Positions 1 through 64,000 of a stretch of 64,000 bases of DNA are shown here, piece after piece. Location: the IMG/VR virus record IMGVR_UViG_3300025086_000015, positions 11,870 to 75,869 of that record; one strand, 5' to 3'. Numbering within the stretch: the first letter of the stretch is position 1; each line of letters begins with the position of its first letter. The position numbers were made by a program, and so were the translations under genes. This DNA is from a virus. The notes below the pieces were generated by a model. That model did not search any database and was not told where the DNA came from. It saw only the letters and a program-made list of their open reading frames with translations.

Positions 1-549
1 TCCACTATTATCTGTTACCATAACTAAAGGGTCTACTAAACCAAATTCTGGAGCTGCAGTAGAACCATCAACTATTTCTACTTCAGGGGCATACGCCCAA
101 GGTATAGCATTAGTTGTTATTACATTAGTTGATGTATTAGGATTACTCCCAAGTATATCCCAAATACCTGTGTGAGGAAAATCTTTTAAAGGTAAGAAAA
201 CAAGTTGAGTATACCTCATATTGCCGCTAACATTAATATTTGCAGCTTTTTGCTTAATTAAATCCTCAGTGCTTATAGCTAAAGATCTATCTAGTTCTTC
301 TATATTTTCCTGTAACTCTTTAGTTTCGTTTTCAAAGAAACTTGAAACTTCTGGAGGTAATTCACTAAATACCTCTGCCTTTTTTAATTCTTTTTGTAAT
401 CTTTCTTGTAAGTCAGCACGTCTACTAACTTCCTGAATCATCTTAGCTCTTTCTCTCATACGTCTTGAAGCTTCTTTCTCGCCGTATTTCTCAGACTCTT
501 TCTTATATAGTTCCGCGTTTAAGTCTTTTAATTTTTCGTATTCTGCCAT
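1..549 (-). CDS. Virion structural protein, N-terminal part (runs off the left edge of the window)
   Basis: Not in the ORF track. ATG at 549 with an A/T-rich leader; the frame is open to position 1 (MAEYEKLKDLNAELYKKESEKYGEKEASRRMRE...). Charged coiled-coil N-terminus; lies in the late structural operon. Confidence 0.7.
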   Translation of the reverse strand, partial: MAEYEKLKDLNAELYKKESEKYGEKEASRRMRERAKMIQEVSRRADLQERLQKELKKAEVFSELPPEVSSFFENETKELQENIEELDRSLAISTEDLIKQKAANINVSGNMRYTQLVFLPLKDFPHTGIWDILGSNPNTSTNVITTNAIPWAYAPEVEIVDGSTAAPEFGLVDPLVMVTDNSG

Positions 550-561
550 TATATATTTTTA

Positions 562-1080
562 TTAGCAATCACACCCACATGAGTTATCACATAATTCTTT
601 TGCCTTTGAATATTTTTCATATATATCAGAAAAAATACCACCTGACGCATATTGATTTGGTTGATTTACTAAAGAAACAGCTGTGCTAGCTGCATCTAGT
701 AATAAAAATATTTTTTGAGCTTTTGCTAATGCGCTTGAACATTTAGCACAATCACACGCACAATCTAAAAGCTCGTTTGTTAATTTAGCTAAACAACAAT
801 CAATATCACAATGGTTAAATAGAGGTTTCCTTACCTGCTCAGAACCACCTTCAATTAATCGAACTACAAATAGTCCATTCTTATATCCTAAATTTGATAC
901 TGCATCTAAATTTATTCTCCCTACTCCACCTGCACCACTAAAGGTGATTGTAGCTGTATATAAAACAGCTTGGTTTGGGTAATCTAATATTTCTATTGTT
1001 CCTGTAGTTCCACCTACATAGCTCTTTGCGCTTATAGCTACATAGTTACAACTTGAAACGGATTGGACGTTTAAGCTCAT
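562..1080 (-). CDS. Cys-rich putative virion (tail/neck) protein
   Basis: 172 aa; beta-rich N-terminus and a C-terminus with CDIDCC, CACDCAKC and CDNSCGCDC; located downstream of the capsid genes. Confidence 0.55.
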   Translation of the reverse strand: MSLNVQSVSSCNYVAISAKSYVGGTTGTIEILDYPNQAVLYTATITFSGAGGVGRINLDAVSNLGYKNGLFVVRLIEGGSEQVRKPLFNHCDIDCCLAKLTNELLDCACDCAKCSSALAKAQKIFLLLDAASTAVSLVNQPNQYASGGIFSDIYEKYSKAKELCDNSCGCDC

Positions 1081-1101
1081 TTGAGGTTTTTTTAAATTAA
1101 G

Positions 1102-1142
1102 AAAAAAAAGACCAGCAGGGGGACTAAGCCCCCTGATAGTCT
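1102..1142 (-). terminator. Rho-independent terminator
   Basis: CAGGGGG/CCCCCTG stem (1116-1135) with an A8 tract at 1102-1109 that gives a U-tail on the minus strand. Confidence 0.75.
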
Positions 1143-1159
1143 AATTAAATTTGCTGATC

Positions 1160-1516
1160 TTACTCGTCAGCTTCTGTTACGTACTCTACGTGTATGATAG
1201 CATCACTACCACCACTGTAAGTTCCAGTAGTCGTTAATTTTAACGCTCCTGGAGTTGTAATCTTATTTGCTGTTAATGTAAGAGCATTGTAGTCTGCTAT
1301 AGACCCAGTTGCTAATGTGCCCATTAAAGCTGTTGCACCACAATATAATCTTACATTTGTTCCGCCAGCTAAAGCCGTCATTTCGCTTAAATGTGCGCGA
1401 AGAACTAAAGCTCCAGCAGGTAAAACTACATCACTTCCAGCAGAAGGATAATCTCCCGCCGATGTCATAACACCAGTTCTAAATGAAACTGATTTTACAT
1501 TTGATAATTTACTCAT
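1160..1516 (-). CDS. Small beta-sandwich virion protein (capsid decoration / head fibre-like)
   Basis: 118 aa, Gly/Thr/Ala-rich; the LPAGALV...VEYV pattern is typical of phage decoration proteins; follows the capsid genes. Confidence 0.5.
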   Translation of the reverse strand: MSKLSNVKSVSFRTGVMTSAGDYPSAGSDVVLPAGALVLRAHLSEMTALAGGTNVRLYCGATALMGTLATGSIADYNALTLTANKITTPGALKLTTTGTYSGGSDAIIHVEYVTEADE

Positions 1517-1543
1517 TTTAATTTATTTTTTTAAAAGTTAATA

Positions 1544-2536
1544 TTATAGGTTAACTGGAGCGTATCCTACAGATCCTAAGTATCCGTTTAATACTGATTC
1601 CAATGCACCCGTTAATCCTGCTGTTGTATTATCAAAAGCTATATTAACTTCAATAACATTATCAACACCGTTAATCTGAGAAGATGAAGATCCATCTTTA
1701 GTAGCTGCAATATGATACATATCATAAGTTGTTCCTGCTACTGTTGTATTTGCCGGAGTATTTGGTAAGTGAATTCTGTTGTGGTATCCGTACTGGATAG
1801 CTTTGTGATTCTCTTCCATTTCCGCTACATAGAAAGCGTCGCCATAACCTCTGTTTGCTGCTGCAACTAAAGCTAAAGTAGCAACACCACCATTAGATGC
1901 TAATGATAAGTTTTCAGTTACGATTTCAAAAGTTGTTGGGTGCTCTACTACGTTACCTTGTCTGTCTATCTCACCTTTTTTCCATCCTACGAAAGTTAAA
2001 AGATTAGTATTATCCCAAGCGTATGTTTTTATAAAGTCAGGAAGTTGATCAGACTGAGTAGTTGTTACTGCACCACCACCAGAGTTATAAGTTGCATCTA
2101 ACTCATCTACATATGCTTCACCAATTTCTGCTGCAGTATTTAAAGCTGACGCATTAGTTGTAACATTGTAAGACTTCATGTTAAAAGGCTCAGCTCCGTT
2201 AGTTTTGTTAATAAATTTAATGGTAGTTACTACGTCTGCTGTGTTAGTTGCAGCACCAGTAATTTGAACTGTTCTGCTTTCAGCTACTTGAGCTACGTGG
2301 CTTTTACCACTCCAGTCAATAACGTCTTTACCATATATCCACGGACTTACTAAATCTCTTGTTCCATTTCCTTGAACAATTCTAAATTGAGCAGAGTCTG
2401 CTATTGTGTCTCCAGCTACCATTGCTGTTGGTCCTGAAGCGCTTAATTTTTGGATTTCGATAGCACCATTATCCAGTATACCTGCTACTGTTCTAGCTAC
2501 TGCTGTGTCGTTTCCAATGTACAAATGTTTTGCCAT
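1544..2536 (-). CDS. Auxiliary capsid / stabilisation protein (crAss-like)
   Basis: 330 aa, Ala/Thr/Gly-rich; its position three genes downstream of the MCP matches the crAss-like capsid module. Confidence 0.55.
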   Translation of the reverse strand: MAKHLYIGNDTAVARTVAGILDNGAIEIQKLSASGPTAMVAGDTIADSAQFRIVQGNGTRDLVSPWIYGKDVIDWSGKSHVAQVAESRTVQITGAATNTADVVTTIKFINKTNGAEPFNMKSYNVTTNASALNTAAEIGEAYVDELDATYNSGGGAVTTTQSDQLPDFIKTYAWDNTNLLTFVGWKKGEIDRQGNVVEHPTTFEIVTENLSLASNGGVATLALVAAANRGYGDAFYVAEMEENHKAIQYGYHNRIHLPNTPANTTVAGTTYDMYHIAATKDGSSSSQINGVDNVIEVNIAFDNTTAGLTGALESVLNGYLGSVGYAPVNL

Positions 2537-2562
2537 TTTTTTTAATTTTTGTTAATTAATAC

Positions 2563-3720
2563 TTATTCATTTTTCCCAGCCTCTACTGACTGAGATTTAT
2601 ATCGAGGGTCACTAATTCCCTCTAATATGCTACTTACCGTCATATCTACAATTTCTTGATGACAATGTTCAGGTAATTCACAATCGATCGACAAATTTAG
2701 TGAAATATTTGCCGGTTTTCTTATATACGTTATTTTTAGCTTATCTATTATAAATATAGCACTTGTATAGATGTCTATATAACTACCACGTATCGTTGTA
2801 AGTGGTGATGTGTATTTTGTTGTGTTAAAAGGATCATTTAATAATGTAAAAATATCATCATGCTGCACAAATTTATTTACAGCACTTATAGTTGTTCCTC
2901 CAATTATATCTCTCTTATTTCCATACGTACTATCTTCATATTGCGCAGAGGCAGAAACTATGGTATTATTTGTTGCGTCTCTACCAATAAAAGAAGTTGC
3001 TAAATTAGAACCACTAGTTAGATTAGTTACAGACATATCCCAATTAAACCATGGGAATAATGTTGTTGCATCTACCTCAAATATAAAGTTTCCAGGAACT
3101 GTTAGTTCTCCATACTGCTCCCAATACACGTTTATACCCGGAACAGTAATACCTAAAATACTTAATCTAACATTTTCTGTATCTGCTGGATACGTAAATC
3201 CTGAACCACCAGACCAAATTAATTGATCTCCTAAAAGAGGATTATCTGGATCAGCCATCATACGTATTGAGTCAACAAAATCTGTAGATCCATTGTTAGC
3301 ATTATTACATACAAAATCATTTAAACTAATTGTAAAATAATTTAAAGGTTGATTGTTTCTTAAATCCCACGACACACGTTCACAATTGTTAATTTTAACA
3401 TCGGATCTTTGTGACACTAAATACATGTAATCTATAGGTAATTTAAAAGTATCAATCCAAAAATCAGCACTTAATTGATCTTTATATGTTACAGGGTTTT
3501 CATACTCTGTAACTAAAGTTCTTAAGTCATCTATTCTTTTTTGAGATTGTTCAAATCCTTTCCCTAATGCATTGTTTCTACCATATTTTGTATTTATAAA
3601 TTTAATTTGAGCTTTATTCAGCTCTAAATCTATTTCTTCTTGTAGTAGCATATCAGCTTGGAGTGAATTAATTTTATCCACTCCTTGCTGTATTGCTAAA
3701 TGCATTTCGAGTACATTCAT
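2563..3720 (-). CDS. Tail ring / head-tail connector protein (crAss-like)
   Basis: N-terminal EEIDLELNKAQ...GFEQSQKRIDDLRTLV and C-terminal YIRKP...CELPEHCHQEIVDMTV, characteristic of crAss-like ring proteins. Confidence 0.7.
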   Translation of the reverse strand: MNVLEMHLAIQQGVDKINSLQADMLLQEEIDLELNKAQIKFINTKYGRNNALGKGFEQSQKRIDDLRTLVTEYENPVTYKDQLSADFWIDTFKLPIDYMYLVSQRSDVKINNCERVSWDLRNNQPLNYFTISLNDFVCNNANNGSTDFVDSIRMMADPDNPLLGDQLIWSGGSGFTYPADTENVRLSILGITVPGINVYWEQYGELTVPGNFIFEVDATTLFPWFNWDMSVTNLTSGSNLATSFIGRDATNNTIVSASAQYEDSTYGNKRDIIGGTTISAVNKFVQHDDIFTLLNDPFNTTKYTSPLTTIRGSYIDIYTSAIFIIDKLKITYIRKPANISLNLSIDCELPEHCHQEIVDMTVSSILEGISDPRYKSQSVEAGKNE

Positions 3721-3724
3721 ATTA

Positions 3725-4534
3725 TTATACTGCTAATTCTTTAAGTTTAGCTCTTAAAACGGTTAATGTTGAAGAATTTTTCTTATCTCTAAGATAAACA
3801 ACTGCATTATCTAAAGTATCCCCAATTATATCATCTATAAAAATAATTTGGTTTCCTATTTTTCTTAATACACCTGCTGTTATCATTTCTTCTATTTCTG
3901 CCTTTAATTCTAAGTTTTTATCTGAAGCAATTTTTAAGAATTTAGCTGGACTCTTATCTTTGATTTCATAAAGTTGATTCTCTATTTGATCACCTGTTAA
4001 ACGGTCAGGATTAACATTTGCGATCAATCTTAAAATTCTCTTCATAGTTTTTACATCTGCAGAAGCTTTGATAAACATTTTATCTGCATCTTTTCTGAGT
4101 TGAATTTTATTATTTTTAACTTTATCGTCTCTTGTAAGATCTTGAATATAAAATCTTTTTGCAAAATCTTTATCCATTTCATCTTTTGTTAATGCTACAT
4201 GTGGGTGTTTTAAAGCAAATCTGTATTTGATGTAATCGTCAATCTTTACTGGTACACCGTTAGCATCTACTCCAATCTCTAATTCAACTCCCGTAAATCC
4301 TACTGGTACTGTTAAATTAGCCCAAAATTCTTTAGAGTGTTTTGGCCATTCCACATGGTCTGGACTCACATCTAAAAATCCTTTCATAAACTTTTTTTCT
4401 TCCTCTTCATCGAAAGCTTTTAAAGGTTGTCTATTTACATAGACACTGCTGAGTTTTAATACTGCTTCAGCTCGCACTTGTTTTGGGAGATGGTTTAAAA
4501 CCTCTTTTCTCCTTAATGTTACTTTTTTTGTCAT
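3725..4534 (-). CDS. Conserved crAss-like protein downstream of the MCP
   Basis: Probable start MTKKVTL at 4534, because the longer track ORF begins inside the post-MCP hairpin; 269 aa; conserved position next to the capsid gene. Confidence 0.6.
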   Translation of the reverse strand: MTKKVTLRRKEVLNHLPKQVRAEAVLKLSSVYVNRQPLKAFDEEEEKKFMKGFLDVSPDHVEWPKHSKEFWANLTVPVGFTGVELEIGVDANGVPVKIDDYIKYRFALKHPHVALTKDEMDKDFAKRFYIQDLTRDDKVKNNKIQLRKDADKMFIKASADVKTMKRILRLIANVNPDRLTGDQIENQLYEIKDKSPAKFLKIASDKNLELKAEIEEMITAGVLRKIGNQIIFIDDIIGDTLDNAVVYLRDKKNSSTLTVLRAKLKELAV

Positions 4535-4614
4535 TTTCAGTTCTTTTAAATTAATAGTTAAATGTTGAGATGTAAAGAATAACCCTCTCAACCAAGGTAT
4601 ATTATAAATTGATA

Positions 4615-4647
4615 AAGGGGTGGGAGAGAAAATCTCCCCCACATCCT
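4615..4647 (-). terminator. GC-rich hairpin after the MCP (partial terminator / mRNA stabiliser)
   Basis: GGGGTGGGAGAGA...TCTCCCCCAC imperfect inverted repeat about 40 nt past the MCP stop; weak U-tail. Confidence 0.45.
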
Positions 4648-4687
4648 AAATCAAAACCAATATATATAGACGCAAATTAATGCCTAA

Positions 4688-6136
4688 TTAAGATGCTGTA
4701 CAAGTGATGTCAATAGAAGTATCAAATCTACGTAAGCAGATACCAGCTGTTTTCAACATATGTACAGACGCACCATCCACATCAGAAGCTCTAGCATCAG
4801 AACCAGAGAATCCTTTAGGAACTACAGAACCAGCTACACACCATCTCATAGACTCACGACCTTTTTTGTTGATCATTTGTAGGTTGTTTTGTCCATCATA
4901 ATTTGACTGATCAACAAATACCATTCTATAAGATTCTAATGAATATCCAGTTACTGGGTGTTTTGCACGAGCTTGAGCAACAGCACCATGATCAAACAAT
5001 GGTAATTTTACCACGTTTACAGAGTGTCCGTCAATATGCTCGTACGATGTAAAGTATCCTGTCATACCTAAGTTACGACCTGATCCAGTTACAAACTTAC
5101 CGTTATCTACAATTTTAAATGTATTACCAGCAAAGTGCGATTTAAGAGCCTCATCAAATTCTCTAGCTCCACCGATTCCAGTGTAAAGAGTAATTTGTTT
5201 TTTAGAAGCATCTGTCATTTGGTAGAATAAATCACCAATGATGTTCTTTAATTTAGACTCAGTCATTACAGAGTAAGTGTCTTTGTTAACAATTTGCTCT
5301 AAAAGACCTGGGCCTACAATTACTGGCTGACCATTTTCATCTTTCATGAAAGTAGCACCGTTAGCATCATAAGTTTTTTGTCCGTACCAGTAGTACATTT
5401 CACATTCTTCTTTAAAGTCAAGCATGTGTAAGTACTCCTCATAATCCATCCAAAGTTTAGTAGTAGATCCACCTTTAGTTGGTAAAGAGAATTCTGCTAC
5501 AAAATCTTTAGCGTTTCCAGACATGTGGTAAGATTTTCTAACTGTAGTTAGTTTATTTCTTACTAAACCTGGAGTTTCCCAGTTTGAAGCGTTACCTCTA
5601 GAGAAGTCTACTCCTACTGGTGCATACATTTGCGCGAAAAGCGCTCCTGCCGCAACATCCGCTGCTGGCATAGTTGCCGTAGCTGATGGGTTTACTAATT
5701 GTAAAGTGTATTTGTAAGATGTGCTTCCTGCTACTTGAGTAGGCTCCATCATTATACGTGCTTGCACCCCAGACTGAGATACTAATACGTATGGAAATAC
5801 GAAGTGTTTATCAGGAAATTCCAACTCGAAAGTTGCCCCTCCTAATCCTAAATTTGCTGTGCTTGCTGGTACCACTGCTACTGGTCTTGTTCTCAATCTG
5901 TGTGTTGACACACGATATTCATACTCAAGACGGTCAATAGACTTAGTGTTTCCAACACCTTCCGTTAAGAAAGATAAAGGGAATCTAGCGTCATCTTTTC
6001 CTGCTAAATGAGTAATAATCGGAGACAATTCCGTAGGCTTGGATAACAAAGCATTAGATAGACTGTTCATATCAGTCATCTGTGAGTCATTGTAAAACGT
6101 CTTTTGGACGCTTATGTTAGTTCCATTTACTGCCAT
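4688..6136 (-). CDS. Major capsid protein (crAss-like)
   Basis: 482 aa; TDMNSLSNALL, RNKLTTVRKSY, GPGLLEQI, YTGIGGAREFDEAL, HPVTGYSLESYRMVFVD and ASDVDGASVHML motifs typical of Crassvirales MCP; portal-scaffold-MCP order. Confidence 0.9.
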   Translation of the reverse strand: MAVNGTNISVQKTFYNDSQMTDMNSLSNALLSKPTELSPIITHLAGKDDARFPLSFLTEGVGNTKSIDRLEYEYRVSTHRLRTRPVAVVPASTANLGLGGATFELEFPDKHFVFPYVLVSQSGVQARIMMEPTQVAGSTSYKYTLQLVNPSATATMPAADVAAGALFAQMYAPVGVDFSRGNASNWETPGLVRNKLTTVRKSYHMSGNAKDFVAEFSLPTKGGSTTKLWMDYEEYLHMLDFKEECEMYYWYGQKTYDANGATFMKDENGQPVIVGPGLLEQIVNKDTYSVMTESKLKNIIGDLFYQMTDASKKQITLYTGIGGAREFDEALKSHFAGNTFKIVDNGKFVTGSGRNLGMTGYFTSYEHIDGHSVNVVKLPLFDHGAVAQARAKHPVTGYSLESYRMVFVDQSNYDGQNNLQMINKKGRESMRWCVAGSVVPKGFSGSDARASDVDGASVHMLKTAGICLRRFDTSIDITCTAS

Positions 6137-6198
6137 TTTTTTATTATTTTTTTAAAGTTATTATACAAAATTCAAGTTTCCCTGAATAGTTGCCATTA

Positions 6199-7338
6199 TT
6201 AAATTGATAGATCTAAATTTTCTAAATCTACATTACCACCTTTTCTTCGAGTTGATCGCCTTGTACTTTTTACTCGGTCTTCATTTCTACTAATACGGTC
6301 TTTTAAAGATCTTGCGTTTTGTGTTTTAGCTTTTGTTTCTACTATACCACCTAAATCAAAACCTTTATACATTAAATAATCGATAGCTAATTTTACATCC
6401 ATATCAGCATCTCGATGATCTAAATCTCTTTGAGTGTACCCTTCACGTGTAACAGGGGTAGATAGATAATCAAAAAACTTATTCTTATCTCTATCAGGTA
6501 CACTTATTCCTGCAAACTCTCCTGAGTCCTCAATAGTATCAGCCACTCCATTCCAAAATTCTGTTAATTTTGATTCTTTCTGTGCCTGTTGCTGACGTTG
6601 CTCTTCTACCATTTGCGATCTTTGCGCATCTTGTAAATTAGCTAACGCTGTTTTAGCTTGTTCAGCTTTTGAGAACAGTTTACCTGTATCCTCATAATCG
6701 TTTACCATTTCATCGATAAAGTTTTGTTCATGTCCTTTTGTAGCAAAATAATTTGCTAACAATTGTTTTTGCATCCTAACATCGCCCTCATCAATTTGTA
6801 AAAGACTATAATCCGCATTAGGATCATTTGCTTCCATAAATTTTTGAGAATCTCCACCAGCTAACACATAATCTAAATGTTGTTTTACTAATGGGAATGC
6901 TTCCATTACTTCATCAATTCTATCATCGGCAATTTGACTTGCCACATCAGCAGTTAATGCTGCAATACCTTCTGGAGTGTCTTCGTAATCTGCTCCTTCA
7001 ACGTCGTATCCTAATTTTTCCATAACTTCAGAAATAACTGAGTCATCTCTATAGTCTTCTGGATTTAAATCTTCATCGTCGTCGTCGTCATCTTCATACT
7101 CATCCTCTTCATCATCGTATTCATCATCCTCTGCATCTGCATCATCTTCGTAGTCACTTTCAATTGCTAATTCATCTTTAGCCTCATCTTCTGTGTCTAC
7201 TTCATCTAGCTCCTCTAACTCTGGTTCAGGTTGAGGTTCTAGAGGTACTTCTACTTCTGGGGTCGTTGTTACGCCCGCTCCCCCAATAACATCATCAAAT
7301 GTAATGTCATCAAGTTGTATTTTTTCATTAGGTTCCAT
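6199..7338 (-). CDS. Acidic scaffold-like protein preceding the MCP
   Basis: 379 aa; long D/E tract, coiled coil and basic C-terminus; conserved crAss-like position directly upstream of the MCP. Confidence 0.7.
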   Translation of the reverse strand: MEPNEKIQLDDITFDDVIGGAGVTTTPEVEVPLEPQPEPELEELDEVDTEDEAKDELAIESDYEDDADAEDDEYDDEEDEYEDDDDDDEDLNPEDYRDDSVISEVMEKLGYDVEGADYEDTPEGIAALTADVASQIADDRIDEVMEAFPLVKQHLDYVLAGGDSQKFMEANDPNADYSLLQIDEGDVRMQKQLLANYFATKGHEQNFIDEMVNDYEDTGKLFSKAEQAKTALANLQDAQRSQMVEEQRQQQAQKESKLTEFWNGVADTIEDSGEFAGISVPDRDKNKFFDYLSTPVTREGYTQRDLDHRDADMDVKLAIDYLMYKGFDLGGIVETKAKTQNARSLKDRISRNEDRVKSTRRSTRRKGGNVDLENLDLSI

Positions 7339-7362
7339 ATATATATATTGTTTAGTTGGTCA

Positions 7363-7432
7363 CAAAAGTACAGAATTATTTCTTTCTTTTGCGCTTGGTT
7401 ATTTTTTTATCATTTACTTTACTGTATAACAC
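7363..7432 (-). promoter_or_regulatory. Late promoter: Bacteroidota -7 element plus upstream motif
   Basis: TACTTTTG (TAnnTTTG) on the minus strand at 7363-7370, 25 nt above the scaffold ATG; motif CTTTACTGTATAACA at 7417-7431. Confidence 0.65.
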
Positions 7433-8503
7433 TTTGCGGTCTATAAAACCACCCTCTCTCATGCTAACTTCAGGTTGTTTATCTATATTTATAGCAACAG
7501 GTATACCTTCCCCACCTTTAGATAGATATTTTGGGGCAACAGTCCAACGAAGTTGATTGTAAGGATTATCAGCAATCAGCCCATCTTCCATCATTTTTTC
7601 AGCTTTTAGATTTTGGTTAAAATCAAAAGTATCTGTAAGTGTATACCCAGTATCTGTTTCTTCTACATTTCCATACCCAATAGTTGTTTTCAATATTAAA
7701 TTAGGATTTGTAATTTTATCGTACAGATTTGTATTTTGAATACTAAGATTTTTCCCATAATCTGAATAATCTAATATTCTATTATTCAAATCAGCATCAC
7801 CTTCTGTTCGAGAATCTGTTTGTTCTTTTCTTTTCTCGACAATTTTTGTTAATAGTTCAAGCTCTCCTTTAGATAAATCTTTTTCTGTAATTGGCTTTTT
7901 ATACCCTAAACGAGTTTGTATTTTTCTTGGTAAATAAGATAGAGGAGAAAATTTACCTATAGGATTGTCTTTATTAAATAACATATTATCTTGAGCGTCC
8001 TCCATTGTCATCCTAATATTAATCGGTACTAATTCATTATAAGCAGCTTGCGATGCAGACTTGCCGTCAAACCAATTTTTAGGTAATAGTTGTCTCCCAT
8101 ATTCTAATGCTGCATCTTGAAAATCTAAAGACGCATAAACACTTTTAGCTACTCTTCTGTGTTGATAAGCTCCTTTTGATACACGGGAAACAACATCACC
8201 ATCAGAATTAAATACTCCTGAACCTATACCTTTTAAACCGCCCTCGTCATATCTACTAGCATCTTCTAACATTTCAGATTTACCAATTTTATCTCCTGTA
8301 GGTAAATTTTCTAAACTTGGGGGCTGAGATTCATATGATTTAACTAAACCTCCAGTTTCTCGTTGTTCAGATTGTTGCTCTTCCTGAGCAGCAGCAGCTT
8401 GTTTATTAATTGTAGCTTGCTCAATTAATTTATATATAGGCCCCCTGTAATCTTCTGCAAGAGCACCTTTAATTATTTCCATTTGTTCTTTAGAACTTAA
8501 CAC
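7376..8503 (-). CDS. Putative internal virion (cargo) protein with xxxGG motifs
   Basis: 375 aa between portal and scaffold; RETGG, YDEGG and MREGG motifs; basic C-terminus. Confidence 0.5.
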   Translation of the reverse strand: MLSSKEQMEIIKGALAEDYRGPIYKLIEQATINKQAAAAQEEQQSEQRETGGLVKSYESQPPSLENLPTGDKIGKSEMLEDASRYDEGGLKGIGSGVFNSDGDVVSRVSKGAYQHRRVAKSVYASLDFQDAALEYGRQLLPKNWFDGKSASQAAYNELVPINIRMTMEDAQDNMLFNKDNPIGKFSPLSYLPRKIQTRLGYKKPITEKDLSKGELELLTKIVEKRKEQTDSRTEGDADLNNRILDYSDYGKNLSIQNTNLYDKITNPNLILKTTIGYGNVEETDTGYTLTDTFDFNQNLKAEKMMEDGLIADNPYNQLRWTVAPKYLSKGGEGIPVAINIDKQPEVSMREGGFIDRKVLYSKVNDKKITKRKRKK

Positions 8504-10785
8504 TATTTGCTAGAAGGTTTAGGTTTAGACTTAGCTATTTTTACTTTATTCTCACTGTCTCTTTTTTTAATAGATTCTCCAGCTCTGTTAGATCTTTCAG
8601 TTTCATTAGCTTGCTTTTCTTTTAAAGCCATTTCCTGCTCTTTAATATCTAAATCTCGCATTCCTTTTTGTAGGTCTAAGTTAGCTTTTGCATCATTATC
8701 TCTCGCATGAATCATAGCAACTTTAATTTGAGTTTCTCTATCTTTTTCTTTATTCATGTTATCCATCTCAGCCTCTTTAGCTTGTTGTTCAAGCGCTGCT
8801 TGTTGCTGTTGTTGTTGAGCTTCTTGTTGTTGTTGTTGCAATTCTTCCATTGCTTTTTCTGCAGATTTAATTTTAAGTTTAATTTGTGAGAAATTCTCTG
8901 CATCAAACATTTCTGCAATAGTAGAAGCTGGCACACCATTCTGAACCATTGATTGTGAAAGAGCTTTAATTTGTTGTAATTTATCTTGATCTTTACCAGA
9001 GTCTGATAAGAATATACCATATTCAGATTCCATATGTTGCATGCTTTCTATATCTAAAAAGTCAGTAGTTCCATCTGGCATTACATACATAGCTTTTTTA
9101 CCTGTTATCCAAGCTTCTTTAGAATAATCTAATAAAGCCTGTATATCACGTTGTTCCATCCTATTAAATTTTCTAAATATATCTTCTGTAATATGGGATG
9201 ATTGAACAATAGCTTGTTGTGATGTAGCTTTACCTTCATAACTTCCAACCTGCCCTTGTCTTTGTCTATTTACTCCAGACAATTTTTCCCACTCTTGCAT
9301 TATAGAATCTAGTAAAGCAATATATTGTTCTATTGTTTTAATAGACATATCTAATACTGACTGATGTTGAGGATTTAATTGTATTCCTTCTTTATTGTAA
9401 TCTACCCAAGCAATACCAGATCCCTCTACATAGTACATAAATTTATCCATATCCCATTTTTTAGGGATCATATTAATGTCAAATTGTGCAATAATATCTT
9501 TAGATCTTGCAATAGCTAATTCTAACCTGTATTTGTAGATGTTATAATTTAATTGGTAAGGGATTCCAAGCTTAACTAGAGAAATATTAGTTGCATTTAC
9601 ATCAGAATATTTTCTACCATTAATTGGTAATTTACATGTAGAATTATTATCTAAAGAAGTTCTTTGATTAACACAAGCGTGTATTTTAACATACATTCTA
9701 CCATCTATTCTTGTACCCTCCCAAACTTCGTTAACCCATTTCCAAGTTACTTTAGCTCCTACTTGTTTTAACTCTTGAGGCATTCTAAATCCATCTTCAA
9801 CAACTTGTTCTTCTATTCCTCCTGTTTCAGGATTTGTAAAAGTTAAAAATCCTATTCTTTTTCTAGATTTCCAATAAACACTAATAACTTCAATAAGTCT
9901 ATTTCTATATGAGTTTGGATCTTTATGGTGGCTAGAAGCATATAGATAATATGAATCAGACTCAGAATGAGCTGGTTCTTCTAGAGCTAATATTTGCTCA
10001 TCATCTAAATATTCATAATACGCATCAATAACACTAGACGCATGTACAAACTTTTTAACTGTAGCCCAATCTCCATCTTCTACAAATTCTAAATCTGGAT
10101 CTAAATCATAGTCTACATCTAAAGGATTAAGTATTTCAAAAAACGGCTCATTATTTCTAACTCCTCTATGTGTGTAAGCTTCTCCAGAAACTAAAAAGTG
10201 AAACCAAGCTTTTTGCAACTTGTCATACACTTCTTCTTTTTGCATAATATAGTTAATTGCATTTTGTCCTTTGATAGCTCTATTATCTACATAGCTCATT
10301 TCAAATTGTTCTGCAATATGTCCAGGTAATTCAACATCTTGAGTTTCTAACCCAGTGTTCATTCCTCTAGTATTCATTTCATTTACAAACTGCTGTTGTA
10401 AATTTTTATATATTAATTCTTTTTTAGCTTCTTCTTTTACAGAAATACTATCTGCATTTTGAACTGTAACAGTGAAATTGAGAGGCCGCTTGGATTTTTC
10501 ACCAAGGAGAAGATCAATTATAGGTTTAATTATGGGATAGTTACGCATCTGAGAAGGGAAGTTCTTACGACTTTTGCCGTAAGGTTTTAATACGTACCTA
10601 TAATCAGCCTCGTCAATCACACCATTATAGTAATCATATAGCATCTGCATATCATCTCTACGAGATGAGCCAGAGCTACGTCCGTTGTTAGAAAGATCAA
10701 TAAACGCTTCTACGCATTGTTCTCTCCATAATTTATTTTTCTTTGCTATAGACAGTTTCTGTCTAGGTATTTTATTATATCCCAT
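8503..10785 (-). CDS. Portal protein
   Basis: Probable start MGYNKIPRQK at 10785; NYPIIKPIIDLLLGE, WVNEVWEGTRI and LSGVNRQRQGQV motifs; Q-rich C-terminal barrel; directly after TerL. Confidence 0.9.
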   Translation of the reverse strand: MGYNKIPRQKLSIAKKNKLWREQCVEAFIDLSNNGRSSGSSRRDDMQMLYDYYNGVIDEADYRYVLKPYGKSRKNFPSQMRNYPIIKPIIDLLLGEKSKRPLNFTVTVQNADSISVKEEAKKELIYKNLQQQFVNEMNTRGMNTGLETQDVELPGHIAEQFEMSYVDNRAIKGQNAINYIMQKEEVYDKLQKAWFHFLVSGEAYTHRGVRNNEPFFEILNPLDVDYDLDPDLEFVEDGDWATVKKFVHASSVIDAYYEYLDDEQILALEEPAHSESDSYYLYASSHHKDPNSYRNRLIEVISVYWKSRKRIGFLTFTNPETGGIEEQVVEDGFRMPQELKQVGAKVTWKWVNEVWEGTRIDGRMYVKIHACVNQRTSLDNNSTCKLPINGRKYSDVNATNISLVKLGIPYQLNYNIYKYRLELAIARSKDIIAQFDINMIPKKWDMDKFMYYVEGSGIAWVDYNKEGIQLNPQHQSVLDMSIKTIEQYIALLDSIMQEWEKLSGVNRQRQGQVGSYEGKATSQQAIVQSSHITEDIFRKFNRMEQRDIQALLDYSKEAWITGKKAMYVMPDGTTDFLDIESMQHMESEYGIFLSDSGKDQDKLQQIKALSQSMVQNGVPASTIAEMFDAENFSQIKLKIKSAEKAMEELQQQQQEAQQQQQQAALEQQAKEAEMDNMNKEKDRETQIKVAMIHARDNDAKANLDLQKGMRDLDIKEQEMALKEKQANETERSNRAGESIKKRDSENKVKIAKSKPKPSSK

Positions 10786-10791
10786 AATGTG

Positions 10792-10861
10792 CAAATTTAT
10801 TAAAATTATTATTAACTCCTACACTACTTCTAATTTTTATTAACGCCTTTACTATATAGCA
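10792..10861 (-). promoter_or_regulatory. Late promoter: -7 element plus upstream motif
   Basis: TAAATTTG on the minus strand at 10792-10799; motif CTTTACTATATAGCA at 10847-10861, nearly the same offset as in the 7363 promoter. Confidence 0.65.
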
Positions 10862-12826
10862 TTAATAGTAGTTTTTTTCAAACCACTCATTAGATGAATT
10901 ATCTTCTAAAATTTCTTTAACTTCTGCATTGTATAACTCTCTAGTATGGTACATCCCAATCATTAACGACATAACGCGGTCAAAGTTACCTTTATGATTA
11001 AATTTAATTAACTCTTGAAGTAAAGCTAAATCATATATTTTATGTAGATTTAATACTTGCTCTCCTTTTTCGTCTTTAGATCTCACAGAGTTTAGCCAAT
11101 CTCTTATATATATTTCACCTTGTCTTTTCCTTGCTTCAGTCATGTGCATACCATATTGCCTCTTTACAGTTTTACTCCTAAGCTCTCTTTTGTCTAACAT
11201 TTCAAATTCTTCTTGAAGTCTATGCATTTTTCTATGTCGTTTTGCATAAGCTATTACCTCACCACGATCATTCTCAAATCCTATCTTACAATTATAATAA
11301 TCAGCAAGCATAAATAAATTTTTATTATATTCATCTTGTGTATGCGGCCTACCTACATATGAAGCCACTATCATATCATCTGGAGCAGAAATATTATTTA
11401 CTCTTTTTATTACATACGCTGATCCTAACGACATAGAGTCTGCTGATTGATTTTGTCCGTAAGGGTCATGGCATAATACATATAAATTATGAGGAACTTG
11501 CTGTTTTTGGTTTTTATATGGAGCTTCATACATAACTATAGCTCCAGTTTTATCATCATCTTTTCTATGTGGATACCTCATAATTGGTCTTAAATCCCCA
11601 TTAACTTTAAACTGTATTTTATTGTCTTGTCCGTAATATAGATTTCCTGCTGTTCCGATGCTATGTAAATTATTAGCTTTAATTTTATTATACTGTTCTT
11701 GTAAAGATGCTACGTCAAATAAATTAGCTGTAACTCTTAACGTTGCTTCTTGAGGTGAAAAAGGGTGCTCTGCAATATATTGGTCTAATGATTTTGCGTC
11801 TGCAGCACCTTTTTTCTTATTCCTCATCTCTTCCTCATGTTCTATAGCTTTTTCTTTTATAGAGTTACCTTGATTGTCTATAAACCCATCTAAATTAGTT
11901 TGTATGGGAATAAAGTACCCACATTGACTCCCCATAGCTCCTTCATCCCATATATTTTCATAAGACATACAGTCATACGCATCTGGGTTATAAAATATTT
12001 CCTCCATTGCTTCAAAGTCAGAACCTTCTGTACCCCCTGTACCAAATGCTACCATCATACCTAATGTTTTAGCACCTTGACGCATTGTTGGCATCGTTAC
12101 CTCCCAAGCTTTTAATAATCCCGGAAAAGATCCTGCTTCTTCAAAGAATACTAACTCACCAGCCTTACCCCTTACTTTATCTGGATTATCTTTTAGTGAT
12201 ACTCCCATAATTTGAGATTTATTCCCCATTTCAATCTCTAATCCATTTACTTTCTTTTTATACCCAGACATTTTATGCATCTCCCTGTCTTTTAATCTTG
12301 GTTGGGCCCAAGCAGTATGGTCATCAATAAATGCTAAAAAATCCCAAGCTTTTGAAAGAAGTCCATCACCAATTAAAAATTCTTTAGATGCTGCAAATAC
12401 AAAGTTTTTAGAGTTACGTACAAAAAAATAGTTACGAGCTAGCATAGACCCTGCCTTATAAGAGTATCCCTTACGCCTTGCTTTTAAAACAATCATATGT
12501 TTATTATCTGCTCTAGCTTTATCTATTTCATGAAAATATTCATAGTCACCATCATAAAATGCAGGAAATGTACGCTCACGTCTAGCTTGTATAGTTCCGT
12601 CAGGTAATTCTTCGTCGACAGCTCTGTCAATAGGACAATAGTTTAAATAAAAATAATGAAATCCAGTAACTTTAAGTTCATCTATCTCATATCCATACAT
12701 ACACCTATTCTTCTCCTCGTCCCAAAAGTCATAATAATCTTTTGTTCCAGGGAGAGAAGAAGTATAATGTCCCTTCTCTAAAAATGTTAAGGCAGCTGGC
12801 CTTAGTCTGTCTGTGTCTTTAAGCAT
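10862..12826 (-). CDS. terL: Terminase large subunit
   Basis: 654 aa; Walker A LKARRKGYS, Walker B VFFEEAG, FGTGG coupling motif, nuclease HDPY...GNFDRV. Confidence 0.93.
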   Translation of the reverse strand: MLKDTDRLRPAALTFLEKGHYTSSLPGTKDYYDFWDEEKNRCMYGYEIDELKVTGFHYFYLNYCPIDRAVDEELPDGTIQARRERTFPAFYDGDYEYFHEIDKARADNKHMIVLKARRKGYSYKAGSMLARNYFFVRNSKNFVFAASKEFLIGDGLLSKAWDFLAFIDDHTAWAQPRLKDREMHKMSGYKKKVNGLEIEMGNKSQIMGVSLKDNPDKVRGKAGELVFFEEAGSFPGLLKAWEVTMPTMRQGAKTLGMMVAFGTGGTEGSDFEAMEEIFYNPDAYDCMSYENIWDEGAMGSQCGYFIPIQTNLDGFIDNQGNSIKEKAIEHEEEMRNKKKGAADAKSLDQYIAEHPFSPQEATLRVTANLFDVASLQEQYNKIKANNLHSIGTAGNLYYGQDNKIQFKVNGDLRPIMRYPHRKDDDKTGAIVMYEAPYKNQKQQVPHNLYVLCHDPYGQNQSADSMSLGSAYVIKRVNNISAPDDMIVASYVGRPHTQDEYNKNLFMLADYYNCKIGFENDRGEVIAYAKRHRKMHRLQEEFEMLDKRELRSKTVKRQYGMHMTEARKRQGEIYIRDWLNSVRSKDEKGEQVLNLHKIYDLALLQELIKFNHKGNFDRVMSLMIGMYHTRELYNAEVKEILEDNSSNEWFEKNYY

Positions 12827-13074
12827 TCTGTTTTAATCTTTACTAGTACTGCGCATTTTTCATATTCCTCATAAGTTGTAAAATGTTCGATTAACATATC
12901 CAACACATCTTCTGATCTTCCATTTTCAAATGTAGGATCAAAAGGTAATGGATAGTTTTGATTTAAAACATCCATCTGTGTGTATAGTTCTTCTAACGTT
13001 TTTCTTTGAGTAATAAATTCAAACGCATTGTCCATAGCTTGATTATATAATGCTAAGTCTTCTAAAAAATCCAT
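12802..13074 (-). CDS. Hypothetical protein
   Basis: 90 aa; overlaps its neighbours in the packaging operon; C-terminal EEYEKCAVL helix. Confidence 0.6.
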   Translation of the reverse strand: MDFLEDLALYNQAMDNAFEFITQRKTLEELYTQMDVLNQNYPLPFDPTFENGRSEDVLDMLIEHFTTYEEYEKCAVLVKIKTECLKTQTD

Positions 13075-13580
13075 TACATACTATATTTATTTACTTCAAT
13101 TCCACCTCTATTTGTATTGGCAGCTTGCTCTTCTTTTCTTACTATCTCTTCTAATCTACTTAAGCCATCTACTACCTTCCCCATATTAGATAAATTAGCT
13201 ATTAAATCTTTAGCATGAAATATAGGTTTACCATGATCATCCATCATTTGTAAATCCACACTTCTAAAATACTTTTCTAATTTAATTATAGATTCTCTTG
13301 CAGCTTTTAATAATCTAACTGCAGATGTTTCTATTAATTTATCATAAGCATCACATCCTCCTAAAACTTTTGGGGATGGAGTCCATTTCTTTTCTCCAAA
13401 AATACTAAGTTTTACTTCTTTTAATCTTTGATCCCATTCATATACAGAAAATGGAGACCTATGATCCACCATAAAGTATATATAAGCTAATTCTTCTACT
13501 TTTAAATCTTTAAATTCTTTTATAGACAACGCATAAGGACTTAACACTCCTTTATTATTATCGATTTGTATTAAGTCCAT
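13074..13580 (-). CDS. Conserved crAss-like protein, candidate terminase small subunit
   Basis: 168 aa; ELAYIYFMVDHRSPF and C-terminal RGG; two genes upstream of TerL. The function is inferred from position. Confidence 0.5.
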   Translation of the reverse strand: MDLIQIDNNKGVLSPYALSIKEFKDLKVEELAYIYFMVDHRSPFSVYEWDQRLKEVKLSIFGEKKWTPSPKVLGGCDAYDKLIETSAVRLLKAARESIIKLEKYFRSVDLQMMDDHGKPIFHAKDLIANLSNMGKVVDGLSRLEEIVRKEEQAANTNRGGIEVNKYSM

Positions 13581-14173
13581 AACTCTGAAAATTTTTTATC
13601 CCCTTCTTTTCTTTTCTTTTGTGGGAGTTGTTTATTTTTTAACATATCTTCTAACTGTTCACTAGAAGGCGCATAAGTTTTACTTTTTATTCTTTGTTTT
13701 GCTAGTAAAAATTCTTTTTTTAAATCGTAGTAATTAAAACCTTTATTCCTATACACATCTCCATATTTTCCTAAAATATAACAAGGCACACTAGCATTTC
13801 TACCATACATACACTCAAACAGCTTTGTTCTGTGATAGCCATCTCTTATACTATATTTAAAAGGAGCATTTTCGCGTGAAGGAACAGGTACAACTATAAT
13901 AGGATTTTTAAGTCCATGTTTTTTTACACTATCACGTAAACCTTGCCAATCGTATTCAGGGTCATGAGATTCTAAAGCATCCCAATTTTCAGTACGGTCA
14001 GCATTTAGATCTTTGATTGGTATTTCTCTAGAATCTATATACACGTATAAACCATCATATCTAACATCGCCCCCTAGTCTACGAGCCATGTTTACAAAAA
14101 ATCCAATTAAAAAATGACGAATTTTAAATTTATAGTTTTCTATATGAAGCGCTATTAATTTTTTATTTACCAT
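13571..14173 (-). CDS. ParB/Sulfiredoxin-fold domain protein
   Basis: LRDSVKKHGLKNPIIV...YSIRDGYHRT matches the ParB-N/Srx signature. Confidence 0.7.
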   Translation of the reverse strand: MVNKKLIALHIENYKFKIRHFLIGFFVNMARRLGGDVRYDGLYVYIDSREIPIKDLNADRTENWDALESHDPEYDWQGLRDSVKKHGLKNPIIVVPVPSRENAPFKYSIRDGYHRTKLFECMYGRNASVPCYILGKYGDVYRNKGFNYYDLKKEFLLAKQRIKSKTYAPSSEQLEDMLKNKQLPQKKRKEGDKKFSELWT

Positions 14174-14381
14174 CTTTTGATAATTTTTTTATATACGCTA
14201 ATCGTTTACGGTTAACTGTAAATTTTCCAAAATATGGGAGACGTGTAGTTTCAAATTTGCCAGCTTTCATTTTACTAGCTACAAATTTAAATTGATATTC
14301 TACTATTTCTTTTACCTTACTTAAAGGCAGATTATACTTAGTAGCTAAATGGTGGATTATTGCTTCTTTATTCTTTGGCAT
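14163..14381 (-). CDS. HU/IHF-like DNA-binding protein
   Basis: 72 aa, basic; helix-helix followed by RLPYFGKFTV, an HU-family beta motif. Confidence 0.7.
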   Translation of the reverse strand: MPKNKEAIIHHLATKYNLPLSKVKEIVEYQFKFVASKMKAGKFETTRLPYFGKFTVNRKRLAYIKKLSKDGK

Positions 14382-14730
14382 CTTTGTCCCATTTATTTAA
14401 AGGGCATTCAGAAGTTTTCATTCTTGCTTTATACTCTACCATACATCCACACTCCATACATCTATTTTGTCTCTCATTAAATTTATCACAAACGTGGCAA
14501 GTTATAATTCTATCTGCAAATTCTTTTGGAGTAACTACAGGAGCACCTTCTTTTATCCATCCTGTAAAAGCTTTAGCAAAACTTACAAGCTGAGTTTTTA
14601 ATGAGGGTGGTTTTTGATACTCCCCTTCAGTAGGTTCTTCTTTTTTAATCTCCTCTTCAGGATTAGTAGGATTTTCAAACTTAGGTTCGTCACCTATATA
14701 TATTTTTTTATTTGGTATCTTGTCTTTCAT
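14368..14730 (-). CDS. Zn-finger protein (DUF6171-like)
   Basis: RIITCHVC...RCMECGCMVEYKARMKTSECPLNKW. Confidence 0.65.
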   Translation of the reverse strand: MKDKIPNKKIYIGDEPKFENPTNPEEEIKKEEPTEGEYQKPPSLKTQLVSFAKAFTGWIKEGAPVVTPKEFADRIITCHVCDKFNERQNRCMECGCMVEYKARMKTSECPLNKWDKDAKE

Positions 14731-14835
14731 ATATTGTTCATATTATATTGTACATCCATATACAAATACTTTCCTTGACTATTTTGGACAATTACAATAT
14801 AATAAATGTCACAATCAAAAGTACTGATAACACAA

Positions 14836-15168
14836 TTAATGTCTAGTAAACTTGATTTCAATTGTATCTGTATCTGTTTCTAATAACGTGTTGACTGTAT
14901 AGTTGTTTCCTTCTTTTTTAAAAACCCCTTTGTCTTTAAATCTTTTAATATAATTATTTAAAGTGTTTGGATCTTTAATACCTACAGCTGCCGCCACTAA
15001 TTTTTTATTCTTCATCGAACAAAGATTTTTAGTCTCTGTTACTTTACCAGTATCTACAAAAGTAGATAAAATTTCTAGTTCTTTATTAGTTAAGTTAAAA
15101 ATACCATTCCAAACTTGTAAAAATTTGTAAGTTGTATTTACGTTAACTGTTATTTTTTTTGTTTTCAT
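14836..15168 (-). CDS. Winged-helix DNA-binding protein
   Basis: Probable start MKTKKITV at 15168; LTNKELEIL...VAAAVGIKDPNTLNNYIKRFKDKGVF...YTVN is a wHTH pattern. Confidence 0.65.
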   Translation of the reverse strand: MKTKKITVNVNTTYKFLQVWNGIFNLTNKELEILSTFVDTGKVTETKNLCSMKNKKLVAAAVGIKDPNTLNNYIKRFKDKGVFKKEGNNYTVNTLLETDTDTIEIKFTRH

Positions 15169-15355
15169 AATTTTCTTCCAATATTTTAAGTAAAGACTTA
15201 TCTCCATACATAGTTCTTGCAGATTTAAACTTTACATACTCTTCAGGTTTGAATATCATTTTAACTTCTGTTATAAAACCTTCATCATCTTGACGTATTG
15301 TCCAACGTCTACCTCTTACTGTCTTATTATTTTTAAGTGTTGTTCTCAAACTCAT
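15143..15355 (-). CDS. Hypothetical protein
   Basis: 70 aa; overlaps both neighbours in the operon. Confidence 0.55.
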   Translation of the reverse strand: MSLRTTLKNNKTVRGRRWTIRQDDEGFITEVKMIFKPEEYVKFKSARTMYGDKSLLKILEENYENKKNNS

Positions 15356-15597
15356 AATTCGTCTTTAAATTTAATTTTAGCAAAGCCATTTTCTATTACT
15401 ATCTCAGAAGTTCTAGATTGTTTATTAAATTCTGCAACAAACGGTTCTATATCTACTCTAGTACATAAGTATGATAAAAAAACTTGTAATTCTTTAGCTG
15501 CTTTTTTAACGTTAGAGATGCGATTATCTGCATCTATCTTTACATCTATAAGAGCTTGAAAATCTTTGATGGTTATAGTAACAGTCCCTTCTACCAC
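15352..15597 (-). CDS. Hypothetical protein
   Basis: 81 aa; translationally coupled to the groES-like gene. Confidence 0.55.
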   Translation of the reverse strand: MVEGTVTITIKDFQALIDVKIDADNRISNVKKAAKELQVFLSYLCTRVDIEPFVAEFNKQSRTSEIVIENGFAKIKFKDEL

Positions 15598-15860
15598 TTA
15601 CCTAATATTTGATGTTCATTAATTAGTAAGTAATTTTTTCCGTCAATAGGAGCTTTTACAGCTTCTGTTCTAGGATCAATCATTACAGTATCGCCTTTTT
15701 TTACAAAATGACACTGATCTCCCGCAGCAATTACTTTTAAAACATTAGATTTTTTAGCGTTAGACTTAGCCGTTTCTTCATCTAAGATGATTCCAGATTT
15801 TGTTTCAGTTACTATTGGATCAGGCACTACTATCCAACTTCCGTGTGGTTTAAATTTCAT
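15591..15860 (-). CDS. groES: Co-chaperonin GroES (Cpn10)
   Basis: MKFKPHGSWIVV...ETKSGIIL...KVIAAG...VKKGDTV...IDGKNYLLINEHQILG matches the Cpn10 pattern. Confidence 0.88.
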   Translation of the reverse strand: MKFKPHGSWIVVPDPIVTETKSGIILDEETAKSNAKKSNVLKVIAAGDQCHFVKKGDTVMIDPRTEAVKAPIDGKNYLLINEHQILGKW

Positions 15861-15880
15861 AATATATATTTTTGTTTGGG

Positions 15881-15913
15881 CAAAGATATAAATTATTATT
15901 TTATAAAAACAAA
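15881..15913 (-). promoter_or_regulatory. Bacteroidota sigma-type promoter (-33 TTTG / -7 TATCTTTG) for the packaging operon
   Basis: On the minus strand, TTTG at 15910-15913 and TATCTTTG at 15881-15888 with a 21 nt spacer, 20 nt above the groES ATG. Confidence 0.75.
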
Positions 15914-15942
15914 TCTTTTGTAGTATTTTTCAAGTGGATATA

Positions 15943-16174
15943 GTTATCCCCCTTGGAGTCTCTTTTTCAAACTTGGATTTTACTCTAGCAGTGCTTCTCA
16001 AAAAGAGACCAAAGGATAGTAAGACTGATGTTAATTCACCGCACATACCTGTGTGCAATCTATCCTAACTAGAGTTTATACACTCGTTCTTTTCCAACTA
16101 CCGGAGAAAATCTCACTCTTATTTAGAGTTACCAATCCGATGTCTAATCCCTTTTATGGTTACCGGGGGATGAT
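15943..16174 (+). ncRNA. Putative structured RNA, ~230 nt, with two potential pseudoknots
   Basis: Closing stem GTTATCCCCC/GGGGGATGAT; inner stems GTCTCTTTT/AAAAGAGAC, AGGATAG/CTATCCT and GCACAT/GTGTGC; loop segments ACTCTAG and TTGGATT pair downstream; G-U pairs favour the plus strand. Confidence 0.5.
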
Positions 16175-16186
16175 ATTGTTGGACTG

Positions 16187-16194
16187 CAAAGATA
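16187..16194 (-). promoter_or_regulatory. Second leftward -7 element (TATCTTTG)
   Basis: GCAAAGATATAAA context identical to the 15881 promoter; no clear -33 box. Confidence 0.5.
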
Positions 16195-16358
16195 TAAAAA
16201 GTTTAATAAAAAAAATAAAATAACTAAAAAATTTTTTTTGGGGTTTATTTGTGAGCGTACGGACCTCCTCAAAACAACACCCCGTCTTGTAATAGGGTTT
16301 GCAAGCACCCCCTATTAAAGCCAAAAGATGGCTTTAATTTAATTAAATACTTAATCAA

Positions 16359-16565
16359 ATGGCACAAACTTATGACAAGAATGGTAAGTGGTCTAAGACC
16401 ACAACATTCACAACACCTTCGGGTTGGCACATCAGCACTTCGTTATCTCACACTAAAGGTGAGACTGATGTTAAAAAGTCTCAAGACTTTACTAAACTTG
16501 ATGAATTACCAGAGGAAATTCAACAAGGCATCATGGATGGTACTCTTTCAATAAAATTGAAATAG
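16359..16565 (+). CDS. First early gene, hypothetical protein
   Basis: 68 aa; A-rich leader; followed by its own terminator. Confidence 0.65.
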   Translation: MAQTYDKNGKWSKTTTFTTPSGWHISTSLSHTKGETDVKKSQDFTKLDELPEEIQQGIMDGTLSIKLK

Positions 16566-16569
16566 CACT

Positions 16570-16591
16570 AAAGGGACTTTGTCCCTTTTTT
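16570..16591 (+). terminator. Rho-independent terminator
   Basis: AAAGGGAC-TTT-GTCCCTTTTTT. Confidence 0.75.
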
Positions 16592-16598
16592 AATATAT

Positions 16599-16655
16599 AT
16601 GGTAGTAATCAATTTGTAGTTGTGAGTGTGGCTTCGTGGTCACATTCACTACTAT
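16599..16655 (+). other. Long imperfect hairpin
   Basis: GTGAGTGTGGC/GTCACATTCAC stem containing G-U pairs, closed by ATGGT/ACCAT. Confidence 0.5.
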
Positions 16656-16711
16656 TTCCACCATTTATACAATCAATCAAATCGTTAACATTATAATAAT
16701 ATAACACTAAC

Positions 16712-16831
16712 ATGAAAACACTACTTATATTACTATTAGTAGCAGTATTCTTTGGCAGCTGCGCATCAACTTGCCAATATTCTAATAGTCATTCATATAA
16801 AATGAGAAATAATTGTGCAGCATATAGATAG
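16712..16831 (+). CDS. 39 aa lipoprotein (below the ORF-track cutoff)
   Basis: MKTLLILLLVAVFFGSCASTCQYSNSHSYKMRNNCAAYR: signal peptide with FGS-C lipobox; A-rich leader. Confidence 0.65.
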   Translation: MKTLLILLLVAVFFGSCASTCQYSNSHSYKMRNNCAAYR

Positions 16832-16841
16832 TACAAAACAT

Positions 16842-16930
16842 AAATAACAAGGTTTATGATGTGAAATTCATCTCGTGGCCTCTTGACCAATCAGCCGTTA
16901 AATGCGGTAATAGATAGAGACTTGTTATTT
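16842..16930 (+). ncRNA. Structured element D1: long stem capped by a four-way junction
   Basis: AAATAACAAG/CTTGTTATTT and GTTTAT/ATAGAT stems, then three hairpins GATG/CATC, TGG/CCA and GCCGT/GCGGT. Confidence 0.5.
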
Positions 16931-16934
16931 TTAT

Positions 16935-17011
16935 TAGAAAGCATAAACATTAAATTGGGTATGAACATGGAGGTAGACACTATGCAGGTGTTCACATGTT
17001 CTAACTTTCTA
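16935..17011 (+). ncRNA. Structured element D2
   Basis: Nested stems TAGAAAG/CTTTCTA, GAACATG/CATGTTC and GACAC/GTGTT. Confidence 0.4.
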
Positions 17012-17018
17012 TATACAT

Positions 17019-17094
17019 AAATAAAGAATAGTAGAACGTCTTGGATAACAACCTGCAGTGGTAAACCGTAAGGCATGTGGACTATTCTTTATTT
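17019..17094 (+). ncRNA. Structured element D3: 14 bp stem capped by a four-way junction
   Basis: AAATAAAGAATAGT/ACTATTCTTTATTT and ACGT/ATGT stems; small hairpins TTG/CAA, ACC/GGT and CC-GTAA-GG. Confidence 0.5.
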
Positions 17095-17099
17095 TAAAA

Positions 17100-17496
17100 T
17101 ACAGTTGTAAGGTATTTATAGATAAACCTTGTTTTCTAGATAAACAAAACTAATCTTGACACTGATTGACTTGCAAGCAATCACCTATCTGGTTTAAAGA
17201 AGAAACTTTGATTTCATTCTTTACCGTGGATTTAAAATGGTAAACGTGTCCTAAAATATGGATGTGTGTCCATACTGATGATTCCAAAAGGATGAATTTA
17301 GAAAGATTTTGGGGCTTAACCCGATAAGTATAGTAATATACTTAAAGACATAGTGTGGAATCTATGTTGCCAGCAATGGTCAATTTAAGCAAGCAGGATA
17401 CTACACGGCACCAATGGACAAATGTCTGAGGGTATGTGTATCGCTTCTATTTTAGTTGGAGTGATGAGCTAGTGATAGCAATAGGAAATAACTGTA
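17100..17496 (+). ncRNA. Large structured ncRNA candidate D4 (~400 nt)
   Basis: Closing stem TACAGTTGT/ATAACTGTA; more than 10 nested helices; GNRA loops (GTAA, GCAA); no ORF in the track. Confidence 0.6.
17251..17301 (+). ncRNA. Hammerhead-ribozyme-like three-way junction (type III topology, variant core)
   Basis: CTAAA-A-TATGGAT(GTGT)GTCCATA-CTGATGA-TTCC(AAAA)GGAT-GAA-TTTAG. Confidence 0.55.
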
Positions 17497-17500
17497 GATT

Positions 17501-17993
17501 TAGTTTTGAGTTAACTGTCGAGTTAATAAAGAGTATAAATCAGTATGATGGGCAATCTTAGGGAATAAGATATAACCTGAAATACCATAACGATGAAAAG
17601 TTATACTTGAGTAGTTTAGTATTTTGTCTCTCAAAAGGAGGCGAAACTAATGAATAACCGCTACTTGAACCATAAATAATAACAATATTTATACAACTAA
17701 AAAAGAACAAGTGTTGTTCCGTTAAACATTGAAAGATGACTAAGTCTGAACACGTATGCGTATGTGAATTCAGTTGCATTGATCCCTCAAGGTGATATGT
17801 ATTTCAAGTGAAAGTCAGGTATGGGCCCTAGAACCCATCACCTCGTATGAGTAGTTTGTGAGTAAATGTTTATTGTTAAGAGTGGTTAGCTATACTAACC
17901 GTCATTACACAATACTATTGGAGACGATAGTGGATACGTTGCTAACTCATAAGGCAACAAAAGATGTGTACTATTAGCTATAATCTCAGGCTA
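17501..17993 (+). ncRNA. Large structured ncRNA candidate D5 (~490 nt)
   Basis: Long-range stems TAGTTTTGAG/CTCAGGCTA, AGTTAATA/TATTAGCT, GATGGG/CCCATC, ACCTGA/TCAGGT and GAAATAC/GTATTTC; many local hairpins, some with GAAA/GAGA loops. Confidence 0.6.
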
Positions 17994-18022
17994 TATTTTA
18001 TTAACCTTTTAATCTAAATACT

Positions 18023-18160
18023 ATGAACAACAAGAAATTACTCAAGAATATAACTTGGGAGCTCAAAAGAGCTGAAAAATATTGTACAATATCAATGATA
18101 CTAAATGTATTATTTATATTAATAATAGCAATACAAGCAATTCAATTATATATTAACTAA
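18023..18160 (+). CDS. 45 aa single-pass membrane protein
   Basis: MNNKKLLKNITWELKRAEKYCTISMILNVLFILIIAIQAIQLYIN; CTAAATACT leader. Confidence 0.55.
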   Translation: MNNKKLLKNITWELKRAEKYCTISMILNVLFILIIAIQAIQLYIN

Positions 18161-18173
18161 ATACTAAATAAAC

Positions 18174-18317
18174 ATGGAAACAGATCAAAGAATTTTGAAA
18201 AAGAATTTAGAGATAACTAAACTATCTCAACAAGTAGATAAACTAACATCAGAGTTAGTTAATCTAAAAGAAGAGTATAAACAATTAAAAAACAACACTC
18301 ATGAAGAAGAAAGATGA
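18174..18317 (+). CDS. 47 aa coiled-coil protein
   Basis: METDQRILKKNLEITKLSQQVDKLTSELVNLKEEYKQLKNNTHEEER; fills the gap in the operon. Confidence 0.55.
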   Translation: METDQRILKKNLEITKLSQQVDKLTSELVNLKEEYKQLKNNTHEEER

Positions 18318-18594
18318 AGTATGGTACTGTGAAAACAGTAAGGGACAAAAGATTCCACCTTATAAAAGTACTTATATTGTACCTAAACCTAAGAAATGGA
18401 CATTTGAACGTATCTTAAATAGAATAGGTGTTGTCATTGGCATAGCTATGCTTGTAGCTATTGCATTTAGCTTGACATCTTGCGGGTCATTAAAAATGAC
18501 TGAGAAAGATAAACAAGTAAATTATGAAATTGAGAAGTTATATATTAAATATACTTATCAAAGAGATTCAATACTAATCGAGAATTATAAATAA
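18301..18594 (+). CDS. Membrane protein / lipoprotein
   Basis: Hydrophobic helix IGVVIGIAMLVAIAFS followed by an LTS-C lipobox. Confidence 0.6.
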   Translation: MKKKDEVWYCENSKGQKIPPYKSTYIVPKPKKWTFERILNRIGVVIGIAMLVAIAFSLTSCGSLKMTEKDKQVNYEIEKLYIKYTYQRDSILIENYK

Positions 18595-18609
18595 CTTAAA
18601 TATTACATT

Positions 18610-18762
18610 ATGAAAACAAAAACTAAGATTGAAATTAAAACTGAGTTTATACCTATAGTAGGGTTAGCAGCTGGTTACAGGTCGCGTGAATTAATATTTG
18701 TATTACCATTTATATCTATTGAGATAAATTTTGGTAAACGTAAAGATAAATACGACTTATGA
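18610..18762 (+). CDS. 50 aa hypothetical protein
   Basis: MKTKTKIEIKTEFIPIVGLAAGYRSRELIFVLPFISIEINFGKRKDKYDL; ATGA overlap with the next gene. Confidence 0.55.
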   Translation: MKTKTKIEIKTEFIPIVGLAAGYRSRELIFVLPFISIEINFGKRKDKYDL

Positions 18763-18959
18763 TGGCAGAACTGTTTCAAGTGTGTGTTGACTTGTTAAGA
18801 GACTTGTCATCATACCTTGGATGTACTTATGAAGAAATAAATATTATTATATTTATTATTCTACATCCAACGATCACATTACATTTTATCCTTAAATATA
18901 GAAAAGCTAATAAAGAATTTTATAAACTAAGAGAAATGTACTGGAAACTTAAAAATTAA
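18759..18959 (+). CDS. Small membrane protein
   Basis: 66 aa; LFQVCVDLL...GCTYEEINIIIFIILHP. Confidence 0.65.
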   Translation: MMAELFQVCVDLLRDLSSYLGCTYEEINIIIFIILHPTITLHFILKYRKANKEFYKLREMYWKLKN

Positions 18960-18977
18960 TCTAACCTAAATACTATT

Positions 18978-19241
18978 ATGAAAGAAACCAAAATTATTAC
19001 TATCACATATGAGTGTGACGCTTATGGTAATCACGATTGTCTTGTTGAGGCAATCTGTGATACCAGTGAGCAACAATTTACAGATAAAATGGACGCTATT
19101 CATTTTATTGGTGAGTGTACATCTTGCAAGCATAACTTAAAAGACATACATCCAGATCTCTTCTTCTGGGAAAATAATGAAGAACAACATGATATTCCTA
19201 ACAAGGTGTTAGAAGAATATAGAATTAACAATAATTATTAA
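18978..19241 (+). CDS. Hypothetical Cys/His-rich protein
   Basis: 87 aa; CxxC; CTAAATACT leader. Confidence 0.6.
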   Translation: MKETKIITITYECDAYGNHDCLVEAICDTSEQQFTDKMDAIHFIGECTSCKHNLKDIHPDLFFWENNEEQHDIPNKVLEEYRINNNY

Positions 19242-19260
19242 TAAACAAAAACAATTAAAC

Positions 19261-19854
19261 ATGGACAAGAAAAATGAGTTAAACAGTGGATCATTAGATA
19301 CACTAAAAGTAGGTGAAACATTATTGATTTCAGCTAGACAAATTAACAATGGTAAAATATCATTAGAATTTGCAGAGAAAATAACAGCTAAAGATAGACC
19401 AGTTAGTGCATTAACAGTATTAAATGCAAGTGATGATAGATTTAGTTCAGGTGCTAGACGTGGTTGGGCAACTGCAGAACCATTAGATGCATCTAAAGCA
19501 TTTGATGTAAATTTTGGTGATGATGGTGAATGGTATACATCTGAAAGAGGTGAAATGATGGATTTAGATATTTTAAATCCTACATTTAATGATGTTAGAT
19601 TTAGAGTTCAAATTACAGAAACAACTGAGCCAACGGAATGGCAGGCTGAAAATCTGGAAAGAGCTGCTAAACGTGCAGGTAAAGATGGAGATTATATTAC
19701 ACATAAAGGTGATTATATTTTCTCTAACTCTGATATAATATTATTACCAGAAGGAGAGGATGCTAACCATACATGGTTAACACCAGACACAGAAAGAATG
19801 GCTTCTAAGACAAAAGTTGTTGTAGAAGCAGATGAGGTTGAGGATATGATGTAA
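19261..19854 (+). CDS. Hypothetical acidic protein (possible ssDNA-binding protein)
   Basis: 197 aa; acidic C-terminal tail VEADEVEDMM. The function is a guess. Confidence 0.55.
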   Translation: MDKKNELNSGSLDTLKVGETLLISARQINNGKISLEFAEKITAKDRPVSALTVLNASDDRFSSGARRGWATAEPLDASKAFDVNFGDDGEWYTSERGEMMDLDILNPTFNDVRFRVQITETTEPTEWQAENLERAAKRAGKDGDYITHKGDYIFSNSDIILLPEGEDANHTWLTPDTERMASKTKVVVEADEVEDMM

Positions 19855-19872
19855 ATAAAATAAATACATTAC

Positions 19873-19903
19873 TTGCATAATGTACTTATTTTTCATATAT
19901 TTG
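19873..19903 (+). promoter_or_regulatory. Bacteroidota-type promoter (-33 TTG / -7 TATATTTG)
   Basis: TTG at 19873-19875, 20 nt spacer, TATATTTG at 19896-19903. Confidence 0.7.
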
Positions 19904-20032
19904 TGGCAGATTTAGATATAGACTATAAAAGTTTTATTTATATACTGCCATAAATAATTGAAACTGAGCATCTTAAATTCAAAACCAAAACAGTCACCAC
20001 AGACTATAAAAGGAGTATTTAGTAGATGATAT

Positions 20033-20066
20033 AGAGAGGGCTTCTTCATAAGGGAGCTCTCTTTTT
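20033..20066 (+). terminator. Rho-independent terminator
   Basis: GAGGGCTTCTT-CATA-AGGGAGCTCTC stem-loop with G-U pairs, followed by TTTTT. Confidence 0.65.
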
Positions 20067-20105
20067 ATCTATATACTCAAACAAACATTAATTAAAACAA
20101 GTATT

Positions 20106-20354
20106 ATGGGACATATGAAATGGATCTTCGACATGATTGTAGACGGATCATATGAAGATTTTAAAAAAGAATATATTAAATGTGTATTAACAAAACAAGA
20201 CACATTTAATTGGGGCAGTAAAAATATTGCCAAAAGTTATGGTAAGAGTGTGGTTAAATATGTAGATGAACATTTAATACATGAATACGACAAACATATT
20301 GATCAATGCATTGAATCAGAAGCAACAATGCGTGAATCATATGCAAATTATTAA
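20106..20354 (+). CDS. Hypothetical protein
   Basis: 82 aa; A-rich leader. Confidence 0.6.
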   Translation: MGHMKWIFDMIVDGSYEDFKKEYIKCVLTKQDTFNWGSKNIAKSYGKSVVKYVDEHLIHEYDKHIDQCIESEATMRESYANY

Positions 20355-20369
20355 TTTAAATATATAATC

Positions 20370-20513
20370 ATGGATAGACATAGAAAAACGATTAGCATTA
20401 TCTGCATAACAGTGGTTCTGTTATTGATAGTATGGAATTGCTTTTCACCTAAACAATCTCCTATAGTTTCTGATGAAGATTTAAAAGAACTTATAAAATT
20501 AACATCAGAATGA
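20370..20513 (+). CDS. 47 aa membrane protein
   Basis: MDRHRKTISIICITVVLLLIVWNCFSPKQ...; ATGA overlap with polA. Confidence 0.55.
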   Translation: MDRHRKTISIICITVVLLLIVWNCFSPKQSPIVSDEDLKELIKLTSE

Positions 20514-22411
20514 TTACGTTAGTAGATAATACAATAGCCAACCTACCTACATCACATTATCAGTTGGGAACGATTGATGATGTGGTGAGCTATTGTGCTG
20601 ATAAAACAGTATTAGGGGTAGATACAGAGACTGAAGGATTTGATTTTACATGTAAGAAAATGATTATGTTTCAAATTGGAGATGAGAATCAACAGTTTGT
20701 GATAGATACTAGAGTAGTTAGTATTGAACCGTTACGAAATATATTAGAGAGCAGAGAAATTATAAAAATATTTCACAATGCTAAATTTGATTATAAATTT
20801 ATTCGTAGATGGGCAGATATTAAATGTGAAGGTATTTACGACACATTCTTAACAGAACTAGTTATTAGTTGTGGTAAGAGTTTAGGTTATGGGCTTAAAG
20901 ATTTATGTAAACGCTATTTAAATGTAGACTTAAATAAAGAAGTTCGTAATCAGTTTATAGGTTTAACTGGACAACCATTTAGATCTGATCAGATAGTTTA
21001 TGGTGCTAAAGATGTAGAGTATTTATGTAAGATTAAAAACTTACAACAGCCTGATATAGATAAGTATAAATTACAAAATGTAGTTAACTTAGAAAATGAA
21101 GCTGTACTTGCATTTGCAGACATGGAGTATAATGGATTAGATTTAGATGTACTTGAATGGAATAAACTTGAACAAGGTAATAAAGAAGGAGCATTAGCTT
21201 TAAGTAATGAATTAGATTTAATGATTACAGAAGATGCTAGATTACAAAGATTTGTAAAGAAATATGTACAATCAGACATGTTTACACCAATTGAAGATAT
21301 AAGAAAAATTGATGTTAAATGGTCATCTCCTAAACAGGTTCTTGAAGTTTTTCAAGTACTTGTTCCAGGACTCGACAATGTTAACGGTAAACAGATGTAC
21401 AAATATCGCTTTAAGCTTCCACTTATTGATAAATATGTAAAATATAAGGAAGCTATGAAGTTATGTACATCATATGGTGATGCATTTCTTAAGAATTTGT
21501 CAGGAGACAACAAGATCCATACAGGTTTTCATCAAATACTAGACACAGGGCGGGTAAGCTCTTCCAAACCTAACATGCAGCAGATACCTGCTGATAATAG
21601 ATTTAGGAATTGCTTTACTGCACCATCAGGTTGGAAATATGTAAGTGCAGATTATTCTTCACAAGAGTTGAATGTCATCGCTTTTGGTAGTAACGATCCA
21701 GTTTGGATAAATGCATTGAAGAATGACGAGGATTTACACTCAACTTGTGCTGAATTAGTATACGGTGAAACATGGATGAACAGTGGTGAAGATGATTGCG
21801 CTTACTTTGAACGTAGAGGTAAGTGCAATTGTCCATCACATAAAAAACTAAGAACAAATGTTAAAACTATTAATTTTGGTCTGGCTTATGGTATGGGCCC
21901 TAATAAGCTTTCTGATACTCTTAATATTAGTGTGGATGAAGCTAAAGGGCTTATCGAAAAGTATTTCACGGCCTTCCCAGCAATCAAAGGATTCTTAGAG
22001 AAACTAGGCAATTTTGGTAAAAGGTATGGTTATATTAAAACATTTCCACCTTATAACAGAAGGCGTTGGTTTACTAATTGGTATCCTAAAATATGGGACA
22101 ACAAATCATCAGTTATGGAGCTTGGCAGTATAGAGCGTGCTAGTAAAAATACGCCTATACAAGGAGCTAGTGCAGACATGACTAAAAAAGCTTTGGTTTT
22201 ATTACGTAGCTTAATAAAAGAAAACAAGTTAGAAAACCAAGTTAAATTAGTAATGACTGTACATGACCAGATAGATACTATATGTGAGAGTAGATTTGCA
22301 GATAGTTGGGGTCGATTGATGAAAATGACAATGGAAGAAGCTGCATTGGAAATAGTAACAAACGGTTTGCTAAAAGCTGAAGTAACAATTAGCAACTGTT
22401 GGGAAAAATAA
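20510..22411 (+). CDS. polA: Family A DNA polymerase with 3'-5' exonuclease domain
   Basis: Exo motifs DTET, HNAKFD and YGAKD; TGRVSSSKPNMQQIP; motif A DYSSQEL, motif B KTINFGLAYG, motif C VHDQI. Confidence 0.95.
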   Translation: MITLVDNTIANLPTSHYQLGTIDDVVSYCADKTVLGVDTETEGFDFTCKKMIMFQIGDENQQFVIDTRVVSIEPLRNILESREIIKIFHNAKFDYKFIRRWADIKCEGIYDTFLTELVISCGKSLGYGLKDLCKRYLNVDLNKEVRNQFIGLTGQPFRSDQIVYGAKDVEYLCKIKNLQQPDIDKYKLQNVVNLENEAVLAFADMEYNGLDLDVLEWNKLEQGNKEGALALSNELDLMITEDARLQRFVKKYVQSDMFTPIEDIRKIDVKWSSPKQVLEVFQVLVPGLDNVNGKQMYKYRFKLPLIDKYVKYKEAMKLCTSYGDAFLKNLSGDNKIHTGFHQILDTGRVSSSKPNMQQIPADNRFRNCFTAPSGWKYVSADYSSQELNVIAFGSNDPVWINALKNDEDLHSTCAELVYGETWMNSGEDDCAYFERRGKCNCPSHKKLRTNVKTINFGLAYGMGPNKLSDTLNISVDEAKGLIEKYFTAFPAIKGFLEKLGNFGKRYGYIKTFPPYNRRRWFTNWYPKIWDNKSSVMELGSIERASKNTPIQGASADMTKKALVLLRSLIKENKLENQVKLVMTVHDQIDTICESRFADSWGRLMKMTMEEAALEIVTNGLLKAEVTISNCWEK

Positions 22412-22605
22412 ATAGAGGGGAGGTTAGTAATTTAAAGGGCGCTATTGCCCAACATAACTCAGCGGTTATACTTTGTGAACAATTACAATTCCTCCCCTTT
22501 ATTTTAATATATACGAGGGGGCTACGGGCATAAAGGATATAGAACTACACGAAGTAGTGACTAGTCTACAACCAGGTTAATACTTTGTCTAGCCCCTAAG
22601 TATAA
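22410..22605 (+). ncRNA. Two adjacent multi-branched stem structures after polA
   Basis: AATAGAGGGGAGG/CCTCCCCTTTATT enclosing GGGCG/TGCCC and ATAACT/GGTTAT; GGGGCTA/TAGCCCC enclosing ACTAC/GTAGT. Confidence 0.45.
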
Positions 22606-22621
22606 CTATAAAATATAAAAC

Positions 22622-22879
22622 ATGGATAAAAAATTAGTAGAAGCATTTGTATTAGAATGTAAACAAGAACAAGAGTGGAAAGAAAGATTCAAAGCTAATC
22701 ACATTGATTTTAATGACTACTTTAAATATAGTGGTAAGATTGAAGAGGTTAGTGATGAGTATAAAGAATATTTAGGAGCACAAACTTATGCTGCAATTAA
22801 AGCAACTGTAAGAGAATCAGCTGGTAGAAAGGAGTACTTTAGACAATACTGGTTAAAATATAAATTAAATCAAATATAA
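22622..22879 (+). CDS. Hypothetical protein
   Basis: 85 aa ORF in the operon. Confidence 0.6.
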   Translation: MDKKLVEAFVLECKQEQEWKERFKANHIDFNDYFKYSGKIEEVSDEYKEYLGAQTYAAIKATVRESAGRKEYFRQYWLKYKLNQI

Positions 22880-22880
22880 T

Positions 22881-23144
22881 ATGAAAAAGATAAGACAAAC
22901 TCAAGTAGATTCATTCAATGAATTGAAAAAAGACATGAGTGACAGACAAAAATCTGTATACTCTGTTCTACTTGTGCATGGAGACTGCACAAATAGAGAA
23001 TTAGCTAGATATTTAGGATGGGATATAAATAGAGTAACAGGTAGAGTTACAGAACTAGTAAATCTAGGGATGGTAAATACAAATGGAACTAGATTTGATC
23101 ATGAAACTAATAGAACAGTTACACTATGGAAAGTATCGAAATGA
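22881..23144 (+). CDS. Winged-helix DNA-binding protein
   Basis: TNRELARYLGWDINRVTGRVTELVNLGMV. Confidence 0.75.
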   Translation: MKKIRQTQVDSFNELKKDMSDRQKSVYSVLLVHGDCTNRELARYLGWDINRVTGRVTELVNLGMVNTNGTRFDHETNRTVTLWKVSK

Positions 23145-24289
23145 AAAAGATAAATGCAATAAGAGATAAACAGCAAAGACTTGCATTGAATTCTTGGGCA
23201 CAGAGTGACTTTAAAGGCTCTGTTATTGCTGGTACAGGTTTTGGTAAATCTAGGTGTGGTGTGTTAGCAGTAGAGCACGCACTTAAAAATGGAGGTAAAG
23301 CTTTATTGCTTGTTCCTACTACTCAACTACAAGATCAGTTTATAGAAGAGTTTAACAAATGGGGTGTAAGTACTGAAAATGTAGAAGTTTTATGTTATCA
23401 GAGTGCTTATAAGTTAAAAGACAAACATTATGATATAGTTGTGTGTGACGAGGTCCATTTAGGATTGAGTATTAAATATCGTGAGTTTTTTGTAAATAAT
23501 ACTTATGATAAACTATTATGTATGACTGCTACATTGCCAGAAGAGCCTGAATACAAAGTAAAATTACACATGTTAGCACCTACTGTATATGAAATTTCAT
23601 TAGACCAATGTGTAGCATTAGGTATTGTTGCTCCATATAAAATATACTGCAAACCTTTAGAACTAACACCTACAGAAGCACAAGATTATAAAAGTATAAA
23701 TAATAAATTTATTTATTATAAATATAAACTTGGGCAATTTGACGCCTTTAATGAAGCTAAAAGAATAATATCTGATAAAAATGCTAGTGGAGAAGAGAAA
23801 GCTAGTGCAGCTCAATTTTACAGATGTATAAGAGAGCGTAAAAAGATAGTAGACTTTGCTGCAAATAAAATAACAGAGTTTCAAAATCTTGTTAAGTCTA
23901 ACTTAGATAAGAAAATATTAGCATTTTCTGGAGCTAATGAATTTACAGATAAATTATGTGATTCTGTAGATCCTTATAGTGTTGCGTATCACAGTAAAAA
24001 GACCAAAAAACAAAAAGCAAGTGCCTTAGAAGCATTTAACGATGGGTCTAAAAATGTATTGTGTTCAACAAAAGCATTAAATCAAGGTTTTGATGTTCCT
24101 GATGCTAATATGGGGATTATATGTGGTTTAACTAGTAAATCTTTATCTATGATACAACGTGTAGGTAGGTTAATTAGATTTCAAGAAGGTAAAGTTGGGG
24201 ACATATATATACTGTATGTTAAGAATAGTCAAGAAGAAAAATGGCTAAAAAGTGCAGTAAAAAATTTAAATAATATTAATTGGCTTTAG
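23126..24289 (+). CDS. SF2 helicase (UvsW / type III Res-like)
   Basis: GTGFGKS, DEVH, TAT, QGFDVPD and QRVGRLIR motifs. Confidence 0.9.
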   Translation: MESIEMKKINAIRDKQQRLALNSWAQSDFKGSVIAGTGFGKSRCGVLAVEHALKNGGKALLLVPTTQLQDQFIEEFNKWGVSTENVEVLCYQSAYKLKDKHYDIVVCDEVHLGLSIKYREFFVNNTYDKLLCMTATLPEEPEYKVKLHMLAPTVYEISLDQCVALGIVAPYKIYCKPLELTPTEAQDYKSINNKFIYYKYKLGQFDAFNEAKRIISDKNASGEEKASAAQFYRCIRERKKIVDFAANKITEFQNLVKSNLDKKILAFSGANEFTDKLCDSVDPYSVAYHSKKTKKQKASALEAFNDGSKNVLCSTKALNQGFDVPDANMGIICGLTSKSLSMIQRVGRLIRFQEGKVGDIYILYVKNSQEEKWLKSAVKNLNNINWL

Positions 24290-24300
24290 CCTATAAAAAA

Positions 24301-24332
24301 TTTGATTATGATACAAGAAACTATTATATTTG
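24301..24332 (+). promoter_or_regulatory. Bacteroidota-type promoter (-33 TTTG / -7 TATATTTG)
   Basis: TTTG at 24301-24304, 20 nt spacer, TATATTTG at 24325-24332; upstream of the replication genes. Confidence 0.7.
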
Positions 24333-24511
24333 CCATCCTTTTATATTTAATAGCTACAAATTCGTTTTGTAAATTATTTATAGATCAATACGGTATATAT
24401 TTAATCTTAAAGAAGAAAGATTATATATCTACACCAACGGGGATAACAGAGCAAGAGAAAATAAAAATTAAAACATTGATTCAATTTACGAATCAACAAA
24501 AACCATTTTAA
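24302..24511 (+). CDS. Possible small membrane protein (overlaps the promoter)
   Basis: 69 aa track ORF with a hydrophobic N-terminus; start uncertain. Confidence 0.35.
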   Translation: MIMIQETIIFAILLYLIATNSFCKLFIDQYGIYLILKKKDYISTPTGITEQEKIKIKTLIQFTNQQKPF

Positions 24512-24512
24512 T

Positions 24513-25064
24513 ATGACAATAAATATAGATTTAAATCTACTTAAAGATACCAAGATGAGTGCTGATGAATTTTTAGCACTTTATCTTGTGTATCGTAAAG
24601 GGTATGGATATTTGTATGAGCTTGACTTAAACATTGACTGGACTAAATTAGAAAAAGATAGTTACGTAAAATTAGGAGAAACTATAGAGGAGAATACAGT
24701 TAGACAAGAGTTCATAGATTTATTTATTAAAGATTTCGATTCTATGTTTGCCCAGTTAATCTCTACTTACCCTATGAAAGTAAGTACTAATAATGGTATC
24801 CGAGTGTTACATGCCTCTAATCCAGATGCTAAGTCTAATGATAAAGCACGAAATAAATATCGTAAGCTTGTAGACGGTAAAGCACATGTTCATAAAAGAA
24901 TAATGGCTTTACTAGATGTACAGTTAACAGTAGAGAAGAATAATCTTCAATACTTACAGAACTTAGAAACATGGATTAATAACCATACTTGGGAAAAGTA
25001 TGAAAATATAACAGAAAATGACACAAAAGATAACGAACGACCAAGGATCACAAGATCCCTTTAA
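24513..25064 (+). CDS. Putative replication initiator / helicase-associated protein
   Basis: 183 aa; FAQLISTYP...YLQNLETWINNHTWE resembles phage initiator C-termini; directly upstream of dnaB. Confidence 0.5.
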   Translation: MTINIDLNLLKDTKMSADEFLALYLVYRKGYGYLYELDLNIDWTKLEKDSYVKLGETIEENTVRQEFIDLFIKDFDSMFAQLISTYPMKVSTNNGIRVLHASNPDAKSNDKARNKYRKLVDGKAHVHKRIMALLDVQLTVEKNNLQYLQNLETWINNHTWEKYENITENDTKDNERPRITRSL

Positions 25065-25968
25065 AGAGAAAGGCTTTAAAAGTATAAACAAAGCTATTAG
25101 TGCTTCTTTATATCAAGTAGAAAGTGGTATTAAAGGACAAAGACAAGTTTATAAAACAAAATGGGCTAGACTAAACAAAAATTTATTAGGTGGGTTACAA
25201 CCTGGTAAAATGTATGTAATTGCAGGTAGACCTGGTGTAGGTAAATCAGCATTTAGTAACCAATTAATTTTTGACTTATTAGATAATAATAAACATAAGA
25301 AACTGCTAGTTTTATATTGGAGCTTTGAGATGCCAGGCTATCAGCAAATTTTGCGTGCTGGCGCTAAAGGTTCAGGTAAACAAGTTAGTGAGTTATTATC
25401 AGTAGAACAAAAATTAGAGCATGAAGAGTATCAAAGATTTAAAGCAGAGGTATTGAAGTATGCACATTATCCTATTTATTTTAATAATGTTCCTAGAGAT
25501 ATGGAGTTTATTAAAGAGGCTAATGTAGATATAACTAACAAAAGACCTGATCATACTATTGTAAATGTGTTTGACCATTCTCGTTTAATTCTAAGCAGTA
25601 AAGAGATGGAATTGCAAAAACTTAATGAAGTATCTAAAGGATGTATGTGGATGCAATCAAAAATGGGAACAATTAACATTTTATTATCACAACTTAACCG
25701 TAACATAGAGCAAGAGCACCGTGCTAAGGCGCAGTATCAGCCATTGCTTACAGATTTATTTGGTGGTGATTCTATTGGTCAAGATGCACATGTAGTTATG
25801 ATGATACAACGTCCTTATGATTTATATGGTATTACTGATTTATATTGTGGTGAAGATCCTATTGGTCTTTTAGCAGTGCATGTAGAAAAGAACCGTGACG
25901 GCTTATTAGGAATGATACCTTTTGAAGCTGAGATGTCAACATTTACTATTAACGAAAGAAAGAAATAA
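25018..25968 (+). CDS. dnaB: DnaB-like replicative helicase (C-terminal ATPase domain only)
   Basis: AGRPGVGKS, SFEM, LSQLNRNIE, SIGQDAHVV and KNRDG motifs. Confidence 0.92.
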   Translation: MTQKITNDQGSQDPFKEKGFKSINKAISASLYQVESGIKGQRQVYKTKWARLNKNLLGGLQPGKMYVIAGRPGVGKSAFSNQLIFDLLDNNKHKKLLVLYWSFEMPGYQQILRAGAKGSGKQVSELLSVEQKLEHEEYQRFKAEVLKYAHYPIYFNNVPRDMEFIKEANVDITNKRPDHTIVNVFDHSRLILSSKEMELQKLNEVSKGCMWMQSKMGTINILLSQLNRNIEQEHRAKAQYQPLLTDLFGGDSIGQDAHVVMMIQRPYDLYGITDLYCGEDPIGLLAVHVEKNRDGLLGMIPFEAEMSTFTINERKK

Positions 25969-25969
25969 A

Positions 25970-26155
25970 ATGGATGAAAAAGAAAGAGCTATACATATTT
26001 GTAAAAATTTAGACCACACAATTAAAAATACCAAAAATGAAGGTATAAGAAGTGAGTTTGAATGGGCAAATTCAAGAGCCACAGTAAAAGACCTTAAAAG
26101 AAAAAAGGCAAATCTTATGAATAAATATAATTTAACCTCTAAAGACTTAAAATAA
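25970..26155 (+). CDS. Hypothetical basic protein
   Basis: Probable start MDEKER immediately after the dnaB stop. Confidence 0.55.
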   Translation: MDEKERAIHICKNLDHTIKNTKNEGIRSEFEWANSRATVKDLKRKKANLMNKYNLTSKDLK

Positions 26156-26331
26156 TGGAAGAAATAACACACGCTAGTATTAGATTTTTACTATATGGTA
26201 TTTTATTTGGCATGATGATAGTCATGTTTATAAGTACTATTCAATTTAGATCTTCTACCAAAAGCAATAACAAATTAATTGATAACATGAATAAAATGAA
26301 AGACAATGGAACTACCAAAAGCAAAGGTTAA
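26155..26331 (+). CDS. 58 aa membrane protein
   Basis: MEEITHASIRFLLYGILFGMMIVMFISTIQF...; TAATG coupling with the previous gene. Confidence 0.5.
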   Translation: MEEITHASIRFLLYGILFGMMIVMFISTIQFRSSTKSNNKLIDNMNKMKDNGTTKSKG

Positions 26332-27004
26332 AGCGAGCCGTAAATCGCCTAAAAACATGATAATATATGGTCCCCCTAAGATAGGTAAGACTACAGTATT
26401 GTCACAGTTAGATGATTGTTTAATTATTGACTTGGAAGATGGTTCAGACATGGTTGACGCTTTAAAAGTAAAAGCTAATAGTTTGAAAGACTTACAAGCA
26501 GTTGGTACAGCAATTATGAAGGAAGGGAGACCTTATAAATATATAGCTATTGACACTATTTCTAAATTAGAAGAAATGTGTGAATCATATGCTAAGCAAA
26601 TTTATATGAAAACTCCAATGGGTAAAAACTTTGAAACTAAGAACCCTGGTGCATCAGTACTATCATTGCCTAATGGCGCTGGCTACTTATATTTAAGAAT
26701 GGCCTACAAAGAATGGATAGATAAATTGAATAAACTAGCGGATCATATTATCTTAGTTGGACACTTAAAAGATAAGATGCTTGAGAAGAAAGGTAAAGAG
26801 GTTGCTGTTAAGGACCTTGATTTAACTGGTAAGATCAAGCAGATTACTTGTGCTAATGCTGATGCAGTTGGTTACATATTTAGAGAAGGAGATGAAACTA
26901 AGATTTCATTTGATTCAATGGATGATATAACTGCTGGTAGTAGATGCGAACACTTAAAGGGTAAGACCATGCCTTTAGAATGGTCAAAAATATTTATAGA
27001 TTAA
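26306..27004 (+). CDS. AAA_24 / Sak4-like ATPase
   Basis: IIYGPPKIGKTT, IIDLEDG, IAIDTISKLE and ADAVGY motifs. Confidence 0.85.
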   Translation: MELPKAKVKASRKSPKNMIIYGPPKIGKTTVLSQLDDCLIIDLEDGSDMVDALKVKANSLKDLQAVGTAIMKEGRPYKYIAIDTISKLEEMCESYAKQIYMKTPMGKNFETKNPGASVLSLPNGAGYLYLRMAYKEWIDKLNKLADHIILVGHLKDKMLEKKGKEVAVKDLDLTGKIKQITCANADAVGYIFREGDETKISFDSMDDITAGSRCEHLKGKTMPLEWSKIFID

Positions 27005-27015
27005 ACACAAAAAAA

Positions 27016-27384
27016 ATGATTGAATCAAGAAGCGCTGTAGAGCCTAGTACTACGACGGGAACAAAACCTACCAAAATAACAACTAGTATGATTATTGCTG
27101 ATTTAGAAAATGGCATAGATCGTAATGGTATCAAAGACAAGTATTCTTTAGAAGCTTGGGAAGTTAAACAAATGTTTATCCACCCTGCATTAAAAGGTAA
27201 GAAAGCTAAGAAAGTTAGAAAATTATCTTTTGAATTTGTAGATGATACTGAAAATGCTGTAGATCCTAATCAAACTAGCATTGAAGTACCTACAATTGAG
27301 GATACTTTAGATTTAGTAAAAGAACAACAAGCTGAAGAGTTTGGAGAAGACTTTGACAACGAGTCAGACGAATTTGAATATTAA
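27016..27384 (+). CDS. Hypothetical protein with acidic tail
   Basis: Probable start MIESRS at 27016; HTH-like core followed by a D/E-rich C-terminus. Confidence 0.6.
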   Translation: MIESRSAVEPSTTTGTKPTKITTSMIIADLENGIDRNGIKDKYSLEAWEVKQMFIHPALKGKKAKKVRKLSFEFVDDTENAVDPNQTSIEVPTIEDTLDLVKEQQAEEFGEDFDNESDEFEY

Positions 27385-27404
27385 TAATTAAAACCGATAA
27401 AAAA

Positions 27405-28190
27405 ATGGCAATACAAAGTAATGCAAGTACAGAAGAAGTAATGGGCGGAATGAAAACATTCTCAGGCCTAACAAATGTTAGTGTAGTAGCAGTAAATCCA
27501 ACAATGGCGGAATTACATGCAATGGACATTAATGTTAAACAAGAACCTAATTATACAGTAGAATTTAGTGGTGAATCATACAATAAAATTGTATTCTGGC
27601 TAAATAATTCTGATGGTAATTTTAGGTTAGAAATTTTAATGCAAAATAAACCTAAAGTTTCTCAAACTGGCAAACACCAGTGGATGAATGCAATTGGCCA
27701 ATCTACGTGGTCTACTGACGAACCAACTTATGACTGGTGGAAAACAGAAGGACAGCGTAAAGCTTATACAGGTGAGGAGACTCTAATTAATTTTGTTAAA
27801 GCATGGGCTAACGTAGCATCAGGTGACGAAGTAACATTTGACACTATGCCAGCTATTGCAAACGGCACTACAGCAGAAATTAAATCTTTAGTTGAGGCTC
27901 TTAAAGGAAATCAAGTTAGAGTTCTTATAGGTGTTAAAGATAGTAAATACCAACAAGTATATACTAAGTATTTTGGTAGAATTAAGCCACAAAGAGATGA
28001 TTTATTTATCAAAGCGCTTAATGATGACTATGGTTCATTTAATGCTGACTTTAATGCAGATTTAGTTTGGGGTACACATGTTGCAACTACTAAACTAGTA
28101 GCTCCAGACACTATTGCAGAAGAAGATGACTGGACAATGCCTGATGAGCCTCAAAATGGTGTTAAAGCAACAGAAAACGCGCCGTTCTAA
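27405..28190 (+). CDS. Single-stranded DNA-binding protein (crAss-like)
   Basis: 261 aa between the Sak4-like ATPase and primase; acidic tail ending in PF. Confidence 0.6.
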   Translation: MAIQSNASTEEVMGGMKTFSGLTNVSVVAVNPTMAELHAMDINVKQEPNYTVEFSGESYNKIVFWLNNSDGNFRLEILMQNKPKVSQTGKHQWMNAIGQSTWSTDEPTYDWWKTEGQRKAYTGEETLINFVKAWANVASGDEVTFDTMPAIANGTTAEIKSLVEALKGNQVRVLIGVKDSKYQQVYTKYFGRIKPQRDDLFIKALNDDYGSFNADFNADLVWGTHVATTKLVAPDTIAEEDDWTMPDEPQNGVKATENAPF

Positions 28191-29191
28191 TGGCTATACG
28201 CAGTAGAAGCAGCGACGATCATTTACATACTGATGTCATACTTGGAAAAATTTCTGAGTATGACATTTTTGTGTATTATGTTCCTAGCTTTAAGAAGCTT
28301 GGTAAGAAGTTTAATAGTGAACTGCGGGAGGATAAAACTCCTACAGTTTCTATTATTCCTTACAACGGCAGATTATTATACAAGGATTTCGGTCATTCTG
28401 AACACGCTTTTAACTGCTTTAGTTATATACAGTATAAATACAATTGCTCTTTTATTGATGCTTTGCGAATTATCGATTGTGATTTTAAGTTAGGACTATC
28501 TTCTAATGCTTCAGGTAAAAAATTTACTATGGGTATAATGGGATATAGACAAACTAAAACTCCACGATTTGAAAAACCTGAAGTTATTATTCAAAAACGT
28601 AAACGTCTTTGGTCTTCTGAAGATGCGAAATTTTGGTCTAAATACTTTGTCAGTAAAAAAGTTTTACGTAGTTTTGCCGTAGAACCGATAAGTCATTTCT
28701 GGGTAAATGGTACTAGATTCAGTTGTAAATCAATTACTTACGCTTTTAAATTTAATAATCGGTATAAGATCTATTCTCCTTATGATGAACAAAATAAATG
28801 GTTAAGCAACACGAAAAAAACAGACGTGCAAGGCTATAATCAACTCCCAGATACTGGTGAGCGACTAATCATCACTTCTTCACTAAAAGATGTTATGTGT
28901 TTACATAGCGCAGGTTATCATTCGATAGCTATGCAAAGTGAAATGCAACTTCCAGAGGAAAAATTAATAAGTGAGCTTAAACAAAGATTCAATACAATAG
29001 ACATTTTATACGATAATGATTTTGACAAAGAAACTAATCCAGGTCAAACAATGGCCAAAAAGATTTGTGACTTATATGGTTTTAAAAATGTATGCATCCC
29101 TGACAAATTCAAATCTAAGGACCCTTCTGATTTGGTTAACAAGGTAGGTGCTTTAACTGAACTTAAAAACATATTAAATGACAAGAGATGA
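28190..29191 (+). CDS. dnaG: DNA primase (TOPRIM, crAss-like)
   Basis: SELREDKTPT, YKDFG, IITSSLKDVMCL, ILYDND and KDPSD motifs. Confidence 0.85.
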   Translation: MAIRSRSSDDHLHTDVILGKISEYDIFVYYVPSFKKLGKKFNSELREDKTPTVSIIPYNGRLLYKDFGHSEHAFNCFSYIQYKYNCSFIDALRIIDCDFKLGLSSNASGKKFTMGIMGYRQTKTPRFEKPEVIIQKRKRLWSSEDAKFWSKYFVSKKVLRSFAVEPISHFWVNGTRFSCKSITYAFKFNNRYKIYSPYDEQNKWLSNTKKTDVQGYNQLPDTGERLIITSSLKDVMCLHSAGYHSIAMQSEMQLPEEKLISELKQRFNTIDILYDNDFDKETNPGQTMAKKICDLYGFKNVCIPDKFKSKDPSDLVNKVGALTELKNILNDKR

Positions 29192-30347
29192 AATTATTGA
29201 AAAACTGAGAACAAGAAAAGGTTTCTTAAAAAAAGGAGCACAATGGTTAGCCGATAAATGGGAAACAGATATAGCAATTATTAGAGATTGTAAAAAGCTT
29301 GTAACTTCTGAAGAGTGGGTACAAGAGAGAATGAATAATGATAATGGTCACGAGTTGACTGAGAGTCAAGCATTCTCAAAACATTTATTGGATAATGGAT
29401 TGACAATGGCAGATGTAAAGTCTGTTAAATTTTGGCAAAACTTTAATGGAGAGCAAAGATATAGTATAGTAACTCATAACCAATGGCATGAACAGCCGCA
29501 GGTTAAAGAGGAGTTATTAGATTATTTTAGATCTAAATCACATAAAGTTAAAAAGCTTAAATATACTAAACCTAAAGACCCTGTATTATATGAAATATCA
29601 TTACCAGATATACATTATGGTAAGATAACAGAAGATGACCCGGGAACTATAGAAGATCATTATATGAAAGCTATAGTAGATTTACATAGAAAAGCAGATG
29701 GAATTGAGATAGATAGATTTTTATTGCCTGTAGGTAATGATGGTCTTAACTCTGAAGGTTATTCTAGAGCTACTACTAAAGGGACACCTCAACAAGATCA
29801 TATGTTATGGCGTCAATCTTTTAGAGGTTATTGGCATTTAGTTATGAAAGCTATTGACTACTTAGCACAATTTGCACCGGTAGATGTTGTAGTTGTACAG
29901 GGTAATCATGACTTTGAACGTATGTTTTATGTGGGAGAAGTTTTAGATGCTATGTATCATAACAATAAAAATGTAACAATAGATAATAGTTTAGATACTC
30001 GTAAGTATTATGAGTATGGGACTAATATGATTATGTTTACACATGGTGATAAAGAAAAATCTCAAGAACTTCCGCTATTAATTGCCACTGAGCAGCCAGA
30101 GATGTGGAGCAGATGTAAAGTTAGGGAAGTACATTGTGGACATAAGCATAAAGAGATGCTAAATGAATACATGGGAACTAAAGTTAGATTTATCCCATCT
30201 ATATGTGGTAACGATGCTTGGCATAAAACTCAAGGATATGTTGGTACATTAAGATGTGGGCAAGCATTTATCTGGAATAAAAATAGAGGTCTGGAAGGGT
30301 ACCTTCAAACTAACATCATGAATTATGGCGTGGAAAAGAAGAGCTAA
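29178..30347 (+). CDS. Calcineurin-like metallophosphoesterase / nuclease
   Basis: DIHYG, GND, GNHD, THGD and GHKH motifs. Confidence 0.85.
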   Translation: MTRDEIIEKLRTRKGFLKKGAQWLADKWETDIAIIRDCKKLVTSEEWVQERMNNDNGHELTESQAFSKHLLDNGLTMADVKSVKFWQNFNGEQRYSIVTHNQWHEQPQVKEELLDYFRSKSHKVKKLKYTKPKDPVLYEISLPDIHYGKITEDDPGTIEDHYMKAIVDLHRKADGIEIDRFLLPVGNDGLNSEGYSRATTKGTPQQDHMLWRQSFRGYWHLVMKAIDYLAQFAPVDVVVVQGNHDFERMFYVGEVLDAMYHNNKNVTIDNSLDTRKYYEYGTNMIMFTHGDKEKSQELPLLIATEQPEMWSRCKVREVHCGHKHKEMLNEYMGTKVRFIPSICGNDAWHKTQGYVGTLRCGQAFIWNKNRGLEGYLQTNIMNYGVEKKS

Positions 30348-30771
30348 AAAACCTGGAAGAAGTAAAGTTAAGAATGCTAAAAAATCTACTTATGACGGTA
30401 AAAACTTTCAATCTAATTTAGAGCTATATTGCTATAAACAATTAAAAGAAGCTGAAATAATAGTAGAATATGAAGAAACTACATTTACAATATTTGAAGG
30501 AGTTGTATATCCGCAAGCGTGTTATGAAGGAACAGCTAAAAAGTTATATAACAAAGGATCTAAAATCCGGCCGATTACATACACTCCTGACTTTGTAGAT
30601 CCTAACGGTAAGTTTATTATAGAAACAAAAGGCTATGCAAATGAGTCTTTTCCTTTAAGGTGGAAATTATTTAAAAAACATCTTAAAGATAACAATCATC
30701 ACTATGTGCTATTTATGCCTCGGAATAAAAAGCAAGTAGATGAAGTTGTTTCACTTATCAAACAATTATAA
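30325..30771 (+). CDS. PD-(D/E)xK endonuclease (DUF1064 / T7 endonuclease I-like)
   Basis: FQSNLE...YTPDF...IIETKG. Confidence 0.85.
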   Translation: MAWKRRAKKPGRSKVKNAKKSTYDGKNFQSNLELYCYKQLKEAEIIVEYEETTFTIFEGVVYPQACYEGTAKKLYNKGSKIRPITYTPDFVDPNGKFIIETKGYANESFPLRWKLFKKHLKDNNHHYVLFMPRNKKQVDEVVSLIKQL

Positions 30772-30772
30772 C

Positions 30773-30796
30773 AAGGGCCCTTCGGGGCTCTTTTTT
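30773..30796 (+). terminator. Rho-independent terminator
   Basis: GGGCCC-TTCG-GGGCTC followed by TTTTTT. Confidence 0.85.
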
Positions 30797-30820
30797 ATTA
30801 ACCAATTAAACACTAAAATT

Positions 30821-31036
30821 ATGAATTATGATGACTGGAAACTATCCAATCCAATAGATGATGGGTATGGATACAACATGGTAAGCAATTGCTGTGGAGC
30901 AAGAATGGATGAAGACCAAGGTCTTTGTTATGAATGTAAAGAGCACTGTGAACCTATGGAAGATTATGAATATGCAGAAAGAATGCATGATAATTATCTA
31001 GAAGACAGAATGGACGAAGAAAGATTAGGGCTATGA
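30821..31036 (+). CDS. Small Zn-ribbon protein
   Basis: Probable start MNYDDWKL at 30821; SNCCGA...CYECKEHC. Confidence 0.65.
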   Translation: MNYDDWKLSNPIDDGYGYNMVSNCCGARMDEDQGLCYECKEHCEPMEDYEYAERMHDNYLEDRMDEERLGL

Positions 31037-31431
31037 AAAATGTTAATTATAAAAAATGGGTTCAATCTCTTAAAGAGGGAGATCTTGTATTAGCATTAGA
31101 TGGGCAATGGAGTGGACCGGTTTTGTTCCTAGCATGGAATGGAGACAGTGCTACTAATGGGTACAGAGCTCAACATTTATTTATTCCTGATTGGAATATA
31201 CATCATCACTGGTACGGACGACAAGACGATCCTCAACAAGCTTGTGATGAACAATGGGAATCAACATTGACTGAGCTTAAACAGCAAGGAGCTAAGTCTC
31301 GAAGCTTTTATGTAACAACAGTTAATGCAAGAGCAGAAGAACGATATTTCCCATTTCCAACTGAGTTCTTAGATAAGAATCAAATTAAATTTATTAAATT
31401 AATAAACAAAATAAAAGGATATGAGTATTAA
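31033..31431 (+). CDS. Hypothetical protein
   Basis: 132 aa; ATGA-coupled to the previous gene; overlaps the rIIA start. Confidence 0.6.
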   Translation: MKNVNYKKWVQSLKEGDLVLALDGQWSGPVLFLAWNGDSATNGYRAQHLFIPDWNIHHHWYGRQDDPQQACDEQWESTLTELKQQGAKSRSFYVTTVNARAEERYFPFPTEFLDKNQIKFIKLINKIKGYEY

Positions 31432-34183
31432 AACAATTGATAAACCTATGCAGGGCAGCGCCGGCATAGCTAAAAAGATAAACAAAGGCGCTGAGAAGAT
31501 GGTATTTGACATTCTTCAATCTACACAATATTCTATGCCAGTTCAGTCTACAGTTAGAGAGCTTGTAACAAATGCATGTGACTCTCAACGTGAGAAAGAA
31601 GTAGCTAGAGAAATATTGTTGGGCACAAAGAAAGTTGAAGACTATTATATTGAACGTCATGGCGCTCAGTATGAAGATAGTAATTTTGATAAAGATTATT
31701 ATAGCATTGGATACCTCAACACTGAAGCTAATCATATAGATTTAGTATATGAAAAAAATGAAGGTGTAAGTTATTGTGATGTATTTAAAATTACTGACTA
31801 TGGTGTAGGTATTGGAGCAAGACGTTTAGAAGGTATATTGGAACTAGGTTATTCTACGAAAAGAAATACTAGTGAAAATTTTGGTGCCTTTGGTCTTGGT
31901 GCTAAAGCTGCGCTATCAACAGGAGTAGATTTTTATACAATTGAAACTGTATATAATGGTATGAGGTTTAAATGTAATTGTTATAATTACAAAACTGATT
32001 TCATTATACCTGCTTTTAATGTAGAAGAAGGCAAACCTAATCCATTTATTACTTTTAGTGATGGCACTAAAGTATATTATGAAAACTATGGTGGAGATGA
32101 TATAGATGGCGGTAAAAATAGAACTACTGTATCATTTGGTGTTAAGAAACACAATCGTAATAAGTTTGAAGAAGCTATTGAAGAGCAGTTAATGTACTTT
32201 GACAACGTTAACTTTAAAATTATTGATAATGAGGATGAAGGGTATGAAAGAACTGTTAAATTTAAAGCTGAAGTAATTTATAATTCTAAAAACCTGATTG
32301 TTTCTGATTCATATTACTTTAATAAGCCACATATTGTACTTGTTAAAGATGAGAATGCTACTACAGGTATTAACTATGGTTATATTGACTTTCGTGAACT
32401 AGAAATGGAGCAGATGTATGGTTCTATTGCGTTTAAATGCCCAGCTCGTCAAGTTATTACTAATGATGATGGAACAGAAACTGTTTTACAAGATGGTGTA
32501 GATGTTACTCCGTCTCGTGAGAAAGTGATATGGAATGAAGCTACTAAGAATTATATTAAAGGTGTTGTTATGGCAGCAGCTCAAGAAGCTAGTGAGATTA
32601 TTCAAGAAGAGTTACAAGAAACTGACTTTCTTAAATGGATTGATGCTTGTAGGTCAATTATCACCGGGAACAGTAGCGAGAACAGAATTCTTAATAAGTT
32701 AGCACGTATTATTAATACTGAAGATCTTAAGCCTAAGTTTGGGCCTGATCCTCGAATTAAATATGGTCCCGCTAATAAGTTATTTGAAGGTTTAAATATT
32801 ATGAAACCTTATATGTTAAATAGCGAAATGAAAAGAGAGTCTATTAAGGATTGGCAAGGATTTGATGCTAAGCATTTTTATGAAAGAGAAGAAAAGTGGT
32901 CTAAATATAAAGATATGTATCTTCTAGAATTAAACCAAGAAACTTCTTATAATAAAAATTACGTTTGTACTTACACTTTAGAAGACTTAGAGACAAGGTT
33001 TAATAGCGCTCTTGCAAAAGCTGCAGGTAATCCTGATGCTATTAAGAAAGTTATGAAAGAAAAATCTAGAGTTACAGCTAAGCGTCGAGCTATTCTTAAA
33101 CTTATTGAAGAATCTGAATGGTATAAGAATTACGATGAGGTTGAAATTCCTGAAGAATGGTTGAAAGGCCGTAAAGAGGAAGAAGCTCAAGAAGAAGAAA
33201 AAGCTAAATTTTCTAATTTATCTCCTGCAGAACGTAGAGAGATAGAAAAGAGAATAGTTGCCTACACTGTTAGATATGATGATAAGAAAGATGATTATTT
33301 TACTATGGATAAGATTGAACCTAAAACGGTTGATATTATGAATAGTAAATATCGTACTTATTATTGTACTAAAGAAGATGAAGGTAAGATGAAAAAAGCT
33401 GCTTTACTTCTTAAAGAAATTCAGCCTAAGCATAATCAAGTATATGCTAACAGTAATCTTAGTACTTGGGATAAAGGACATAAATACCCAGTTTACTGGT
33501 TTGATAATCCTCCAGTTAGTATGATGAAATGGAATTCTGATGAATACGAAGATTGGGCTACACCCGCTCAAGGATGGGATGCACCTCAGCTTATTCGTGT
33601 AAGTCAGAATAAAGTTAAGTTTATCACTAAGAATCCTAATGTTAGACATATTGATGACCTATTTTTACAAACGAACGACAAAAATGAATATATTATGGAC
33701 GAAACATTAGTAAATTATTACACAGCACATAAACTAAAAAGGATAAATGAATTTAAATTTATGCAAGGTTTAGGCTGTATACACGACCAATTACAAAAAG
33801 ACTATTGTAAACTACAAGACATGAGGAATGATACTTATGCTGAGTTTGAGTATAGACGAGTGAGAGATGTAGCACCAGCTATAACTGATCACATGGATAA
33901 ACTATATGAGTTCCAAAAGTTTTGTAATGAGTGTGACGATGCAGAGCTAATACAAGAAAAGTCAAAAGAGATGTTTGTTTTGGCTGATATTAGTAATGCC
34001 AGGGCTGCAGATTTAGACATACTAAAAAAGTATGAGAATCTAATTGAATTTGCAGAGGAAATTAAACCGCTTTTAGATGAGCTAGATTGTCTTAGAGAAC
34101 GCCAGTGTGATATGACACCTGAGCTAGAGAAAGAAATCAGAATCTACCTAAGAGCAAAATCCCGTGAGACATGGGACTCATAA
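31421..34183 (+). CDS. rIIA: rIIA-like protein with GHKL/HSP90-type ATPase
   Basis: RELVTNACDS, DYGVGIG, STKR...GAFGLGAK and DVTPSRE motifs. Confidence 0.82.
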   Translation: MSIKTIDKPMQGSAGIAKKINKGAEKMVFDILQSTQYSMPVQSTVRELVTNACDSQREKEVAREILLGTKKVEDYYIERHGAQYEDSNFDKDYYSIGYLNTEANHIDLVYEKNEGVSYCDVFKITDYGVGIGARRLEGILELGYSTKRNTSENFGAFGLGAKAALSTGVDFYTIETVYNGMRFKCNCYNYKTDFIIPAFNVEEGKPNPFITFSDGTKVYYENYGGDDIDGGKNRTTVSFGVKKHNRNKFEEAIEEQLMYFDNVNFKIIDNEDEGYERTVKFKAEVIYNSKNLIVSDSYYFNKPHIVLVKDENATTGINYGYIDFRELEMEQMYGSIAFKCPARQVITNDDGTETVLQDGVDVTPSREKVIWNEATKNYIKGVVMAAAQEASEIIQEELQETDFLKWIDACRSIITGNSSENRILNKLARIINTEDLKPKFGPDPRIKYGPANKLFEGLNIMKPYMLNSEMKRESIKDWQGFDAKHFYEREEKWSKYKDMYLLELNQETSYNKNYVCTYTLEDLETRFNSALAKAAGNPDAIKKVMKEKSRVTAKRRAILKLIEESEWYKNYDEVEIPEEWLKGRKEEEAQEEEKAKFSNLSPAERREIEKRIVAYTVRYDDKKDDYFTMDKIEPKTVDIMNSKYRTYYCTKEDEGKMKKAALLLKEIQPKHNQVYANSNLSTWDKGHKYPVYWFDNPPVSMMKWNSDEYEDWATPAQGWDAPQLIRVSQNKVKFITKNPNVRHIDDLFLQTNDKNEYIMDETLVNYYTAHKLKRINEFKFMQGLGCIHDQLQKDYCKLQDMRNDTYAEFEYRRVRDVAPAITDHMDKLYEFQKFCNECDDAELIQEKSKEMFVLADISNARAADLDILKKYENLIEFAEEIKPLLDELDCLRERQCDMTPELEKEIRIYLRAKSRETWDS

Positions 34184-35031
34184 CAAAGGACACTAGGAAG
34201 ACGTTTAAAATACGTTTTTCTGGTAGGTCCACAGATTTTATTAGTCCTAGTTTTGGTTATGGATGCTTATACAATTGCTCATATTGTTACATGAAGCGCC
34301 ATAAACCCAAGGGATTATCTATTGCTGTGAATACGGGTGATATATTGACTGAAATCAATAATCATGCGTATTTCACTCCAGTGGAGAAACCTAATCAGAC
34401 ACATGCAGAATTTACTACTTACGACATTAGTTGTAACGAAGATTTTGCATTACATGCTAAGTATCATGATTGGCAAAAAGTGTTTGAGTTTTTCAGAGAT
34501 CATCCTGTAGCAATGGCTAGCTTTGCAACTAAATATGTAAATCCAGACTTAACTACATTTGATCCTCAAGGAAAAGTACGTGTTAGATTTAGTCTTATGC
34601 CTCAGCATAAATCAGATCTACATGAACCAGGCACCTCTAAAATAATTGATAGAATAAAAGCTATCGATGCATTTATAGATGCAGGGTATGATGTACATGT
34701 TAACTACAGCCCTATTATTGTGTATGATGGGTGGCTAGATGACTATGAAGAAATATTTGACATGATGAATAACTATGTTGAATATAAAGACCAAGTATTA
34801 GCAGAATGTATCTTTTTAACGCATAATTTTAAGAAACATGTTGTAAATTTGCAAAACCATCCTAAGACAGAAGTAGACTTGTGGGTTCTTGATAAACAAG
34901 AAGTTAAGACGTCTCAATATGGTGGAGAAAATGTGAGATACAAGCTTGGTCTTAAATCTGAGTACATAAAAGAATTTAAAATTTTACACAATTCCAAAAT
35001 ACCGTGGAATAAAATACGGTATATTTTTTAA
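34171..35031 (+). CDS. splB: Spore photoproduct lyase-like radical SAM enzyme
   Basis: GCLYNCSYCYM (CxxxCxxC); DISCNED resembles the SPL catalytic Cys region; ATKY, RVRFSL and QYGG...RY motifs. Confidence 0.8.
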   Translation: MGLITKDTRKTFKIRFSGRSTDFISPSFGYGCLYNCSYCYMKRHKPKGLSIAVNTGDILTEINNHAYFTPVEKPNQTHAEFTTYDISCNEDFALHAKYHDWQKVFEFFRDHPVAMASFATKYVNPDLTTFDPQGKVRVRFSLMPQHKSDLHEPGTSKIIDRIKAIDAFIDAGYDVHVNYSPIIVYDGWLDDYEEIFDMMNNYVEYKDQVLAECIFLTHNFKKHVVNLQNHPKTEVDLWVLDKQEVKTSQYGGENVRYKLGLKSEYIKEFKILHNSKIPWNKIRYIF

Positions 35032-35049
35032 CCAATTAAATATTTAATT

Positions 35050-36216
35050 ATGATTACAATTAATGTCATTGATGACAAAATCTGTGGTTCATACGGAGAT
35101 ACTCCGTTCACAGTTGAGTATAGTAAAGAGCTATACGATAGAATGCAACAACTTAGCCATAAGGCTCAAGGTGTTAGTACAGTAGAAGAATACAACGAAG
35201 TAATGGAAGAGTTTGCTCCTTTATGTGTTGTAGACTATACTAAAACCATTGAAACACAATGTGAATACATTCATGTTAACAAGGCTACAGGAGAATTCTT
35301 TCTTAAGCATAATGGAGTGGTATCGACGATACCTATGCCACAAGCGTTAGTAGATAGAATATTTGATTCCTTAGATAAAGATCTAGACTTTATGCCTTTA
35401 GTTAAGATGTGGACTAGATGGTTGCGTAACCCAATCTTGTGGAGAAAGATGAGACAAGGTCATGGGAACGATTTCTGTGAGAGATTCTTTAACTTTGTAA
35501 ACTTGCAATATGAGCATCCAAAGTTTAAAGAAGAACTTATAGAACAAGGTCTTACTGATGAAGCAGCTTCTAAAAGAGCAATGATGTACCAAATGAAAAT
35601 CACCCATGAGGGATTACTAAATGGTTACAAGGTCTCTAGAGAAGTGCTTCATAAGTTTGACAAAGAAACCGGTGAGCAAATTGATAGATACAAACGTACT
35701 TTCAATCCTGACACTGGTGAGATAGAAGGTAACGGATTACCAGAACATGTAGAAGACAGATTATTTGAACCAGCCGTTATGGGTAATGGTGGAGATGCTT
35801 TCTTCTGTGAAGGAGCTAATGGCTTTTCTGGTCCAGGACATTTTATCAAAGTTGGATGTACTCATAGATTACCTGAGTGGACTCAAATTAACGTTAATGA
35901 TACTGTATCATGTGTTAAGGGTCTTCATATTGGTGGCCTTAAGTACATTGCTTATTATAGTGGTGAAATTCACAATATATTTGTTGACCCTATGCATATA
36001 GGTGCAGTACCTTGTGATGAAGATGGTGCTATTAGATGTAAGCAGTATTTTGTTCATTCTTCCTTAGTAGGTGTGAATGGATCAATATACCACAGCTCTA
36101 GCTACGCAGCTATGACTGATGCAGAATGGGATCAGATAAGAGAAGAAGCAGTTCAGTTCAAATCTGATGTCAAAGTTCAGTGCGACAAGGAAGTTGCAGA
36201 GATTAATGCTCTGTAG
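35050..36216 (+). CDS. rIIB: rIIB-like protein
   Basis: C-terminal SCVKGLHIGGLKY...VDPMHIGAVPCD...IRCKQY resembles T4 rIIB; downstream of rIIA. Confidence 0.75.
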   Translation: MITINVIDDKICGSYGDTPFTVEYSKELYDRMQQLSHKAQGVSTVEEYNEVMEEFAPLCVVDYTKTIETQCEYIHVNKATGEFFLKHNGVVSTIPMPQALVDRIFDSLDKDLDFMPLVKMWTRWLRNPILWRKMRQGHGNDFCERFFNFVNLQYEHPKFKEELIEQGLTDEAASKRAMMYQMKITHEGLLNGYKVSREVLHKFDKETGEQIDRYKRTFNPDTGEIEGNGLPEHVEDRLFEPAVMGNGGDAFFCEGANGFSGPGHFIKVGCTHRLPEWTQINVNDTVSCVKGLHIGGLKYIAYYSGEIHNIFVDPMHIGAVPCDEDGAIRCKQYFVHSSLVGVNGSIYHSSSYAAMTDAEWDQIREEAVQFKSDVKVQCDKEVAEINAL

Positions 36217-36232
36217 CTAGTGTTTAATTGGT

Positions 36233-36266
36233 GATATAGGGGGTTAACGCCCCCTTTATCTACTTT
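36233..36266 (+). terminator. Terminator hairpin
   Basis: AGGGGGT-TAAC-GCCCCCT followed by TTATCTACTTT. Confidence 0.6.
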
Positions 36267-36281
36267 AATAAAAATTATAAT

Positions 36282-37007
36282 ATGAAAACTTTATTAATAG
36301 ATGGGGATAGTCTTATTTACTTTGAAATGGGTAAAGAGACTTTAGAAGAAGCTTTAACTAGCTTAGATGGTCGTATACTAGAAATGTTGAATCAAAGTGA
36401 AGCTGACAAATATGCTGGATTTATGACAATAGGTAAATGTTTTAGATATAAAGAAGCTAAAACTAGAAAGTATAAAGGAAATAGAAAACATGGCGACAAG
36501 CCTATTATTTTCTATGCTTTAAAACAATATTTATTGCAACATTGGAAATTTGAGTACGTTTCAGAGTTAGAAGCTGATGATTTAGTAGCAGTATATGGTG
36601 AAGGATTAGATGGTAATACAGTTATATGCAGTCCTGATAAAGATGTTTTATATCAAGTTGAGGGCAAGCATTATAATTATAGAACTGCTGAATTTATACA
36701 CACTACACCAACTGAAGCTGAGTTATTTCTTTGGAAGCAAATGCTTATGGGGGACTCAACAGATGGTATTCCTGGAATACCTAAAGTAGGTGAAAAAACT
36801 GCAGCCGCATGGTTAAATGACGTACAATTACAGGAAATGCCTGCTTTTGTTTTAAATAAATACATAGAAAAATTTGGTAACTTGGAAGGAATTAGTAGAT
36901 TTGCAGAGACATTCAAACTTGTATATATCTTAAAATCCAAAGAAGACGTTCTGAGGATGACTGGCATCGAACTACCTGAATTAGTTACTAATGTCGTAAA
37001 TATTTAA
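36282..37007 (+). CDS. 5'-3' exonuclease / flap nuclease (T7 gp6-like)
   Basis: LLIDGDS, YKGNR, LEADD, SPDKD and GDSTDGIPGIPKVGEKTA motifs. Confidence 0.92.
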   Translation: MKTLLIDGDSLIYFEMGKETLEEALTSLDGRILEMLNQSEADKYAGFMTIGKCFRYKEAKTRKYKGNRKHGDKPIIFYALKQYLLQHWKFEYVSELEADDLVAVYGEGLDGNTVICSPDKDVLYQVEGKHYNYRTAEFIHTTPTEAELFLWKQMLMGDSTDGIPGIPKVGEKTAAAWLNDVQLQEMPAFVLNKYIEKFGNLEGISRFAETFKLVYILKSKEDVLRMTGIELPELVTNVVNI

Positions 37008-37008
37008 T

Positions 37009-37785
37009 ATGTCAATAAAATGCAAAGAAGTAATTCTAACACCAACTGGTCCTCTAGGATTTAAAATTCACGGAGGAACTTCAGCTATTGTACCACAACT
37101 TCAGGAAGATAAAATAGTATCGCTAGCAATGCCTGGTGACTATTTTATTGCAATAGGTGATTCTATTAAAATTAAGAAAAAGCCATACAAAGTCAATATA
37201 ATTGAAAAATCACTAAAACATGGTACTCTTAGTTTTAATTTAAAAATCGCAGAACGAACAAAAAGCTCTCTATTTCTAATGCCTATGCTTGGCGGAAATA
37301 GACATTTATTTATGTATAACAACCAGCTGTTAAATTGTTTTGTAGGCTGGGAGGAATATACTGATAAAATTGTTTTACTTTACAGATGGTCTAGCGACCC
37401 TTTGTTTGCAAAGTTTGAGCAAGCTTTAAAACAATTTGAAGCATTTGAACATTCGTTTGATCCTGACCCATATCATGTAGTGTTTATTTTTAATATACCA
37501 AAAGTACACACTAGAAATTTTTACAATTTTAAAGAAAGTAAATATTCTAAGTTAGATGATGTTTATAAACTTAGGATATTAGATTTCCATGAAATGGATA
37601 TAGATCAAGCTTTAGGTCAAATATTATTTAGATCAGAAGAAAGACGATTAAATTTAGAAGAAAAATTAGACGCAGAGATAGATAAAAATTCAGAGTTACT
37701 CAGTGCATTAGACATGCAAAAAGAAATGTTAAACTTAAAATATTATTTAAATGAAAAAAAAGAAATGCCAGGACTCGAATACTAA
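37009..37785 (+). CDS. Hypothetical protein
   Basis: 258 aa ORF in the operon; no motif recognised. Confidence 0.65.
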   Translation: MSIKCKEVILTPTGPLGFKIHGGTSAIVPQLQEDKIVSLAMPGDYFIAIGDSIKIKKKPYKVNIIEKSLKHGTLSFNLKIAERTKSSLFLMPMLGGNRHLFMYNNQLLNCFVGWEEYTDKIVLLYRWSSDPLFAKFEQALKQFEAFEHSFDPDPYHVVFIFNIPKVHTRNFYNFKESKYSKLDDVYKLRILDFHEMDIDQALGQILFRSEERRLNLEEKLDAEIDKNSELLSALDMQKEMLNLKYYLNEKKEMPGLEY

Positions 37786-38155
37786 TGTAACAATGTCTGT
37801 TCCAGAAGGACTAGAGTTCGATACTCCATATAGTATGCATAATAAACATTATTGGGACACAGAAAGAAATAAACCTTGGAAAGTTCCTGAAAAAGCGGAT
37901 TTTGCTTGGCATCTAGATAAGGTTACAGAGCAAATTACTTCTTTATTAAAAGAAAAGAATGCTGCTTACGGAGACAGTGCCTTGAAGCCTTTAAATATTT
38001 TTAGTAAATTAGATGCGGTAGAATCTTTATGTTGTAGATTAGATGATAAGATTGCTAGAATAAGTAATAAAGGTATTAATGATCAAACAGAAGATACAGT
38101 TGATGATTTGATTGGATATTTATTGCTACTGAAAATGGCTATGGAAAGAAAATGA
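37751..38155 (+). CDS. DUF1599 / nucleotide-modification-associated helical domain protein
   Basis: KNAAYGDS...RLDDKIARI...EDTVDDLIGYLLL. Confidence 0.75.
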   Translation: MKKKKCQDSNTNVTMSVPEGLEFDTPYSMHNKHYWDTERNKPWKVPEKADFAWHLDKVTEQITSLLKEKNAAYGDSALKPLNIFSKLDAVESLCCRLDDKIARISNKGINDQTEDTVDDLIGYLLLLKMAMERK

Positions 38156-38180
38156 TGGTAGTTATTTGGCCATCATAGAG

Positions 38181-38211
38181 ATAAGGGGGTTATATACCCC
38201 CTTATTTTTTT
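38181..38211 (+). terminator. Terminator at the convergence of the replication and ejection blocks
   Basis: ATAAGGGGGT-TATAT-ACCCCCTTAT followed by a T-tract. Confidence 0.8.
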
Positions 38212-38247
38212 CTAACAACACAACGCATATTTTTTTTCTAACGCCTC

Positions 38248-41200
38248 TTAATACCTGTCGTATTTGTATTGATCACTAGTTTCAAAAGTTTTAGCAAATG
38301 CATTTAAACCAGGTATCATTTTAAAAGTATAGTGGAATCTATTATTTCTATCTCTATTACTATCTTCTCCTAATAGATCATCTCTCATCTCGTCTACAGT
38401 ATTACTACTAAGTTTCATAACTTCTCTACCTAAAGATAGTAATGGTATACCTGTAGCCCTTCCTGATTCTAAGAATTCTTGTGGTTGTGTAAATACTGCA
38501 ACTTCACGATAAGTTCTATTTACTACTGCGTATAGTTTTCTACCCGCATAACTTTGTCTTATATCAATTTTACCATCATCATCATAATCTCCACCCATTA
38601 ACATTAGTAATGACATAAATAATAATGTTAATCTCATTTCCATTAAATGTGCTCTAATATTTGCTCTTTTCATTTCAAGGTAATCTTGAAACATCGCCTC
38701 TCTTTGAGAAAGATCTTTAAGTCTATCGCTGAATTCTGGATTGTCTGCATTATTAGCGGCCCATTGATCAAACTTAGCACGAGCTAAATCTTCTTTTATT
38801 TTAAATTGATTAGTAAGTCCAAATGTAATAACATCTGTTCCAATATTTACTAGATCTTTTCCTAATACTCCTACATAATCTAGTAAAGCAACTTCCTTAT
38901 CTAGTGCCTCTGCAGGTCCCATAACTTCGCTAAGCCCTAAGTTACCCCAAGTGCTCATCCATGTACCCTCATCAAATGTTTTTAGTATATTATCATATCT
39001 CTGTCTACCAAACCTTTCCATTGCTATACCTGGCAGCCAAGATTTATAGTGCATCATAAATCTCATTAATAGTGTATTGTTATACAATGCTATATCTTCA
39101 TCAGTCATTGTACCTTTTACTTTATCACTTATACGTCTAGTTACATTACGAAAATGTCTTTCTTGTTTTTCAGTCATCCCTGGTATAGTAACTATATACC
39201 TATCTACTGCTTTGTTAGATATATTAGTTGCTGTACCTTCCCAAGCAGGATTTTCTTTAATCTCCATTAACTCTAGAAGAGATTTTGTTCCTTCTGGTAA
39301 TTTAGAGAGTACTTCTACTTCATTAGTTTCAGGATCTAACCCATAATTCTGTGCAAGACTATATATTACAGTAGCATCAATACCACGGTCAGCGGTAGAT
39401 AAAAATGAGAACCATTTATCATTAGTCATATGCCTTGTAACATAATTAGCTGATAAAGTATCTGCTCTATTTTGAGCATCATCTCTTTGATAAATCATAA
39501 AATGCTCTGCTAATGCTCTCATTTTAGGATCTGCCTTCATTAAAGCGCCTTGAGCTGTTTTTAAAGCTTTTTTAGTAATAAACCTACCTTTTGCTGCTTG
39601 TTGGTATAATCCAAATTGTCCTGCAAAAAATGCACCTGCTGCTACTGGCATTTTTATACCAAGCGCCATCATCGAGTGATATTGTTTTAAAGCTAATACT
39701 GTTTTAAGTCCACTTAGTTTTCCTATTTTGAAATCCTTAGCATCTAAAGTATTTCCAAAAAAGTATTGATCAATATATCCTGTAAACACGTCTGCATTAC
39801 TTCTAGTTTCAAATAACTTCCTAGTAGCTCCAGATAATGTAGGTATCACATTACCAAATGCATCTGTATCAATTTCTTTAGATACATTATCTTTTAAAAG
39901 TTGTTCCATTGCCATTACTTCGGGGAGAACTTCCATTTTCATTTTATAGTCTGTTGCTGCATTTAAAAGTAATAATAAACCTTTACCTAAATCTCTACTT
40001 TTTAAAGAAGGGTCTACGTTACCATTTGCATCTACAATAGGCCTAATAAATAATTTAGGTATTTTTCTAATAAGTTTACCAGTATTTTCATCTCTTAAAC
40101 CTAGAGATAAGTCATGTTCTCTTACTTGTAAATTCTCAAGTATTGCATCCATACCCAATTTGTGAGTCCCATTTTGTTGGTGCTCTAGCATATCTTTACT
40201 AATATTAGCTATAAAGTTTGGTCCTAATGTTTGGCCAAACATTTCTTCTATTAATCTAATTTTATCTTGGTAGTATTCATAGAATTCTCTTAAAGCTGGA
40301 TTAGCTTGTATTCTACCATATTCTTCAGTTAACCATTTTTCATTTGGCTTTAAAAAATATTTACCCCCTAAAGATACAGAAGCTGTATTATAGAATTTTA
40401 CAATATCATGCTGTTTATCCCAAGCAAGTAATTCTCTTGTTATAGCTTTATCATTTTTACCGTATTTTCTTTTTAGAAATTTTTCTTTATTTTTTCTATA
40501 AGTTTTAAAATTCTTATCATAAGCTTCTTGATTTATAACAGTATTTTCTTTCATCCACTTATACTCTCCTTTTTGTATAGCTCTATCTTTACCTTCGTAA
40601 TATTCTGTTTGATATTTAGCAACAAAGTTTCCAGTTTTATTATTAATTAAAGGAGCGAAAGCTTCGATTGGATTAGATCCTGTATATTGAGAAAGAATAG
40701 CATCTTGTAACGCTTGTATTTCTCCTGCAGCTTGCTTTATAGATTTTCTTCTACCATAGTTTAGTTCATCTACAATTTCCCACAAGTTTCTTAAGTACGG
40801 ATTATTTTGCTTTGATAGAGTTACAAAAGATCCCGTCATATAGTCAATACCTGGGTTGTAATTTTTAATACCTTTAACTCCTCTTTCATTAGCTTTCTCT
40901 GCAACACGGTCCCTAATCTTTGATTCTATCATAGACTGTGCATTTGTAACTGTTCTCCCTACTTCTTCTTGTAATTTAACTGTTTTAGCATATTCTGTAG
41001 GGTTGTTTTTTTGAAGATCTGCCATGTAATCATCTAACCTGAATAGATTCTTATAGAATATTAAATCATTATTTAAATCAACTAATTCTTCCATTGTTAA
41101 ATACATTGGATTAGCATCCCCTAATTTAGTAGTAGGATCATTTTCTTGAATCTTCTTTTCTATATCTTTTAGATCTCTTTTAAGATTATTTAATACATAT

Positions 41201-43419
41201 GCTACATCTTGGTTTAACTGTAGCTTACGCAATTGTTTCTCCATTCTCTCTTTAGCAGCTTTAGCTTTTTCAAAAGTTTCACCAACTTGAAAGTTTTTGT
41301 TTCGTAATCTCTCTTCTACTTGTTTTTTACGGCTTATAAGTTTTACTATTGTATCATTAACTTTATCGAAATCTGTCATTTCTTCAGCTACAGGTATTTG
41401 CTCTAAGAACTCACTAAATTTAGCGCCCATTTGAACAGTAGTAATGTTGCTAGTCATACCTCCTTGGGTATTATACTTATATCTAACATGTATAGGCACA
41501 ATTCTAGATTGTCTTACTTTAGATATACCGTATTCATTTAAAAGTGTTTGTTTATAGGCCCCCATTTGTATGTTATAGGTATCCATTTTTACAGCAAATG
41601 GGTCATTAACTATTTTATATTGACCTCCCATATATTTAACGTATCCAGCTTCTATTGATGGAGATACAAATTTATAATCATAAATACCTGCAGTTCCATC
41701 ACTATACAATACTAATAAATCTATAGTACCTCCAGTTTCAGCTCCTGAATCAATTATTAATTGCTCTGTTTTAAATACTGCCTTACCGTTTGTATTGTTT
41801 TCTTCGTTTATTCTTTTTTGCTGTGCTTTACTTTGTGCAATAATATCTTTAATTCCATTTTCAATTCTTTTAAATTGAAATTCATTAAATGGAGAGTTGG
41901 CTAGAATTTGTGATCTAGACCCTTTACCATTTGCATATAATTCTACTAAGTCTTGCATAGTAGCATGTCCAGCGGTACCTGTTTCTTTTCTTATGTTCTC
42001 TGTAGAGATTCTTCTTTTTCGTTGCTCATCCGTTTCAGGTCTTTTAGCAATTTTCATTGAGTAAAAATATTTCTTTACTTCATCAGAAACCCTACCTTTA
42101 ATTACTACTCCTTCATACGGTGTTCCCGGTTTACCTACATATCTTTCTAGCTTATCACTTCCTGGTTCTACGATCCATTTTTCTTTTATACCTTGCTCTT
42201 CAGCACTAACTTGATCTAAGATATAAGATTGTGTAGTTTTATCTAATTTTTCTAGAATAGTTTCTCTAGGGTCATCTACAGTTCTAGTATCCATTTCGTA
42301 ATATTCCCCAGCTTCTAATCCGCCCATTTGCTTTTCAGCGTTTAAATAGGTGCTAGCACTTTCACTTAGCATAATATATGCTGCTCTAGAGTATGGATCT
42401 CTAGTTACTTTTGCAAAAAAGTTTCTAACTGCTTGCAGCACTCTTTCAAACCACGTTTTAGCCCTATCCATCTGTGCTGGAGAGTCATTTCCTTGTATGT
42501 TCTTTACTAGTTGCTGTGCAATAAGTTTTCCCACAGCTTCTTTTTTCAATTTATTTACATCTCCTTGATATGCTTCTTGGTATCTTGGATCATTTACCAC
42601 ATCATCGTATACACTGTACCTTTCTATGTTATTCATCATAGAGGTAAATAATGGGTTACCGCTAGAACTTAAAAGTTCTACAAAAAAGTGAGCTGCTTCT
42701 TCTGGTAATGTATCTATTCCTGCTTTATTATTTATTACTTGAACTACTTTTCTGAGCATGTCTGCTTTTGCAACAGCATTTATTAATTTACCTTCTTTGT
42801 TTCTTATTTCACTTACAGATTCTACTTTAACCCCAATACTATCTAGAAAATTACGTATAGATTGATCTATTTGTTTGTCGGCTTTTTGCAGTACTTCATT
42901 TTCCATTTGATGGTAAATACTATCTGGATTTAAATTAGTACTTACACTTAAATGTATAATATCTCCTTTAAAATCTTTACCTACTGTAGCGTATATACCA
43001 GGGTATTCTTTTTCAATTCTTTCAGCAAGTTGGTAAGCCCCATAAGGAATATTAATCGCTGCTCCACTAGGAGTTCTTAATTTAAATCTTTCATTAATTC
43101 TATCTATCAACTCAGATGACCTAGGATTGTTAAAACTTCCTAAGTTTTCTGTAGCATGCTTTATTGTTTTATCTTCAGCTATAAATACTGGATCACCATT
43201 TACATTAACAATTCTAGGCTCTCCATTAGAGTCTACATCACCTGCTTGAAACCAATTTTTAAATGTAGGTGTATAAGTTACAGCCCATTTTTTTAAAGCA
43301 GCTTCTTTATCTAGACCTAACTCAACTATACTATTAAAAAGTTTAGATGTTTTACCATTCTCTGCAACTACTTTATCAATTTCCTGATTAACAGGGTTTC
43401 TATATACTGTACATGCCAT
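38248..43419 (-). CDS. Giant virion cargo protein with metallopeptidase-like and PD-(D/E)xK nuclease domains
   Basis: 1723 aa; TPTFKNWF...DSNGEP, EEAAHFFV, GTAGHATMQ...GGTIDLLV...IYDYKF...QMGAYK; hydrophobic C-terminal helices. Confidence 0.75.
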   Translation of the reverse strand: MACTVYRNPVNQEIDKVVAENGKTSKLFNSIVELGLDKEAALKKWAVTYTPTFKNWFQAGDVDSNGEPRIVNVNGDPVFIAEDKTIKHATENLGSFNNPRSSELIDRINERFKLRTPSGAAINIPYGAYQLAERIEKEYPGIYATVGKDFKGDIIHLSVSTNLNPDSIYHQMENEVLQKADKQIDQSIRNFLDSIGVKVESVSEIRNKEGKLINAVAKADMLRKVVQVINNKAGIDTLPEEAAHFFVELLSSSGNPLFTSMMNNIERYSVYDDVVNDPRYQEAYQGDVNKLKKEAVGKLIAQQLVKNIQGNDSPAQMDRAKTWFERVLQAVRNFFAKVTRDPYSRAAYIMLSESASTYLNAEKQMGGLEAGEYYEMDTRTVDDPRETILEKLDKTTQSYILDQVSAEEQGIKEKWIVEPGSDKLERYVGKPGTPYEGVVIKGRVSDEVKKYFYSMKIAKRPETDEQRKRRISTENIRKETGTAGHATMQDLVELYANGKGSRSQILANSPFNEFQFKRIENGIKDIIAQSKAQQKRINEENNTNGKAVFKTEQLIIDSGAETGGTIDLLVLYSDGTAGIYDYKFVSPSIEAGYVKYMGGQYKIVNDPFAVKMDTYNIQMGAYKQTLLNEYGISKVRQSRIVPIHVRYKYNTQGGMTSNITTVQMGAKFSEFLEQIPVAEEMTDFDKVNDTIVKLISRKKQVEERLRNKNFQVGETFEKAKAAKERMEKQLRKLQLNQDVAYVLNNLKRDLKDIEKKIQENDPTTKLGDANPMYLTMEELVDLNNDLIFYKNLFRLDDYMADLQKNNPTEYAKTVKLQEEVGRTVTNAQSMIESKIRDRVAEKANERGVKGIKNYNPGIDYMTGSFVTLSKQNNPYLRNLWEIVDELNYGRRKSIKQAAGEIQALQDAILSQYTGSNPIEAFAPLINNKTGNFVAKYQTEYYEGKDRAIQKGEYKWMKENTVINQEAYDKNFKTYRKNKEKFLKRKYGKNDKAITRELLAWDKQHDIVKFYNTASVSLGGKYFLKPNEKWLTEEYGRIQANPALREFYEYYQDKIRLIEEMFGQTLGPNFIANISKDMLEHQQNGTHKLGMDAILENLQVREHDLSLGLRDENTGKLIRKIPKLFIRPIVDANGNVDPSLKSRDLGKGLLLLLNAATDYKMKMEVLPEVMAMEQLLKDNVSKEIDTDAFGNVIPTLSGATRKLFETRSNADVFTGYIDQYFFGNTLDAKDFKIGKLSGLKTVLALKQYHSMMALGIKMPVAAGAFFAGQFGLYQQAAKGRFITKKALKTAQGALMKADPKMRALAEHFMIYQRDDAQNRADTLSANYVTRHMTNDKWFSFLSTADRGIDATVIYSLAQNYGLDPETNEVEVLSKLPEGTKSLLELMEIKENPAWEGTATNISNKAVDRYIVTIPGMTEKQERHFRNVTRRISDKVKGTMTDEDIALYNNTLLMRFMMHYKSWLPGIAMERFGRQRYDNILKTFDEGTWMSTWGNLGLSEVMGPAEALDKEVALLDYVGVLGKDLVNIGTDVITFGLTNQFKIKEDLARAKFDQWAANNADNPEFSDRLKDLSQREAMFQDYLEMKRANIRAHLMEMRLTLLFMSLLMLMGGDYDDDGKIDIRQSYAGRKLYAVVNRTYREVAVFTQPQEFLESGRATGIPLLSLGREVMKLSSNTVDEMRDDLLGEDSNRDRNNRFHYTFKMIPGLNAFAKTFETSDQYKYDRY

Positions 43420-43424
43420 ATTTA

Positions 43425-46400
43425 TTATTTACTTTTTTTACAATTATCTTTTTCCTTAAGAACTTGATTAACTTCGTTAGAAATTGCATCTTTACTTTTA
43501 AATAATTGCTCTGTTCCTTGTTGTCTTGTAGGATCGTAACCAAAGTCATCATAAGAATCTTTGGTAGTATAGTTGCTTGAATCTAAAGTTGTTGCTCTGT
43601 ACAAAACTACACTTTTTCTGTCAACTAATTGTTTATTAGCTTTAGCTTTTTTAGCTGCTTCCCAATTTCTATACCCCATTGCTACTGCTAACTCTTCTAA
43701 TCCTTCTCTGCCTTTAAGGGTAAGTCCAGCTGCTATAGCTTTTTTAGAGCCTTTATAAATATCATTAATACTTAATGTACCTATTATATCTAAGTGTACT
43801 CTCGCATCCCCATTAGTTAAATACATTCCGCTTGGCATAAGTGTTTTTGCTATAATTACAGCGCTTCCTACTTTATCTAAAACTTGTTCAGTGCCTTTAG
43901 ATATGTCTAATGTATCAAGTCCAAATTTAGATACATTTGATTTTAATAAAGAATCTGTATTAGATTCAATTAAATTCATACCCATACCTCTTTTAGGTAT
44001 TGCAGTAAACACATTCATAGAAGGTGTTTTTTTAGATGGTCCTGTATTTATAAATAGTTTAGTTTCGTACACAGGCTTTGTTATACTACCAACTGTTTTA
44101 ACTGCCCCAGTAGGTGCTGATATACTAACATATTCATGTTGTGAATTATGAATTATGGTACCATCTTTAAATGATTGTTTTCTTTTTTCATTTATTCTAT
44201 AAGGTAACCTTGGAACTATCTTGCCGTCTGATGAAGAATTTTGTATAAAATCTTCCCAAACATTATCTAAGTTTAAATTAAACTCTTCTGAATATCTATT
44301 AAAATATGGAGAGATTATATTTAATACTTCAGTACTTGGCAGCACTTGAAAAAATGCATTAGGACTAAAGTGGAATCCAGATTGTAACACACTAAATTCA
44401 ACTAAGTCTTTAGCTAATTGAGGTGCAATCTCTTGTAATTCTAAATACGAGTCTGATAATAAATCAATATCAAATGTTTGTAATTTTTTACTAAACAGCT
44501 TCATATTATCTATGCTGTATTCAGGATGCTTTGGATCTTGGAACGTTTGAAGTAGAGGATATAACTCTTGTATTAATAGATTATCTTTCAATCTTGGAGA
44601 ACCCTTAGCTGCTAAAATTCTTCTAGGTAAACTATTGTCTCCTCTAAATAAACTACTTATTTTGTTTTTTAAGTACGATCTCTGTAAAGGTGTATTTTGT
44701 ACTATATAAGAAGATAGATGAGAGTCAAATCTTTTCATTACATATCCTATTTCATCAGCGCTTCTTCTTAATGTTGGATTTGTTAACTCGTATATTTTAT
44801 CATATGTCCATTTAGAAATATATGGGTGGTATTCTTTCATATCTAATGAAGAGAACATTTTAGAACCTGCATCAAACCCTTCTCTAAAAGCAGACATAAG
44901 TGAGTATTTCCCATTTTGATTATAAATTAAATTATCTACATTTACAAATGCTTGTGTGTCTTCTACTCTTGCTAGTGCTGCTTTCATGTATTTTATAGCT
45001 GTAGGGCCACTTAATTTACTAGTATCAAATTTAGTAGCTGTTGTTAGTAAGAATAAAAAATCTGCGTATTCTTGATACCTTATAAAATCATCTAAAATTT
45101 GACTTTGCATTTGTTTTTCAACACGGCTTAACTCAGAAATATCTTTTCCAACCATATCTTTTAAAACATCAGCATTAAATTTAACAGGCTCTGATTCAGG
45201 CCTTGCTCCATATTTTGTTTTTAATGTAGAATACATATCTTCTTTACCCATGTAAGATTTACCTCCACTATATTGAGCAGCTAAAGATCTTTGAGTTTCA
45301 TTTAGATTTACATAGTCATCTATAATTGGCTGTGACATAAAGTATGCAACTTGGTCTAACGGAACTCCCGATCTAACTAACATCATATGTATTGGTGCAT
45401 ATTCTACACCAGCATTAATATCAAATACAAAATCTTCTTTCGTTACATCAACATACCCGGTAACGTACTGAGCTAAAACAGAAGATATTTTCATTCCACC
45501 ATTTACATCACTAACTCTAGATAAAGAGTATCCTGTTCCTGCAAAGTTTAATTGTAGATCTATTTCAGGGCTCCAATCTAGCCCCGCTCTTTGTGCTTTA
45601 GCGTGTTGTGTTGCTGTTACAGCTACAATACCTACACCCCCTAAACCAGACCACATACGGTAAGAAGTGTTAACTAAATTTCCAAAGCTTAATTTTTTAT
45701 TAAACATGGTAGATTGGCCTTTACCTTTACCTCTCTTATCTCTAAGTGCAGCAATTTCTCTTGCTACATTCTTAACTTCAAATGCACCAACAGGCGTTAT
45801 AAGCTGATCAAAACTTTGTGGATTTTCTAAAACAGTTTTAATTATTTCTTGTACTCTATTTTGTAAAGCTACTTGTATATTTTGGTCAGATATTGGAAGC
45901 TTACTGAATTGACTTAAAGTCAAATCTCTAGGCTCTTCTTGCTTCATAACTTCATACCTTTCTTCAACTGTTGAATTTTCATCTGTTAAATAAGGTATTC
46001 TAGAAACAGTATTACTTTCTTCATTATATGTATAGTTAGGGAAGTATAGAGTTAATTTATCAATATCATAATCCGATCCAGACTTTCCTACTATTTCAGA
46101 AGGTACTATAATTGTAGACCCCGCTGATGGTGGTAGGTATCCTACTACTTCTATAAAATCTATAGAATTTAATCCCTCTGTAGGAATACGGAATCCTATT
46201 AATTGCTTAAGTCCTTCATCAATATTATTGGCATCTATTAAGTTACCTAAACCTAACTCTTTAAATCTATGCGGAAGCATTACCTGCATAGCTAATGTTT
46301 TGTCTTTTCCAGGTCTGTAGAACTTTAAAGGTTTAAGCATAGCTATATCGATGTTATCTTTATTTGCTTGCTCGTAATCTTTTTGTTTTATTGCTCTTGC

Positions 46401-49400
46401 TTGAATCTCTAAACCGGTTGCAGCTTGTAATACCATCATATCACCAGGCATCTTTCTTTTGATAACTGAGTTTGTTACAATAGCATATAGTATTGATTCT
46501 ATTTTATCTCTTTCAAATAATTGATTTATAAATGGATTATCACTTTTAAGCAATGCTAATATACCGTTCTTTGTGTGCATTGGCATATCACGCTTATCAA
46601 GCTCTGATATAATAGCATCAGATAGAACTTTCATATCTTTAGCTAAATATCTCCCATCATCTTGCATTTCAAGATTTAATCTTTTAGTAAGTTTTTCTAT
46701 ATCTCTCTTAATTAGTTGATAACTAACTTCGTGATATTCGTCGATTACACTTTCCAGACCCGCTTCTTTATATACTTCACTAACCTGTCCATTTTCATAT
46801 ATATTTATAGGAAGCAATGATGTAAGCTGTGTTCCTGCAGATACTTTGTTTTTTATTTTAGGTGCTATCTCTACTTGTATTCCTACTTGAGAAAAATCAA
46901 ACTCTAATAATCCTAAAGGCTCTCCATCTTCTTCAGATAATTCCATCGGCTTGTAACTTGAGTAGTTACCATCTTCTTGATAAAAAGAATCAAAGTTTTG
47001 ACCATCGATTGTAGGAGCCCCCACTTTAACTACAGAGTTAAATACCATATAGTCTATATCATTATCAACCATATCTTGATTAATATCATCATAAGTTCTA
47101 CCTGGCATTAATTGAGGTATTAATGGGAACAATGCAAATTTGTGGAATGTCATAAGTCTTACATTATCCTCTATAAAAGGAGCAAATACTTGCGGCTTTA
47201 ATGCTGGGAAATATGCTAAGTCTTCATTGGCTATAGTATCACCATTCATTATTTTTTGATACAAGTTTTCTTGTGCATCAGTCCATTTACCTGCTCTCCA
47301 CAATAAACTTCTATAAGCATCTAAATGCATAAATCCACCGCCATCAAACTCATCCATGTTATTATAAGTTTGCTCTAAAATATTTTCACCCTTTTCATTT
47401 AAATTATCTAACATGCTAGGGTTTAATACTCTCACAACATCTATATAATCTTGTAAATACGGAGAATCTACTTTAACATCTCCTCTAACGACTGTCTTTA
47501 TTTTAGAAGAATGCTCTTTATTCATACCTAAATTTTCCATATTGTTATTCATCCACTCTAATAAGTGTGGGTCAGATGATGGGTAAATTTTAGTACCTGA
47601 TACTCCTGAAGTTCTTTTAAATAGATCTTTATACAATGCTAAGTCACCTAAAAATAATTTACTTTGTTCAATAACACCAGTCATGTGCTCATATGTTAAT
47701 TGTTCTGAGAGAACTCTAACAGTACTTGGCATTAAAGTAGATGTGTCTGTAGTATTGTCTTGTGACACCATTTTTAGTTTAGATACTAATTGGCTATTAA
47801 TACCTACATTATACGAGCTTCCTTGTTTGCCCGGTCTAATGATATTAAAATCTAGTAATGAATTAGTAACCTCTTGAACTCGTACTTCTAAAAATTCATT
47901 AAGTTTTGACTCTACTTCTGGACTAGAAACGATCTGTGCTATCTTTTCATCTGAAAGTTTTTTAGATAAATCTTTACGGCTAATATCAATTATACCTTTA
48001 AAGAATCTAAGTTCCCCTCCTTGATCTGCATAGTTTTCTATTCTCCTTAACTTACTTGTTTTATTTGAATTAAATATAGTTGCAGTTTTTATTTCATCAA
48101 ATAGGTATCCCTGAAGCCTTTTTACCATATCTTGTTTAGATAAAGTTAAACTAGCAGGAACTCCAAAGCCTATTCCATACTCTGTTTTTTTATCTGCTGT
48201 TCTTATAAACGGCATAATACCATTCCCTAATATAGCGTTAACTTGCATACCTGCTATATCAGACGGTGTGCTTTTAGATAATCCTTTACTTCTACCAAAC
48301 TCTTGTTTTATATCTTCTAAGACTGATATTTCTAATTTTCTACCTTGCTGTGCCATACCCTGTAAGTATACAGAATTAGCTAAGTTAGCATGACCTAATA
48401 ATTCTACTACTCTTTCAGGATTGTTATTTAATTCTGAAGCCGTTACATCTAAATGATTCTTTAGACTAATTCCATAAACTTTTTTACCTGCTGCATTTAT
48501 ATGGATTAAATCTACAGCGTAGTTTGTTTTTTCTATCTCTACATTCATTAAGACTTTTAACCTACCTTGTATGTCTCCCTCGTATAAATCGCTTATTGGA
48601 TTTGATAATACTTCATTCAATGTCCAAGTTACAGCATCTTTAATCTCATTACTGTCCTCATATTTCTCCATAAACGCTGGAGTATCTGAAAATTTAATTC
48701 CTATAGCAGATAATAAAGCCGCTGCTTGTAGAGAGTCTTTTGGAACTTTAGACCACTCTTCTAAAGATTTTGTTACTTTATTGATTGTAACTTTAGCATT
48801 TTTATCTACTACCATTTTACCATCTTTAAGAACACCTACACCATCTATAATAGATTTTCTAAAGTTTAATTTCCATGTATTTCTAACAAGATCATCTATT
48901 CTACTAGAATTATTATCCAGTAAAAATCTACCTCCTTGTCTATCTATAGATTGCATATGGAAAGTTCTATTAGCTTGATTAAATTGTTGAACAACTCTAG
49001 TAATCATTCTAACTTGAGGTCCAGTTTTATCTGACCAGTCATTAGTACTTAAACCTAATCTTTTAACAAGCATTTTTAACTCAGGTCTAGTTTGAGTAAG
49101 CTCTAATAGTTCTTCTACTATAAACTCAGGATCTGTATTAGCTAGCTCTTTGTATAAAAAGGCCATAGTTGAACCAAAATCTACTAGTTTTGGGAATCCG
49201 CTATTATTATATACTAATTGTCTTTTACCATTTATTTCTTGTGTTGCAGGTAGCGTAGATATTAATAATCTAACCGGATGTGGTAAAGTTAAATTAGGAT
49301 CTATTTCTGATTGCGCAGTATCAAACCCTACTCCAGTTCGCTCATCTTCACTTATCTCTAGATCATCTAGTATTTCCATTTTGAATCTTTGTAAATACGC

Positions 49401-52400
49401 TTTATGCTGATCTTGGAAAAACTCCCAATTACTTTTAATTAATCCTCTTGTATTTTGTACTTTATTTATTTGATCTTGTACAAATTCTTTTTGTGTTTTA
49501 CTTTTAGCTACTGCTAACTGCTGCTGAAGAGCTGTTTCTCTGTTCTGTAGAGACCCTAGCATTTTATTATATACAGTATTAGACTGTCCAGGTCCCCCGT
49601 AAAGACTGTTAATTGCAGAACTTACCTTATCTTGTTTAGATGTATCAAATATATCTTCTATTTCAAATAATCCTTTTTCAGCTGCTAAATGGAATAGCTG
49701 TACTGTCATTCCTTCTACAGTATTATTTATTAAGGTAGGGCTAATTGCTGCACCTTCCATGTAAGCTTCCTCATTTGAATCGTACAAAGTAATTTCTGTT
49801 GTAGGATTTGCAAAGTATCCTCCATGTATTTTAGACATTAAGTTTTCTACTCCAGATGTAGAGTCTGTAAAGAAATTTAAAGCTGCAAATATTTTATCAA
49901 ATAATCTATCTAACCAAGATTTTTTTACATTTTGACCTACTCTGTAATCTCCATCAGCTAAAACATACGCTCTAAACTCTTCAGCTAACCACTCATCTAT
50001 CTCTCTATCTGTAAACTCAGATAATTTTTTAACATCTCCTTTAAATGTTCTAGCAGTCCCTCTAAGCTTTCTAGCTTCGTCATACATCTTAAACCTATCC
50101 TCTTTAGAAATAAGCCTTCTAGTAACACCATGCCATGTTTCATGGTACACTACACCATCTACATCCATTTCACTAGATAATAATATATTACCATCTTTAG
50201 TGAACTTACCGTATCCTTTACCGTCTATAAGACCTTTTACTAAATTGATACCAATTAATGGATTTCCATTTTTATCTTTAGGCATATTAGCATTAAACCA
50301 TTTAAGTTGTCCGTCTAGGTCTACTAGCTGTTCATTTTCAAATTCTACAGAAGACTTTAATAAAAATGGAGAATCATCTTCCGCATCCTCATCTTTATTA
50401 GGATCATAGTTAGTAAACGGACTGTTTTCCATATTTTGTTTACCTTGATCCATATTTACTTTTTGAATAACTTTTGATTCTTGTGTAGGAACTAAGGCGC
50501 CTCTAAGAGCTTCAGCTATACCCGCCGGAAGATCTTTACCTTTAGCTACATTAATTATACCTTCAAAAATTACATTACCTTCGTTGTCTAAAACTTGAAC
50601 TGGAGTAGGCTTTAACTGTTCTTCTACAATTTTTGAAGCTTCTTCCTCAGTCATTAATGATTTTTCTGTAGTGGTTACTACAACTTCTCCTGTATCTGTT
50701 ACTGTAGCCTCAACTACAGTTGGTGAATTTTCTTCCGCATTCTCTTGATTTTCTATCCCATTTAATATTTCATCTTTTGTTTCAGGATTACCATTATGCT
50801 TAAGATACATATTCATAAATTGTGGTACTGTACTTTGCTCAACGTCTTTAGATTGCGAAGAGTCTAAGTTCATATTTACTGTTACTGGAATATCCGTTAT
50901 GTCTCTACCTTTAGTAGATAATAAATACTCTGTGTAATTTGCCCACTCTATTGTTTCTACTTCTAGATCATTATTTACTATAACTTCTACATGCGCTTCA
51001 TACTCAGGAGGGAAGTTTTTCTTTTTAGCATATAGTTTAGCTTTTCCTTTAGCTGCTTTTATTGCTTTTGATTTAGCAGCAGTTGCTGAAGTTCTAGCTT
51101 TCTCATCACGTCCTAACCTAGTACTATTAGCATTATGTATAAGTAAAGGTAAAAACTCTAAAAGCTCAGTGTGCTCCGCTGCATACTGCTTAGGATCTGA
51201 TAATTGCTCTAAAGTAATTTTTTGTCCTTTGTTTCCATAGTGTATAGCGTCTGTTTCTAGCCAAATAGAATACTCTTTTAATTTTCTATCCTTAGCTTGC
51301 TTACCAAAAAATATCATTTCAGACAATATAGTAGTAAGTCCTTTGCCTCCAATTAGAGCAGCTTCTTCTCCACTCATCTGATCTTGTGCCACTAACTTTT
51401 GTCTAGTAGCAAATAGTCTTAATAGATTGTAAACATTATTTTGCGCATTTTCTCCTAAGTTTTGAGGCCATCCTCTAACTAGGTTACCTTTAATTCCAGA
51501 CATACCTGGTTTAGATAAGTATAAAAATCCGTTTGGAACATTCCATGAGTTCCCACCAATATTTATATTAGCTCTACTTTCACCCTTTGTTCCTAAAGCT
51601 GCTTTAAGTTGGATGTCTTGCACATGTTTTTCATCTTGAACTAATCTCCCTAAAACAGACCCTCTAGATTGAGGATTACCGTTTTCCCAAATAGTCATAC
51701 TTTTTGACTTTCCAGATATTCTATAGTACAAAGGAACCTGCGCAGTTAATAGCTTTTGTCTATCTTCACTATGTCTATCTGAAACTTCTTTAACAGCTGC
51801 TTTTATAGAGCCATCTTCATTTAAATCTCTATCTACATTGTATCTATACTCTCCTTCTGGGCCTGTTAATTTAGCAGTAGGCATATCAGTATATGCTAGT
51901 TTACCATCAATCAATACAGGATTAAGATCTTTATCTACAAGAACAAGTTTTATGTTTTCATTTTCTTCAGTTGTAGCATCTTTAAGGTCTTTTAAATATA
52001 CAAACTTTTTAGTGTAGTCTATATCTCCAGTATTAGAGTCAAAAAATATTATTTGATCCTGCAGCTCAGCAGGAATATTATTTCTATGTATAACCATTAA
52101 TCTGTTTCCAGATTTCTTTGACCAATCAGTTACATTCTCAGTAGCTCTAAAGAATCTCATTTGAGACATTACATGCTCGTAGTGCATTTTTTCAGATTCT
52201 GTTAAATCTCTCTCTGCTAATATTTCTTGATAATCTGCAAATGCTGTAAGAGCTGCTTTATGATTTCCAGCTGTTTTTGTAAAAGGAATATCTAAAATAC
52301 TAGGTCTGTTGTTATCAGTAACACCATTGTCAGACCATAACTGATCATCTGTATATTCTACATTTATATTTGTATTTTTTCCTTTGTCGTCTCTAACCTC

Positions 52401-55400
52401 TTTTTCAGCGGGAGTCATAACACCCTCTTGCCACCTTATAAATTCTGACAAGGTATTTGTAATAGCCTGCTGCAGTACTTGGGCTTTGCCTTGGTTATCT
52501 AGTTGAGTTTTGACTCTACCTAAATCTTCAGTTAAAGATTCTTTAGTAGAGGCTTGCATTTCTTTAATCTGGTTTTGTAAGGTTGCTATATCTCTATCGA
52601 TACTTACCAACTCGTTAGAAAGCCATGCCTGGTCCTCCATTGTTAATCCTTCTGGTGGGAACATCTTAACGTTACCACTCTCATCAGTAAATTTATTTAA
52701 AACATTTTCTACATCTTTTCTATGCTCAGAAAGTTTAGTAAGCTCTTTTTGAAATTTTGCTAAGTCTTCATTAATTAATTCTAAGAATTCATTAGGCACA
52801 TTATCAGATGCAAACATATTTAAAAGTTCTTTTAGAACTTGTTTGTCTACTTCTTTACCCTCTTCTTTACTAGTTAAAGCTAAATCTGTTAGAGTATTCT
52901 TATCAAAATATCCTTGATCTACAAGACCTTTATAGAAATCTTCTTCAGATATTAACCCTAAGAATTCATTAATTAATTCAAATGCATCCTCTTGTGTAGC
53001 AGGTCTTTCTAATATATCACTAACTGATTCTGGGTTAGTTAATAGATTATGTATTACTTGTATTTTTAAAGAGTGTTCTTCTAGCGTAGCTATTGCATCT
53101 ACTAATTGACTTTCTTTGCCTTTTAATTCGTTTTCTTTTGCTAAGATCTCTGCTAATGCTTTTTGAGCACCTTCAATGCCAAATTTACCTTTCTTACCTA
53201 TAGCATTTAGATTAACATACAGCTGATTATTTTTATCTCTTTTAGCATTTTGTATTGCACTTAATACTTCTTGAGCGTTTTCTGCAATCTCTAATAGTTG
53301 AAATTGAGTTTCATAAACTTCTTCATTAACTGCTTCTAGATTAGCTACCAAGTCTCTTTCCAGAACATCTATACTGGCCTGTAATCCTTCTAACTGCATC
53401 GATGCTCTATCTACTATCTTCCAATTCTCTAATGACTTATTTGATGGGTCAAAGGTTTGGAATTTAGTTTGTTTAGTTTCTAGAGCTTCAGTAAGTTTAT
53501 CAATTTCTTCTTGATCTCTTGGAGTTTTATTAACTTTACCTGACAACTGCTCTAAACGCTTAAGCATTTTAAAAGTTTCTGAATCTGGAATAACAACTAA
53601 ACCTTTATCTCCTTGTTCTTTATAGTATGCTCTATAAGTTTTCTTTTCTCCATTTTTATTAGTATAATCAAACTCTACTATCTTACCTCTATATTTTCTA
53701 GCTAGATTTTTTTCATAGTCTGATAACCCTTTAAACTCCTCAGATTGTGTTACATCTTCTATGTATTGTTCTACTTGTTGTATCTTATCTTCTCTAGCAT
53801 CTGGGTCTATTAGTTGTTGAACTAGATTTAACATTCTATGTCTTTGCGCTCTAATATTTCTAAGATCCTGTAACTTCTGTATATACTCGTCTTTCTTCTT
53901 TAAGTATTGCGCTGGATTTTCTTTTTCAAATTTATCTAAAACTTGTTGTTCTTCAGAAGATAGGTTAGGCGCTACTCCTTGTTTCATAGCTATAGCTAAA
54001 TCTACCATTTGCTCCCTAACTTCATCAAGCTCGTATAAAACTTCTAAAGCTTCTATATCTTTACCTGAGTTTTCTAAAGCTTCAGCTTTCTTTTCTAATT
54101 TACTAGCTTTTTCTGAAAGACCTTGCAATACTAGTTGCGGGTGTGCTGGCTCAGTAAATTGCTTTATACCTAACTGCTTTTTAATTTCTTTCCCTACTTT
54201 AGAATTTTCCATTACATCGACAGCTTTCTGCCCTAGCTTATCCATTGTAAAGTTTTTAACTCTTTGTAAGAAGCTTTCATTTTCTGCTTTATCGTTTGCA
54301 GGAATATCTTCTATTTGTTCTGCTGATAAATCTAAACCTTCGTTAGTTAATTCTTCAATTAATAATTCTTCTCTAGCATCTAAATCTTTTGCAGACGAGT
54401 ACGCGTGTACTAATGCTTTTCTATAATTATCATTTACATTTATACCATCTGTAGAAGACATAAGCTCTTTAATTGCATGAGCCCTTTCTTTATGTTGCTC
54501 AATAACTTTATTTTTTCTATCTTCTAAAAATTCAGCTCTTTCTTTTGTAGACATATTTGATGTCATGTCTCCATAATCAAACATCTCTTCAAATGCATCG
54601 TTCTCCATACTACGAATATCTTCAAGACTTTCTATTACATCTCCAAAGTAACCTGCTTTCATTCTATGGTATACATAACTAAAAAATGCATCATGGTCAG
54701 CATTTTTATACGCAAAATTATTATCTGTTAGTAAAGCATACTCTCTACTTTTATCAGCACTAGTCATGTCTGAAGCCATCTCAAAATTAGTTTTTATGGC
54801 TTGAAGAGCATCAGGATTTTTATTCATGTAATCAGCTAGATCGCTTAAATCTTTTCGTTCTCTTATACGCTCTTGGATAGATTCCTTAATACCTCCTTGC
54901 CATCCTAATCCAAATTCTCTTTGTCCTGTATCTGGGTTAGTTTTAACAAATGTTGGAAGACCTAATCCACCTAAAATAAAGCCCATAAAAATTTCCTTTT
55001 GTCCTTCAGGGCTACCATACGCTTCTCCAAAAGAATCGTAAGTATTACTTAACAATCCTCCTAAAGCTTCAAGAGAAGTTGGGTTTTTACCATCAATATA
55101 ATACTGTTCTGCTGCTTTTTGTCCTGCAATATCTGCTAATTTTTGCCCACCCTCTTCTACAAATCCTTCATACAATGGTCTTTTAAGCACAGTATACAAA
55201 CCTCCACTTATTTTTCTAAATGTATTGTAATCTTTATATTTAGGTAATAAGCTAGTTACACCATCTTTTTTAACTTTTTTAAATTTTCCAGATAGATTCT
55301 TTTTCATTCCGGCTGCTCCTTTACCAAATATTTTTGGAAACATTAACATGTTGCTGTAGCCTACTAATGCTGCATTAGCGGCAAACACACCATTAGCTGT

Positions 55401-56381
55401 AGAATAAGCTATTTGATTTATGTTTAGCATGTCTTGTTCTGTAGGAGCTTCTCCTGTTCGTTCAGTATGTAGATCTACTAAATTAGAAACTGTACTATCA
55501 AAATTATGTCTTGCCTCTACTCCAGACTCATACATTGCACCGGTAGCAAATCTACGAGCAGCAACTAATCCTTGATATATTTTTTCATTTCTATTTATTC
55601 TTTGTAGGTTAGCATTTCCTTGGATAGCTTTTTGACCATAAGATGTGTTTCTTAACGCAGCTATTCTCTTCATGTGGTTAGCAGCTTTTGCTGGTATTAG
55701 AGCGCTAGCTAATCCAGCTGTAGCAAATTCTGATATAACAGCACCTGCCACAAAAGATAATCCGTTTGCCATACCATCTGTCCAAAAGTTTGCAGCTCCC
55801 GGTCCAAATGCAGCTTTAAATGCCCCATATTCAGCTTCTTTTGATGTGTAGTAATTTGGAAGCGATTCTCTAACAGATTCATTTATATCATCTAAACTCC
55901 TTTGAAAATCGTTATTAAAAAACTTACCCCAAGTAGAGCTCTTACCAAATCCATCTCTAAACCCTGAATCAATAACTTCTGCTAACCCTACACCTAACCC
56001 CACAGTATTACCTAAGACGTTAGTGAATATACCTACTGGTAATTGTGCTCCATAAGATCTTGTAAATTTTTCACCAAAGCTTTGTCCTTCTGCTCTAGTA
56101 TCATCTATATCGCTTTCATTTATAGAAAAAGGTCTGTCAATATACTTATCATATTCATCATAATCAACACTAGAAACTTGAGTCCCTCCTGTAAAAGGAT
56201 TGGCTATACCTCTAGAAATTTCACCTGCTCCAGGACCAAAAAAGTTTTGACCTAAAACACTTTCAGGTTCTTTTTCATCTTTAGTAGTGTCAATAATGTT
56301 GTTAGAATTTAACTCTGTACCATCTCCAGGTTGAAGTAAACTATCATCTGTTAATCCACCTATTTCTTTTTTTTCTTGCAT
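43425..56381 (-). CDS. Virion-packaged DNA-dependent RNA polymerase polyprotein (crAss-like)
   Basis: 4318 aa; catalytic GSDYDIDKL (DxDxD, ~46060-46080), GFRIPTEG, DEFDGGGF and KRTSG motifs; zincin HETWH (~50130-50145). Confidence 0.9.
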   Translation of the reverse strand: MQEKKEIGGLTDDSLLQPGDGTELNSNNIIDTTKDEKEPESVLGQNFFGPGAGEISRGIANPFTGGTQVSSVDYDEYDKYIDRPFSINESDIDDTRAEGQSFGEKFTRSYGAQLPVGIFTNVLGNTVGLGVGLAEVIDSGFRDGFGKSSTWGKFFNNDFQRSLDDINESVRESLPNYYTSKEAEYGAFKAAFGPGAANFWTDGMANGLSFVAGAVISEFATAGLASALIPAKAANHMKRIAALRNTSYGQKAIQGNANLQRINRNEKIYQGLVAARRFATGAMYESGVEARHNFDSTVSNLVDLHTERTGEAPTEQDMLNINQIAYSTANGVFAANAALVGYSNMLMFPKIFGKGAAGMKKNLSGKFKKVKKDGVTSLLPKYKDYNTFRKISGGLYTVLKRPLYEGFVEEGGQKLADIAGQKAAEQYYIDGKNPTSLEALGGLLSNTYDSFGEAYGSPEGQKEIFMGFILGGLGLPTFVKTNPDTGQREFGLGWQGGIKESIQERIRERKDLSDLADYMNKNPDALQAIKTNFEMASDMTSADKSREYALLTDNNFAYKNADHDAFFSYVYHRMKAGYFGDVIESLEDIRSMENDAFEEMFDYGDMTSNMSTKERAEFLEDRKNKVIEQHKERAHAIKELMSSTDGINVNDNYRKALVHAYSSAKDLDAREELLIEELTNEGLDLSAEQIEDIPANDKAENESFLQRVKNFTMDKLGQKAVDVMENSKVGKEIKKQLGIKQFTEPAHPQLVLQGLSEKASKLEKKAEALENSGKDIEALEVLYELDEVREQMVDLAIAMKQGVAPNLSSEEQQVLDKFEKENPAQYLKKKDEYIQKLQDLRNIRAQRHRMLNLVQQLIDPDAREDKIQQVEQYIEDVTQSEEFKGLSDYEKNLARKYRGKIVEFDYTNKNGEKKTYRAYYKEQGDKGLVVIPDSETFKMLKRLEQLSGKVNKTPRDQEEIDKLTEALETKQTKFQTFDPSNKSLENWKIVDRASMQLEGLQASIDVLERDLVANLEAVNEEVYETQFQLLEIAENAQEVLSAIQNAKRDKNNQLYVNLNAIGKKGKFGIEGAQKALAEILAKENELKGKESQLVDAIATLEEHSLKIQVIHNLLTNPESVSDILERPATQEDAFELINEFLGLISEEDFYKGLVDQGYFDKNTLTDLALTSKEEGKEVDKQVLKELLNMFASDNVPNEFLELINEDLAKFQKELTKLSEHRKDVENVLNKFTDESGNVKMFPPEGLTMEDQAWLSNELVSIDRDIATLQNQIKEMQASTKESLTEDLGRVKTQLDNQGKAQVLQQAITNTLSEFIRWQEGVMTPAEKEVRDDKGKNTNINVEYTDDQLWSDNGVTDNNRPSILDIPFTKTAGNHKAALTAFADYQEILAERDLTESEKMHYEHVMSQMRFFRATENVTDWSKKSGNRLMVIHRNNIPAELQDQIIFFDSNTGDIDYTKKFVYLKDLKDATTEENENIKLVLVDKDLNPVLIDGKLAYTDMPTAKLTGPEGEYRYNVDRDLNEDGSIKAAVKEVSDRHSEDRQKLLTAQVPLYYRISGKSKSMTIWENGNPQSRGSVLGRLVQDEKHVQDIQLKAALGTKGESRANINIGGNSWNVPNGFLYLSKPGMSGIKGNLVRGWPQNLGENAQNNVYNLLRLFATRQKLVAQDQMSGEEAALIGGKGLTTILSEMIFFGKQAKDRKLKEYSIWLETDAIHYGNKGQKITLEQLSDPKQYAAEHTELLEFLPLLIHNANSTRLGRDEKARTSATAAKSKAIKAAKGKAKLYAKKKNFPPEYEAHVEVIVNNDLEVETIEWANYTEYLLSTKGRDITDIPVTVNMNLDSSQSKDVEQSTVPQFMNMYLKHNGNPETKDEILNGIENQENAEENSPTVVEATVTDTGEVVVTTTEKSLMTEEEASKIVEEQLKPTPVQVLDNEGNVIFEGIINVAKGKDLPAGIAEALRGALVPTQESKVIQKVNMDQGKQNMENSPFTNYDPNKDEDAEDDSPFLLKSSVEFENEQLVDLDGQLKWFNANMPKDKNGNPLIGINLVKGLIDGKGYGKFTKDGNILLSSEMDVDGVVYHETWHGVTRRLISKEDRFKMYDEARKLRGTARTFKGDVKKLSEFTDREIDEWLAEEFRAYVLADGDYRVGQNVKKSWLDRLFDKIFAALNFFTDSTSGVENLMSKIHGGYFANPTTEITLYDSNEEAYMEGAAISPTLINNTVEGMTVQLFHLAAEKGLFEIEDIFDTSKQDKVSSAINSLYGGPGQSNTVYNKMLGSLQNRETALQQQLAVAKSKTQKEFVQDQINKVQNTRGLIKSNWEFFQDQHKAYLQRFKMEILDDLEISEDERTGVGFDTAQSEIDPNLTLPHPVRLLISTLPATQEINGKRQLVYNNSGFPKLVDFGSTMAFLYKELANTDPEFIVEELLELTQTRPELKMLVKRLGLSTNDWSDKTGPQVRMITRVVQQFNQANRTFHMQSIDRQGGRFLLDNNSSRIDDLVRNTWKLNFRKSIIDGVGVLKDGKMVVDKNAKVTINKVTKSLEEWSKVPKDSLQAAALLSAIGIKFSDTPAFMEKYEDSNEIKDAVTWTLNEVLSNPISDLYEGDIQGRLKVLMNVEIEKTNYAVDLIHINAAGKKVYGISLKNHLDVTASELNNNPERVVELLGHANLANSVYLQGMAQQGRKLEISVLEDIKQEFGRSKGLSKSTPSDIAGMQVNAILGNGIMPFIRTADKKTEYGIGFGVPASLTLSKQDMVKRLQGYLFDEIKTATIFNSNKTSKLRRIENYADQGGELRFFKGIIDISRKDLSKKLSDEKIAQIVSSPEVESKLNEFLEVRVQEVTNSLLDFNIIRPGKQGSSYNVGINSQLVSKLKMVSQDNTTDTSTLMPSTVRVLSEQLTYEHMTGVIEQSKLFLGDLALYKDLFKRTSGVSGTKIYPSSDPHLLEWMNNNMENLGMNKEHSSKIKTVVRGDVKVDSPYLQDYIDVVRVLNPSMLDNLNEKGENILEQTYNNMDEFDGGGFMHLDAYRSLLWRAGKWTDAQENLYQKIMNGDTIANEDLAYFPALKPQVFAPFIEDNVRLMTFHKFALFPLIPQLMPGRTYDDINQDMVDNDIDYMVFNSVVKVGAPTIDGQNFDSFYQEDGNYSSYKPMELSEEDGEPLGLLEFDFSQVGIQVEIAPKIKNKVSAGTQLTSLLPINIYENGQVSEVYKEAGLESVIDEYHEVSYQLIKRDIEKLTKRLNLEMQDDGRYLAKDMKVLSDAIISELDKRDMPMHTKNGILALLKSDNPFINQLFERDKIESILYAIVTNSVIKRKMPGDMMVLQAATGLEIQARAIKQKDYEQANKDNIDIAMLKPLKFYRPGKDKTLAMQVMLPHRFKELGLGNLIDANNIDEGLKQLIGFRIPTEGLNSIDFIEVVGYLPPSAGSTIIVPSEIVGKSGSDYDIDKLTLYFPNYTYNEESNTVSRIPYLTDENSTVEERYEVMKQEEPRDLTLSQFSKLPISDQNIQVALQNRVQEIIKTVLENPQSFDQLITPVGAFEVKNVAREIAALRDKRGKGKGQSTMFNKKLSFGNLVNTSYRMWSGLGGVGIVAVTATQHAKAQRAGLDWSPEIDLQLNFAGTGYSLSRVSDVNGGMKISSVLAQYVTGYVDVTKEDFVFDINAGVEYAPIHMMLVRSGVPLDQVAYFMSQPIIDDYVNLNETQRSLAAQYSGGKSYMGKEDMYSTLKTKYGARPESEPVKFNADVLKDMVGKDISELSRVEKQMQSQILDDFIRYQEYADFLFLLTTATKFDTSKLSGPTAIKYMKAALARVEDTQAFVNVDNLIYNQNGKYSLMSAFREGFDAGSKMFSSLDMKEYHPYISKWTYDKIYELTNPTLRRSADEIGYVMKRFDSHLSSYIVQNTPLQRSYLKNKISSLFRGDNSLPRRILAAKGSPRLKDNLLIQELYPLLQTFQDPKHPEYSIDNMKLFSKKLQTFDIDLLSDSYLELQEIAPQLAKDLVEFSVLQSGFHFSPNAFFQVLPSTEVLNIISPYFNRYSEEFNLNLDNVWEDFIQNSSSDGKIVPRLPYRINEKRKQSFKDGTIIHNSQHEYVSISAPTGAVKTVGSITKPVYETKLFINTGPSKKTPSMNVFTAIPKRGMGMNLIESNTDSLLKSNVSKFGLDTLDISKGTEQVLDKVGSAVIIAKTLMPSGMYLTNGDARVHLDIIGTLSINDIYKGSKKAIAAGLTLKGREGLEELAVAMGYRNWEAAKKAKANKQLVDRKSVVLYRATTLDSSNYTTKDSYDDFGYDPTRQQGTEQLFKSKDAISNEVNQVLKEKDNCKKSK

Positions 56382-56388
56382 ATATATA

Positions 56389-58815
56389 TTATTTGTAAGC
56401 TACTTCGTCTGTGCTTCTGCCCCTCATTTTAGCTCTCAGTTGTGATACTAAAGTAGGGTTTTGTTTTTGATATAAAGCCCATACAGATTCATTTAATTTA
56501 CCATTTACTAGCCACGGTAAGTTCTTACCTTCATGCTGCAAATATAACATTCCTTGCTGATCTTTTACAAATTGATTGCTATATTCTGGCTTTCCTAGAA
56601 TAATGTCAAGTAAATATTGATCTTCATACATTCTTTGGTATTGTAAAACAGTTTCTTGAGTACCTCCAACACCTGCAGCTGAATACTGCGCCTGTAGGTC
56701 AATATACTCTCCTAAGTTTGCACTTCTACCTGTAGATCTTTTAATTTGAACTAGCTGTTGTCTTATAGCTTCTTGGTACGCTAAATTAGGTAAGCCCATT
56801 TTTAGCGCAGTGTTTCCTAATAATCCAGACTGTAGTTGTTGTTGTAAATCTCTACCTGGTTTTAACTCCATAATTTTAGATACTCCATTTTTATTTCTAA
56901 ATTGGAATCTTAAAGGTTGATTTGTTAAAGGATCAGCCTCGTACACATCTGTAACTTGACCTCCTTGCCATAAATCCATATTAAGATTACCATTTTTATC
57001 TGTACCTAAAAACTCTTTTAAATCTTCTTCACTAGTAACTCCCATGATATTCCAATCTTGGAATGGGTCAGAATTAATAATAGTTTTATTTATAGATTTT
57101 TGTATTTTTTCTCCATCAGCACCACCGTCAGTAGTATATCCATTTTGAGTTAATGTCATACCATTCTTTTCAATATGATCCATTACAGCATCTCCTGTTA
57201 TACCATTATCTTCAGCGGCAAACCAGCTATATGTACCCATAGCTAACTCTTTTAACCTTGGAATATCTTCTTTAGTATAGTTAGTACCTAAAGCCTCATT
57301 AATCTTTTTAACATCCATGTCTTTATCATCCTCATCACCAAACAATTCCTCCATTAACTGATCTTCTTCACTATCTACAAGAGCTCCCCACAAACCTTCT
57401 AAAGTGCTTAATTCACCGCTATGGTTGTTAGCAGCACTAGCTCTGTGCCAGTCTCTTACATTTCTAAATTTATCCATTTCCATAGCAACACCTTCTGCTA
57501 CACCACTAATAAATCCAGTAGCACCACCTATAAGTCCTCCACCTAGACCTCCACCAAGAGCTCCAGCAGCAGTACCTACACCCGGAACGATAAATGTTCC
57601 TCCAGCCGCACCATATCCTGCACCAGTAGTACCACCAACAGCAATTCCTTGTAGACCTCTAGTACTTGCATTACCAAACACATTACCATAATCAGTATCA
57701 CTGTCGTAAGTATTAATAGTTAGCATTTTAGTTAACTCAAAGAATTTCTCATCTCCATCTTGGTTATGTGCTCTTTGTAATTCATTCCATCTATCTAATT
57801 TTGCTTGGCCTCCTTCTCCTTGGTTTAGTAAATAAGCCTTTACAGAATCATCTAACATGCTTTGATTAAATGCAAGTCTAGCCATTTTATCTTCATCTGA
57901 CATATTTGGATTTTGCAAAATAGATAAATTTTGTAGTGCATTTAACTGAGGCTTATCATTTGTTATACCTTTAGTTGAAGTTGTTCCAGAAGTCATAATA
58001 CCAAGAGGTAATCCTAAAGAAGATGTTCCTCCTTCTCCTTTCTTTGGAGCTGTTACTTTATCGTATACATATTGTCTAGTAAATCCTTTAAGACGATGCA
58101 TTATATCTTTTTTAGCTAAAACTTGTTTTTGCTCATCACTTAAATTATCTGGAAGTTCTAATTCTACAAGTCTTCTAAAATCTTGTTTTCCTGCATCACT
58201 TTCTATATAGTTATTATACATCATAGCAGCTACTCTGTCTGCTTTACCTACAGTAATTCCTTCCCAATTATAATTAGTATCTGCTTTAATAGTCTTAAGT
58301 AATCCAGACATTTCTGCATCATAATCTAATCTTTGCTCAACCATTGGTTCATATATATTACTTCGGAATATTTCAGCTTCTTTATCAAAATAGTAAGATA
58401 CGTGATTCTTTGCAGCTCCTTGACCAAAGTCTAAAACTTGCTTTCCTTCCATTCTAGCCTTTCTTAAAAACTCTAATTCTTGAGCTCTATTTACGTATGA
58501 TTTTTTAGCTGCTATAAGTCCAGGATCTTGATCTACATGGTTAGCAGCATCTTGTATTGCAAGTCCCGCATTCTCATAATCACCCTGTTCATTAACATTA
58601 TTTAAAAACCCTTTTACTTCTTTTTTAGCCGCTTCTACTAAAGCTTTATCTCCATCCATTACTTCTAATTGCGCTAAAGTACGATCAATCATATCTTTAC
58701 CTTGCTTGTTTTGATCGTATCTTTGTCTAAGAACTTGATTTACTTGAACAGATTGAGGGTCAACATACTGACTTACAAAAGGTTTTAATTCGTATCTACT
58801 ATATTTATTTGCCAT
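56389..58815 (-). CDS. Ejection (cargo) protein with glycine-zipper membrane segment
   Basis: 808 aa; GGTTGAGYGAAGGTFIVPGVGTAAGALGGGLGGGLIGG; directly upstream of the RNAP gene. Confidence 0.65.
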   Translation of the reverse strand: MANKYSRYELKPFVSQYVDPQSVQVNQVLRQRYDQNKQGKDMIDRTLAQLEVMDGDKALVEAAKKEVKGFLNNVNEQGDYENAGLAIQDAANHVDQDPGLIAAKKSYVNRAQELEFLRKARMEGKQVLDFGQGAAKNHVSYYFDKEAEIFRSNIYEPMVEQRLDYDAEMSGLLKTIKADTNYNWEGITVGKADRVAAMMYNNYIESDAGKQDFRRLVELELPDNLSDEQKQVLAKKDIMHRLKGFTRQYVYDKVTAPKKGEGGTSSLGLPLGIMTSGTTSTKGITNDKPQLNALQNLSILQNPNMSDEDKMARLAFNQSMLDDSVKAYLLNQGEGGQAKLDRWNELQRAHNQDGDEKFFELTKMLTINTYDSDTDYGNVFGNASTRGLQGIAVGGTTGAGYGAAGGTFIVPGVGTAAGALGGGLGGGLIGGATGFISGVAEGVAMEMDKFRNVRDWHRASAANNHSGELSTLEGLWGALVDSEEDQLMEELFGDEDDKDMDVKKINEALGTNYTKEDIPRLKELAMGTYSWFAAEDNGITGDAVMDHIEKNGMTLTQNGYTTDGGADGEKIQKSINKTIINSDPFQDWNIMGVTSEEDLKEFLGTDKNGNLNMDLWQGGQVTDVYEADPLTNQPLRFQFRNKNGVSKIMELKPGRDLQQQLQSGLLGNTALKMGLPNLAYQEAIRQQLVQIKRSTGRSANLGEYIDLQAQYSAAGVGGTQETVLQYQRMYEDQYLLDIILGKPEYSNQFVKDQQGMLYLQHEGKNLPWLVNGKLNESVWALYQKQNPTLVSQLRAKMRGRSTDEVAYK

Positions 58816-61516
58816 ATCGTCTCATTTTTTTCTTATACCCTCCCATTCTTGCTAATGTACTTTCTTCCTCTTTCTTTTCTTTTTCCTTTTTAGGGGGTAT
58901 TACTGGTTTATTTCTCTTGTTGAATTCAGTCATTAAAGAATTATAATCATCATCTCCAACATTGTATCCTGCAGCTATTAAGTCTTCGCTGTAAGCTTCT
59001 CTATTATATACACCTGTTTGACCTGAAATAGCTCTTGCCATCCTTTCTTGAGCGTCATATGCAAGCTTATCTTTACGCATAGATGCAATACCTTTAACAG
59101 CATTATCTACAGCCATTAAACGTCTGTCTTTAGTAGCCGCTTTAGCTGCCGCATTAAACTCATCTACAGTCATTTTATTTTTAGCATTTTCTATAGAAGC
59201 TCTTTGTTGAGATTGTGCGTTAGCTTGACTAGCATTTAATGCGTTACCAGCATTTGTTGCTCTTCTTTGTGCCTCTAAAGAAGCTTCTTGATTTGCAATT
59301 GCTGTGTTAGCTCTAGCCTCTTGAGCTTTAATTTTCATATCCGCATCTTGCTTTTTACTATAAGATGCCATTCTATTTATCATAGAAGCTGGACCGCCCC
59401 CAGAAGTTTCTATAAATCTATTTAACGCATTAGCGTCATTTGCATTTCTAGCTAATTGATCATTAAAATCTACTCGATCTAATCTAACTTTAGCCATTCT
59501 TTCTGGTATAATAGTTCCAGGTTTAACTAAATCCGCTTTATCCATATAATCAGGCTTTTCTAAAAATGCCATTGCTGCAGGTAAAAATTGTGCAGCATTA
59601 ACTAAAGCTCCAGACCAATCTCTCTTTTTCTTTTTCTTTTCTGGATCAGTTGGGTCTGGATCATCTGGATCAGTTTCTGGAGTTTCTTCCGGATCTTCAG
59701 GAACCTCTTCTGGAGCATCTCCAGCTTTAAATCCTGTTCTAATAGTTTGCTCTCCAAATTTACTATCTTCTTGTATTTTGTTTTCTGGGTTTAACTTATT
59801 CCAAGCTTTTTGATATTTTAATACAAACGCAGGATCATTCATTTGGCTATAGTCTGTAATCCCCGCTAATTTTAATACTTCTGGATTAATATTTGACATC
59901 CACTCAGCTCCAAAGTCTTCATGTCCTGTAATATACTTTTGAAGCTCTGCATCATCCATATAGTATTGCATATCATTATGATTTACTCCTGGCTGGTATC
60001 CTGGAATATCTCCATAGTCAGACAAATAAACATCAGAAGCTACAGTTAAATTATCTTTCTTCTTTTTCTCTTCCATTTTATTTAAAGTAGAAGTATTTGA
60101 TTTTTTGTCTTCTGACTCTGATTCACTGTCTGTAGCATTTGGATCAGGTCCTTTTTTATAAGACTCTGTTTCCGGATCCCAATAAAATCCTCTGTCAAGA
60201 CGTTTTCTATGAAAATCTTTTTGCCTGTCAGTCATTTCTTTACCTTTAACTAAAGGGTATTGATCGTTATCTTCAAAAGTATTAGTTTCTCTATCTAATG
60301 TAGTATTAGTTTCTTCTTCTTTCTTTTTAACTTGATCTGCTATATCTTTATTTTCCATGATAGTTCTTGTAACATTGTTGACAGTATTATTATAGGTAGT
60401 AATACCTTGTGTTTGATCATCTATACCATCCATGTTTAAGTCTTGATAAAGAATTCTACCTGCTGAATCATAAACTGTTCCGTCTTGCTCAAAAGCTCCT
60501 TCTACTTTTAAAGCATCTTCTTTAGCTCCTCCTTTTTTATATCTTTGTCCACCAGTGCTAGCGATTTTACTTACATCTCTACCAGCTGCATGTTCTTGCA
60601 TTCTAGCTAGCAAATCAATATCTTCTTGACTGCCTCCGTCTTGTAAAATCTTTTTATGATGATCAGCGTAAGACATTCCACCTTTCTTTAAATGGTCTGA
60701 GAAAAAATAATCTTTTCTTTGTCCACCATTTTTAGCGGATACAGTTACTTTGTCCATAGTTTCTCCATCTTCAACTTCAGTTTTATCATCTAAAAGAATA
60801 CCACTCTTAGAACCCATTCCGGATTCGTCATGCTTATTCCCAATAAACTCTACAGCATCTGAATTTGGAATAGGAGATACTACTCCTCCTGGCACTGTCT
60901 CAGCCTGCTGTTCTTCTGCTGCTATATTAGAGAGTGATTCACCACCTGTATTATATCTCTCCATCTGGTCCATATATCCACCTGTTTGTCTATTCTGAAC
61001 CGTCATAGCATTAGCTATTTTCTTAGCTTTAAATCCTTTAGCTATTTTAGTACCTCCCATAAAAGCCAAAGCATCATCTGCTTTACGTAATAAAGGCCCA
61101 ACTCCTTTAGCTGCACCTGTAAGTATTTTACCAAAAGGAATTACTCCTACAGTGTTACCTGCGGCAGCTAGTATATTTTTTCCACTTGGCTCATTTTTAA
61201 CATTTTTATAAGATTGTGCTAGCCTTAACGCAGAAGGTATTCCTGTCATTTCTGCTATAAGTTGAGTTGGAGCTCCATGAGTACTTCCTCCGGGAGCCAT
61301 ACTAAAATTTGTTATTTTATTAGCCGCTCTATTTAATTTAGCAGATATACTATCATCTGTTGCTGTAATAGTTCCTTTTGCTTTATCCAAATCTTCTTGA
61401 GAAATTACAGGCATATCTGGATGTCTAGGTATATTCATATGAGGCCCACCATGGTTATACCTACGTTTCATTTTAGCTCTTTGAGCTAATTTATCTAAAA
61501 GTCTAATGTTTTTCAT
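58805..61516 (-). CDS. Cargo/ejection protein with repeated xxxGG motifs
   Basis: 903 aa; GNKHDESG...EVEDGE...YFFSDHL domain, repeated GG motifs, A/N/Q-rich coiled coil. Confidence 0.65.
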   Translation of the reverse strand: MKNIRLLDKLAQRAKMKRRYNHGGPHMNIPRHPDMPVISQEDLDKAKGTITATDDSISAKLNRAANKITNFSMAPGGSTHGAPTQLIAEMTGIPSALRLAQSYKNVKNEPSGKNILAAAGNTVGVIPFGKILTGAAKGVGPLLRKADDALAFMGGTKIAKGFKAKKIANAMTVQNRQTGGYMDQMERYNTGGESLSNIAAEEQQAETVPGGVVSPIPNSDAVEFIGNKHDESGMGSKSGILLDDKTEVEDGETMDKVTVSAKNGGQRKDYFFSDHLKKGGMSYADHHKKILQDGGSQEDIDLLARMQEHAAGRDVSKIASTGGQRYKKGGAKEDALKVEGAFEQDGTVYDSAGRILYQDLNMDGIDDQTQGITTYNNTVNNVTRTIMENKDIADQVKKKEEETNTTLDRETNTFEDNDQYPLVKGKEMTDRQKDFHRKRLDRGFYWDPETESYKKGPDPNATDSESESEDKKSNTSTLNKMEEKKKKDNLTVASDVYLSDYGDIPGYQPGVNHNDMQYYMDDAELQKYITGHEDFGAEWMSNINPEVLKLAGITDYSQMNDPAFVLKYQKAWNKLNPENKIQEDSKFGEQTIRTGFKAGDAPEEVPEDPEETPETDPDDPDPTDPEKKKKKRDWSGALVNAAQFLPAAMAFLEKPDYMDKADLVKPGTIIPERMAKVRLDRVDFNDQLARNANDANALNRFIETSGGGPASMINRMASYSKKQDADMKIKAQEARANTAIANQEASLEAQRRATNAGNALNASQANAQSQQRASIENAKNKMTVDEFNAAAKAATKDRRLMAVDNAVKGIASMRKDKLAYDAQERMARAISGQTGVYNREAYSEDLIAAGYNVGDDDYNSLMTEFNKRNKPVIPPKKEKEKKEEESTLARMGGYKKKMRRYGK

Positions 61517-61527
61517 ATATAATTTTT

Positions 61528-62784
61528 TTAAGCGTAAGCATATCTAGGCATACCTCTATACCCTCCACGTCTTGCTGTTACATTTCTACCTAAGTCGTAT
61601 CCAGAATAAGATTTTTGTTTAACTTCTCCTGCTCTTTTTCTTACCATCTGAGCTCCTAAATCCTCTCCAACTTCTTTGTTAAATGCTTTAATTTTTTCTG
61701 CTCTTTCATGCTTTAAGTTACTTGCTGCTTTCTTAGCTTTGGCTTGTCCGTAAAGTCCTTTTCCTAATCCATATAAACCACCTACAATTGCTCCTGCTAC
61801 ATTTCCTACACCTGGAACAACTGTTCCTAATGCAGCTGCAGTTGACATACCTGTACCTACACCAGATAAAATATCTCCAGTAACTTCTCCTGCGTTGTAT
61901 TTAGTATCGTCATCATCTCCCCAAATCTTTTTAGCCGCATATCCAGCCCCTGAAGCAATTAAACCTATACCTGCCCCAGATGTAGCAAAGTCTTTTAGAC
62001 CTTTTCCTATTGCAGATCCTTTAGCCATAGCTTGAGTACTTTTAGATGCTGCCATATATCCATCTTTACCCATAGTTGTAGACATTTCTACTAATGGTGT
62101 TTTTAACAGTGAAGTGGATTGTTTTATCTGATCTGCAGTTTTAAACCCGTCCAGAGTCATCTTTCCAGTTTTATAAGTATCAAGCATACTTTTAGTAGCA
62201 TCAAGACTTTGTTTAGCTCCTTCAAAAGTTTTTTTCATTTTCCAGGCTTGTTCTCCCATCTTAAGTCTTTGACTTACATCAAAAGCAGTTTTTGCTTTAT
62301 TAAACCCTTGAACCATGTCCATAGTTTTCTTAGCACTTCTAGTTCCTTGGTATATATTTCTTGCAGATTTTAAAGCACCTAAAGTACTTTGCTTATCTTT
62401 TTTAGCTTGTGTTGCAGCATCAAAATTTCCTTCTCCAAAAAGTCCTGCACCTTCTCCTAGAGTTAAAGCTTGGTTAGTCATTCCAACTACACCTTCAGAT
62501 TGAGCGTCAGCTTCTTGCTTGGCTGCAGCAATTTTATCTGCGTCTTGTGCTTTTTCTGCATCAATTTCTTTAGCCATATCTTCTGTCTTAGTAATAGCTC
62601 CCTCTGTTTCTGCTTGTAGTGCCGCTTCTCTCTTAGCTTGAATTTCAGGATTATCTTCTTGGTACACAGTCATAGCAGTAGATCCTATACCCGCTGGAAT
62701 TTGATTTTCAGCATACATACCTGCAGTAGCATATCTTTTCCTTCTTGTTACTTTTTTCTTATTTCTTTTATTTAGTTTTTTCAT
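61528..62784 (-). CDS. Ejection/pilot protein with Gly/Ala-rich transmembrane segments
   Basis: 418 aa; GVGTGMSTAAALGTVVPGVGNVAGAIVGGLYGLG; basic N-terminus. Confidence 0.6.
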   Translation of the reverse strand: MKKLNKRNKKKVTRRKRYATAGMYAENQIPAGIGSTAMTVYQEDNPEIQAKREAALQAETEGAITKTEDMAKEIDAEKAQDADKIAAAKQEADAQSEGVVGMTNQALTLGEGAGLFGEGNFDAATQAKKDKQSTLGALKSARNIYQGTRSAKKTMDMVQGFNKAKTAFDVSQRLKMGEQAWKMKKTFEGAKQSLDATKSMLDTYKTGKMTLDGFKTADQIKQSTSLLKTPLVEMSTTMGKDGYMAASKSTQAMAKGSAIGKGLKDFATSGAGIGLIASGAGYAAKKIWGDDDDTKYNAGEVTGDILSGVGTGMSTAAALGTVVPGVGNVAGAIVGGLYGLGKGLYGQAKAKKAASNLKHERAEKIKAFNKEVGEDLGAQMVRKRAGEVKQKSYSGYDLGRNVTARRGGYRGMPRYAYA

Positions 62785-62785
62785 T

Positions 62786-64000
62786 TTATCTGTATAGTTT
62801 TTTTGCTCCTACTGCTGTAGAATGCAAATTTATTAAATTATTTGATATATTGTTATATATTAAGCGTATTCCTAACCATCTATCTATAAACTTCTTTCTT
62901 TGGAAAAAAGGTTTAACAGCTGGAGGTAGTATCATATACGCTGGTGTAGGAGTTTCTACCATACCTGCATAAGTAAACATTGGTATAGTGCTTGACGTAG
63001 TTAATGTCCCTGTACTTATTGCTCCTACAACATTTGGTGTTCCTGGAGTATAGTAAGCAGAAGCGTCAACCGCTAAGTCTGCTAAGTCTCTAAACTTATT
63101 TATATTCCACTGATTTCCTATTCTTCTTATATTTACTAAATACTCTATAGGACTAGACTCTTTATCTCCTGAAATTTGAAATGTGTTAAATACATAAAAA
63201 CTTGTAAATCCTGCATCTAGTATAAGATTGTTATCATTATCATAGACATCAGCTACATATGAAATATTATGATACACAGAGTCTGCTTGTCTTAATTCAT
63301 TGTGGATAGGCTCAAATTCAAAGTTATAGTAATTTCTATCTAAACTAAATTGCTCTTGATATAAAATTCCTTTTTCTCCTTCGTTATGTTTCCACACACC
63401 CGAATTACCGTAACTTGTAAATGGGTCGTCAGCACCAGATGACATGTTAACTCCTCCAGTACCAATAATACCATTTAAATGATTTGTGTATAAATCTGTA
63501 AAAGAATAAAAAGTTTTTGTAGTATTAAAATATCTATATGGAATATAGTCATGAAAACTTGACCATACAGCTAATTCTGGGAAATATGATATAGTCCATC
63601 CTGTAGGCGTAAAGTAATTAGTATCATCCCAAGCTAAAGGAACAACATCAAGACACGGCTGTCCAGGAAGAGCTAAACAAGGAATGTACATTGTGTACTG
63701 ACATAAATTTTTATTCCAAGCAATTTTTCCTGGAGGAGTTGGGATTGTATTTGGCAAATTCCATCCTGTAAGAAAAGCAGCTGTAGGTTCTAAATCTCGT
63801 TTTGTTAGTATAATTCTTTTATATTTAGGATCATATATTGAAGTTAATCCTATCCCTATTGTTGGGTTATCCATAATCCCACACGGTGCAGCGCTAAACC
63901 CGCCGTAGCCTGATAACATCGTTCCTAAATTTTCTCTAAACCAAGCCTCCATTCCTACTTTACTAATTTCAACTAGCTTGTCTTGCATTAAGAAAACTTT
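62786..64000 (-). CDS. Tail muzzle / stabilisation protein, C-terminal part (begins beyond the right edge)
   Basis: IYDPKYKRIILTKRD, WTISY...WSSFHDYIP and WNINKFRD motifs; directly upstream of the cargo genes as in crAss-like phages; the frame is open at the window edge. Confidence 0.7.
   Translation of the reverse strand, partial: KVFLMQDKLVEISKVGMEAWFRENLGTMLSGYGGFSAAPCGIMDNPTIGIGLTSIYDPKYKRIILTKRDLEPTAAFLTGWNLPNTIPTPPGKIAWNKNLCQYTMYIPCLALPGQPCLDVVPLAWDDTNYFTPTGWTISYFPELAVWSSFHDYIPYRYFNTTKTFYSFTDLYTNHLNGIIGTGGVNMSSGADDPFTSYGNSGVWKHNEGEKGILYQEQFSLDRNYYNFEFEPIHNELRQADSVYHNISYVADVYDNDNNLILDAGFTSFYVFNTFQISGDKESSPIEYLVNIRRIGNQWNINKFRDLADLAVDASAYYTPGTPNVVGAISTGTLTTSSTIPMFTYAGMVETPTPAYMILPPAVKPFFQRKKFIDRWLGIRLIYNNISNNLINLHSTAVGAKKLYR

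What the first reader, a model, noticed from the sequence alone, without database searches (positions are those of the whole stretch)
16842..17993. 1.15 kb tandem cassette of five self-closing structured RNA domains at the head of the early region
Seen: in an otherwise very dense genome, this stretch has no credible ORF. It is tiled end to end by five units (16842-16930, 16935-17011, 17019-17094, 17100-17496, 17501-17993). Each unit is closed by a 7-14 bp helix between its own 5' and 3' ends, and units are separated by only 4-7 nt of A/T-rich linker. G-U pairs and GNRA loops favour the plus strand. Established: phages encode large ornate ncRNAs (GOLLD, ROOL) of largely unknown function. Inference: a polycistronic ncRNA locus processed into discrete RNAs early in infection, for example decoys or sponges against host defence, or RNA assemblies. 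This is the best candidate here for an undescribed system.
Basis: partly seen in the sequence, partly recalled or inferred. Interest (0 to 1): 0.88.

Follow-up and report, generated by a model that had tools for sequence, protein, structure and literature searches.

The report
Phage GOLLD RNA with hammerhead leader
Most of this gene-free stretch of an uncultured marine crAss-like phage is a known giant folded RNA (GOLLD) preceded by a hammerhead-type self-cutting motif, with three small unexplained folded modules upstream, so it is a new example of a known kind and not an undescribed system.

Summary
The ORF-free, strongly folded stretch is real, but it is not five equivalent domains. Window 17607-17992 (+) matches Rfam GOLLD (RF02032) over the whole model: 222.4 bits, cut-off 150. 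Comparison with 13 related copies shows one conserved GOLLD core, 17310-17993: 173 consensus pairs, 78 with compensatory changes, 0 of 500 shuffles as good.

Directly upstream lies a type III hammerhead variant, 17251-17301. It scores 24.2 bits, below the cut-off of 48.5. All three stems covary in 9 copies, but the 15.1-16.1 pair is U-A. Before it sits a conserved promoter-like leader starting at 17093. The same leader-hammerhead-GOLLD cassette recurs in three ocean metagenome contigs.

Units 1-3 are genuine stem-closed modules. Each recurs nearly identically in other DNA or RNA contexts, with boundaries at its closing stem. They match no Rfam family, and I found no diverged homologues; their function is unknown.

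Earlier notes of this scan describe similar RNA islands on other marine crAss-like phage DNA. Verdict: a new variant of a known kind, of moderate interest.

The parts
16842..16930 (+). Unit 1: 89-nt stem-closed module (10-bp closing helix AAAUAACAAG/CUUGUUAUUU); no known family
   Evidence: Fold gives -20.2 kcal/mol, z -1.99. An RNA-library contig (X18, record 1, 332 nt) covers 16843-16934 with 6 other letters and has unlike sequence on both sides. No Rfam match at E<=10. No homologue in 1.03 Mb of related loci by covariance model, and none for a 22-mer scan of viral contigs.
16935..17011 (+). Unit 2: 77-nt stem-closed module (7-bp closing helix); no known family
   Evidence: Fold gives -17.0 kcal/mol, z -2.09. 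One near-identical copy lies in L091 7543-7620, 1.6 kb upstream of that phage's GOLLD. Its single change turns a plus-strand G-C into G-U. No other hit.
17019..17094 (+). Unit 3: 76-nt stem-closed module (14-bp closing helix); no known family
   Evidence: Fold gives -21.0 kcal/mol, z -3.83, with 0 of 200 shuffles as good. It is identical in L035 3569-3648 and in L185, both phages without GOLLD, and homology ends at the closing stem.
17093..17163 (+). 5' edge of the GOLLD cassette: conserved promoter-like leader with a 19-nt near-palindrome (17129-17147) and TCTTGACAC (17154-17162)
   Evidence: Homology with the metagenome contigs L188 and L189 starts at 17093. The block 17110-17162 is conserved in window, L188, L189, L062, L006 and L160. 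Promoter function is inferred, not shown.
17164..17250 (+). Transcribed leader with two local hairpins (17164-17182; 17196-17222)
   Evidence: The hairpin 17196-17222 is shared, with compensated changes, with the L082-type GOLLD 5' extension.
17251..17301 (+). Type III hammerhead variant. Stem III 17251-55/17297-301; N17 = A17256; predicted cut 17256|17257; stem I 17257-63/17268-74; CUGAUGA 17275-81; stem II 17283-85/17290-92 (U10.1.U11.1); GAA 17294-96; U15.1-A16.1.
   Evidence: Rfam Hammerhead_3 over the full model, 24.2 bits (cut-off 48.5), E 0.0016 in a 101-nt search. In 9 copies, 15 pairs are paired in 100% of 135 cells and 9 pairs changed on both sides; 0 of 500 shuffles reach this. Subfamily survey.
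17310..17606 (+). GOLLD 5' domain (the part conserved among this marine subtype)
   Evidence: Homology with 12 other GOLLD copies starts at 17304-17312. Covarying helices 1-16 are listed.
17607..17992 (+). GOLLD 3' domain, including the first hairpin and the variable A-rich linker (about 17669-17712)
   Evidence: Rfam RF02032, model positions 1-416 of 416, 222.4 bits, E 1.2e-61. RNA-library contigs cover it: X6 17280-17925 with no difference, X7 17396-17917, X8 up to 17991.
17826..17833 (+). Hairpin loop with a self-complementary tetranucleotide (CUAG, 17828-17831): candidate symmetric kissing loop between copies
   Evidence: In A2 this loop holds CUAG in 3 copies (window, L088, L086), GAUC in 6 (L082, L083, L084, L085, L091, L094), and a loop with only GC in 4. 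Reading it as an inter-molecular contact is inference from Kretsch et al..

Best explanation
The stretch is part of the variable non-coding RNA island that marine crAss-like phages carry at the start of their rightward gene block. It has two kinds of content.

(1) 17093-17993 is one cassette: a conserved promoter-like leader, a type III hammerhead variant, and a GOLLD RNA (core 17310-17993). The likely sequence of events is as follows. The cassette is transcribed rightward, from its own promoter-like element or by read-through. The hammerhead cuts, probably slowly, between A17256 and U17257. That cut frees a roughly 737-nt RNA with a 5'-hydroxyl end from the leader and from any upstream RNA. 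This RNA folds into the two GOLLD domains. As shown for the marine GOLLD env-38, it would then assemble with copies of itself into a closed RNA-only cage. What the cage does is unknown, here as elsewhere.

(2) 16842-17094 holds three independent small stem-closed modules that phages of this group gain, lose and swap as units. They are most likely co-transcribed structured RNAs of unknown role.

Shown: GOLLD family membership, the conserved fold, the hammerhead fold, the module boundaries, and the presence of the GOLLD part in RNA libraries. Inferred: promoter use, cleavage, cage formation, and any function.
For: GOLLD. RF02032 matches over the full model at 222.4 bits against a cut-off of 150, and it is the only family above its cut-off in the 64 kb. 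On 13 copies, 173 consensus pairs are paired in 97.8% of cells, 78 pairs changed on both sides, and 0 of 500 shuffles reach this; slid controls pair in 33-43%.

Cassette. Three of the 4 metagenome hits (L186, L188, L189) carry the same leader-hammerhead-GOLLD order, with homology starting at 17093. L186 scores 192.3 bits for GOLLD.

Hammerhead. The full model aligns and all three stems covary. Natural U15.1-A16.1 and U10.1.U11.1 variants are reported to cleave, the former less efficiently, and phage hammerheads are proposed to process long transcripts (Perreault 2011, PMC3088659, passages).

RNA. Contigs from RNA libraries of 3 studies cover the GOLLD part. In the cultured relative phi14:2, the equivalent long intergenic regions are transcribed rightward, are abundant from the earliest time point and persist (bioRxiv 10.1101/2020.03.07.982082, passages).

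Cage. GOLLD env-38 (marine, 833 nt) forms a 14-mer (bioRxiv 10.1101/2024.12.08.627333, passages). A loop here keeps a self-complementary core while changing from CUAG to GAUC.

Modules. Units 1, 2 and 3 each recur nearly identically in a different context, with homology ending at the closing stems. L035 and L185 differ by whole modules.
Against: The hammerhead scores below Rfam's cut-off (24.2 against 48.5). In the window it has the non-canonical U15.1-A16.1 pair, which published work links to reduced activity, so it may cleave poorly or not at all.

No read ends could be examined, because only assembled contigs were available.

The promoter is a resemblance, recalled from memory, to Bacteroidota and sigma-70 motifs. 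The simple promoter scan did not list it.

There is no tRNA nearby (0 in the window and 0 in 59 related loci), whereas GOLLD is often found next to tRNAs.

The conserved core has a 5' domain of about 300 nt, against 420 nt in env-38, so the cap contacts of the cage may differ.

For units 1-3 no diverged homologue was found. No covariation test is therefore possible. Their z-scores are modest and similar on both strands.
Confidence: 0.8

Rival explanations
1. One reading: five equivalent self-closing RNA domains, transcribed as one polycistronic ncRNA and cut at the A/T-rich linkers into five discrete RNAs that together form an undescribed anti-defence or assembly system.
For: Units 1-3 are stem-closed and separated by 4-7 nt A/T-rich linkers. 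No terminator-like site lies between 16650 and 18700 on the plus strand, so co-transcription is possible. Unit 4 folded alone has a 9-bp terminal helix.
Against: 17607-17992 is GOLLD. The 17496/17501 boundary lies inside covarying GOLLD helices. The closing helices of units 4 and 5 are not conserved. The cassette 17093-17993 moves as one unit without units 1-3 in L188, L189 and L186. Units 1-3 occur elsewhere without GOLLD, in L035 and L185.
Confidence: 0.05
2. The hammerhead-like element does not cleave. It is a decayed or purely structural three-way junction, and the 5' end of the GOLLD RNA is set by transcription initiation or by host RNases.
For: It is sub-threshold for Rfam. The window copy has U15.1-A16.1. 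Perreault 2011 reports at least 10-fold losses for changes at 15.1/16.1 and treated such hits as rejects unless activity was measured. Nine of the 13 GOLLD copies in A2 have no hammerhead at all, including 4 that start right after a terminator-like hairpin.
Against: All other core positions are intact, and N17 is never G in 49 parsed subfamily members. Stems covary perfectly, and the 15.1-16.1 pair itself flips by a double change between near-identical cassettes (window against L188), which fits selection on the fold. The other three hammerhead-GOLLD cassettes have the canonical A-U pair. A natural U-A variant was reported to self-cleave.
Confidence: 0.3
3. Units 1-3 act at the DNA level and are not functional RNAs. 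They could be miniature inverted-repeat insertions, recombination cassettes that shuffle the island, or cruciform or origin-like elements at the strand-switch region.
For: The closing helices are perfect Watson-Crick inverted repeats, so they are strand-symmetric. Minus-strand z-scores are as good as plus-strand ones. The copies are near-identical across phages whose PolA is only about 78% identical, which fits recent transfer. No diverged family members were found. The cumulative GC-skew minimum lies at about 16.55-16.85 kb.
Against: Plus-strand folds are 1.6-4.1 kcal/mol more stable. The one substitution in unit 2 keeps a plus-strand pair as G-U. Unit 1 lies in an RNA-library contig. The equivalent region of phi14:2 is abundantly transcribed. 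I saw no target-site duplication at the three unit-3 copies.
Confidence: 0.25
4. The stretch encodes several small proteins.
For: Frames of 31-73 aa exist on both strands.
Against: None of the 6 frames tested inside the stretch has a PHROG or Pfam match. Conservation follows RNA pairing, with 78 compensated pairs. Homology blocks end at stem boundaries, not at frame boundaries.
Confidence: 0.02

Closest known systems
GOLLD RNA (Rfam RF02032). Discovery paper Weinberg et al. 2009 is recalled and was not read here; structure of env-38 from Kretsch et al., bioRxiv 10.1101/2024.12.08.627333, passages read.
   Same: Full-model Rfam match. Conserved 3' domain with a long-range helix enclosing its central hairpins and the terminal loop UAAUCUCAG. 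A more variable 5' region and an A-rich variable linker. Phage-borne, of marine origin, and about 0.7-0.83 kb long.
   Different: No tRNA in or near it. The conserved 5' domain is about 300 nt, not 420 nt. A hammerhead variant and a conserved leader are fused to its 5' end. The carrier is a crAss-like phage. I found no paper holding both GOLLD and Crassvirales.
Type III hammerhead ribozymes of phages (Rfam RF00008; Perreault et al. 2011, PMC3088659, passages read)
   Same: Three stems around CUGAUGA...GAA, with H at position 17. Stem I and II loops of the common phage subfamily (GUGU and AAAA/GAAA). A U10.1.U11.1 start of stem II, as in 29 of 49 parsed subfamily members. Intergenic phage context.
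   Different: U15.1-A16.1 replaces A-U, as in 6 of 49 parsed members. The score is below Rfam's cut-off. It directly precedes a giant ncRNA, not an mRNA.
Ribozyme-associated intergenic RNA arrays and RAGATH motifs (Weinberg et al. 2015, recalled and not read; mentioned in PMC5737381, passages read), and the abundant early long non-coding RNAs of Cellulophaga phage phi14:2 (bioRxiv 10.1101/2020.03.07.982082, passages read)
   Same: An ORF-free island at the head of the rightward early block of a marine crAss-like phage. It mixes self-cleaving ribozyme motifs (hammerhead here, twister-like in relatives) with unnamed folded modules. In phi14:2 such regions are highly transcribed from early infection.
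   Different: Units 1-3 match no RAGATH or other Rfam family. The phi14:2 island shares no detectable module with the window and instead carries a tmRNA-like element.

Membership tests
GOLLD RNA (RF02032) | Covariance-model score at or above Rfam's gathering cut-off over the whole model | tested here: met
   222.4 bits against 150, model positions 1-416 of 416, E 1.2e-61. Reproduced.
GOLLD RNA (RF02032) | Conserved multi-helix fold supported by compensatory changes | tested here: met
   13 copies, 173 pairs, 97.8% of cells paired, 78 pairs changed on both sides, 0 of 500 shuffles as high; slid controls 33-43%. The alignment is of close to moderately diverged marine copies only.
GOLLD RNA (RF02032) | [quoted passage not shown] | tested here: met
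   The core 17310-17993 is 684 nt; with hammerhead and leader the RNA is about 830 nt. Sequence upstream of 17310 falls into at least 4 unrelated types among the 13 copies. Size criterion from Kretsch et al..
GOLLD RNA (RF02032) | Phage or prophage context, often next to tRNAs (typical, not obligatory) | tested here: inconclusive
   Phage context is met: an IMG/VR virus record, and TerL 42% identical to crAss-like phages. tRNA neighbourhood is not met: 0 tRNA in the window and 0 in 59 related loci.
GOLLD RNA (RF02032) | Homo-oligomeric RNA-only cage (14-mer in env-38) | not testable with these tools
   Indirect only: one hairpin loop keeps a self-complementary core (CUAG in 3 copies, GAUC in 6).
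Hammerhead ribozyme, type III (RF00008) | Rfam gathering cut-off | tested here: not met
   24.2 bits against 48.5. E 0.0016 only because a mere 101 nt were searched. It was not listed when 1.7 kb were searched.
Hammerhead ribozyme, type III (RF00008) | Three helices around the core, stem III open | tested here: met
   15 pairs, 100% of 135 cells paired in 9 copies, 9 pairs changed on both sides, 0 of 500 shuffles as high; slid controls 28-47%.
Hammerhead ribozyme, type III (RF00008) | Core C3 U4 G5 A6 N7 G8 A9, G12 A13 A14, and H17 | tested here: met
   CUGAUGA 17275-81, GAA 17294-96, A17256. Core definition from Perreault 2011.
Hammerhead ribozyme, type III (RF00008) | A15.1-U16.1 pair | tested here: not met
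   The window has U15.1-A16.1. Among the 9 aligned copies, 5 have U-A and 4 have A-U. Among 49 parsed subfamily members, 6 have U-A. Perreault 2011 reports that one natural U-A variant self-cleaves less efficiently. I therefore call it a hammerhead variant that probably works like a hammerhead, not a proven member.
Hammerhead ribozyme, type III (RF00008) | Site-specific self-cleavage | not testable with these tools
   Only assembled contigs were available, and these cannot show ends.
tRNA or tRNA-like (considered for the 76-89-nt units 1-3) | Cloverleaf recognised by ARAGORN or the Rfam tRNA model | tested here: not met
   0 genes by ARAGORN. No tRNA-clan match at E<=10 in 16832-17180.
Known small self-cleaving ribozymes or RAGATH motifs (considered for units 1-3) | Match to any Rfam model | tested here: not met
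   cmscan of 16832-17180 alone at E<=10 gave a single match, to rdlD (15.1 bits, cut-off 50), on the minus strand at 17120-17167, which lies outside the units.

The most novel reading that the evidence does not exclude
Units 1-3 may be members of a very diverse pool of mobile, stem-closed small RNA cassettes. Sibling modules fill the same island in related marine crAss-like phages. These phages would exchange the cassettes at the head of their early operon. Some cassettes could be uncatalogued catalytic or processing RNAs that act together with the hammerhead, twister and GOLLD elements beside them. A further possibility is that the ribozyme-defined 5' end is a required step in building the GOLLD cage.
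Probability: 0.2. Interest if true: 0.7.

Novelty: new variant of a known kind. Interest (0 to 1): 0.38.

Why it matters
GOLLD has been known since 2009 and was recently shown to build an RNA-only cage larger than a ribosome, yet its function is still unknown. This locus offers three handles on that question. It places GOLLD in marine crAss-like phages, a group with a cultured, transcriptomically studied relative (phi14:2). It shows a recurrent cassette in which a hammerhead-type motif sits a few nucleotides before the conserved core, which suggests how the mature 5' end is made and which construct to use in experiments. And it shows that GOLLD is one interchangeable cargo of an island that elsewhere carries twister-like ribozymes, a tmRNA-like RNA or unnamed modules. 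For the scan, the result is mainly a correction: the 'undescribed system' is largely an annotated Rfam family.

Tried and rejected
Searches that found nothing:
- blastn (distant mode) of 16600-18100 against 50,697 GenBank phage records gave no match.
- ARAGORN found no tRNA or tmRNA in the window or in 59 loci.
- Rfam on the three small units alone gave nothing relevant.
- Exact 22-mer scans of viral contigs found unit 3 in 2 contigs, unit 2 in 1 and unit 1 in 0.
- Covariance models built from units 3, 2 and 1 (each from one or two near-identical rows) were searched over 99 sources (1.03 Mb). They returned only the sequences they were built from, one further identical copy (L185), and weak reverse-strand echoes. 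No covariation test of units 1-3 was therefore possible.
- Rfam at E<=0.05 on 10 related loci found only GOLLD. The hammerheads there are too weak to show in a 66-kb search.

Coverage of the small-unit region by stem-closed modules is not in itself unusual: 242 of 265 nt, reached by 4 of 300 weakly mixed shuffles. I therefore used summed helix length instead.

Read laying: in the four RNA runs no contig lay on the flanking ORFs (16359-16831, 18023-19300) or on units 2-3. The perfectly matching RNA contig of X6 starts at 17280, 23 nt after the predicted cut. Because these are assembled contigs, neither the missing cover nor the contig ends can be counted as evidence of transcript limits or of cleavage.

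The promoter scan did not list the leader element.

One search tested the unit-5 helix one column out of register, which was my error. The row for slide -1 is the intended helix. No shuffle control exists for that register.

RNAalifold also proposes a 4-bp helix joining the core's two ends (17310-17313 with 17990-17993; 86.5% paired, 2 pairs compensated). It competes with the Rfam terminal hairpin, which also shows a compensated pair (window and L094 C-G against G-C elsewhere), and I left this undecided.

Literature: GOLLD plus hammerhead gave 3 papers. I read passages of one (PMC5737381), which reports no association; the other two I saw only in the listing. GOLLD plus crAss by word start gave 78 papers; the 10 listed are plant papers matched through other words. 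GOLLD plus Crassvirales as whole words gave 0.

Not used: protein searches of the large databases, structure prediction, complex prediction.
Full report
OBSERVATION. The stretch 16842-17993 has no credible ORF. The longest frames are 73 aa and 61 aa, both on the minus strand. None of the 6 small frames I tested inside it matches a PHROG or Pfam family. The summed 31 bp was reached by 0 of 300 dinucleotide-preserving shuffles (mean 16.2, sd 4.6). Taken singly, a helix of at least 10 bp arose in 98 of 300 shuffles and one of at least 14 bp in 4 of 300, so the 7-bp stem alone means little. Single-sequence folding is only moderately better than shuffles: z -1.99, -2.09 and -3.83 on the plus strand against -2.26, -2.76 and -3.03 on the minus strand. 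The plus strand is more stable in all three units.

WHAT THE LARGE PART IS. A scan of the whole 64-kb window against Rfam gives one family above its cut-off: GOLLD (RF02032) at 17607-17992 on the plus strand. The match covers model positions 1-416 of 416, at 222.4 bits against a cut-off of 150, E 1.2e-61 (repeated). This model covers the conserved 3' region of GOLLD.

To find the rest, I collected relatives. PolA (20510-22411) has 334 relatives in IMG/VR, and 80 loci were kept. GOLLD reaches the cut-off in only 5 of those 80 records, and in 0 of the 3 that are at least 90% complete. A pattern from the 5' domain brought the set to 13 distinct copies. Homology with all of them runs from about 17304-17312 to a sharp end at 17993. 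Five copies (L082, L083, L084, L085, L091) also share 17186-17240. The flanks are unrelated.

On the 13-copy alignment RNAalifold predicts 173 pairs. Of the cells, 97.8% are paired and 78 pairs changed on both sides. None of 500 shuffles reaches any of the five measures, and slid controls pair in 33-43% of cells. So 17310-17993 is one GOLLD RNA with a roughly 300-nt 5' domain and the Rfam-matched 3' domain.

The boundary at 17496/17501 lies inside this fold. The segment 17493-17496 (CUGU) pairs in the consensus with an invariant GCAG about 100 nt upstream, and 17497-17502 opens a covarying local hairpin (helix 13: 96.4% paired, 7 of 17 pairs compensated). Unit 4 folded alone does form a 9-bp terminal helix. 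Its 5' arm, however, is absent from the relatives, and the helix shows no covariation: 59.5% paired against 33-62% for slid controls. The arm is kept in L188 and has one mismatch in L189. Unit 5 folded alone has no terminal helix.

THE HAMMERHEAD. Searched on its own, that segment aligns to the whole type III hammerhead model at 24.2 bits. This is below the cut-off of 48.5, with E 0.0016 in a 101-nt search. It was not reported when 1.7 kb were searched.

A pattern built on its stem I loop and CUGAUGA found 85 stretches in IMG/VR. After removing duplicates, 70 rows remained, and my script parsed 49 as hammerheads. The other 21 are either hammerheads with a longer stem II or chance matches in coding DNA, and I dropped them from the counts. 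Among the 49, 43 have A15.1-U16.1 and 6 have U-A. Stem II starts with U.U in 29. N17 is A in 30, C in 11, U in 8 and never G.

In 9 copies from this phage group, all 15 pairs are paired in 100% of 135 cells and 9 pairs changed on both sides. None of 500 shuffles reaches this, and slid controls pair in 28-47%.

The window copy has the swapped U15.1-A16.1 pair. Perreault et al. 2011 (passages) report three relevant things. A natural U15.1-A16.1 variant self-cleaves less efficiently. The U10.1-U11.1 mismatch is the best tolerated. Clustered phage hammerheads probably process long transcripts.

THE CASSETTE. A metagenome scan for 'hammerhead core, short gap, GOLLD core start' returned 4 loci. Three of them (L186, L188, L189) have the same order as the window. 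The fourth (L187) is a chance match in coding DNA. Homology starts at 17093 in L188 and L189. L186 carries a complete GOLLD at 192.3 bits. Their hammerheads have the canonical A-U pair. Between the otherwise 94% identical window and L188, stems I and III differ by compensated changes, including the flip of the 15.1-16.1 pair.

The 17110-17162 block is conserved before hammerheads that precede other cargo too (L062, L006, L160). It holds a 19-nt near-palindrome and TCTTGACAC. I read it as a regulated promoter. That reading rests only on a recalled resemblance to Bacteroidota and sigma-70 motifs, and the simple promoter scan did not list it.

UNITS 1-3. None matches Rfam at E<=10, and none is a tRNA. 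Each recurs nearly unchanged elsewhere, with homology ending at its closing stem:
- Unit 3 is identical in L035 and L185, phages without GOLLD.
- Unit 2 occurs in L091, with one change that keeps a plus-strand pair as G-U.
- Unit 1 occurs in a 332-nt RNA-library contig, with 6 differences and unlike flanks on both sides.

L035 and L185 differ by the presence or absence of whole modules, and the islands of relatives fold into further stem-closed modules. Covariance models of the three units found no diverged relatives in 1.03 Mb. Their folds are therefore untested by covariation, and their function is unknown.

CONTEXT. The window is part of a 75.9-kb IMG/VR virus record that is 87% complete. 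Its TerL is about 42% identical to crAss-like phages. The locus lies after the leftward GroES/terminase block and before PolA.

Relatives carry twister-P1-like hits (37-57 bits, cut-off 67.2) at the downstream edge of the same island. For the cultured marine crAss-like phage phi14:2, Drobysheva et al. (passages) report that two long intergenic regions at the start of the rightward early genes are more highly transcribed than most genes, from the earliest time point, and persist. In that region I find a tmRNA-like match: 46.0 bits against a cut-off of 47.

Contigs from RNA libraries of three studies cover the window's GOLLD part. One has no difference over 17280-17925.

HOW IT MOST LIKELY WORKS. 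Rightward transcription produces an RNA that includes the leader, the hammerhead and GOLLD. The hammerhead, probably a slow one, cuts at 17256|17257 and releases a roughly 737-nt RNA. By analogy with env-38, this RNA then forms an RNA-only cage (Kretsch et al., passages). One hairpin loop keeps a self-complementary core while changing sequence: CUAG in 3 copies, GAUC in 6. That is what a symmetric contact between copies would predict. Cleavage, promoter use, cage formation and any downstream function are inferences.

NOVELTY. GOLLD, phage hammerheads and ribozyme-rich RNA islands are all described. Earlier notes of this scan report similar islands on other marine crAss-like phage DNA, one of them adjoining a GOLLD. 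Two things are new here. One is the recurrent hammerhead-GOLLD cassette. The other is its carrier group. I found no paper that holds both GOLLD and Crassvirales. I also found no report of an association among the 3 papers that hold GOLLD and hammerhead, of which I read passages of one. The supplementary alignments, which might already show such fusions, were closed.

Noticed in passing
L059 3209-3260; L035 4138-4189; L062 4298-4352; L185 1877-1928 (minus strand): Twister-P1-like matches (57, 54.8, 37.2 and 56.2 bits; cut-off 67.2) lie about 35-40 nt before the first ORF downstream of the RNA island in relatives. This is the position taken in the window by the 3' end of GOLLD. In L062 a hammerhead lies about 370 nt upstream of the twister-like match, with an unnamed RNA between them.
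   Followed up: partly
L190 (Cellulophaga phage phi14:2, NC_021806) 4031-4502: A tmRNA-like match (RF00023, 46.0 bits, cut-off 47, E 3.6e-16) with an intact tRNA-like end lies inside the long ORF-free region 2905-4601. That region corresponds to the abundant early non-coding RNAs reported for this phage.
   Followed up: no
L082 about 1060-1215 and the same place in L083, L084, L085, L091: These GOLLD copies carry, in place of the hammerhead, a different roughly 125-nt 5' extension with a covarying 7-bp stem (CUUCAUC/GAUGAAG type). Its loop sequence UAAUACAA is complementary to a downstream UUGUAUUA, which looks like a pseudoknot. No Rfam match at E<=0.05.
   Followed up: partly
L103, L107, L108, L129, L167: Two canonical type III hammerheads lie 1100-1103 nt apart on the same strand in several unrelated viral contigs, as if bracketing a roughly 1.1-kb RNA.
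   Followed up: no
window 16569-16720: An intergenic block is conserved in about 20 of the related loci (nhmmer E<=0.01). It holds two terminator-like hairpins (16570-16588, 16622-16649) and the start of a 39-aa ORF (16712-16831) whose product begins like a lipoprotein signal (MKTLLILLLVAVFFGSC).
   Followed up: partly
L035 3246-3750; L185 (reverse strand) upstream of unit 3; L188 (reverse strand) about 4700-4870: Further stem-closed modules of about 35-120 nt fill the same island in relatives. One (closing stem UGCAAC/GUUGCA) is shared by L035 and L188. One in L188 has the same AAAUAAC...GUUAUUU ends as unit 1. L035 has a roughly 92-nt module that L185 lacks.
   Followed up: partly
window 16550-16850: The cumulative GC skew reaches its minimum here, at the switch from leftward to rightward genes.
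   Followed up: no

What the first reader, a model, noticed from the sequence alone, without database searches (positions are those of the whole stretch)
17251..17301. Hammerhead-like core with a swapped 15.1-16.1 pair embedded inside a larger RNA
Seen: stem III CTAAA/TTTAG (17251-55/17297-301), unpaired A17256, stem I TATGGAT/GTCCATA, an exact CTGATGA (17275-81), stem II TCC-AAAA-GGA, then GAA. Established: the hammerhead consensus is CUGANGA...GAAA...UH, with A15.1-U16.1 and an R-Y pair closing stem II. Here 15.1-16.1 is U-A (a compensatory swap) and stem II is closed by U-U. Inference: either a slow or conditional self-cleaver that matures D4 (cut predicted 3' of 17256), or a catalytically disabled hammerhead fold reused as a structural module.
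Basis: partly seen in the sequence, partly recalled or inferred. Interest (0 to 1): 0.8.

Follow-up and report, generated by a model that had tools for sequence, protein, structure and literature searches.

The report
Variant hammerhead ribozyme heading GOLLD RNA
This 51-base stretch is a real member of a widespread phage hammerhead (self-cutting RNA) family, carrying a known rare core variant, and it sits where it would cut a short leader off the front of a giant cage-forming GOLLD RNA.

Summary
Window 17251-17301 is a type III hammerhead. A model built from 36 other family members scores it 66.5 bits (E 1e-16). Stems I and III covary strongly across 38 distinct sequences.

Three metagenome homologues (L159, L165, L168) have the same leader and the same downstream RNA. 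They carry the canonical A15.1-U16.1 and GAAA core at this position.

Both "defects" are published natural variants (Perreault 2011). U15.1-A16.1 still cleaves, with low activity. It occurs in 9 of 78 parsed family members here, and 15.1-16.1 is always a Watson-Crick pair. U10.1-U11.1 is shared by every copy the 22-mer search retrieved.

The "larger RNA" is a GOLLD RNA (Rfam 222 bits, 17607-17992; 5' core from 17311). The hammerhead sits between a ~93-nt conserved leader and the GOLLD core, not inside a closed domain.

In other GOLLD loci the same slot holds a pistol ribozyme or an HDV-like fold. This argues that cutting is the selected function. Cleavage itself is untested.

I found no paper linking GOLLD to self-cleaving ribozymes. 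This scan has noted hammerhead-released phage RNAs in other genomes, and the same element was noted in this genome.

The parts
17099..17157 (+). Conserved promoter-like block upstream of the leader. It contains TTG, then 19 nt, then TAATCTTG, and a TTGACA that overlaps the leader start.
   Evidence: The block is shared almost unchanged with L165 and L168 (GOLLD payload) and with L211 (payload not GOLLD). Sequence 5' of it is unrelated between loci. The sigma-70 scan gave no site here. The promoter role and a start site near 17160 are inference.
17158..17250 (+). Structured leader. A closing helix GACAC (17158-62) / GTGTC (17246-50) encloses three hairpins: 17163-83; 17196-17222 (AAAGAA-loop-TTCTTT, with the conserved loop ACTTTGAT); and 17223-41.
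   Evidence: Alignment of 7 leaders and the prints. The closing helix is CTCTC/GAGAG in L178 and AGACTCT/AGAGTCT in the L012 group. The stem of the second hairpin changes compensatorily: AAAGAA/TTCTTT, AAATAG/CTATTT, AAATG/CATTT, AAAGG/CCTTT. The window is 151 of 154 identical to L165 over the promoter-like block plus leader.
17251..17301 (+). Type III hammerhead ribozyme, U15.1-A16.1 variant. Stem III 17251-55/17297-301. Predicted cut between A17256 (H17) and U17257. Stem I 17257-62/17269-74 with loop UGUGUG. CUGAUGA 17275-81. U17282 opposite U17293. Stem II 17283-85/17290-92 with loop AAAA. GAA 17294-96.
   Evidence: R1 gives 66.5 bits, E 1.1e-16. In alignment A1, 98.5% of cells are paired and 11 of 14 pairs show changes on both sides.
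17302..17310 (+). Linker AAAGATTTT between the hammerhead and the GOLLD core.
   Evidence: Identical in L159, L165 and L168. Absent from GOLLD loci that lack the hammerhead.
17311..17606 (+). GOLLD 5' core domain (short subtype), starting GGGGCTTAACCCGATAAG.
   Evidence: Conservation with the other GOLLD loci starts here. 285 of 297 identical to L012 and 274 of 298 to L017.
17607..17992 (+). GOLLD 3' domain (Rfam RF02032).
   Evidence: 222.4 bits against a gathering score of 150, E 1.2e-61, model positions 1-416 of 416.

Best explanation
The element is a functional type III hammerhead ribozyme of a widespread phage subfamily (CUGAUGA, UUCC-AAAA-GGAU, GAAA). It is built into a cassette of promoter-like block, ~93-nt leader, ribozyme and payload RNA. 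The payload here is a GOLLD RNA.

Proposed mechanism:
1. After transcription the three-way junction folds.
2. The 2'-OH of A17256 attacks its 3' phosphate.
3. This releases a leader of about 97 nt ending in a 2',3'-cyclic phosphate.
4. It also releases a 736-nt RNA (17257-17992) with a 5'-OH: the remaining 45 nt of the hammerhead, a 9-nt linker and GOLLD.

The U15.1-A16.1 swap keeps stem III closed but should slow the reaction, so this copy is a slower version of its canonical relatives.

Shown here: family membership, covariation, canonical homologues at the same place, and other ribozyme classes in the same slot. Inferred: that this copy cleaves, the transcription start, and that the cut serves GOLLD maturation (a free, defined 5' end for stability or cage assembly).
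For: 1. Membership. R1, built from 36 other members, gives 66.5 bits and E 1.1e-16 over all 51 positions.

2. Covariation. In 38 distinct sequences 98.5% of cells pair, against 69.1% in shuffles. 157 cells change on both sides, against 37. The covariation score is 0.83 against 0.20, with 0 of 500 shuffles as high. Sliding the partners drops pairing to 35-52%.

3. Close relative L165. It is 151 of 154 identical in the promoter-like block plus leader. In the 51-nt hammerhead it differs at 9 positions (the L159 row of A1, which is identical to L165). Eight of these form four fully compensated pairs, including 15.1-16.1. The ninth turns a U.G into U-A.

4. 15.1-16.1 across the family. It is A-U in 69 and U-A in 9 of 78 parsed members, and never a mismatch. 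H17 is A in 64, U in 13, C in 1 and never G.

5. The U-A form occurs in three different stem contexts: window and L187; six CGCTA/TAGCG copies; and L264. L187 differs from the window by one further compensated pair, at 15.2-16.2.

6. Literature. Perreault 2011 (PMC3088659, section 8 read) reports that a natural U15.1-A16.1 hammerhead self-cleaves with low but detectable activity. It also reports that natural hammerheads can start stem II with U10.1-U11.1, the best tolerated mispair.

7. Same slot, other ribozymes. Pistol (RF02679) lies 43 nt before the core in L002 (69.4 bits) and abuts it in L009 (74.7 bits). An HDV-like fold lies 5-9 nt before the core in L012, L014, L019, L020 and L027.

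8. Independent DNA. Contigs of run X3 match the window with 0 differences over 16933-17465, so the variant is not an assembly error.

9. RNA library. A 647-nt contig from run X4 covers 17280-17925 with 0 differences. The tool notes that DNA can be present in such libraries.
Against: - Cleavage was not measured.
- A15.1-U16.1 is the best conserved pair of the hammerhead. Its swap loses the A15.1-G5 contact and gave only low activity in the one published natural case. The triplet here is AAA, outside the NUH rule.
- Stem III is five pairs, four of them A-U. The MFE fold of 17245-17312 prefers an alternative helix that buries the cleavage site (CUAAAAU with AUUUUGG), with z only -0.15.
- No Rfam hammerhead model detects the window. 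The canonical homologues reach only 18.3 bits, E 1.4, with HH9.
- All family members were fished with an exact 22-mer. Conservation of the core and of stem II therefore cannot be read from this set, and decayed copies would have been missed.
- The ribozyme is not obligatory for GOLLD. 7 of 14 distinct GOLLD loci show no ribozyme that I could recognise. L017, 92% identical in the core, starts about 25 nt after an ORF stop.
Confidence: 0.7

Rival explanations
1. The copy is a catalytically dead hammerhead fold. The swap and the AAA triplet have abolished cutting, and the three-way junction is kept only as a structural spacer or docking module between the leader and GOLLD.
For: The 15.1-16.1 identity is the best conserved pair of the class, and its swap gave only low activity in the published case. 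The stems are kept by compensatory change, which a structural role would also explain. The MFE offers a competing helix over the cleavage site.
Against: - The published natural U-A variant does cleave.
- The swap recurs in 9 of 78 members in three stem contexts, always as a Watson-Crick pair.
- The slot is filled by pistol or an HDV-like fold elsewhere. These have nothing in common with a hammerhead except self-cleavage.
- The window's hammerhead is 49 of 51 identical to that of L187, which precedes an unrelated payload. It is therefore not a GOLLD-specific structural part.
Confidence: 0.17
2. The hammerhead cuts, but the beneficiary is not GOLLD. The cut would release the conserved leader as a small RNA of its own, or simply insulate the payload from upstream transcripts and give it a 5'-OH end that resists 5'-end-dependent decay.
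For: The same leader plus hammerhead precedes payloads that are not GOLLD in L187, L178/L191/L192/L222 and L211. The leader hairpin with loop ACTTTGAT is also kept in the loci that use the HDV-like fold. Most family members sit before phage ORFs, not before ncRNAs.
Against: This overlaps with the main reading rather than excluding it. Pistol-type GOLLD loci (L002, L009) show no such leader, so the common factor across GOLLD loci is a cut just 5' of the core.
Confidence: 0.1
3. The match is a chance resemblance: a CTGATGA heptamer next to hairpins in an AT-rich structured region.
For: There is no Rfam hammerhead hit, and the folding energy is no better than shuffles.
Against: R1 gives E 1.1e-16. 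The 22-mer is shared exactly with 81 other loci, 77 of which parse as hammerheads. Canonical homologues occupy the same position.
Confidence: 0.01

Closest known systems
Type III hammerhead ribozymes of phages and bacteria, including natural core variants (Perreault et al. 2011, PMC3088659; section 8 read)
   Same: The three-way junction, CUGAUGA, GAA, H17 = A and intergenic phage context are shared. Both unusual features, U15.1-A16.1 and the U10.1-U11.1 mismatch, are described there as natural variants. The first is reported with low but detectable self-cleavage.
   Different: Both variants are combined in one molecule here. The element is placed directly 5' of a GOLLD RNA behind a conserved leader. 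Rfam models do not reach it. Which organism carried the published U-A variant is in a supplementary figure that I could not open.
GOLLD RNA (Rfam RF02032; 14-mer nanocage, Kretsch et al. 2025, PMC12286853, section 7 read)
   Same: The 3' domain matches the full model at 222 bits. The locus is in a phage, and the 5' and 3' domains are separate.
   Different: The 5' domain is a shorter subtype (about 296 nt against 420 nt in env-38). No tRNA lies within 64 kb. The 5' side carries a leader and a ribozyme. That paper's text does not mention ribozyme processing of GOLLD. Cage formation by this member is inferred only.
Theta ribozymes: minimal HDV-like ribozymes that trim phage tRNAs (Kienbeck et al. 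2024, PMC10879173; passages read)
   Same: The logic is the same: a small self-cleaving ribozyme placed at the end of a phage non-coding RNA to define that end. The fold in the GOLLD slot of L012-type loci has the same P4-less HDV-like topology.
   Different: Theta ribozymes are reported next to tRNAs, and GOLLD is not mentioned in that text (0 occurrences). The window uses a hammerhead, not an HDV-like fold.
Pistol ribozyme (Rfam RF02679)
   Same: It occupies the equivalent position just 5' of the GOLLD core in L002/L028/L029 and in L009, above the gathering score.
   Different: It is an unrelated fold. It cuts near its own 3' end, so little of the ribozyme stays on GOLLD. The hammerhead and the HDV-like fold stay attached to GOLLD after cutting.

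Membership tests
Hammerhead ribozyme, type III | Three helices around a core, with stems I and II closed by loops and stem III open, supported by covariation | tested here: met
   stem I 6 of 6 pairs and stem III 5 of 5 pairs show changes on both sides, and 98.5% of cells are paired. Stem II is invariant by construction of the search.
Hammerhead ribozyme, type III | Core strand C3-U4-G5-A6-N7-G8-A9 | tested here: met
   CTGATGA at 17275-81.
Hammerhead ribozyme, type III | G12-A13-A14 followed by a 15.1-16.1 base pair. The consensus is A-U. U-A is a published natural variant that still cleaves. | tested here: met
   GAA at 17294-96, with U17297 pairing A17255. The consensus identity A15.1-U16.1 itself is NOT met. 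The pair is kept as U-A, as in 9 of 78 family members and in the natural variant of PMC3088659.
Hammerhead ribozyme, type III | Cleavage-site nucleotide H17 (not G), unpaired between stems III and I | tested here: met
   A17256. Across the family H17 is A 64, U 13, C 1, G 0 of 78.
Hammerhead ribozyme, type III | R10.1-Y11.1 pair closing stem II | tested here: not met
   U17282 lies opposite U17293. All 82 occurrences share this, by construction of the search. PMC3088659 reports natural hammerheads starting stem II with U-U. I therefore treat it as a tolerated variant, not an exclusion.
Hammerhead ribozyme, type III | Match to curated Rfam hammerhead models | tested here: not met
   No hammerhead hit at E<=10 in 16600-18200. 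The canonical homologues L165 and L168 reach only HH9 at 18.3 bits against a gathering score of 52. My own model R1 gives 66.5 bits.
Hammerhead ribozyme, type III | Site-specific self-cleavage giving 2',3'-cyclic phosphate and 5'-OH ends | not testable with these tools
   Only assembled contigs were available. They cannot show RNA ends.
GOLLD RNA (RF02032) | Conserved 3' domain above the Rfam gathering score | tested here: met
   222.4 bits against 150, full model length.
GOLLD RNA (RF02032) | A 5' domain shared with other GOLLD loci | tested here: met
   The core from 17311 aligns with the GOLLD loci. 285 of 297 identical to L012.
HDV-like (theta-type) ribozyme, for the module in the same slot of L012, L014, L019, L020 and L027 (not in the window) | Nested double pseudoknot P1/P2/P3, with a C at the start of J4/2. 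P4 is dispensable. | tested here: inconclusive
   One search examined 10 loci. P1 (7 bp) occurs in 5 sequence versions and P2 in 3 unrelated versions, all paired. J4/2 reads C[T/C]AA in 10 of 10. P4 is a 5-nt linker, 13 nt, or 125-167 nt. However, Rfam HDV-F-prausnitzii gives only 10.3 bits against a gathering score of 44, E 8.6. The list of HDV-like features is partly recalled, and cleavage is untested.

The most novel reading that the evidence does not exclude
GOLLD and several other uncatalogued phage non-coding RNAs are made from a modular cassette of promoter, leader, ribozyme and payload. In that cassette three unrelated self-cleaving classes (hammerhead, pistol, HDV-like) are interchangeable. 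The cut, which gives a free and defined 5'-OH end without the leader, is a required step in GOLLD biogenesis, for example for closing or stabilising the 14-mer cage. The U15.1-A16.1 hammerheads are rate-tuned versions that delay release of the leader and the payload.
Probability: 0.35. Interest if true: 0.75.

Novelty: new member of a known kind. Interest (0 to 1): 0.58.

Why it matters
GOLLD is one of the largest bacterial and phage non-coding RNAs. It was recently shown to build an RNA-only 14-mer cage, but how it is made and what it does are unknown.

Three different self-cleaving ribozyme classes sit immediately 5' of near-identical GOLLD cores. This gives a concrete, testable step in GOLLD biogenesis. 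It also suggests natural construct boundaries for structural and functional work.

The result adds field evidence that the "forbidden" U15.1-A16.1 hammerhead core persists in nature: 9 of 78 copies in this subfamily, in three stem contexts.

Finally, it points to a reusable leader-ribozyme cassette that heads other uncatalogued phage RNAs.

Tried and rejected
- BLASTN of 16850-18050 against cultured-phage records gave no match.
- Rfam hammerhead models gave nothing for the window at E<=10. The only overlapping hit, SNORD87 (17.9 bits, E 3.7), is the UGAUGA box and is noise.
None except the window was GOLLD-linked, so it says nothing about frequency.
- The sigma-70 promoter scan found no site in 17000-17300 and no more sites than shuffles (9 against 10.2). 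The promoter reading rests only on conservation with L211.
- My early idea that tRNAs lie upstream of GOLLD in L005 and L013 was wrong. ARAGORN finds 0 tRNAs in the 8 loci tested.
- The first readers' long-range helix 17100-06/17490-96 is rejected. L168 has an uncompensated change in it, and the 5' arm lies in a block shared with a non-GOLLD locus.
- MAFFT misplaced the 3' half of L236 in alignment A3. I therefore checked the HDV-like pairs by script and did not run the count of structure pairs on A3.
- RNA evidence: no RNA-library contig covers anything 5' of 17280. X4 starts at 17280, X7 at 17396 and X8 at 17331. Contigs cannot show ends, and a part without cover proves nothing, so I do not count this for cleavage.
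- Paper searches: 'GOLLD'+'hammerhead' gave 3 papers, 'GOLLD'+'pistol' gave 1, and 'GOLLD'+'self-cleaving' gave 3. From the listings, and from passages of PMC5737381 and PMC12286853, none links GOLLD to ribozyme processing. The 2009 GOLLD paper and a 2014 thesis cited for GOLLD were not seen. Supplementary figures of PMC3088659 and PMC10879173 were closed and may bear on which hammerhead carried U-A and on the theta consensus.

Full report
OBSERVATION. Reading 16500-18000 confirms each element at the stated coordinates:
- CTAAA 17251-55 pairs with TTTAG 17297-301.
- A17256 is unpaired.
- TATGGA-TGTGTG-TCCATA spans 17257-74.
- CTGATGA is at 17275-81.
- U17282 lies opposite U17293.
- TCC-AAAA-GGA spans 17283-92.
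- GAA is at 17294-96.
In hammerhead numbering, 15.1-16.1 is U17297-A17255, H17 is A17256, and 10.1-11.1 is U-U.

WHAT SURROUNDS IT.
- The window is part of a 75,869-base IMG/VR virus record.
- Rfam finds one family above threshold in the 64 kb: GOLLD (RF02032) at 17607-17992, 222.4 bits. That model covers only the GOLLD 3' domain.
- No + strand ORF of 50 aa or more lies between 16565 and 18301.
- There is no tRNA in the window.
- Comparison with other GOLLD loci fetched by pattern scans shows that the conserved GOLLD 5' core begins at 17311 (GGGGCTTAACCCGATAAG...). This is 9 nt after the element.
- The element therefore sits just 5' of GOLLD, not within its conserved fold.

IS IT A HAMMERHEAD? 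Rfam hammerhead models do not hit it at E<=10. Three other lines of evidence say that it is one.

First, homologues. A metagenome scan used CTGATGA...GAA followed by the GOLLD core motif and returned 23 loci. Three of them (L159, L165, L168) are true homologues with the same leader and the same GOLLD core. They carry the canonical core: stem III CTAAT/ATTAG, GAAA, and cleavage triplets AUA or AUU.

Second, family size. The window's exact 22-mer (core plus stem II plus GAA) occurs in 52 viral contigs and 26 genome contigs. The genome contigs are mostly Saccharibacteria/Patescibacteria MAGs by their titles. Of 82 occurrences in all, counting the window and the three metagenome loci:
- 78 parse as type III hammerheads;
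- 2 are cut by a contig end;
- 2 (L181 and L262) did not parse as type III; by eye from the print they look like type I versions.

Third, covariation and model score. In an alignment of 38 distinct sequences (A1), the three-stem structure pairs 98.5% of cells. 11 of 14 pairs change on both sides. The covariation score is 0.83 against 0.20 in shuffles, with 0 of 500 shuffles as high. Sliding the partners destroys the signal. A covariance model built without the window and without L187 (A2, R1) scores the window 66.5 bits, E 1.1e-16, over all 51 positions. It is the only hit in the window and in the whole record.

Caveat: the set was fished with the window's own 22-mer. The core and stem II are identical by construction, and the independent evidence lies in stems I and III, H17 and loop I. 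In loop I, T13 is invariant and G14 and G16 are at least 90% conserved.

THE TWO "DEFECTS". Perreault et al. 2011 (PMC3088659, section 8 read in full) describe both as natural variants.
- A sequence with U15.1-A16.1 "self-cleaves, albeit less efficiently", with "low, but detectable, activity".

In my set, 15.1-16.1 is A-U in 69 and U-A in 9 of 78, and never anything else. H17 is never G. The U-A copies fall in three stem contexts:
- the window and L187;
- six CGCTA/TAGCG copies;
- L264.
L187 has the window's stem I and the swap, but differs by one more compensated pair at 15.2-16.2.

L165 is the closest GOLLD relative, with 151 of 154 identical in the promoter-like block plus leader. Against it the hammerhead differs at 9 of 51 positions. 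Four fully compensated pairs account for 8 of these, and the ninth is a U.G to U-A change. This pattern shows selection on the fold, or replacement of the module by an L187-like copy (49 of 51 identical).

An independent DNA run (X3) matches the window with 0 differences over 16933-17465, so the variant is real.

ARCHITECTURE. Upstream, window, L165 and L168 share a block from about 17099. L211 shares its promoter-like part from about 17110, although its payload is not GOLLD. Sequence 5' of the block is unrelated between loci. I read 17099-17157 as promoter-like DNA; this is inference, and the sigma-70 scan is uninformative.

The leader spans 17158-17250. It is closed by GACAC/GTGTC, which is CTCTC/GAGAG in L178 and AGACTCT/AGAGTCT in the L012 group. 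It contains a hairpin whose stem covaries and whose loop (ACTTTGAT) is conserved.

The helix 17100-06/17490-96 proposed by first readers is not supported. L168 carries an uncompensated change in it.

THE SAME SLOT IN OTHER GOLLD LOCI. A core-motif scan of viral contigs returned 24 loci. Sixteen are GOLLD, 14 of them distinct, and 8 are coding false positives.

Contents of the slot in the 14 distinct loci:
| Slot content | Loci | Count |
|---|---|---|
| Pistol ribozyme above Rfam gathering | L002 group (43 nt before the core); L009 (abutting, by my count on the print) | 2 |
| Shared ~65-nt module, 5-9 nt before the core | L012, L014, L019, L020, L027 | 5 |
| Nothing I could recognise | L004, L005, L007, L013, L016, L017, L022 | 7 |

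R1 finds no hammerhead in any of the 19 GOLLD loci from the viral scans that were given to (25 sources searched in all).

The shared module has the topology of an HDV-like ribozyme without P4. A further scan with its motif added related copies: L233, L236 and L231, and second sites in L028 and L029. One search examined 10 loci in all, these five plus the five GOLLD-slot copies:
- P1 (7 bp) occurs in 5 sequence versions.
- P2 occurs in 3 unrelated versions.
- J4/2 reads C[T/C]AA in 10 of 10.
- P4 is a 5-nt linker, a 13-nt hairpin, or 125-167 nt.
Its best Rfam ribozyme match is HDV-F-prausnitzii, at only 10.3 bits, E 8.6. I call it a candidate.

Near-identical cores sit behind different front ends. 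The window core is 285 of 297 identical to L012 (HDV-like module) and 274 of 298 to L017 (no ribozyme).

Conversely, the leader-plus-hammerhead cassette precedes payloads that are not GOLLD in L187, L178/L191/L192/L222 and L211. There is no Rfam hit there, and short ORF-free stretches end in terminator-like hairpins.

MECHANISM. Three unrelated self-cleaving folds occupy one position just 5' of the GOLLD core. This is best explained if the cut itself is what is selected.

For the window I infer:
1. Transcription starts near 17160.
2. The hammerhead folds.
3. It cuts between A17256 and U17257.
4. This releases a ~97-nt leader ending in a cyclic phosphate and a 736-nt 5'-OH RNA consisting of the ribozyme remnant plus GOLLD.
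The swap should slow the cut.

Why GOLLD would need this is open: a defined 5' end for cage assembly, a 5'-OH against decay, or release of the leader as its own RNA. GOLLD's 14-mer cage and its separate 5' and 3' domains are from PMC12286853, section 7. That this member forms a cage is inferred.

An RNA-library contig (X4) covers 17280-17925 with 0 differences. This shows presence in an RNA library, not ends.

KNOWN OR NEW. The hammerhead class and both core variants are known, so this is a new member. I found no paper in the held library linking GOLLD to self-cleaving ribozymes (passages). The 2009 GOLLD paper, a 2014 thesis and all supplements were not seen.

Theta ribozymes (PMC10879173) set the precedent of ribozymes trimming phage tRNAs. 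Earlier notes of this scan describe hammerhead-released phage RNAs in other genomes, and this same element in this genome.

VERDICT. Confidence is 0.7 that this is a working, probably slow, hammerhead that separates a leader from GOLLD. Interest is moderate to good, and comes from the GOLLD context more than from the core variant.

Noticed in passing
L012:9321-9384 (+); also L014, L019, L020, L027, L233, L236, L028/L029, L231: A ~65-nt module with the topology of an HDV-like ribozyme. P1 and P2 covary, P3 is GCC/GGC, L3 is the invariant TTGACGT, and J4/2 is C[T/C]AA. P4 ranges from a 5-nt linker to about 167 nt. It is not recognised by Rfam (best 10.3 bits). It lies 5-9 nt before GOLLD cores, directly before an ORF in L233, and elsewhere in L028/L029/L231/L236.
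   Followed up: partly
L002:837-912 (-) and L009:3860-3926 (+): Pistol ribozymes (69.4 and 74.7 bits) lie immediately 5' of GOLLD cores. I found no paper reporting a pistol-GOLLD link.
   Followed up: partly
L187:5900-6500 (+), L178 and L192 (-), L211:8700-9400 (+): The same promoter-like block, leader and hammerhead precede other ORF-free stretches of about 100-400 nt. These have no Rfam match, and some end in terminator-like hairpins. They are possible uncatalogued phage ncRNAs released by the ribozyme.
   Followed up: partly
L239-L264 (genome contigs): The identical hammerhead core and stem II occurs in 26 bacterial MAG contigs, mostly titled Saccharibacteria or Patescibacteria. Seven carry U15.1-A16.1: L247, L251, L253, L256, L260, L263 and L264.
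   Followed up: partly
L181 and L262: The same 22-mer did not parse as type III here. By eye it looks like a type I hammerhead (stem III closed by a loop, stem I open).
   Followed up: no
window 16842-17094: The ORF-free stretch 5' of the cassette contains further stem-closed modules noted by other readers, including a long stem AAAGAATAGT...ACTATTCTTT followed by a T run near 17026-17099. It is not shared with L165 or L168.
   Followed up: no
L005 and L013, about 150-300 nt 5' of the GOLLD core: A T-arm-like hairpin GCAGGTTCGATTCCTGC is present, but ARAGORN calls no tRNA.
   Followed up: partly
window 17253-17304, in run X3: A second DNA contig of run X3 (718 nt) matches only the hammerhead, with 4 differences, and has unrelated flanks. 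This is another copy of the family in the same sample.
   Followed up: no
window 17245-17312: The MFE fold pairs CUAAAAU (17251-57) with AUUUUGG (17306-12). This buries the cleavage site and competes with stem III. It is weaker in the canonical homologues by eye.
   Followed up: no
window 17956-18033 (-): Weak match to the Bacteroidetes FopS sRNA family (24.8 bits against a gathering score of 56, E 0.45), overlapping the GOLLD 3' end on the other strand.
   Followed up: no

What the first reader, a model, noticed from the sequence alone, without database searches (positions are those of the whole stretch)
17100..17496. D4: ~400 nt ornate multi-junction RNA
Seen: terminal helix TACAGTTGT/ATAACTGTA. 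Inner helices are AAGGT/ACCTT, AATC/GATT, GACAC/GTGTC, TGATTG/CAATCA, TTACCGT/ATGGTAA, TTGGG/CCCGA, TAAGTATA-GTAA-TATACTTA, GACATAG/CTATGTT, GCCA-GCAA-TGGT, AAGC/GCTT, GATAC/GTATC and CTATT/AATAG. Most of the sequence can be assigned to nested helices. It lacks the ends or cores of tRNA, tmRNA or RNase P that I can recognise. Inference: a novel or diverged large ncRNA class.
Basis: partly seen in the sequence, partly recalled or inferred. Interest (0 to 1): 0.78.

Follow-up and report, generated by a model that had tools for sequence, protein, structure and literature searches.

The report
Hammerhead-led front half of GOLLD RNA
The stretch is not a new RNA class but the front half of a GOLLD RNA (a known giant phage RNA that builds RNA-only cages), here preceded by a self-cutting hammerhead ribozyme that probably trims its front end.

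Summary
Window 17100-17496 is not a self-contained new RNA. Rfam places a full-length GOLLD 3' domain at 17607-17992 (+), 222 bits. Rfam does not model the GOLLD 5' domain, and the finding lies on it.

The part 17309-17606 is the conserved GOLLD 5' core:
- It sits just 5' of the 3' domain in all 102 GOLLD loci that hold upstream sequence.
- A covariance model built only from 58 other GOLLDs hits the window once, at 17390-17498 (E 1e-9).
- Its helices covary.

The part 17109-17301 is a lineage-specific leader ending in a type III hammerhead ribozyme (17251-17301). A 31-member marine-phage hammerhead family supports its three stems by covariation. The window copy has a swapped U15.1-A16.1 pair.

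Two metagenome contigs carry the same hammerhead-GOLLD junction with a canonical core.

Its closing helix 17100/17488 does not: its 3' strand pairs with 17393-17396, and such helices arise by chance.

This scan has noted hammerhead-led GOLLDs before on other DNA (AI notes, not tested here). My searches of the open paper library found no report of the arrangement.

The parts
17109..17150 (+). Leader: two small hairpins (AAGGU...ACCUU, GUUUU...AAAAC). The real 5' end of the primary transcript is unknown.
   Evidence: Nearly identical in L323, L324, L150, L094 and similar in L313. A 34-nt word from it occurs only in the window's own record, L094 and L150 among 288 loci. No covariation, because it is almost invariant. 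No convincing promoter was found.
17158..17250 (+). Three-way junction closed by GACAC/GUGUC and abutting hammerhead stem III. It holds the hairpin TGAUUG/CAAUCA, an AAAG/CUUU hairpin, and the window/L323-only hairpin UUACCGU/AUGGUAA.
   Evidence: Alignments A4, A5, A8 and iterated nhmmer. The closing helix is invariant in 8 of 8. The inner hairpin is replaced by other hairpins in relatives. A second leader type (L137 group) has GACUCU/AGAGUC at the same place. Other members of the hammerhead family have a GC-rich hairpin at this position.
17251..17301 (+). Type III hammerhead ribozyme variant. Stem III is 17251-55/17297-301 and H17 is A17256. Stem I is 17257-62/17269-74. The core CUGAUGA is 17275-81. 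Stem II is 17282-85/17290-93. GAA is 17294-96. The predicted cut lies between 17256 and 17257. The window copy has U15.1-A16.1 and U10.1/U11.1.
Evidence: Rfam Hammerhead_3 aligns full length but scores 24.2 bits against a cut-off of 48.5. In 31 distinct family members, 93.8% of cells are paired against 64.3% shuffled, and 137 cells changed on both sides against 38 shuffled; 0 of 500 shuffles reach this. A15.1-U16.1 is present in 27 of 31.
17309..17606 (+). Conserved core of the GOLLD 5' domain. It includes hairpin 17311-13/17320-22, whose loop 17314-19 pairs with 17385-90 (pseudoknot), the GNRA hairpin 17325-44, hairpins 17347-68 and 17369-80, and the helix-closed sub-domain 17390-17498 (closing helix 17393-96/17492-95).
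   Evidence: Nine-sequence alifold: 87 pairs, 15 with compensatory changes. 77-sequence alifold. Loop-linker pairing of 6 bp in 71 of 71 sequences, with nine sequence variants. Model R1, built from 58 other GOLLDs only, hits 17390-17498 at 44.1 bits, E 1e-9, the single hit in 64 kb. Iterated nhmmer finds the core in 102 of 102 GOLLD loci with upstream sequence.
17607..17996 (+). GOLLD 3' domain, the part that Rfam RF02032 models. Conservation among relatives stops at about 17996.
   Evidence: cmscan gives 222.4 bits (cut-off 150), E 1.2e-61, model positions 1-416 of 416, at 17607-17992. The alignment of 9 relatives loses conservation right after 17996. Contigs from RNA libraries join the two domains: X1 covers 17280-17925 with 0 differences.

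Best explanation
The finding covers the front of a single GOLLD RNA gene on the + strand, about 17109-17996, in a marine phage distantly related to crAss-like phages. In order, the gene holds: a lineage-specific leader (two small hairpins and a three-way junction, 17109-17250); a type III hammerhead ribozyme variant (17251-17301); the conserved core of the GOLLD 5' domain (17309-17606); and the Rfam-modelled GOLLD 3' domain (17607-17992). Shown here: the identity of the 3' domain; the homology and covariation of the 5' core; the covariation of the three hammerhead stems in a family of 31 sequences; and the recurrence of the hammerhead-GOLLD junction in two further, diverged contigs. Inferred: the hammerhead cuts the transcript between A17256 and U17257. 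That would discard the leader and leave a GOLLD of about 740 nt with a 5'-OH end that still carries hammerhead stems I and II. This would do the job that flanking tRNAs (cut by RNase P and Z) may do for GOLLDs in tRNA islands. Inferred by homology only: the mature RNA assembles, like GOLLD env-38, into an RNA-only multimeric cage in which the 5' domains form the caps. What the cage does is unknown.
For: The GOLLD 3' domain is at 17607-17992, 222.4 bits, full model. Kretsch et al. 2025 (PMC12286853, passages read) put the env-38 5' region at nt 1-420 and the 3' region at 421-833. They call the 5' region less conserved and a separate domain, which fits a model of 416 positions that starts at 17607. 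Eight close relatives share 17310-17996. Iterated nhmmer seeded with that core finds it directly 5' of the 3' domain in 102 of 102 loci that hold upstream sequence. The 10 loci with a 3' domain but no core are all cut within 122 nt of it. Model R1, built without any sequence of the window's clade, hits 17390-17498 at E 1e-9. Eight of 8 loci of the group R1 was built from (five of them in its seed) are Rfam GOLLDs at 270-328 bits. Covariation. Hammerhead: exact CUGAUGA...GAA core, H17 = A, three stems, a full-length alignment to Hammerhead_3, and family covariation reached by 0 of 500 shuffles. L323 (94% identical) and L324 (80% identical) have the same junction with canonical A15.1-U16.1. The window differs from L323 by paired changes in stems I and III. 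Perreault et al. 2011 (PMC3088659, passages read) report that a natural U15.1-A16.1 hammerhead cleaves, less efficiently, and that U10.1-U11.1 is the best tolerated mismatch. RNA-library contigs cover 17280-17991 and bridge the domain border.
Against: An HMM built from the main GOLLD group alone does not find the window at E <= 10. The sequence link therefore runs through intermediates and needed the structure-aware model. The hammerhead is far below Rfam's cut-off: 24.2 against 48.5 bits, with E 0.0014 only for an 86-nt search. It was not listed in the 1.8-kb or whole-window scans. L324's canonical copy gets only an 18.3-bit partial HH9 match. The window copy lacks the A15.1-U16.1 pair, which the strict consensus requires, and has a U-U at 10.1-11.1. 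Thermodynamic folding of 17100-17310 does not give the hammerhead fold and is no better than shuffles (z -1.21). Only 3 records show the hammerhead-GOLLD junction. Of 96 GOLLD loci with at least 150 nt upstream, only the window has a hammerhead core next to the 5' core, so the ribozyme is not a general GOLLD feature in this sample. Cleavage was not observed: contigs cannot show RNA ends, and the X1 contig starts at 17280, not 17257. There is no tRNA in the window, unlike many GOLLD loci. Cage assembly is inferred for a divergent member whose distance from core start to 3' domain is about 100 nt shorter: 280-300 nt in 15 loci against 360-390 nt in 77 loci.
Confidence: 0.75

Rival explanations
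1. It is the same GOLLD gene, but the hammerhead copy in this window is a crippled relic. The RNA is not cut, and the whole leader (from about 17109) stays on as a variable extension of the GOLLD 5' domain, giving an RNA of about 890 nt.
For: The window copy has the U15.1-A16.1 swap and the U10.1-U11.1 mismatch. Perreault et al. report lower activity for such core variants. The Rfam score is low. GOLLD 5' regions are known to be variable, and at least four different sequences precede the same core in 9 relatives.
Against: The three stems are kept by paired changes even between the window and its 94%-identical relative L323, which argues for continuing selection on the fold. Four of 31 family members carry the same U-A swap, so it recurs rather than being a single lesion. 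A natural U15.1-A16.1 hammerhead was shown to cleave.
Confidence: 0.2
2. One reading: 17100-17496 is one self-contained RNA of about 400 nt and of a new class, closed by the helix 17100-17108/17488-17496.
For: The 9-bp helix exists and appears in the minimum-free-energy fold. No Rfam family reaches its cut-off inside 17100-17496.
Against: Conservation and covarying structure continue without a break to 17996. The 3' strand of the helix has a different, covarying partner in 77 of 77 sequences. The 5' strand is missing in the 8 relatives with the same core. Helices of this kind are expected by chance. Model R1, built from other GOLLDs, hits 17390-17498. An RNA-library contig runs from 17280 to 17925 across the proposed 3' end.
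Confidence: 0.02
3. The near-invariant block 17109-17165 (which includes TCTTGACAC) acts on DNA as a promoter or operator rather than as RNA. The RNA starts inside or after it, so part of the 'leader structure' is not transcribed.
For: The block is almost identical in loci that are otherwise about 70% identical. It contains a TTGACA word. A Bacteroidota-like -7 word (TAATCTTG) can be read at 17150, but this is my reading of the sequence and the consensus is recalled. The main GOLLD group has a conserved TTGACA-N17-TAACTT upstream of its 5' domain.
Against: No -10-like hexamer follows TTGACA at 16-18 nt in any of the 8 homologues, read from the alignment. The promoter scan lists nothing there. 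GACAC is complementary to the equally invariant GUGUC 88 nt downstream, and a second leader type has a different complementary pair at the same place. The word AGGTATTTATAGA does not recur in the window beyond chance: 6 matches against 6.3 expected.
Confidence: 0.1

Closest known systems
GOLLD RNA (Rfam RF02032; first described by Weinberg et al. 2009, which is not held in the library and is recalled; cryo-EM of env-38 by Kretsch et al. 2025, PMC12286853)
   Same: It has a full-length 3' domain above Rfam's cut-off, a 5' core homologous to that of other GOLLDs, and the same order and strand of the two domains. It lies in a phage genome and is present in marine RNA libraries. It has the variable A-rich linker after the first 3'-domain hairpin.
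   Different: It belongs to a divergent clade: 212-226 bits against 270-328. The distance from the start of the 5' core to the 3' domain is about 100 nt shorter. There is no tRNA or tmRNA nearby, whereas several other GOLLD loci have them. A hammerhead and a leader sit in front. The host phage is distantly crAss-like: PolA is 26-31% identical to crAss-like phages.
Type III hammerhead ribozyme (Rfam RF00008; natural variants in Perreault et al. 2011, PMC3088659)
   Same: It has the CUGAUGA and GAA core, H17 = A, closed stems I and II, and an open stem III. All three stems covary in the family. The setting is a phage intergenic region.
   Different: The window copy has U15.1-A16.1 instead of A-U, and U-U at 10.1-11.1. 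Its score is half of Rfam's cut-off. Stem III abuts a three-way junction. It heads a giant non-coding RNA rather than sitting between protein genes, as most members of its own family do.
ROOL RNA, and GOLLD or ROOL in tRNA islands
   Same: These are large ornate phage RNAs next to elements that give defined RNA ends. tRNAs there and ribozymes here would both allow excision from a longer transcript (context from PMC5737381 and PMC12286853, passages read).
   Different: There is no ROOL match. Processing here would be by the RNA itself and not by RNase P or Z.
Hammerhead-led GOLLD RNAs noted earlier in this scan on other DNA (e1-5822483, e1-6086740, e1-5822509; AI notes, not checked by me)
   Same: A hammerhead directly in front of a genuine GOLLD, read as the maker of its 5' end.
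   Different: Those notes describe giant phages, and at least one calls the ribozyme type I. Here it is a type III hammerhead of a different family in a phage of about 76 kb. In my sample of 96 GOLLD loci it is confined to the window's sub-lineage.

Membership tests
GOLLD RNA | 3' domain matches the Rfam RF02032 covariance model above the gathering score | tested here: met
   222.4 bits against 150, model positions 1-416 of 416, at 17607-17992 +.
GOLLD RNA | A structured 5' domain, homologous to that of other GOLLDs, directly upstream on the same strand | tested here: met
   Model R1, built from 58 other GOLLDs, hits 17390-17498 at E 1e-9. The core is found in 102 of 102 loci with upstream sequence. 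Helices and the pseudoknot covary across the groups. Negative result: the main-group HMM alone finds nothing.
GOLLD RNA | Size of about 800 nt or more | tested here: inconclusive
   About 888 nt from 17109 to 17996, or about 740 nt if cut at 17256/17257. The ends are not mapped, and contigs cannot show them.
GOLLD RNA | Phage or prophage context | tested here: met
   The window lies in an IMG/VR virus record of 75.9 kb, with portal-like, PolA and helicase genes. PolA is nearest to crAss-like phages.
GOLLD RNA | Frequent neighbourhood of tRNA genes (common, not obligatory) | tested here: not met
   0 tRNA or tmRNA genes in 64 kb. Four of the 8 other GOLLD loci tested (L264, L185, L201, L222) have tRNA or tmRNA nearby.
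GOLLD RNA | Assembly into an RNA-only 14-mer cage | not testable with these tools
   Known for env-38 only (PMC12286853). It needs mass photometry or cryo-EM of this RNA.
Hammerhead ribozyme, type III | Core C3 U4 G5 A6 N7 G8 A9 ... G12 A13 A14, and H17 not G | tested here: met
   CUGAUGA at 17275-81, GAA at 17294-96, A17256. These positions are invariant in 31 of 31 family members, but the search pattern itself fixed CUGAUGA and GAA.
Hammerhead ribozyme, type III | A15.1-U16.1 pair | tested here: not met
   The window has U17297-A17255. The pair is A-U in 27 of 31 members, including L323 and L324, and U-A in 4. A natural U-A variant is reported to cleave less efficiently (PMC3088659). I therefore file the window copy as a core variant of a hammerhead family, not as a consensus hammerhead.
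Hammerhead ribozyme, type III | Three helices around the core, supported by covariation; stems I and II closed, stem III open | tested here: met
   There are 15 pairs, 93.8% paired. Ten pairs changed on both sides, and 137 such cells compare with 38 in shuffles (0 of 500 reach it). Slid controls pair 30-44%. Three pairs were fixed by the search pattern.
Hammerhead ribozyme, type III | Score above Rfam's gathering cut-off | tested here: not met
   24.2 against 48.5 bits. L324 gets 18.3 bits on HH9. No hammerhead is listed for L150, L094 or L147 at E <= 1.
Hammerhead ribozyme, type III | Self-cleavage | not testable with these tools
   It needs a transcription and cleavage assay.

The most novel reading that the evidence does not exclude
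In this family of marine phages, one shared 'leader plus hammerhead' module acts as a launch pad for interchangeable large RNAs at the same locus. In the window, L323 and L324 it is fused to a GOLLD. In L150, L094 and L313 it is fused to an uncatalogued, strongly folded RNA of about 360-640 nt that ends in a twister-like ribozyme. GOLLD would then be one cargo among several ribozyme-excised phage RNAs. An exact 5'-OH end, rather than a triphosphate, would be part of how these RNAs mature or assemble, and the unknown cargo RNA may be a further cage-type or ornate RNA class.
Probability: 0.3. Interest if true: 0.7.

Novelty: new variant of a known kind. Interest (0 to 1): 0.45.

Why it matters
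GOLLD is one of the largest bacterial or phage RNAs of unknown function and was recently shown to build an RNA-only 14-mer cage. How its ends are made in cells is not known.

A hammerhead placed 8 nt in front of the conserved 5' core gives a concrete and cheap test: does the ribozyme cut, and does the cage need the cut end?

The same leader-hammerhead module is joined to GOLLD in some phages and to another folded RNA plus a twister-like ribozyme in their relatives. This points to modular, self-processing RNA cassettes in marine crAss-like phages.

It is also a practical warning. Rfam's GOLLD model covers only the 3' domain, so the 5' domain will repeatedly look like a 'novel ornate RNA' to sequence readers.

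Tried and rejected
1. blastn of 16560-18030 against 50,697 phage records found no match.

2. My first pattern for GOLLD loci (15 specified bases) was too loose. Of its 88 stretches only L061 and L002 are GOLLDs by nhmmer. The window itself does not match that pattern, because its spacing is 9 and not 10. The set was dropped.

3. Single-sequence nhmmer of the 5' region against those loci found nothing.

4. An HMM of the 5-sequence 5' region found only the close relatives.

5. An HMM built from the main GOLLD group alone found nothing in the window. It was replaced by the covariance model R1.

6. RNAalifold on the HMM-made alignment of 86 sequences gave only a few helices. I used MAFFT alignments instead. 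There the register of helix 17403-10/17437-44 is off for the window clade, so I do not use it.

7. The promoter scan lists no promoter-like site after 16813, so none just 5' of the RNA, and no terminator-like site after it. The word AGGTATTTATAGA does not recur beyond chance. The 5' end of the primary transcript stays unknown.

8. No RNA-library contig was laid on 16300-17279 or beyond 17991.

9. Folding 17100-17310 alone gave z -1.21 and no hammerhead fold.

10. I looked for a hammerhead in front of other GOLLDs. The type III finder hit 1 of 122. The core regex hit 6 of 96, and five of those lie 240-300 nt upstream at non-conserved places. A resemblance between the main group's sequence just upstream of its core and hammerhead stem II plus GAAAUAA was seen by eye. 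I dropped it because three core positions differ.

11. Protein coding was rejected. Only ORFs of 31-45 aa overlap the stretch, and the substitution pattern is that of paired RNA.

12. Papers:
- Weinberg et al. 2009 is not held, so what I say of it is recalled.
- Wang et al. 2025 (Science) was seen only as a reference.
- One paper search was badly phrased and useless.
The GOLLD alignments in the supplements of PMC12286853 might already show ribozyme-flanked members.
- 'Not in print' rests only on (GOLLD + hammerhead: 3 papers, none on this by listing or passages; GOLLD + self-cleaving: 3 papers, listing only).
Full report
WHAT IS THERE. The stretch lies in a 1.2-kb region without credible genes. 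It sits between a leftward block of structural genes and a rightward block of replication genes in an IMG/VR virus record of 75.9 kb. The record's PolA is nearest, at 26-31% identity, to that of crAss-like phages.

A scan of the whole window against Rfam gives one hit. It is GOLLD (RF02032) at 17607-17992 on the + strand: 222.4 bits against a cut-off of 150, E 1.2e-61, model positions 1-416 of 416.

The finding (17100-17496) ends 110 nt before that hit. According to Kretsch et al. 2025 (PMC12286853, passages read), GOLLD env-38 has a 5' region (nt 1-420) and a 3' region (nt 421-833). These form separate domains, and the 3' region is the universally conserved one. The Rfam model of 416 positions therefore corresponds to the 3' region only. 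A GOLLD 5' domain is expected exactly where the finding lies.

THE OBSERVATION. All 13 complementary word pairs exist where stated. The stretch folds better than shuffles, z about -3.3 on either strand.

I collected relatives in several ways:
- By the neighbouring PolA gene: 334 relatives, of which the best 80 were kept.
- By a 20-nt word of the 5' region: 8 stretches.
- By a junction pattern in metagenomes: 2 stretches.

Eight close relatives share the window's sequence from about 17310 to about 17996, and conservation stops there. On them RNAalifold predicts 87 pairs, 15 with compensatory changes. That count is reached by 0 of 500 shuffles, and slid controls pair 26-44%.

So the local hairpins are real. 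These are UUGGG/CCCGA, UAAGUAUA-GUAA-UAUACUUA, GACAUAG/CUAUGUU, GCCA-GCAA-UGGU and GAUAC/GUAUC.

The closing helix 17100-17108/17488-17496 is not real, for four reasons:
- Its 5' strand is missing in the 8 relatives.
- L324 carries an uncompensated change in it.
- Its 3' strand (17492-17495) pairs with 17393-17396 in 77 of 77 distinct GOLLD sequences, with A-U/G-C, C-G/U-A and G-C/G-U/A-U exchanges.
- Helices of 9 bp at this range occur about 13 times in shuffles of the region.

THE 3' TWO-THIRDS IS THE GOLLD 5' CORE. An HMM of the window clade's 17305-17606, iterated over 122 sequences (121 loci plus the window), converges on 102 of them. In every one the match lies directly 5' of the 3' domain on the same strand. 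The 10 loci that have a 3' domain but no core are all cut off within 122 nt of it. Ten further loci have neither.

Because an iterated search can drift, I tested the link independently. An HMM of the main group alone did not find the window (a negative result). A covariance model did. R1 has 120 positions and 34 pairs, and was built only from 58 main-group sequences of one helix-closed sub-domain. It hits the window exactly once in 64 kb on both strands, at 17390-17498 +, with 44.1 bits and E about 1e-9, over the full model. Eight of 8 main-group loci tested (five of them in R1's seed) are Rfam GOLLDs at 270-328 bits.

The shared motifs appear in the same order in both groups:
- AUAA, then a GNRA hairpin, then UAAAG.
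- CAAGCRGGAUA.
- UGAG, then a hairpin, then CAAUAGGAAUAAC.GUAG.

The 6-nt loop of the first hairpin (17314-17319) is complementary to the 6 nt just before CAAGCRGGAUA (17385-17390) in 71 of 71 sequences, in nine different sequence versions. This is a conserved pseudoknot or long-range helix.

The window's clade is a divergent, shorter form. The distance from core start to 3' domain is 280-300 nt in 15 loci, against 360-390 nt in 77.

THE 5' THIRD IS A LEADER PLUS A HAMMERHEAD. Upstream of about 17310 the 9 relatives carry at least four unrelated sequences. The window's version (17110-17307) is about 71% identical to segments of L150 and L094 and is partly found in L147. None of these three has a GOLLD 3' domain.

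I tested that proposal as follows:
- The sequence has stem III (CUAAA/UUUAG), H17 = A17256, a stem I hairpin, an exact CUGAUGA, a stem II hairpin and GAA.
- Rfam's Hammerhead_3 aligns it full length, but at 24.2 bits against a cut-off of 48.5.
- A pattern of its stem I loop, core and stem II finds 34 stretches in viral contigs.
- With L323, L324 and the earlier loci this gives 31 distinct 57-nt sequences that align without gaps.
- The three stems are 93.8% paired, against 64.3% in shuffles.
- 137 cells changed on both sides, against 38 in shuffles. The covariation score is 0.77 against 0.16. No shuffle of 500 reaches this, and slid controls pair 30-44%.
- Three of the 15 pairs were fixed by my pattern. 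The others were free.

So this is a genuine hammerhead family. A15.1-U16.1 is canonical in 27 of 31 members and swapped to U-A in 4, the window among them.

Perreault et al. 2011 (PMC3088659, passages read) report that a natural U15.1-A16.1 hammerhead self-cleaves less efficiently. They also report that U10.1-U11.1, which the window has too, is the best tolerated mismatch.

Most members of the family sit in short spacers between ORFs and are preceded by a GC-rich hairpin. In the window that place is taken by the three-way junction 17158-17250.

THE JUNCTION RECURS. A pattern spanning the hammerhead core and the first GOLLD hairpin finds two metagenome contigs. L323 is 94% identical over 17093-17583, and L324 is 80% identical over 17093-17571. 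Both end inside the 5' core.

Both have the same leader, a canonical A15.1-U16.1 hammerhead and the GOLLD core. The window differs from L323 by paired changes in stems I and III. The arrangement is thus a small lineage and not an assembly accident.

It is not general, however. Among 96 GOLLD loci with at least 150 nt upstream, only the window has a hammerhead core next to the 5' core. Of 36 hammerhead loci, only L323 and L324 have a GOLLD core.

EXPRESSION. Twenty rows of public runs hold part of the stretch, 18 of them recorded as RNA, from 15 studies. I laid four of them. X1 has a 647-nt contig identical to 17280-17925. X2 covers 17396-17917. X3 has pieces up to 17991. X4 covers 17341-17665. 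These contigs join the 5' core to the 3' domain. They cannot show RNA ends, and DNA carry-over cannot be excluded.

HOW IT MOST LIKELY WORKS. One transcript starts somewhere at or before 17109. Its promoter was not found. It folds its hammerhead and is cut after A17256. The leader leaves, and a GOLLD of about 740 nt remains with a 5'-OH end and with hammerhead stems I and II still attached, 8 nt before the first GOLLD hairpin. By homology with env-38 it then assembles into an RNA-only cage whose caps are made of 5' domains.

Shown: the identities, the covariation and the recurrence. Inferred: cleavage (about 55-60% likely for this variant copy) and cage formation. Function remains unknown, as it does for all GOLLDs.

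COMPARISON AND NOVELTY. This is a member of the GOLLD family, with both domains tested, so the claim of a new class falls. Three things are unusual:
- The type III hammerhead leader.
- The short, divergent 5' domain.
- The host phage type, together with the absence of tRNAs.

Two searches of the open paper library found no paper that links GOLLD with a hammerhead or with self-cleaving ribozymes. Supplements could not be read. This scan has noted hammerhead-led GOLLDs before on other DNA (e1-5822483, e1-6086740, e1-5822509). Those are AI notes that I did not test. They concern giant phages, and at least one concerns a type I hammerhead.

RELATIVES. In relatives, the same leader-hammerhead module precedes a different RNA. 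That RNA is strongly folded (L150 4934-5297, z -5.3) and ends in a twister-P1-like element. The twister hits are below Rfam's cut-off of 67.2 but have E-values down to 3e-10. This suggests a swappable, self-processing RNA cassette at this locus.

Noticed in passing
L150:4877-5352, L094:276-757, L313:8919-9674 (relatives; not in the window): The same leader-hammerhead module is followed not by GOLLD but by an ORF-free RNA of about 360-640 nt and then a twister-P1-like element. The RNA folds strongly (L150 4934-5297: -97 kcal/mol, z -5.3). This is a possible uncatalogued large RNA excised by two ribozymes.
   Followed up: partly
L147:3209-3260, L123:5138-5189, L150:5298-5352 and about 8 further PolA-related loci: Twister-P1 matches lie below Rfam's cut-off (57.0, 54.8 and 37.2 bits against 67.2; E 3e-10 to 1.6e-4). 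An HMM made from them finds 13 loci, some of them the same contig held twice. None is in the window.
   Followed up: partly
window 17012-17098: A long hairpin (14-bp closing stem, then UUUUAAAA) lies just upstream of the leader. It is 97.7% identical to L123:4564-4650, whose flanks are otherwise unrelated, so it looks like another mobile RNA or terminator module.
   Followed up: partly
window 16712-16831 (+): A 39-aa ORF, MKTLLILLLVAVFFGSCASTCQYSNSHSYKMRNNCAAYR, has a lipoprotein-like signal peptide and cysteine. It has no Pfam match.
   Followed up: no
L289-L322 (viral contigs): This is a family of type III hammerheads with a constant stem I loop (UGUGUR) in marine phage contigs. Most sit in spacers of 0-70 nt between ORFs and right after a GC-rich hairpin. 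Two loci (L297, L318) carry two copies each.
   Followed up: partly
main-group GOLLD loci (e.g. L240, L222), about 90-200 nt upstream of the 5' core: A conserved TTGACA-N17-TAACTT promoter-like element and a highly conserved GUUCUUUGAAAAA block precede the main group's 5' domain. The stretch just before their core (…GGAUGAAAUAAA) resembles the stem II/GAAA part of the hammerhead, but the catalytic core is not intact.
   Followed up: no
L174, L176, L170, L137 group against the window, upstream of the position matching 17310: At least four unrelated sequences precede the same GOLLD core in close relatives. In L174 and L176 a gene end and a terminator-like hairpin lie only about 95 nt upstream, so the front of this GOLLD is a recombination hot spot.
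   Followed up: partly
window 43425-56381 (-) and 38248-43419 (-): Giant ORFs of 4318 and 1723 aa fit a crAss-like phage. They were not analysed.
   Followed up: no
L222:5290-5693, L185:9813-10209: Two other GOLLD-bearing viral contigs also encode a tmRNA (110 and 71 bits), and several others carry tRNA clusters.
   Followed up: no
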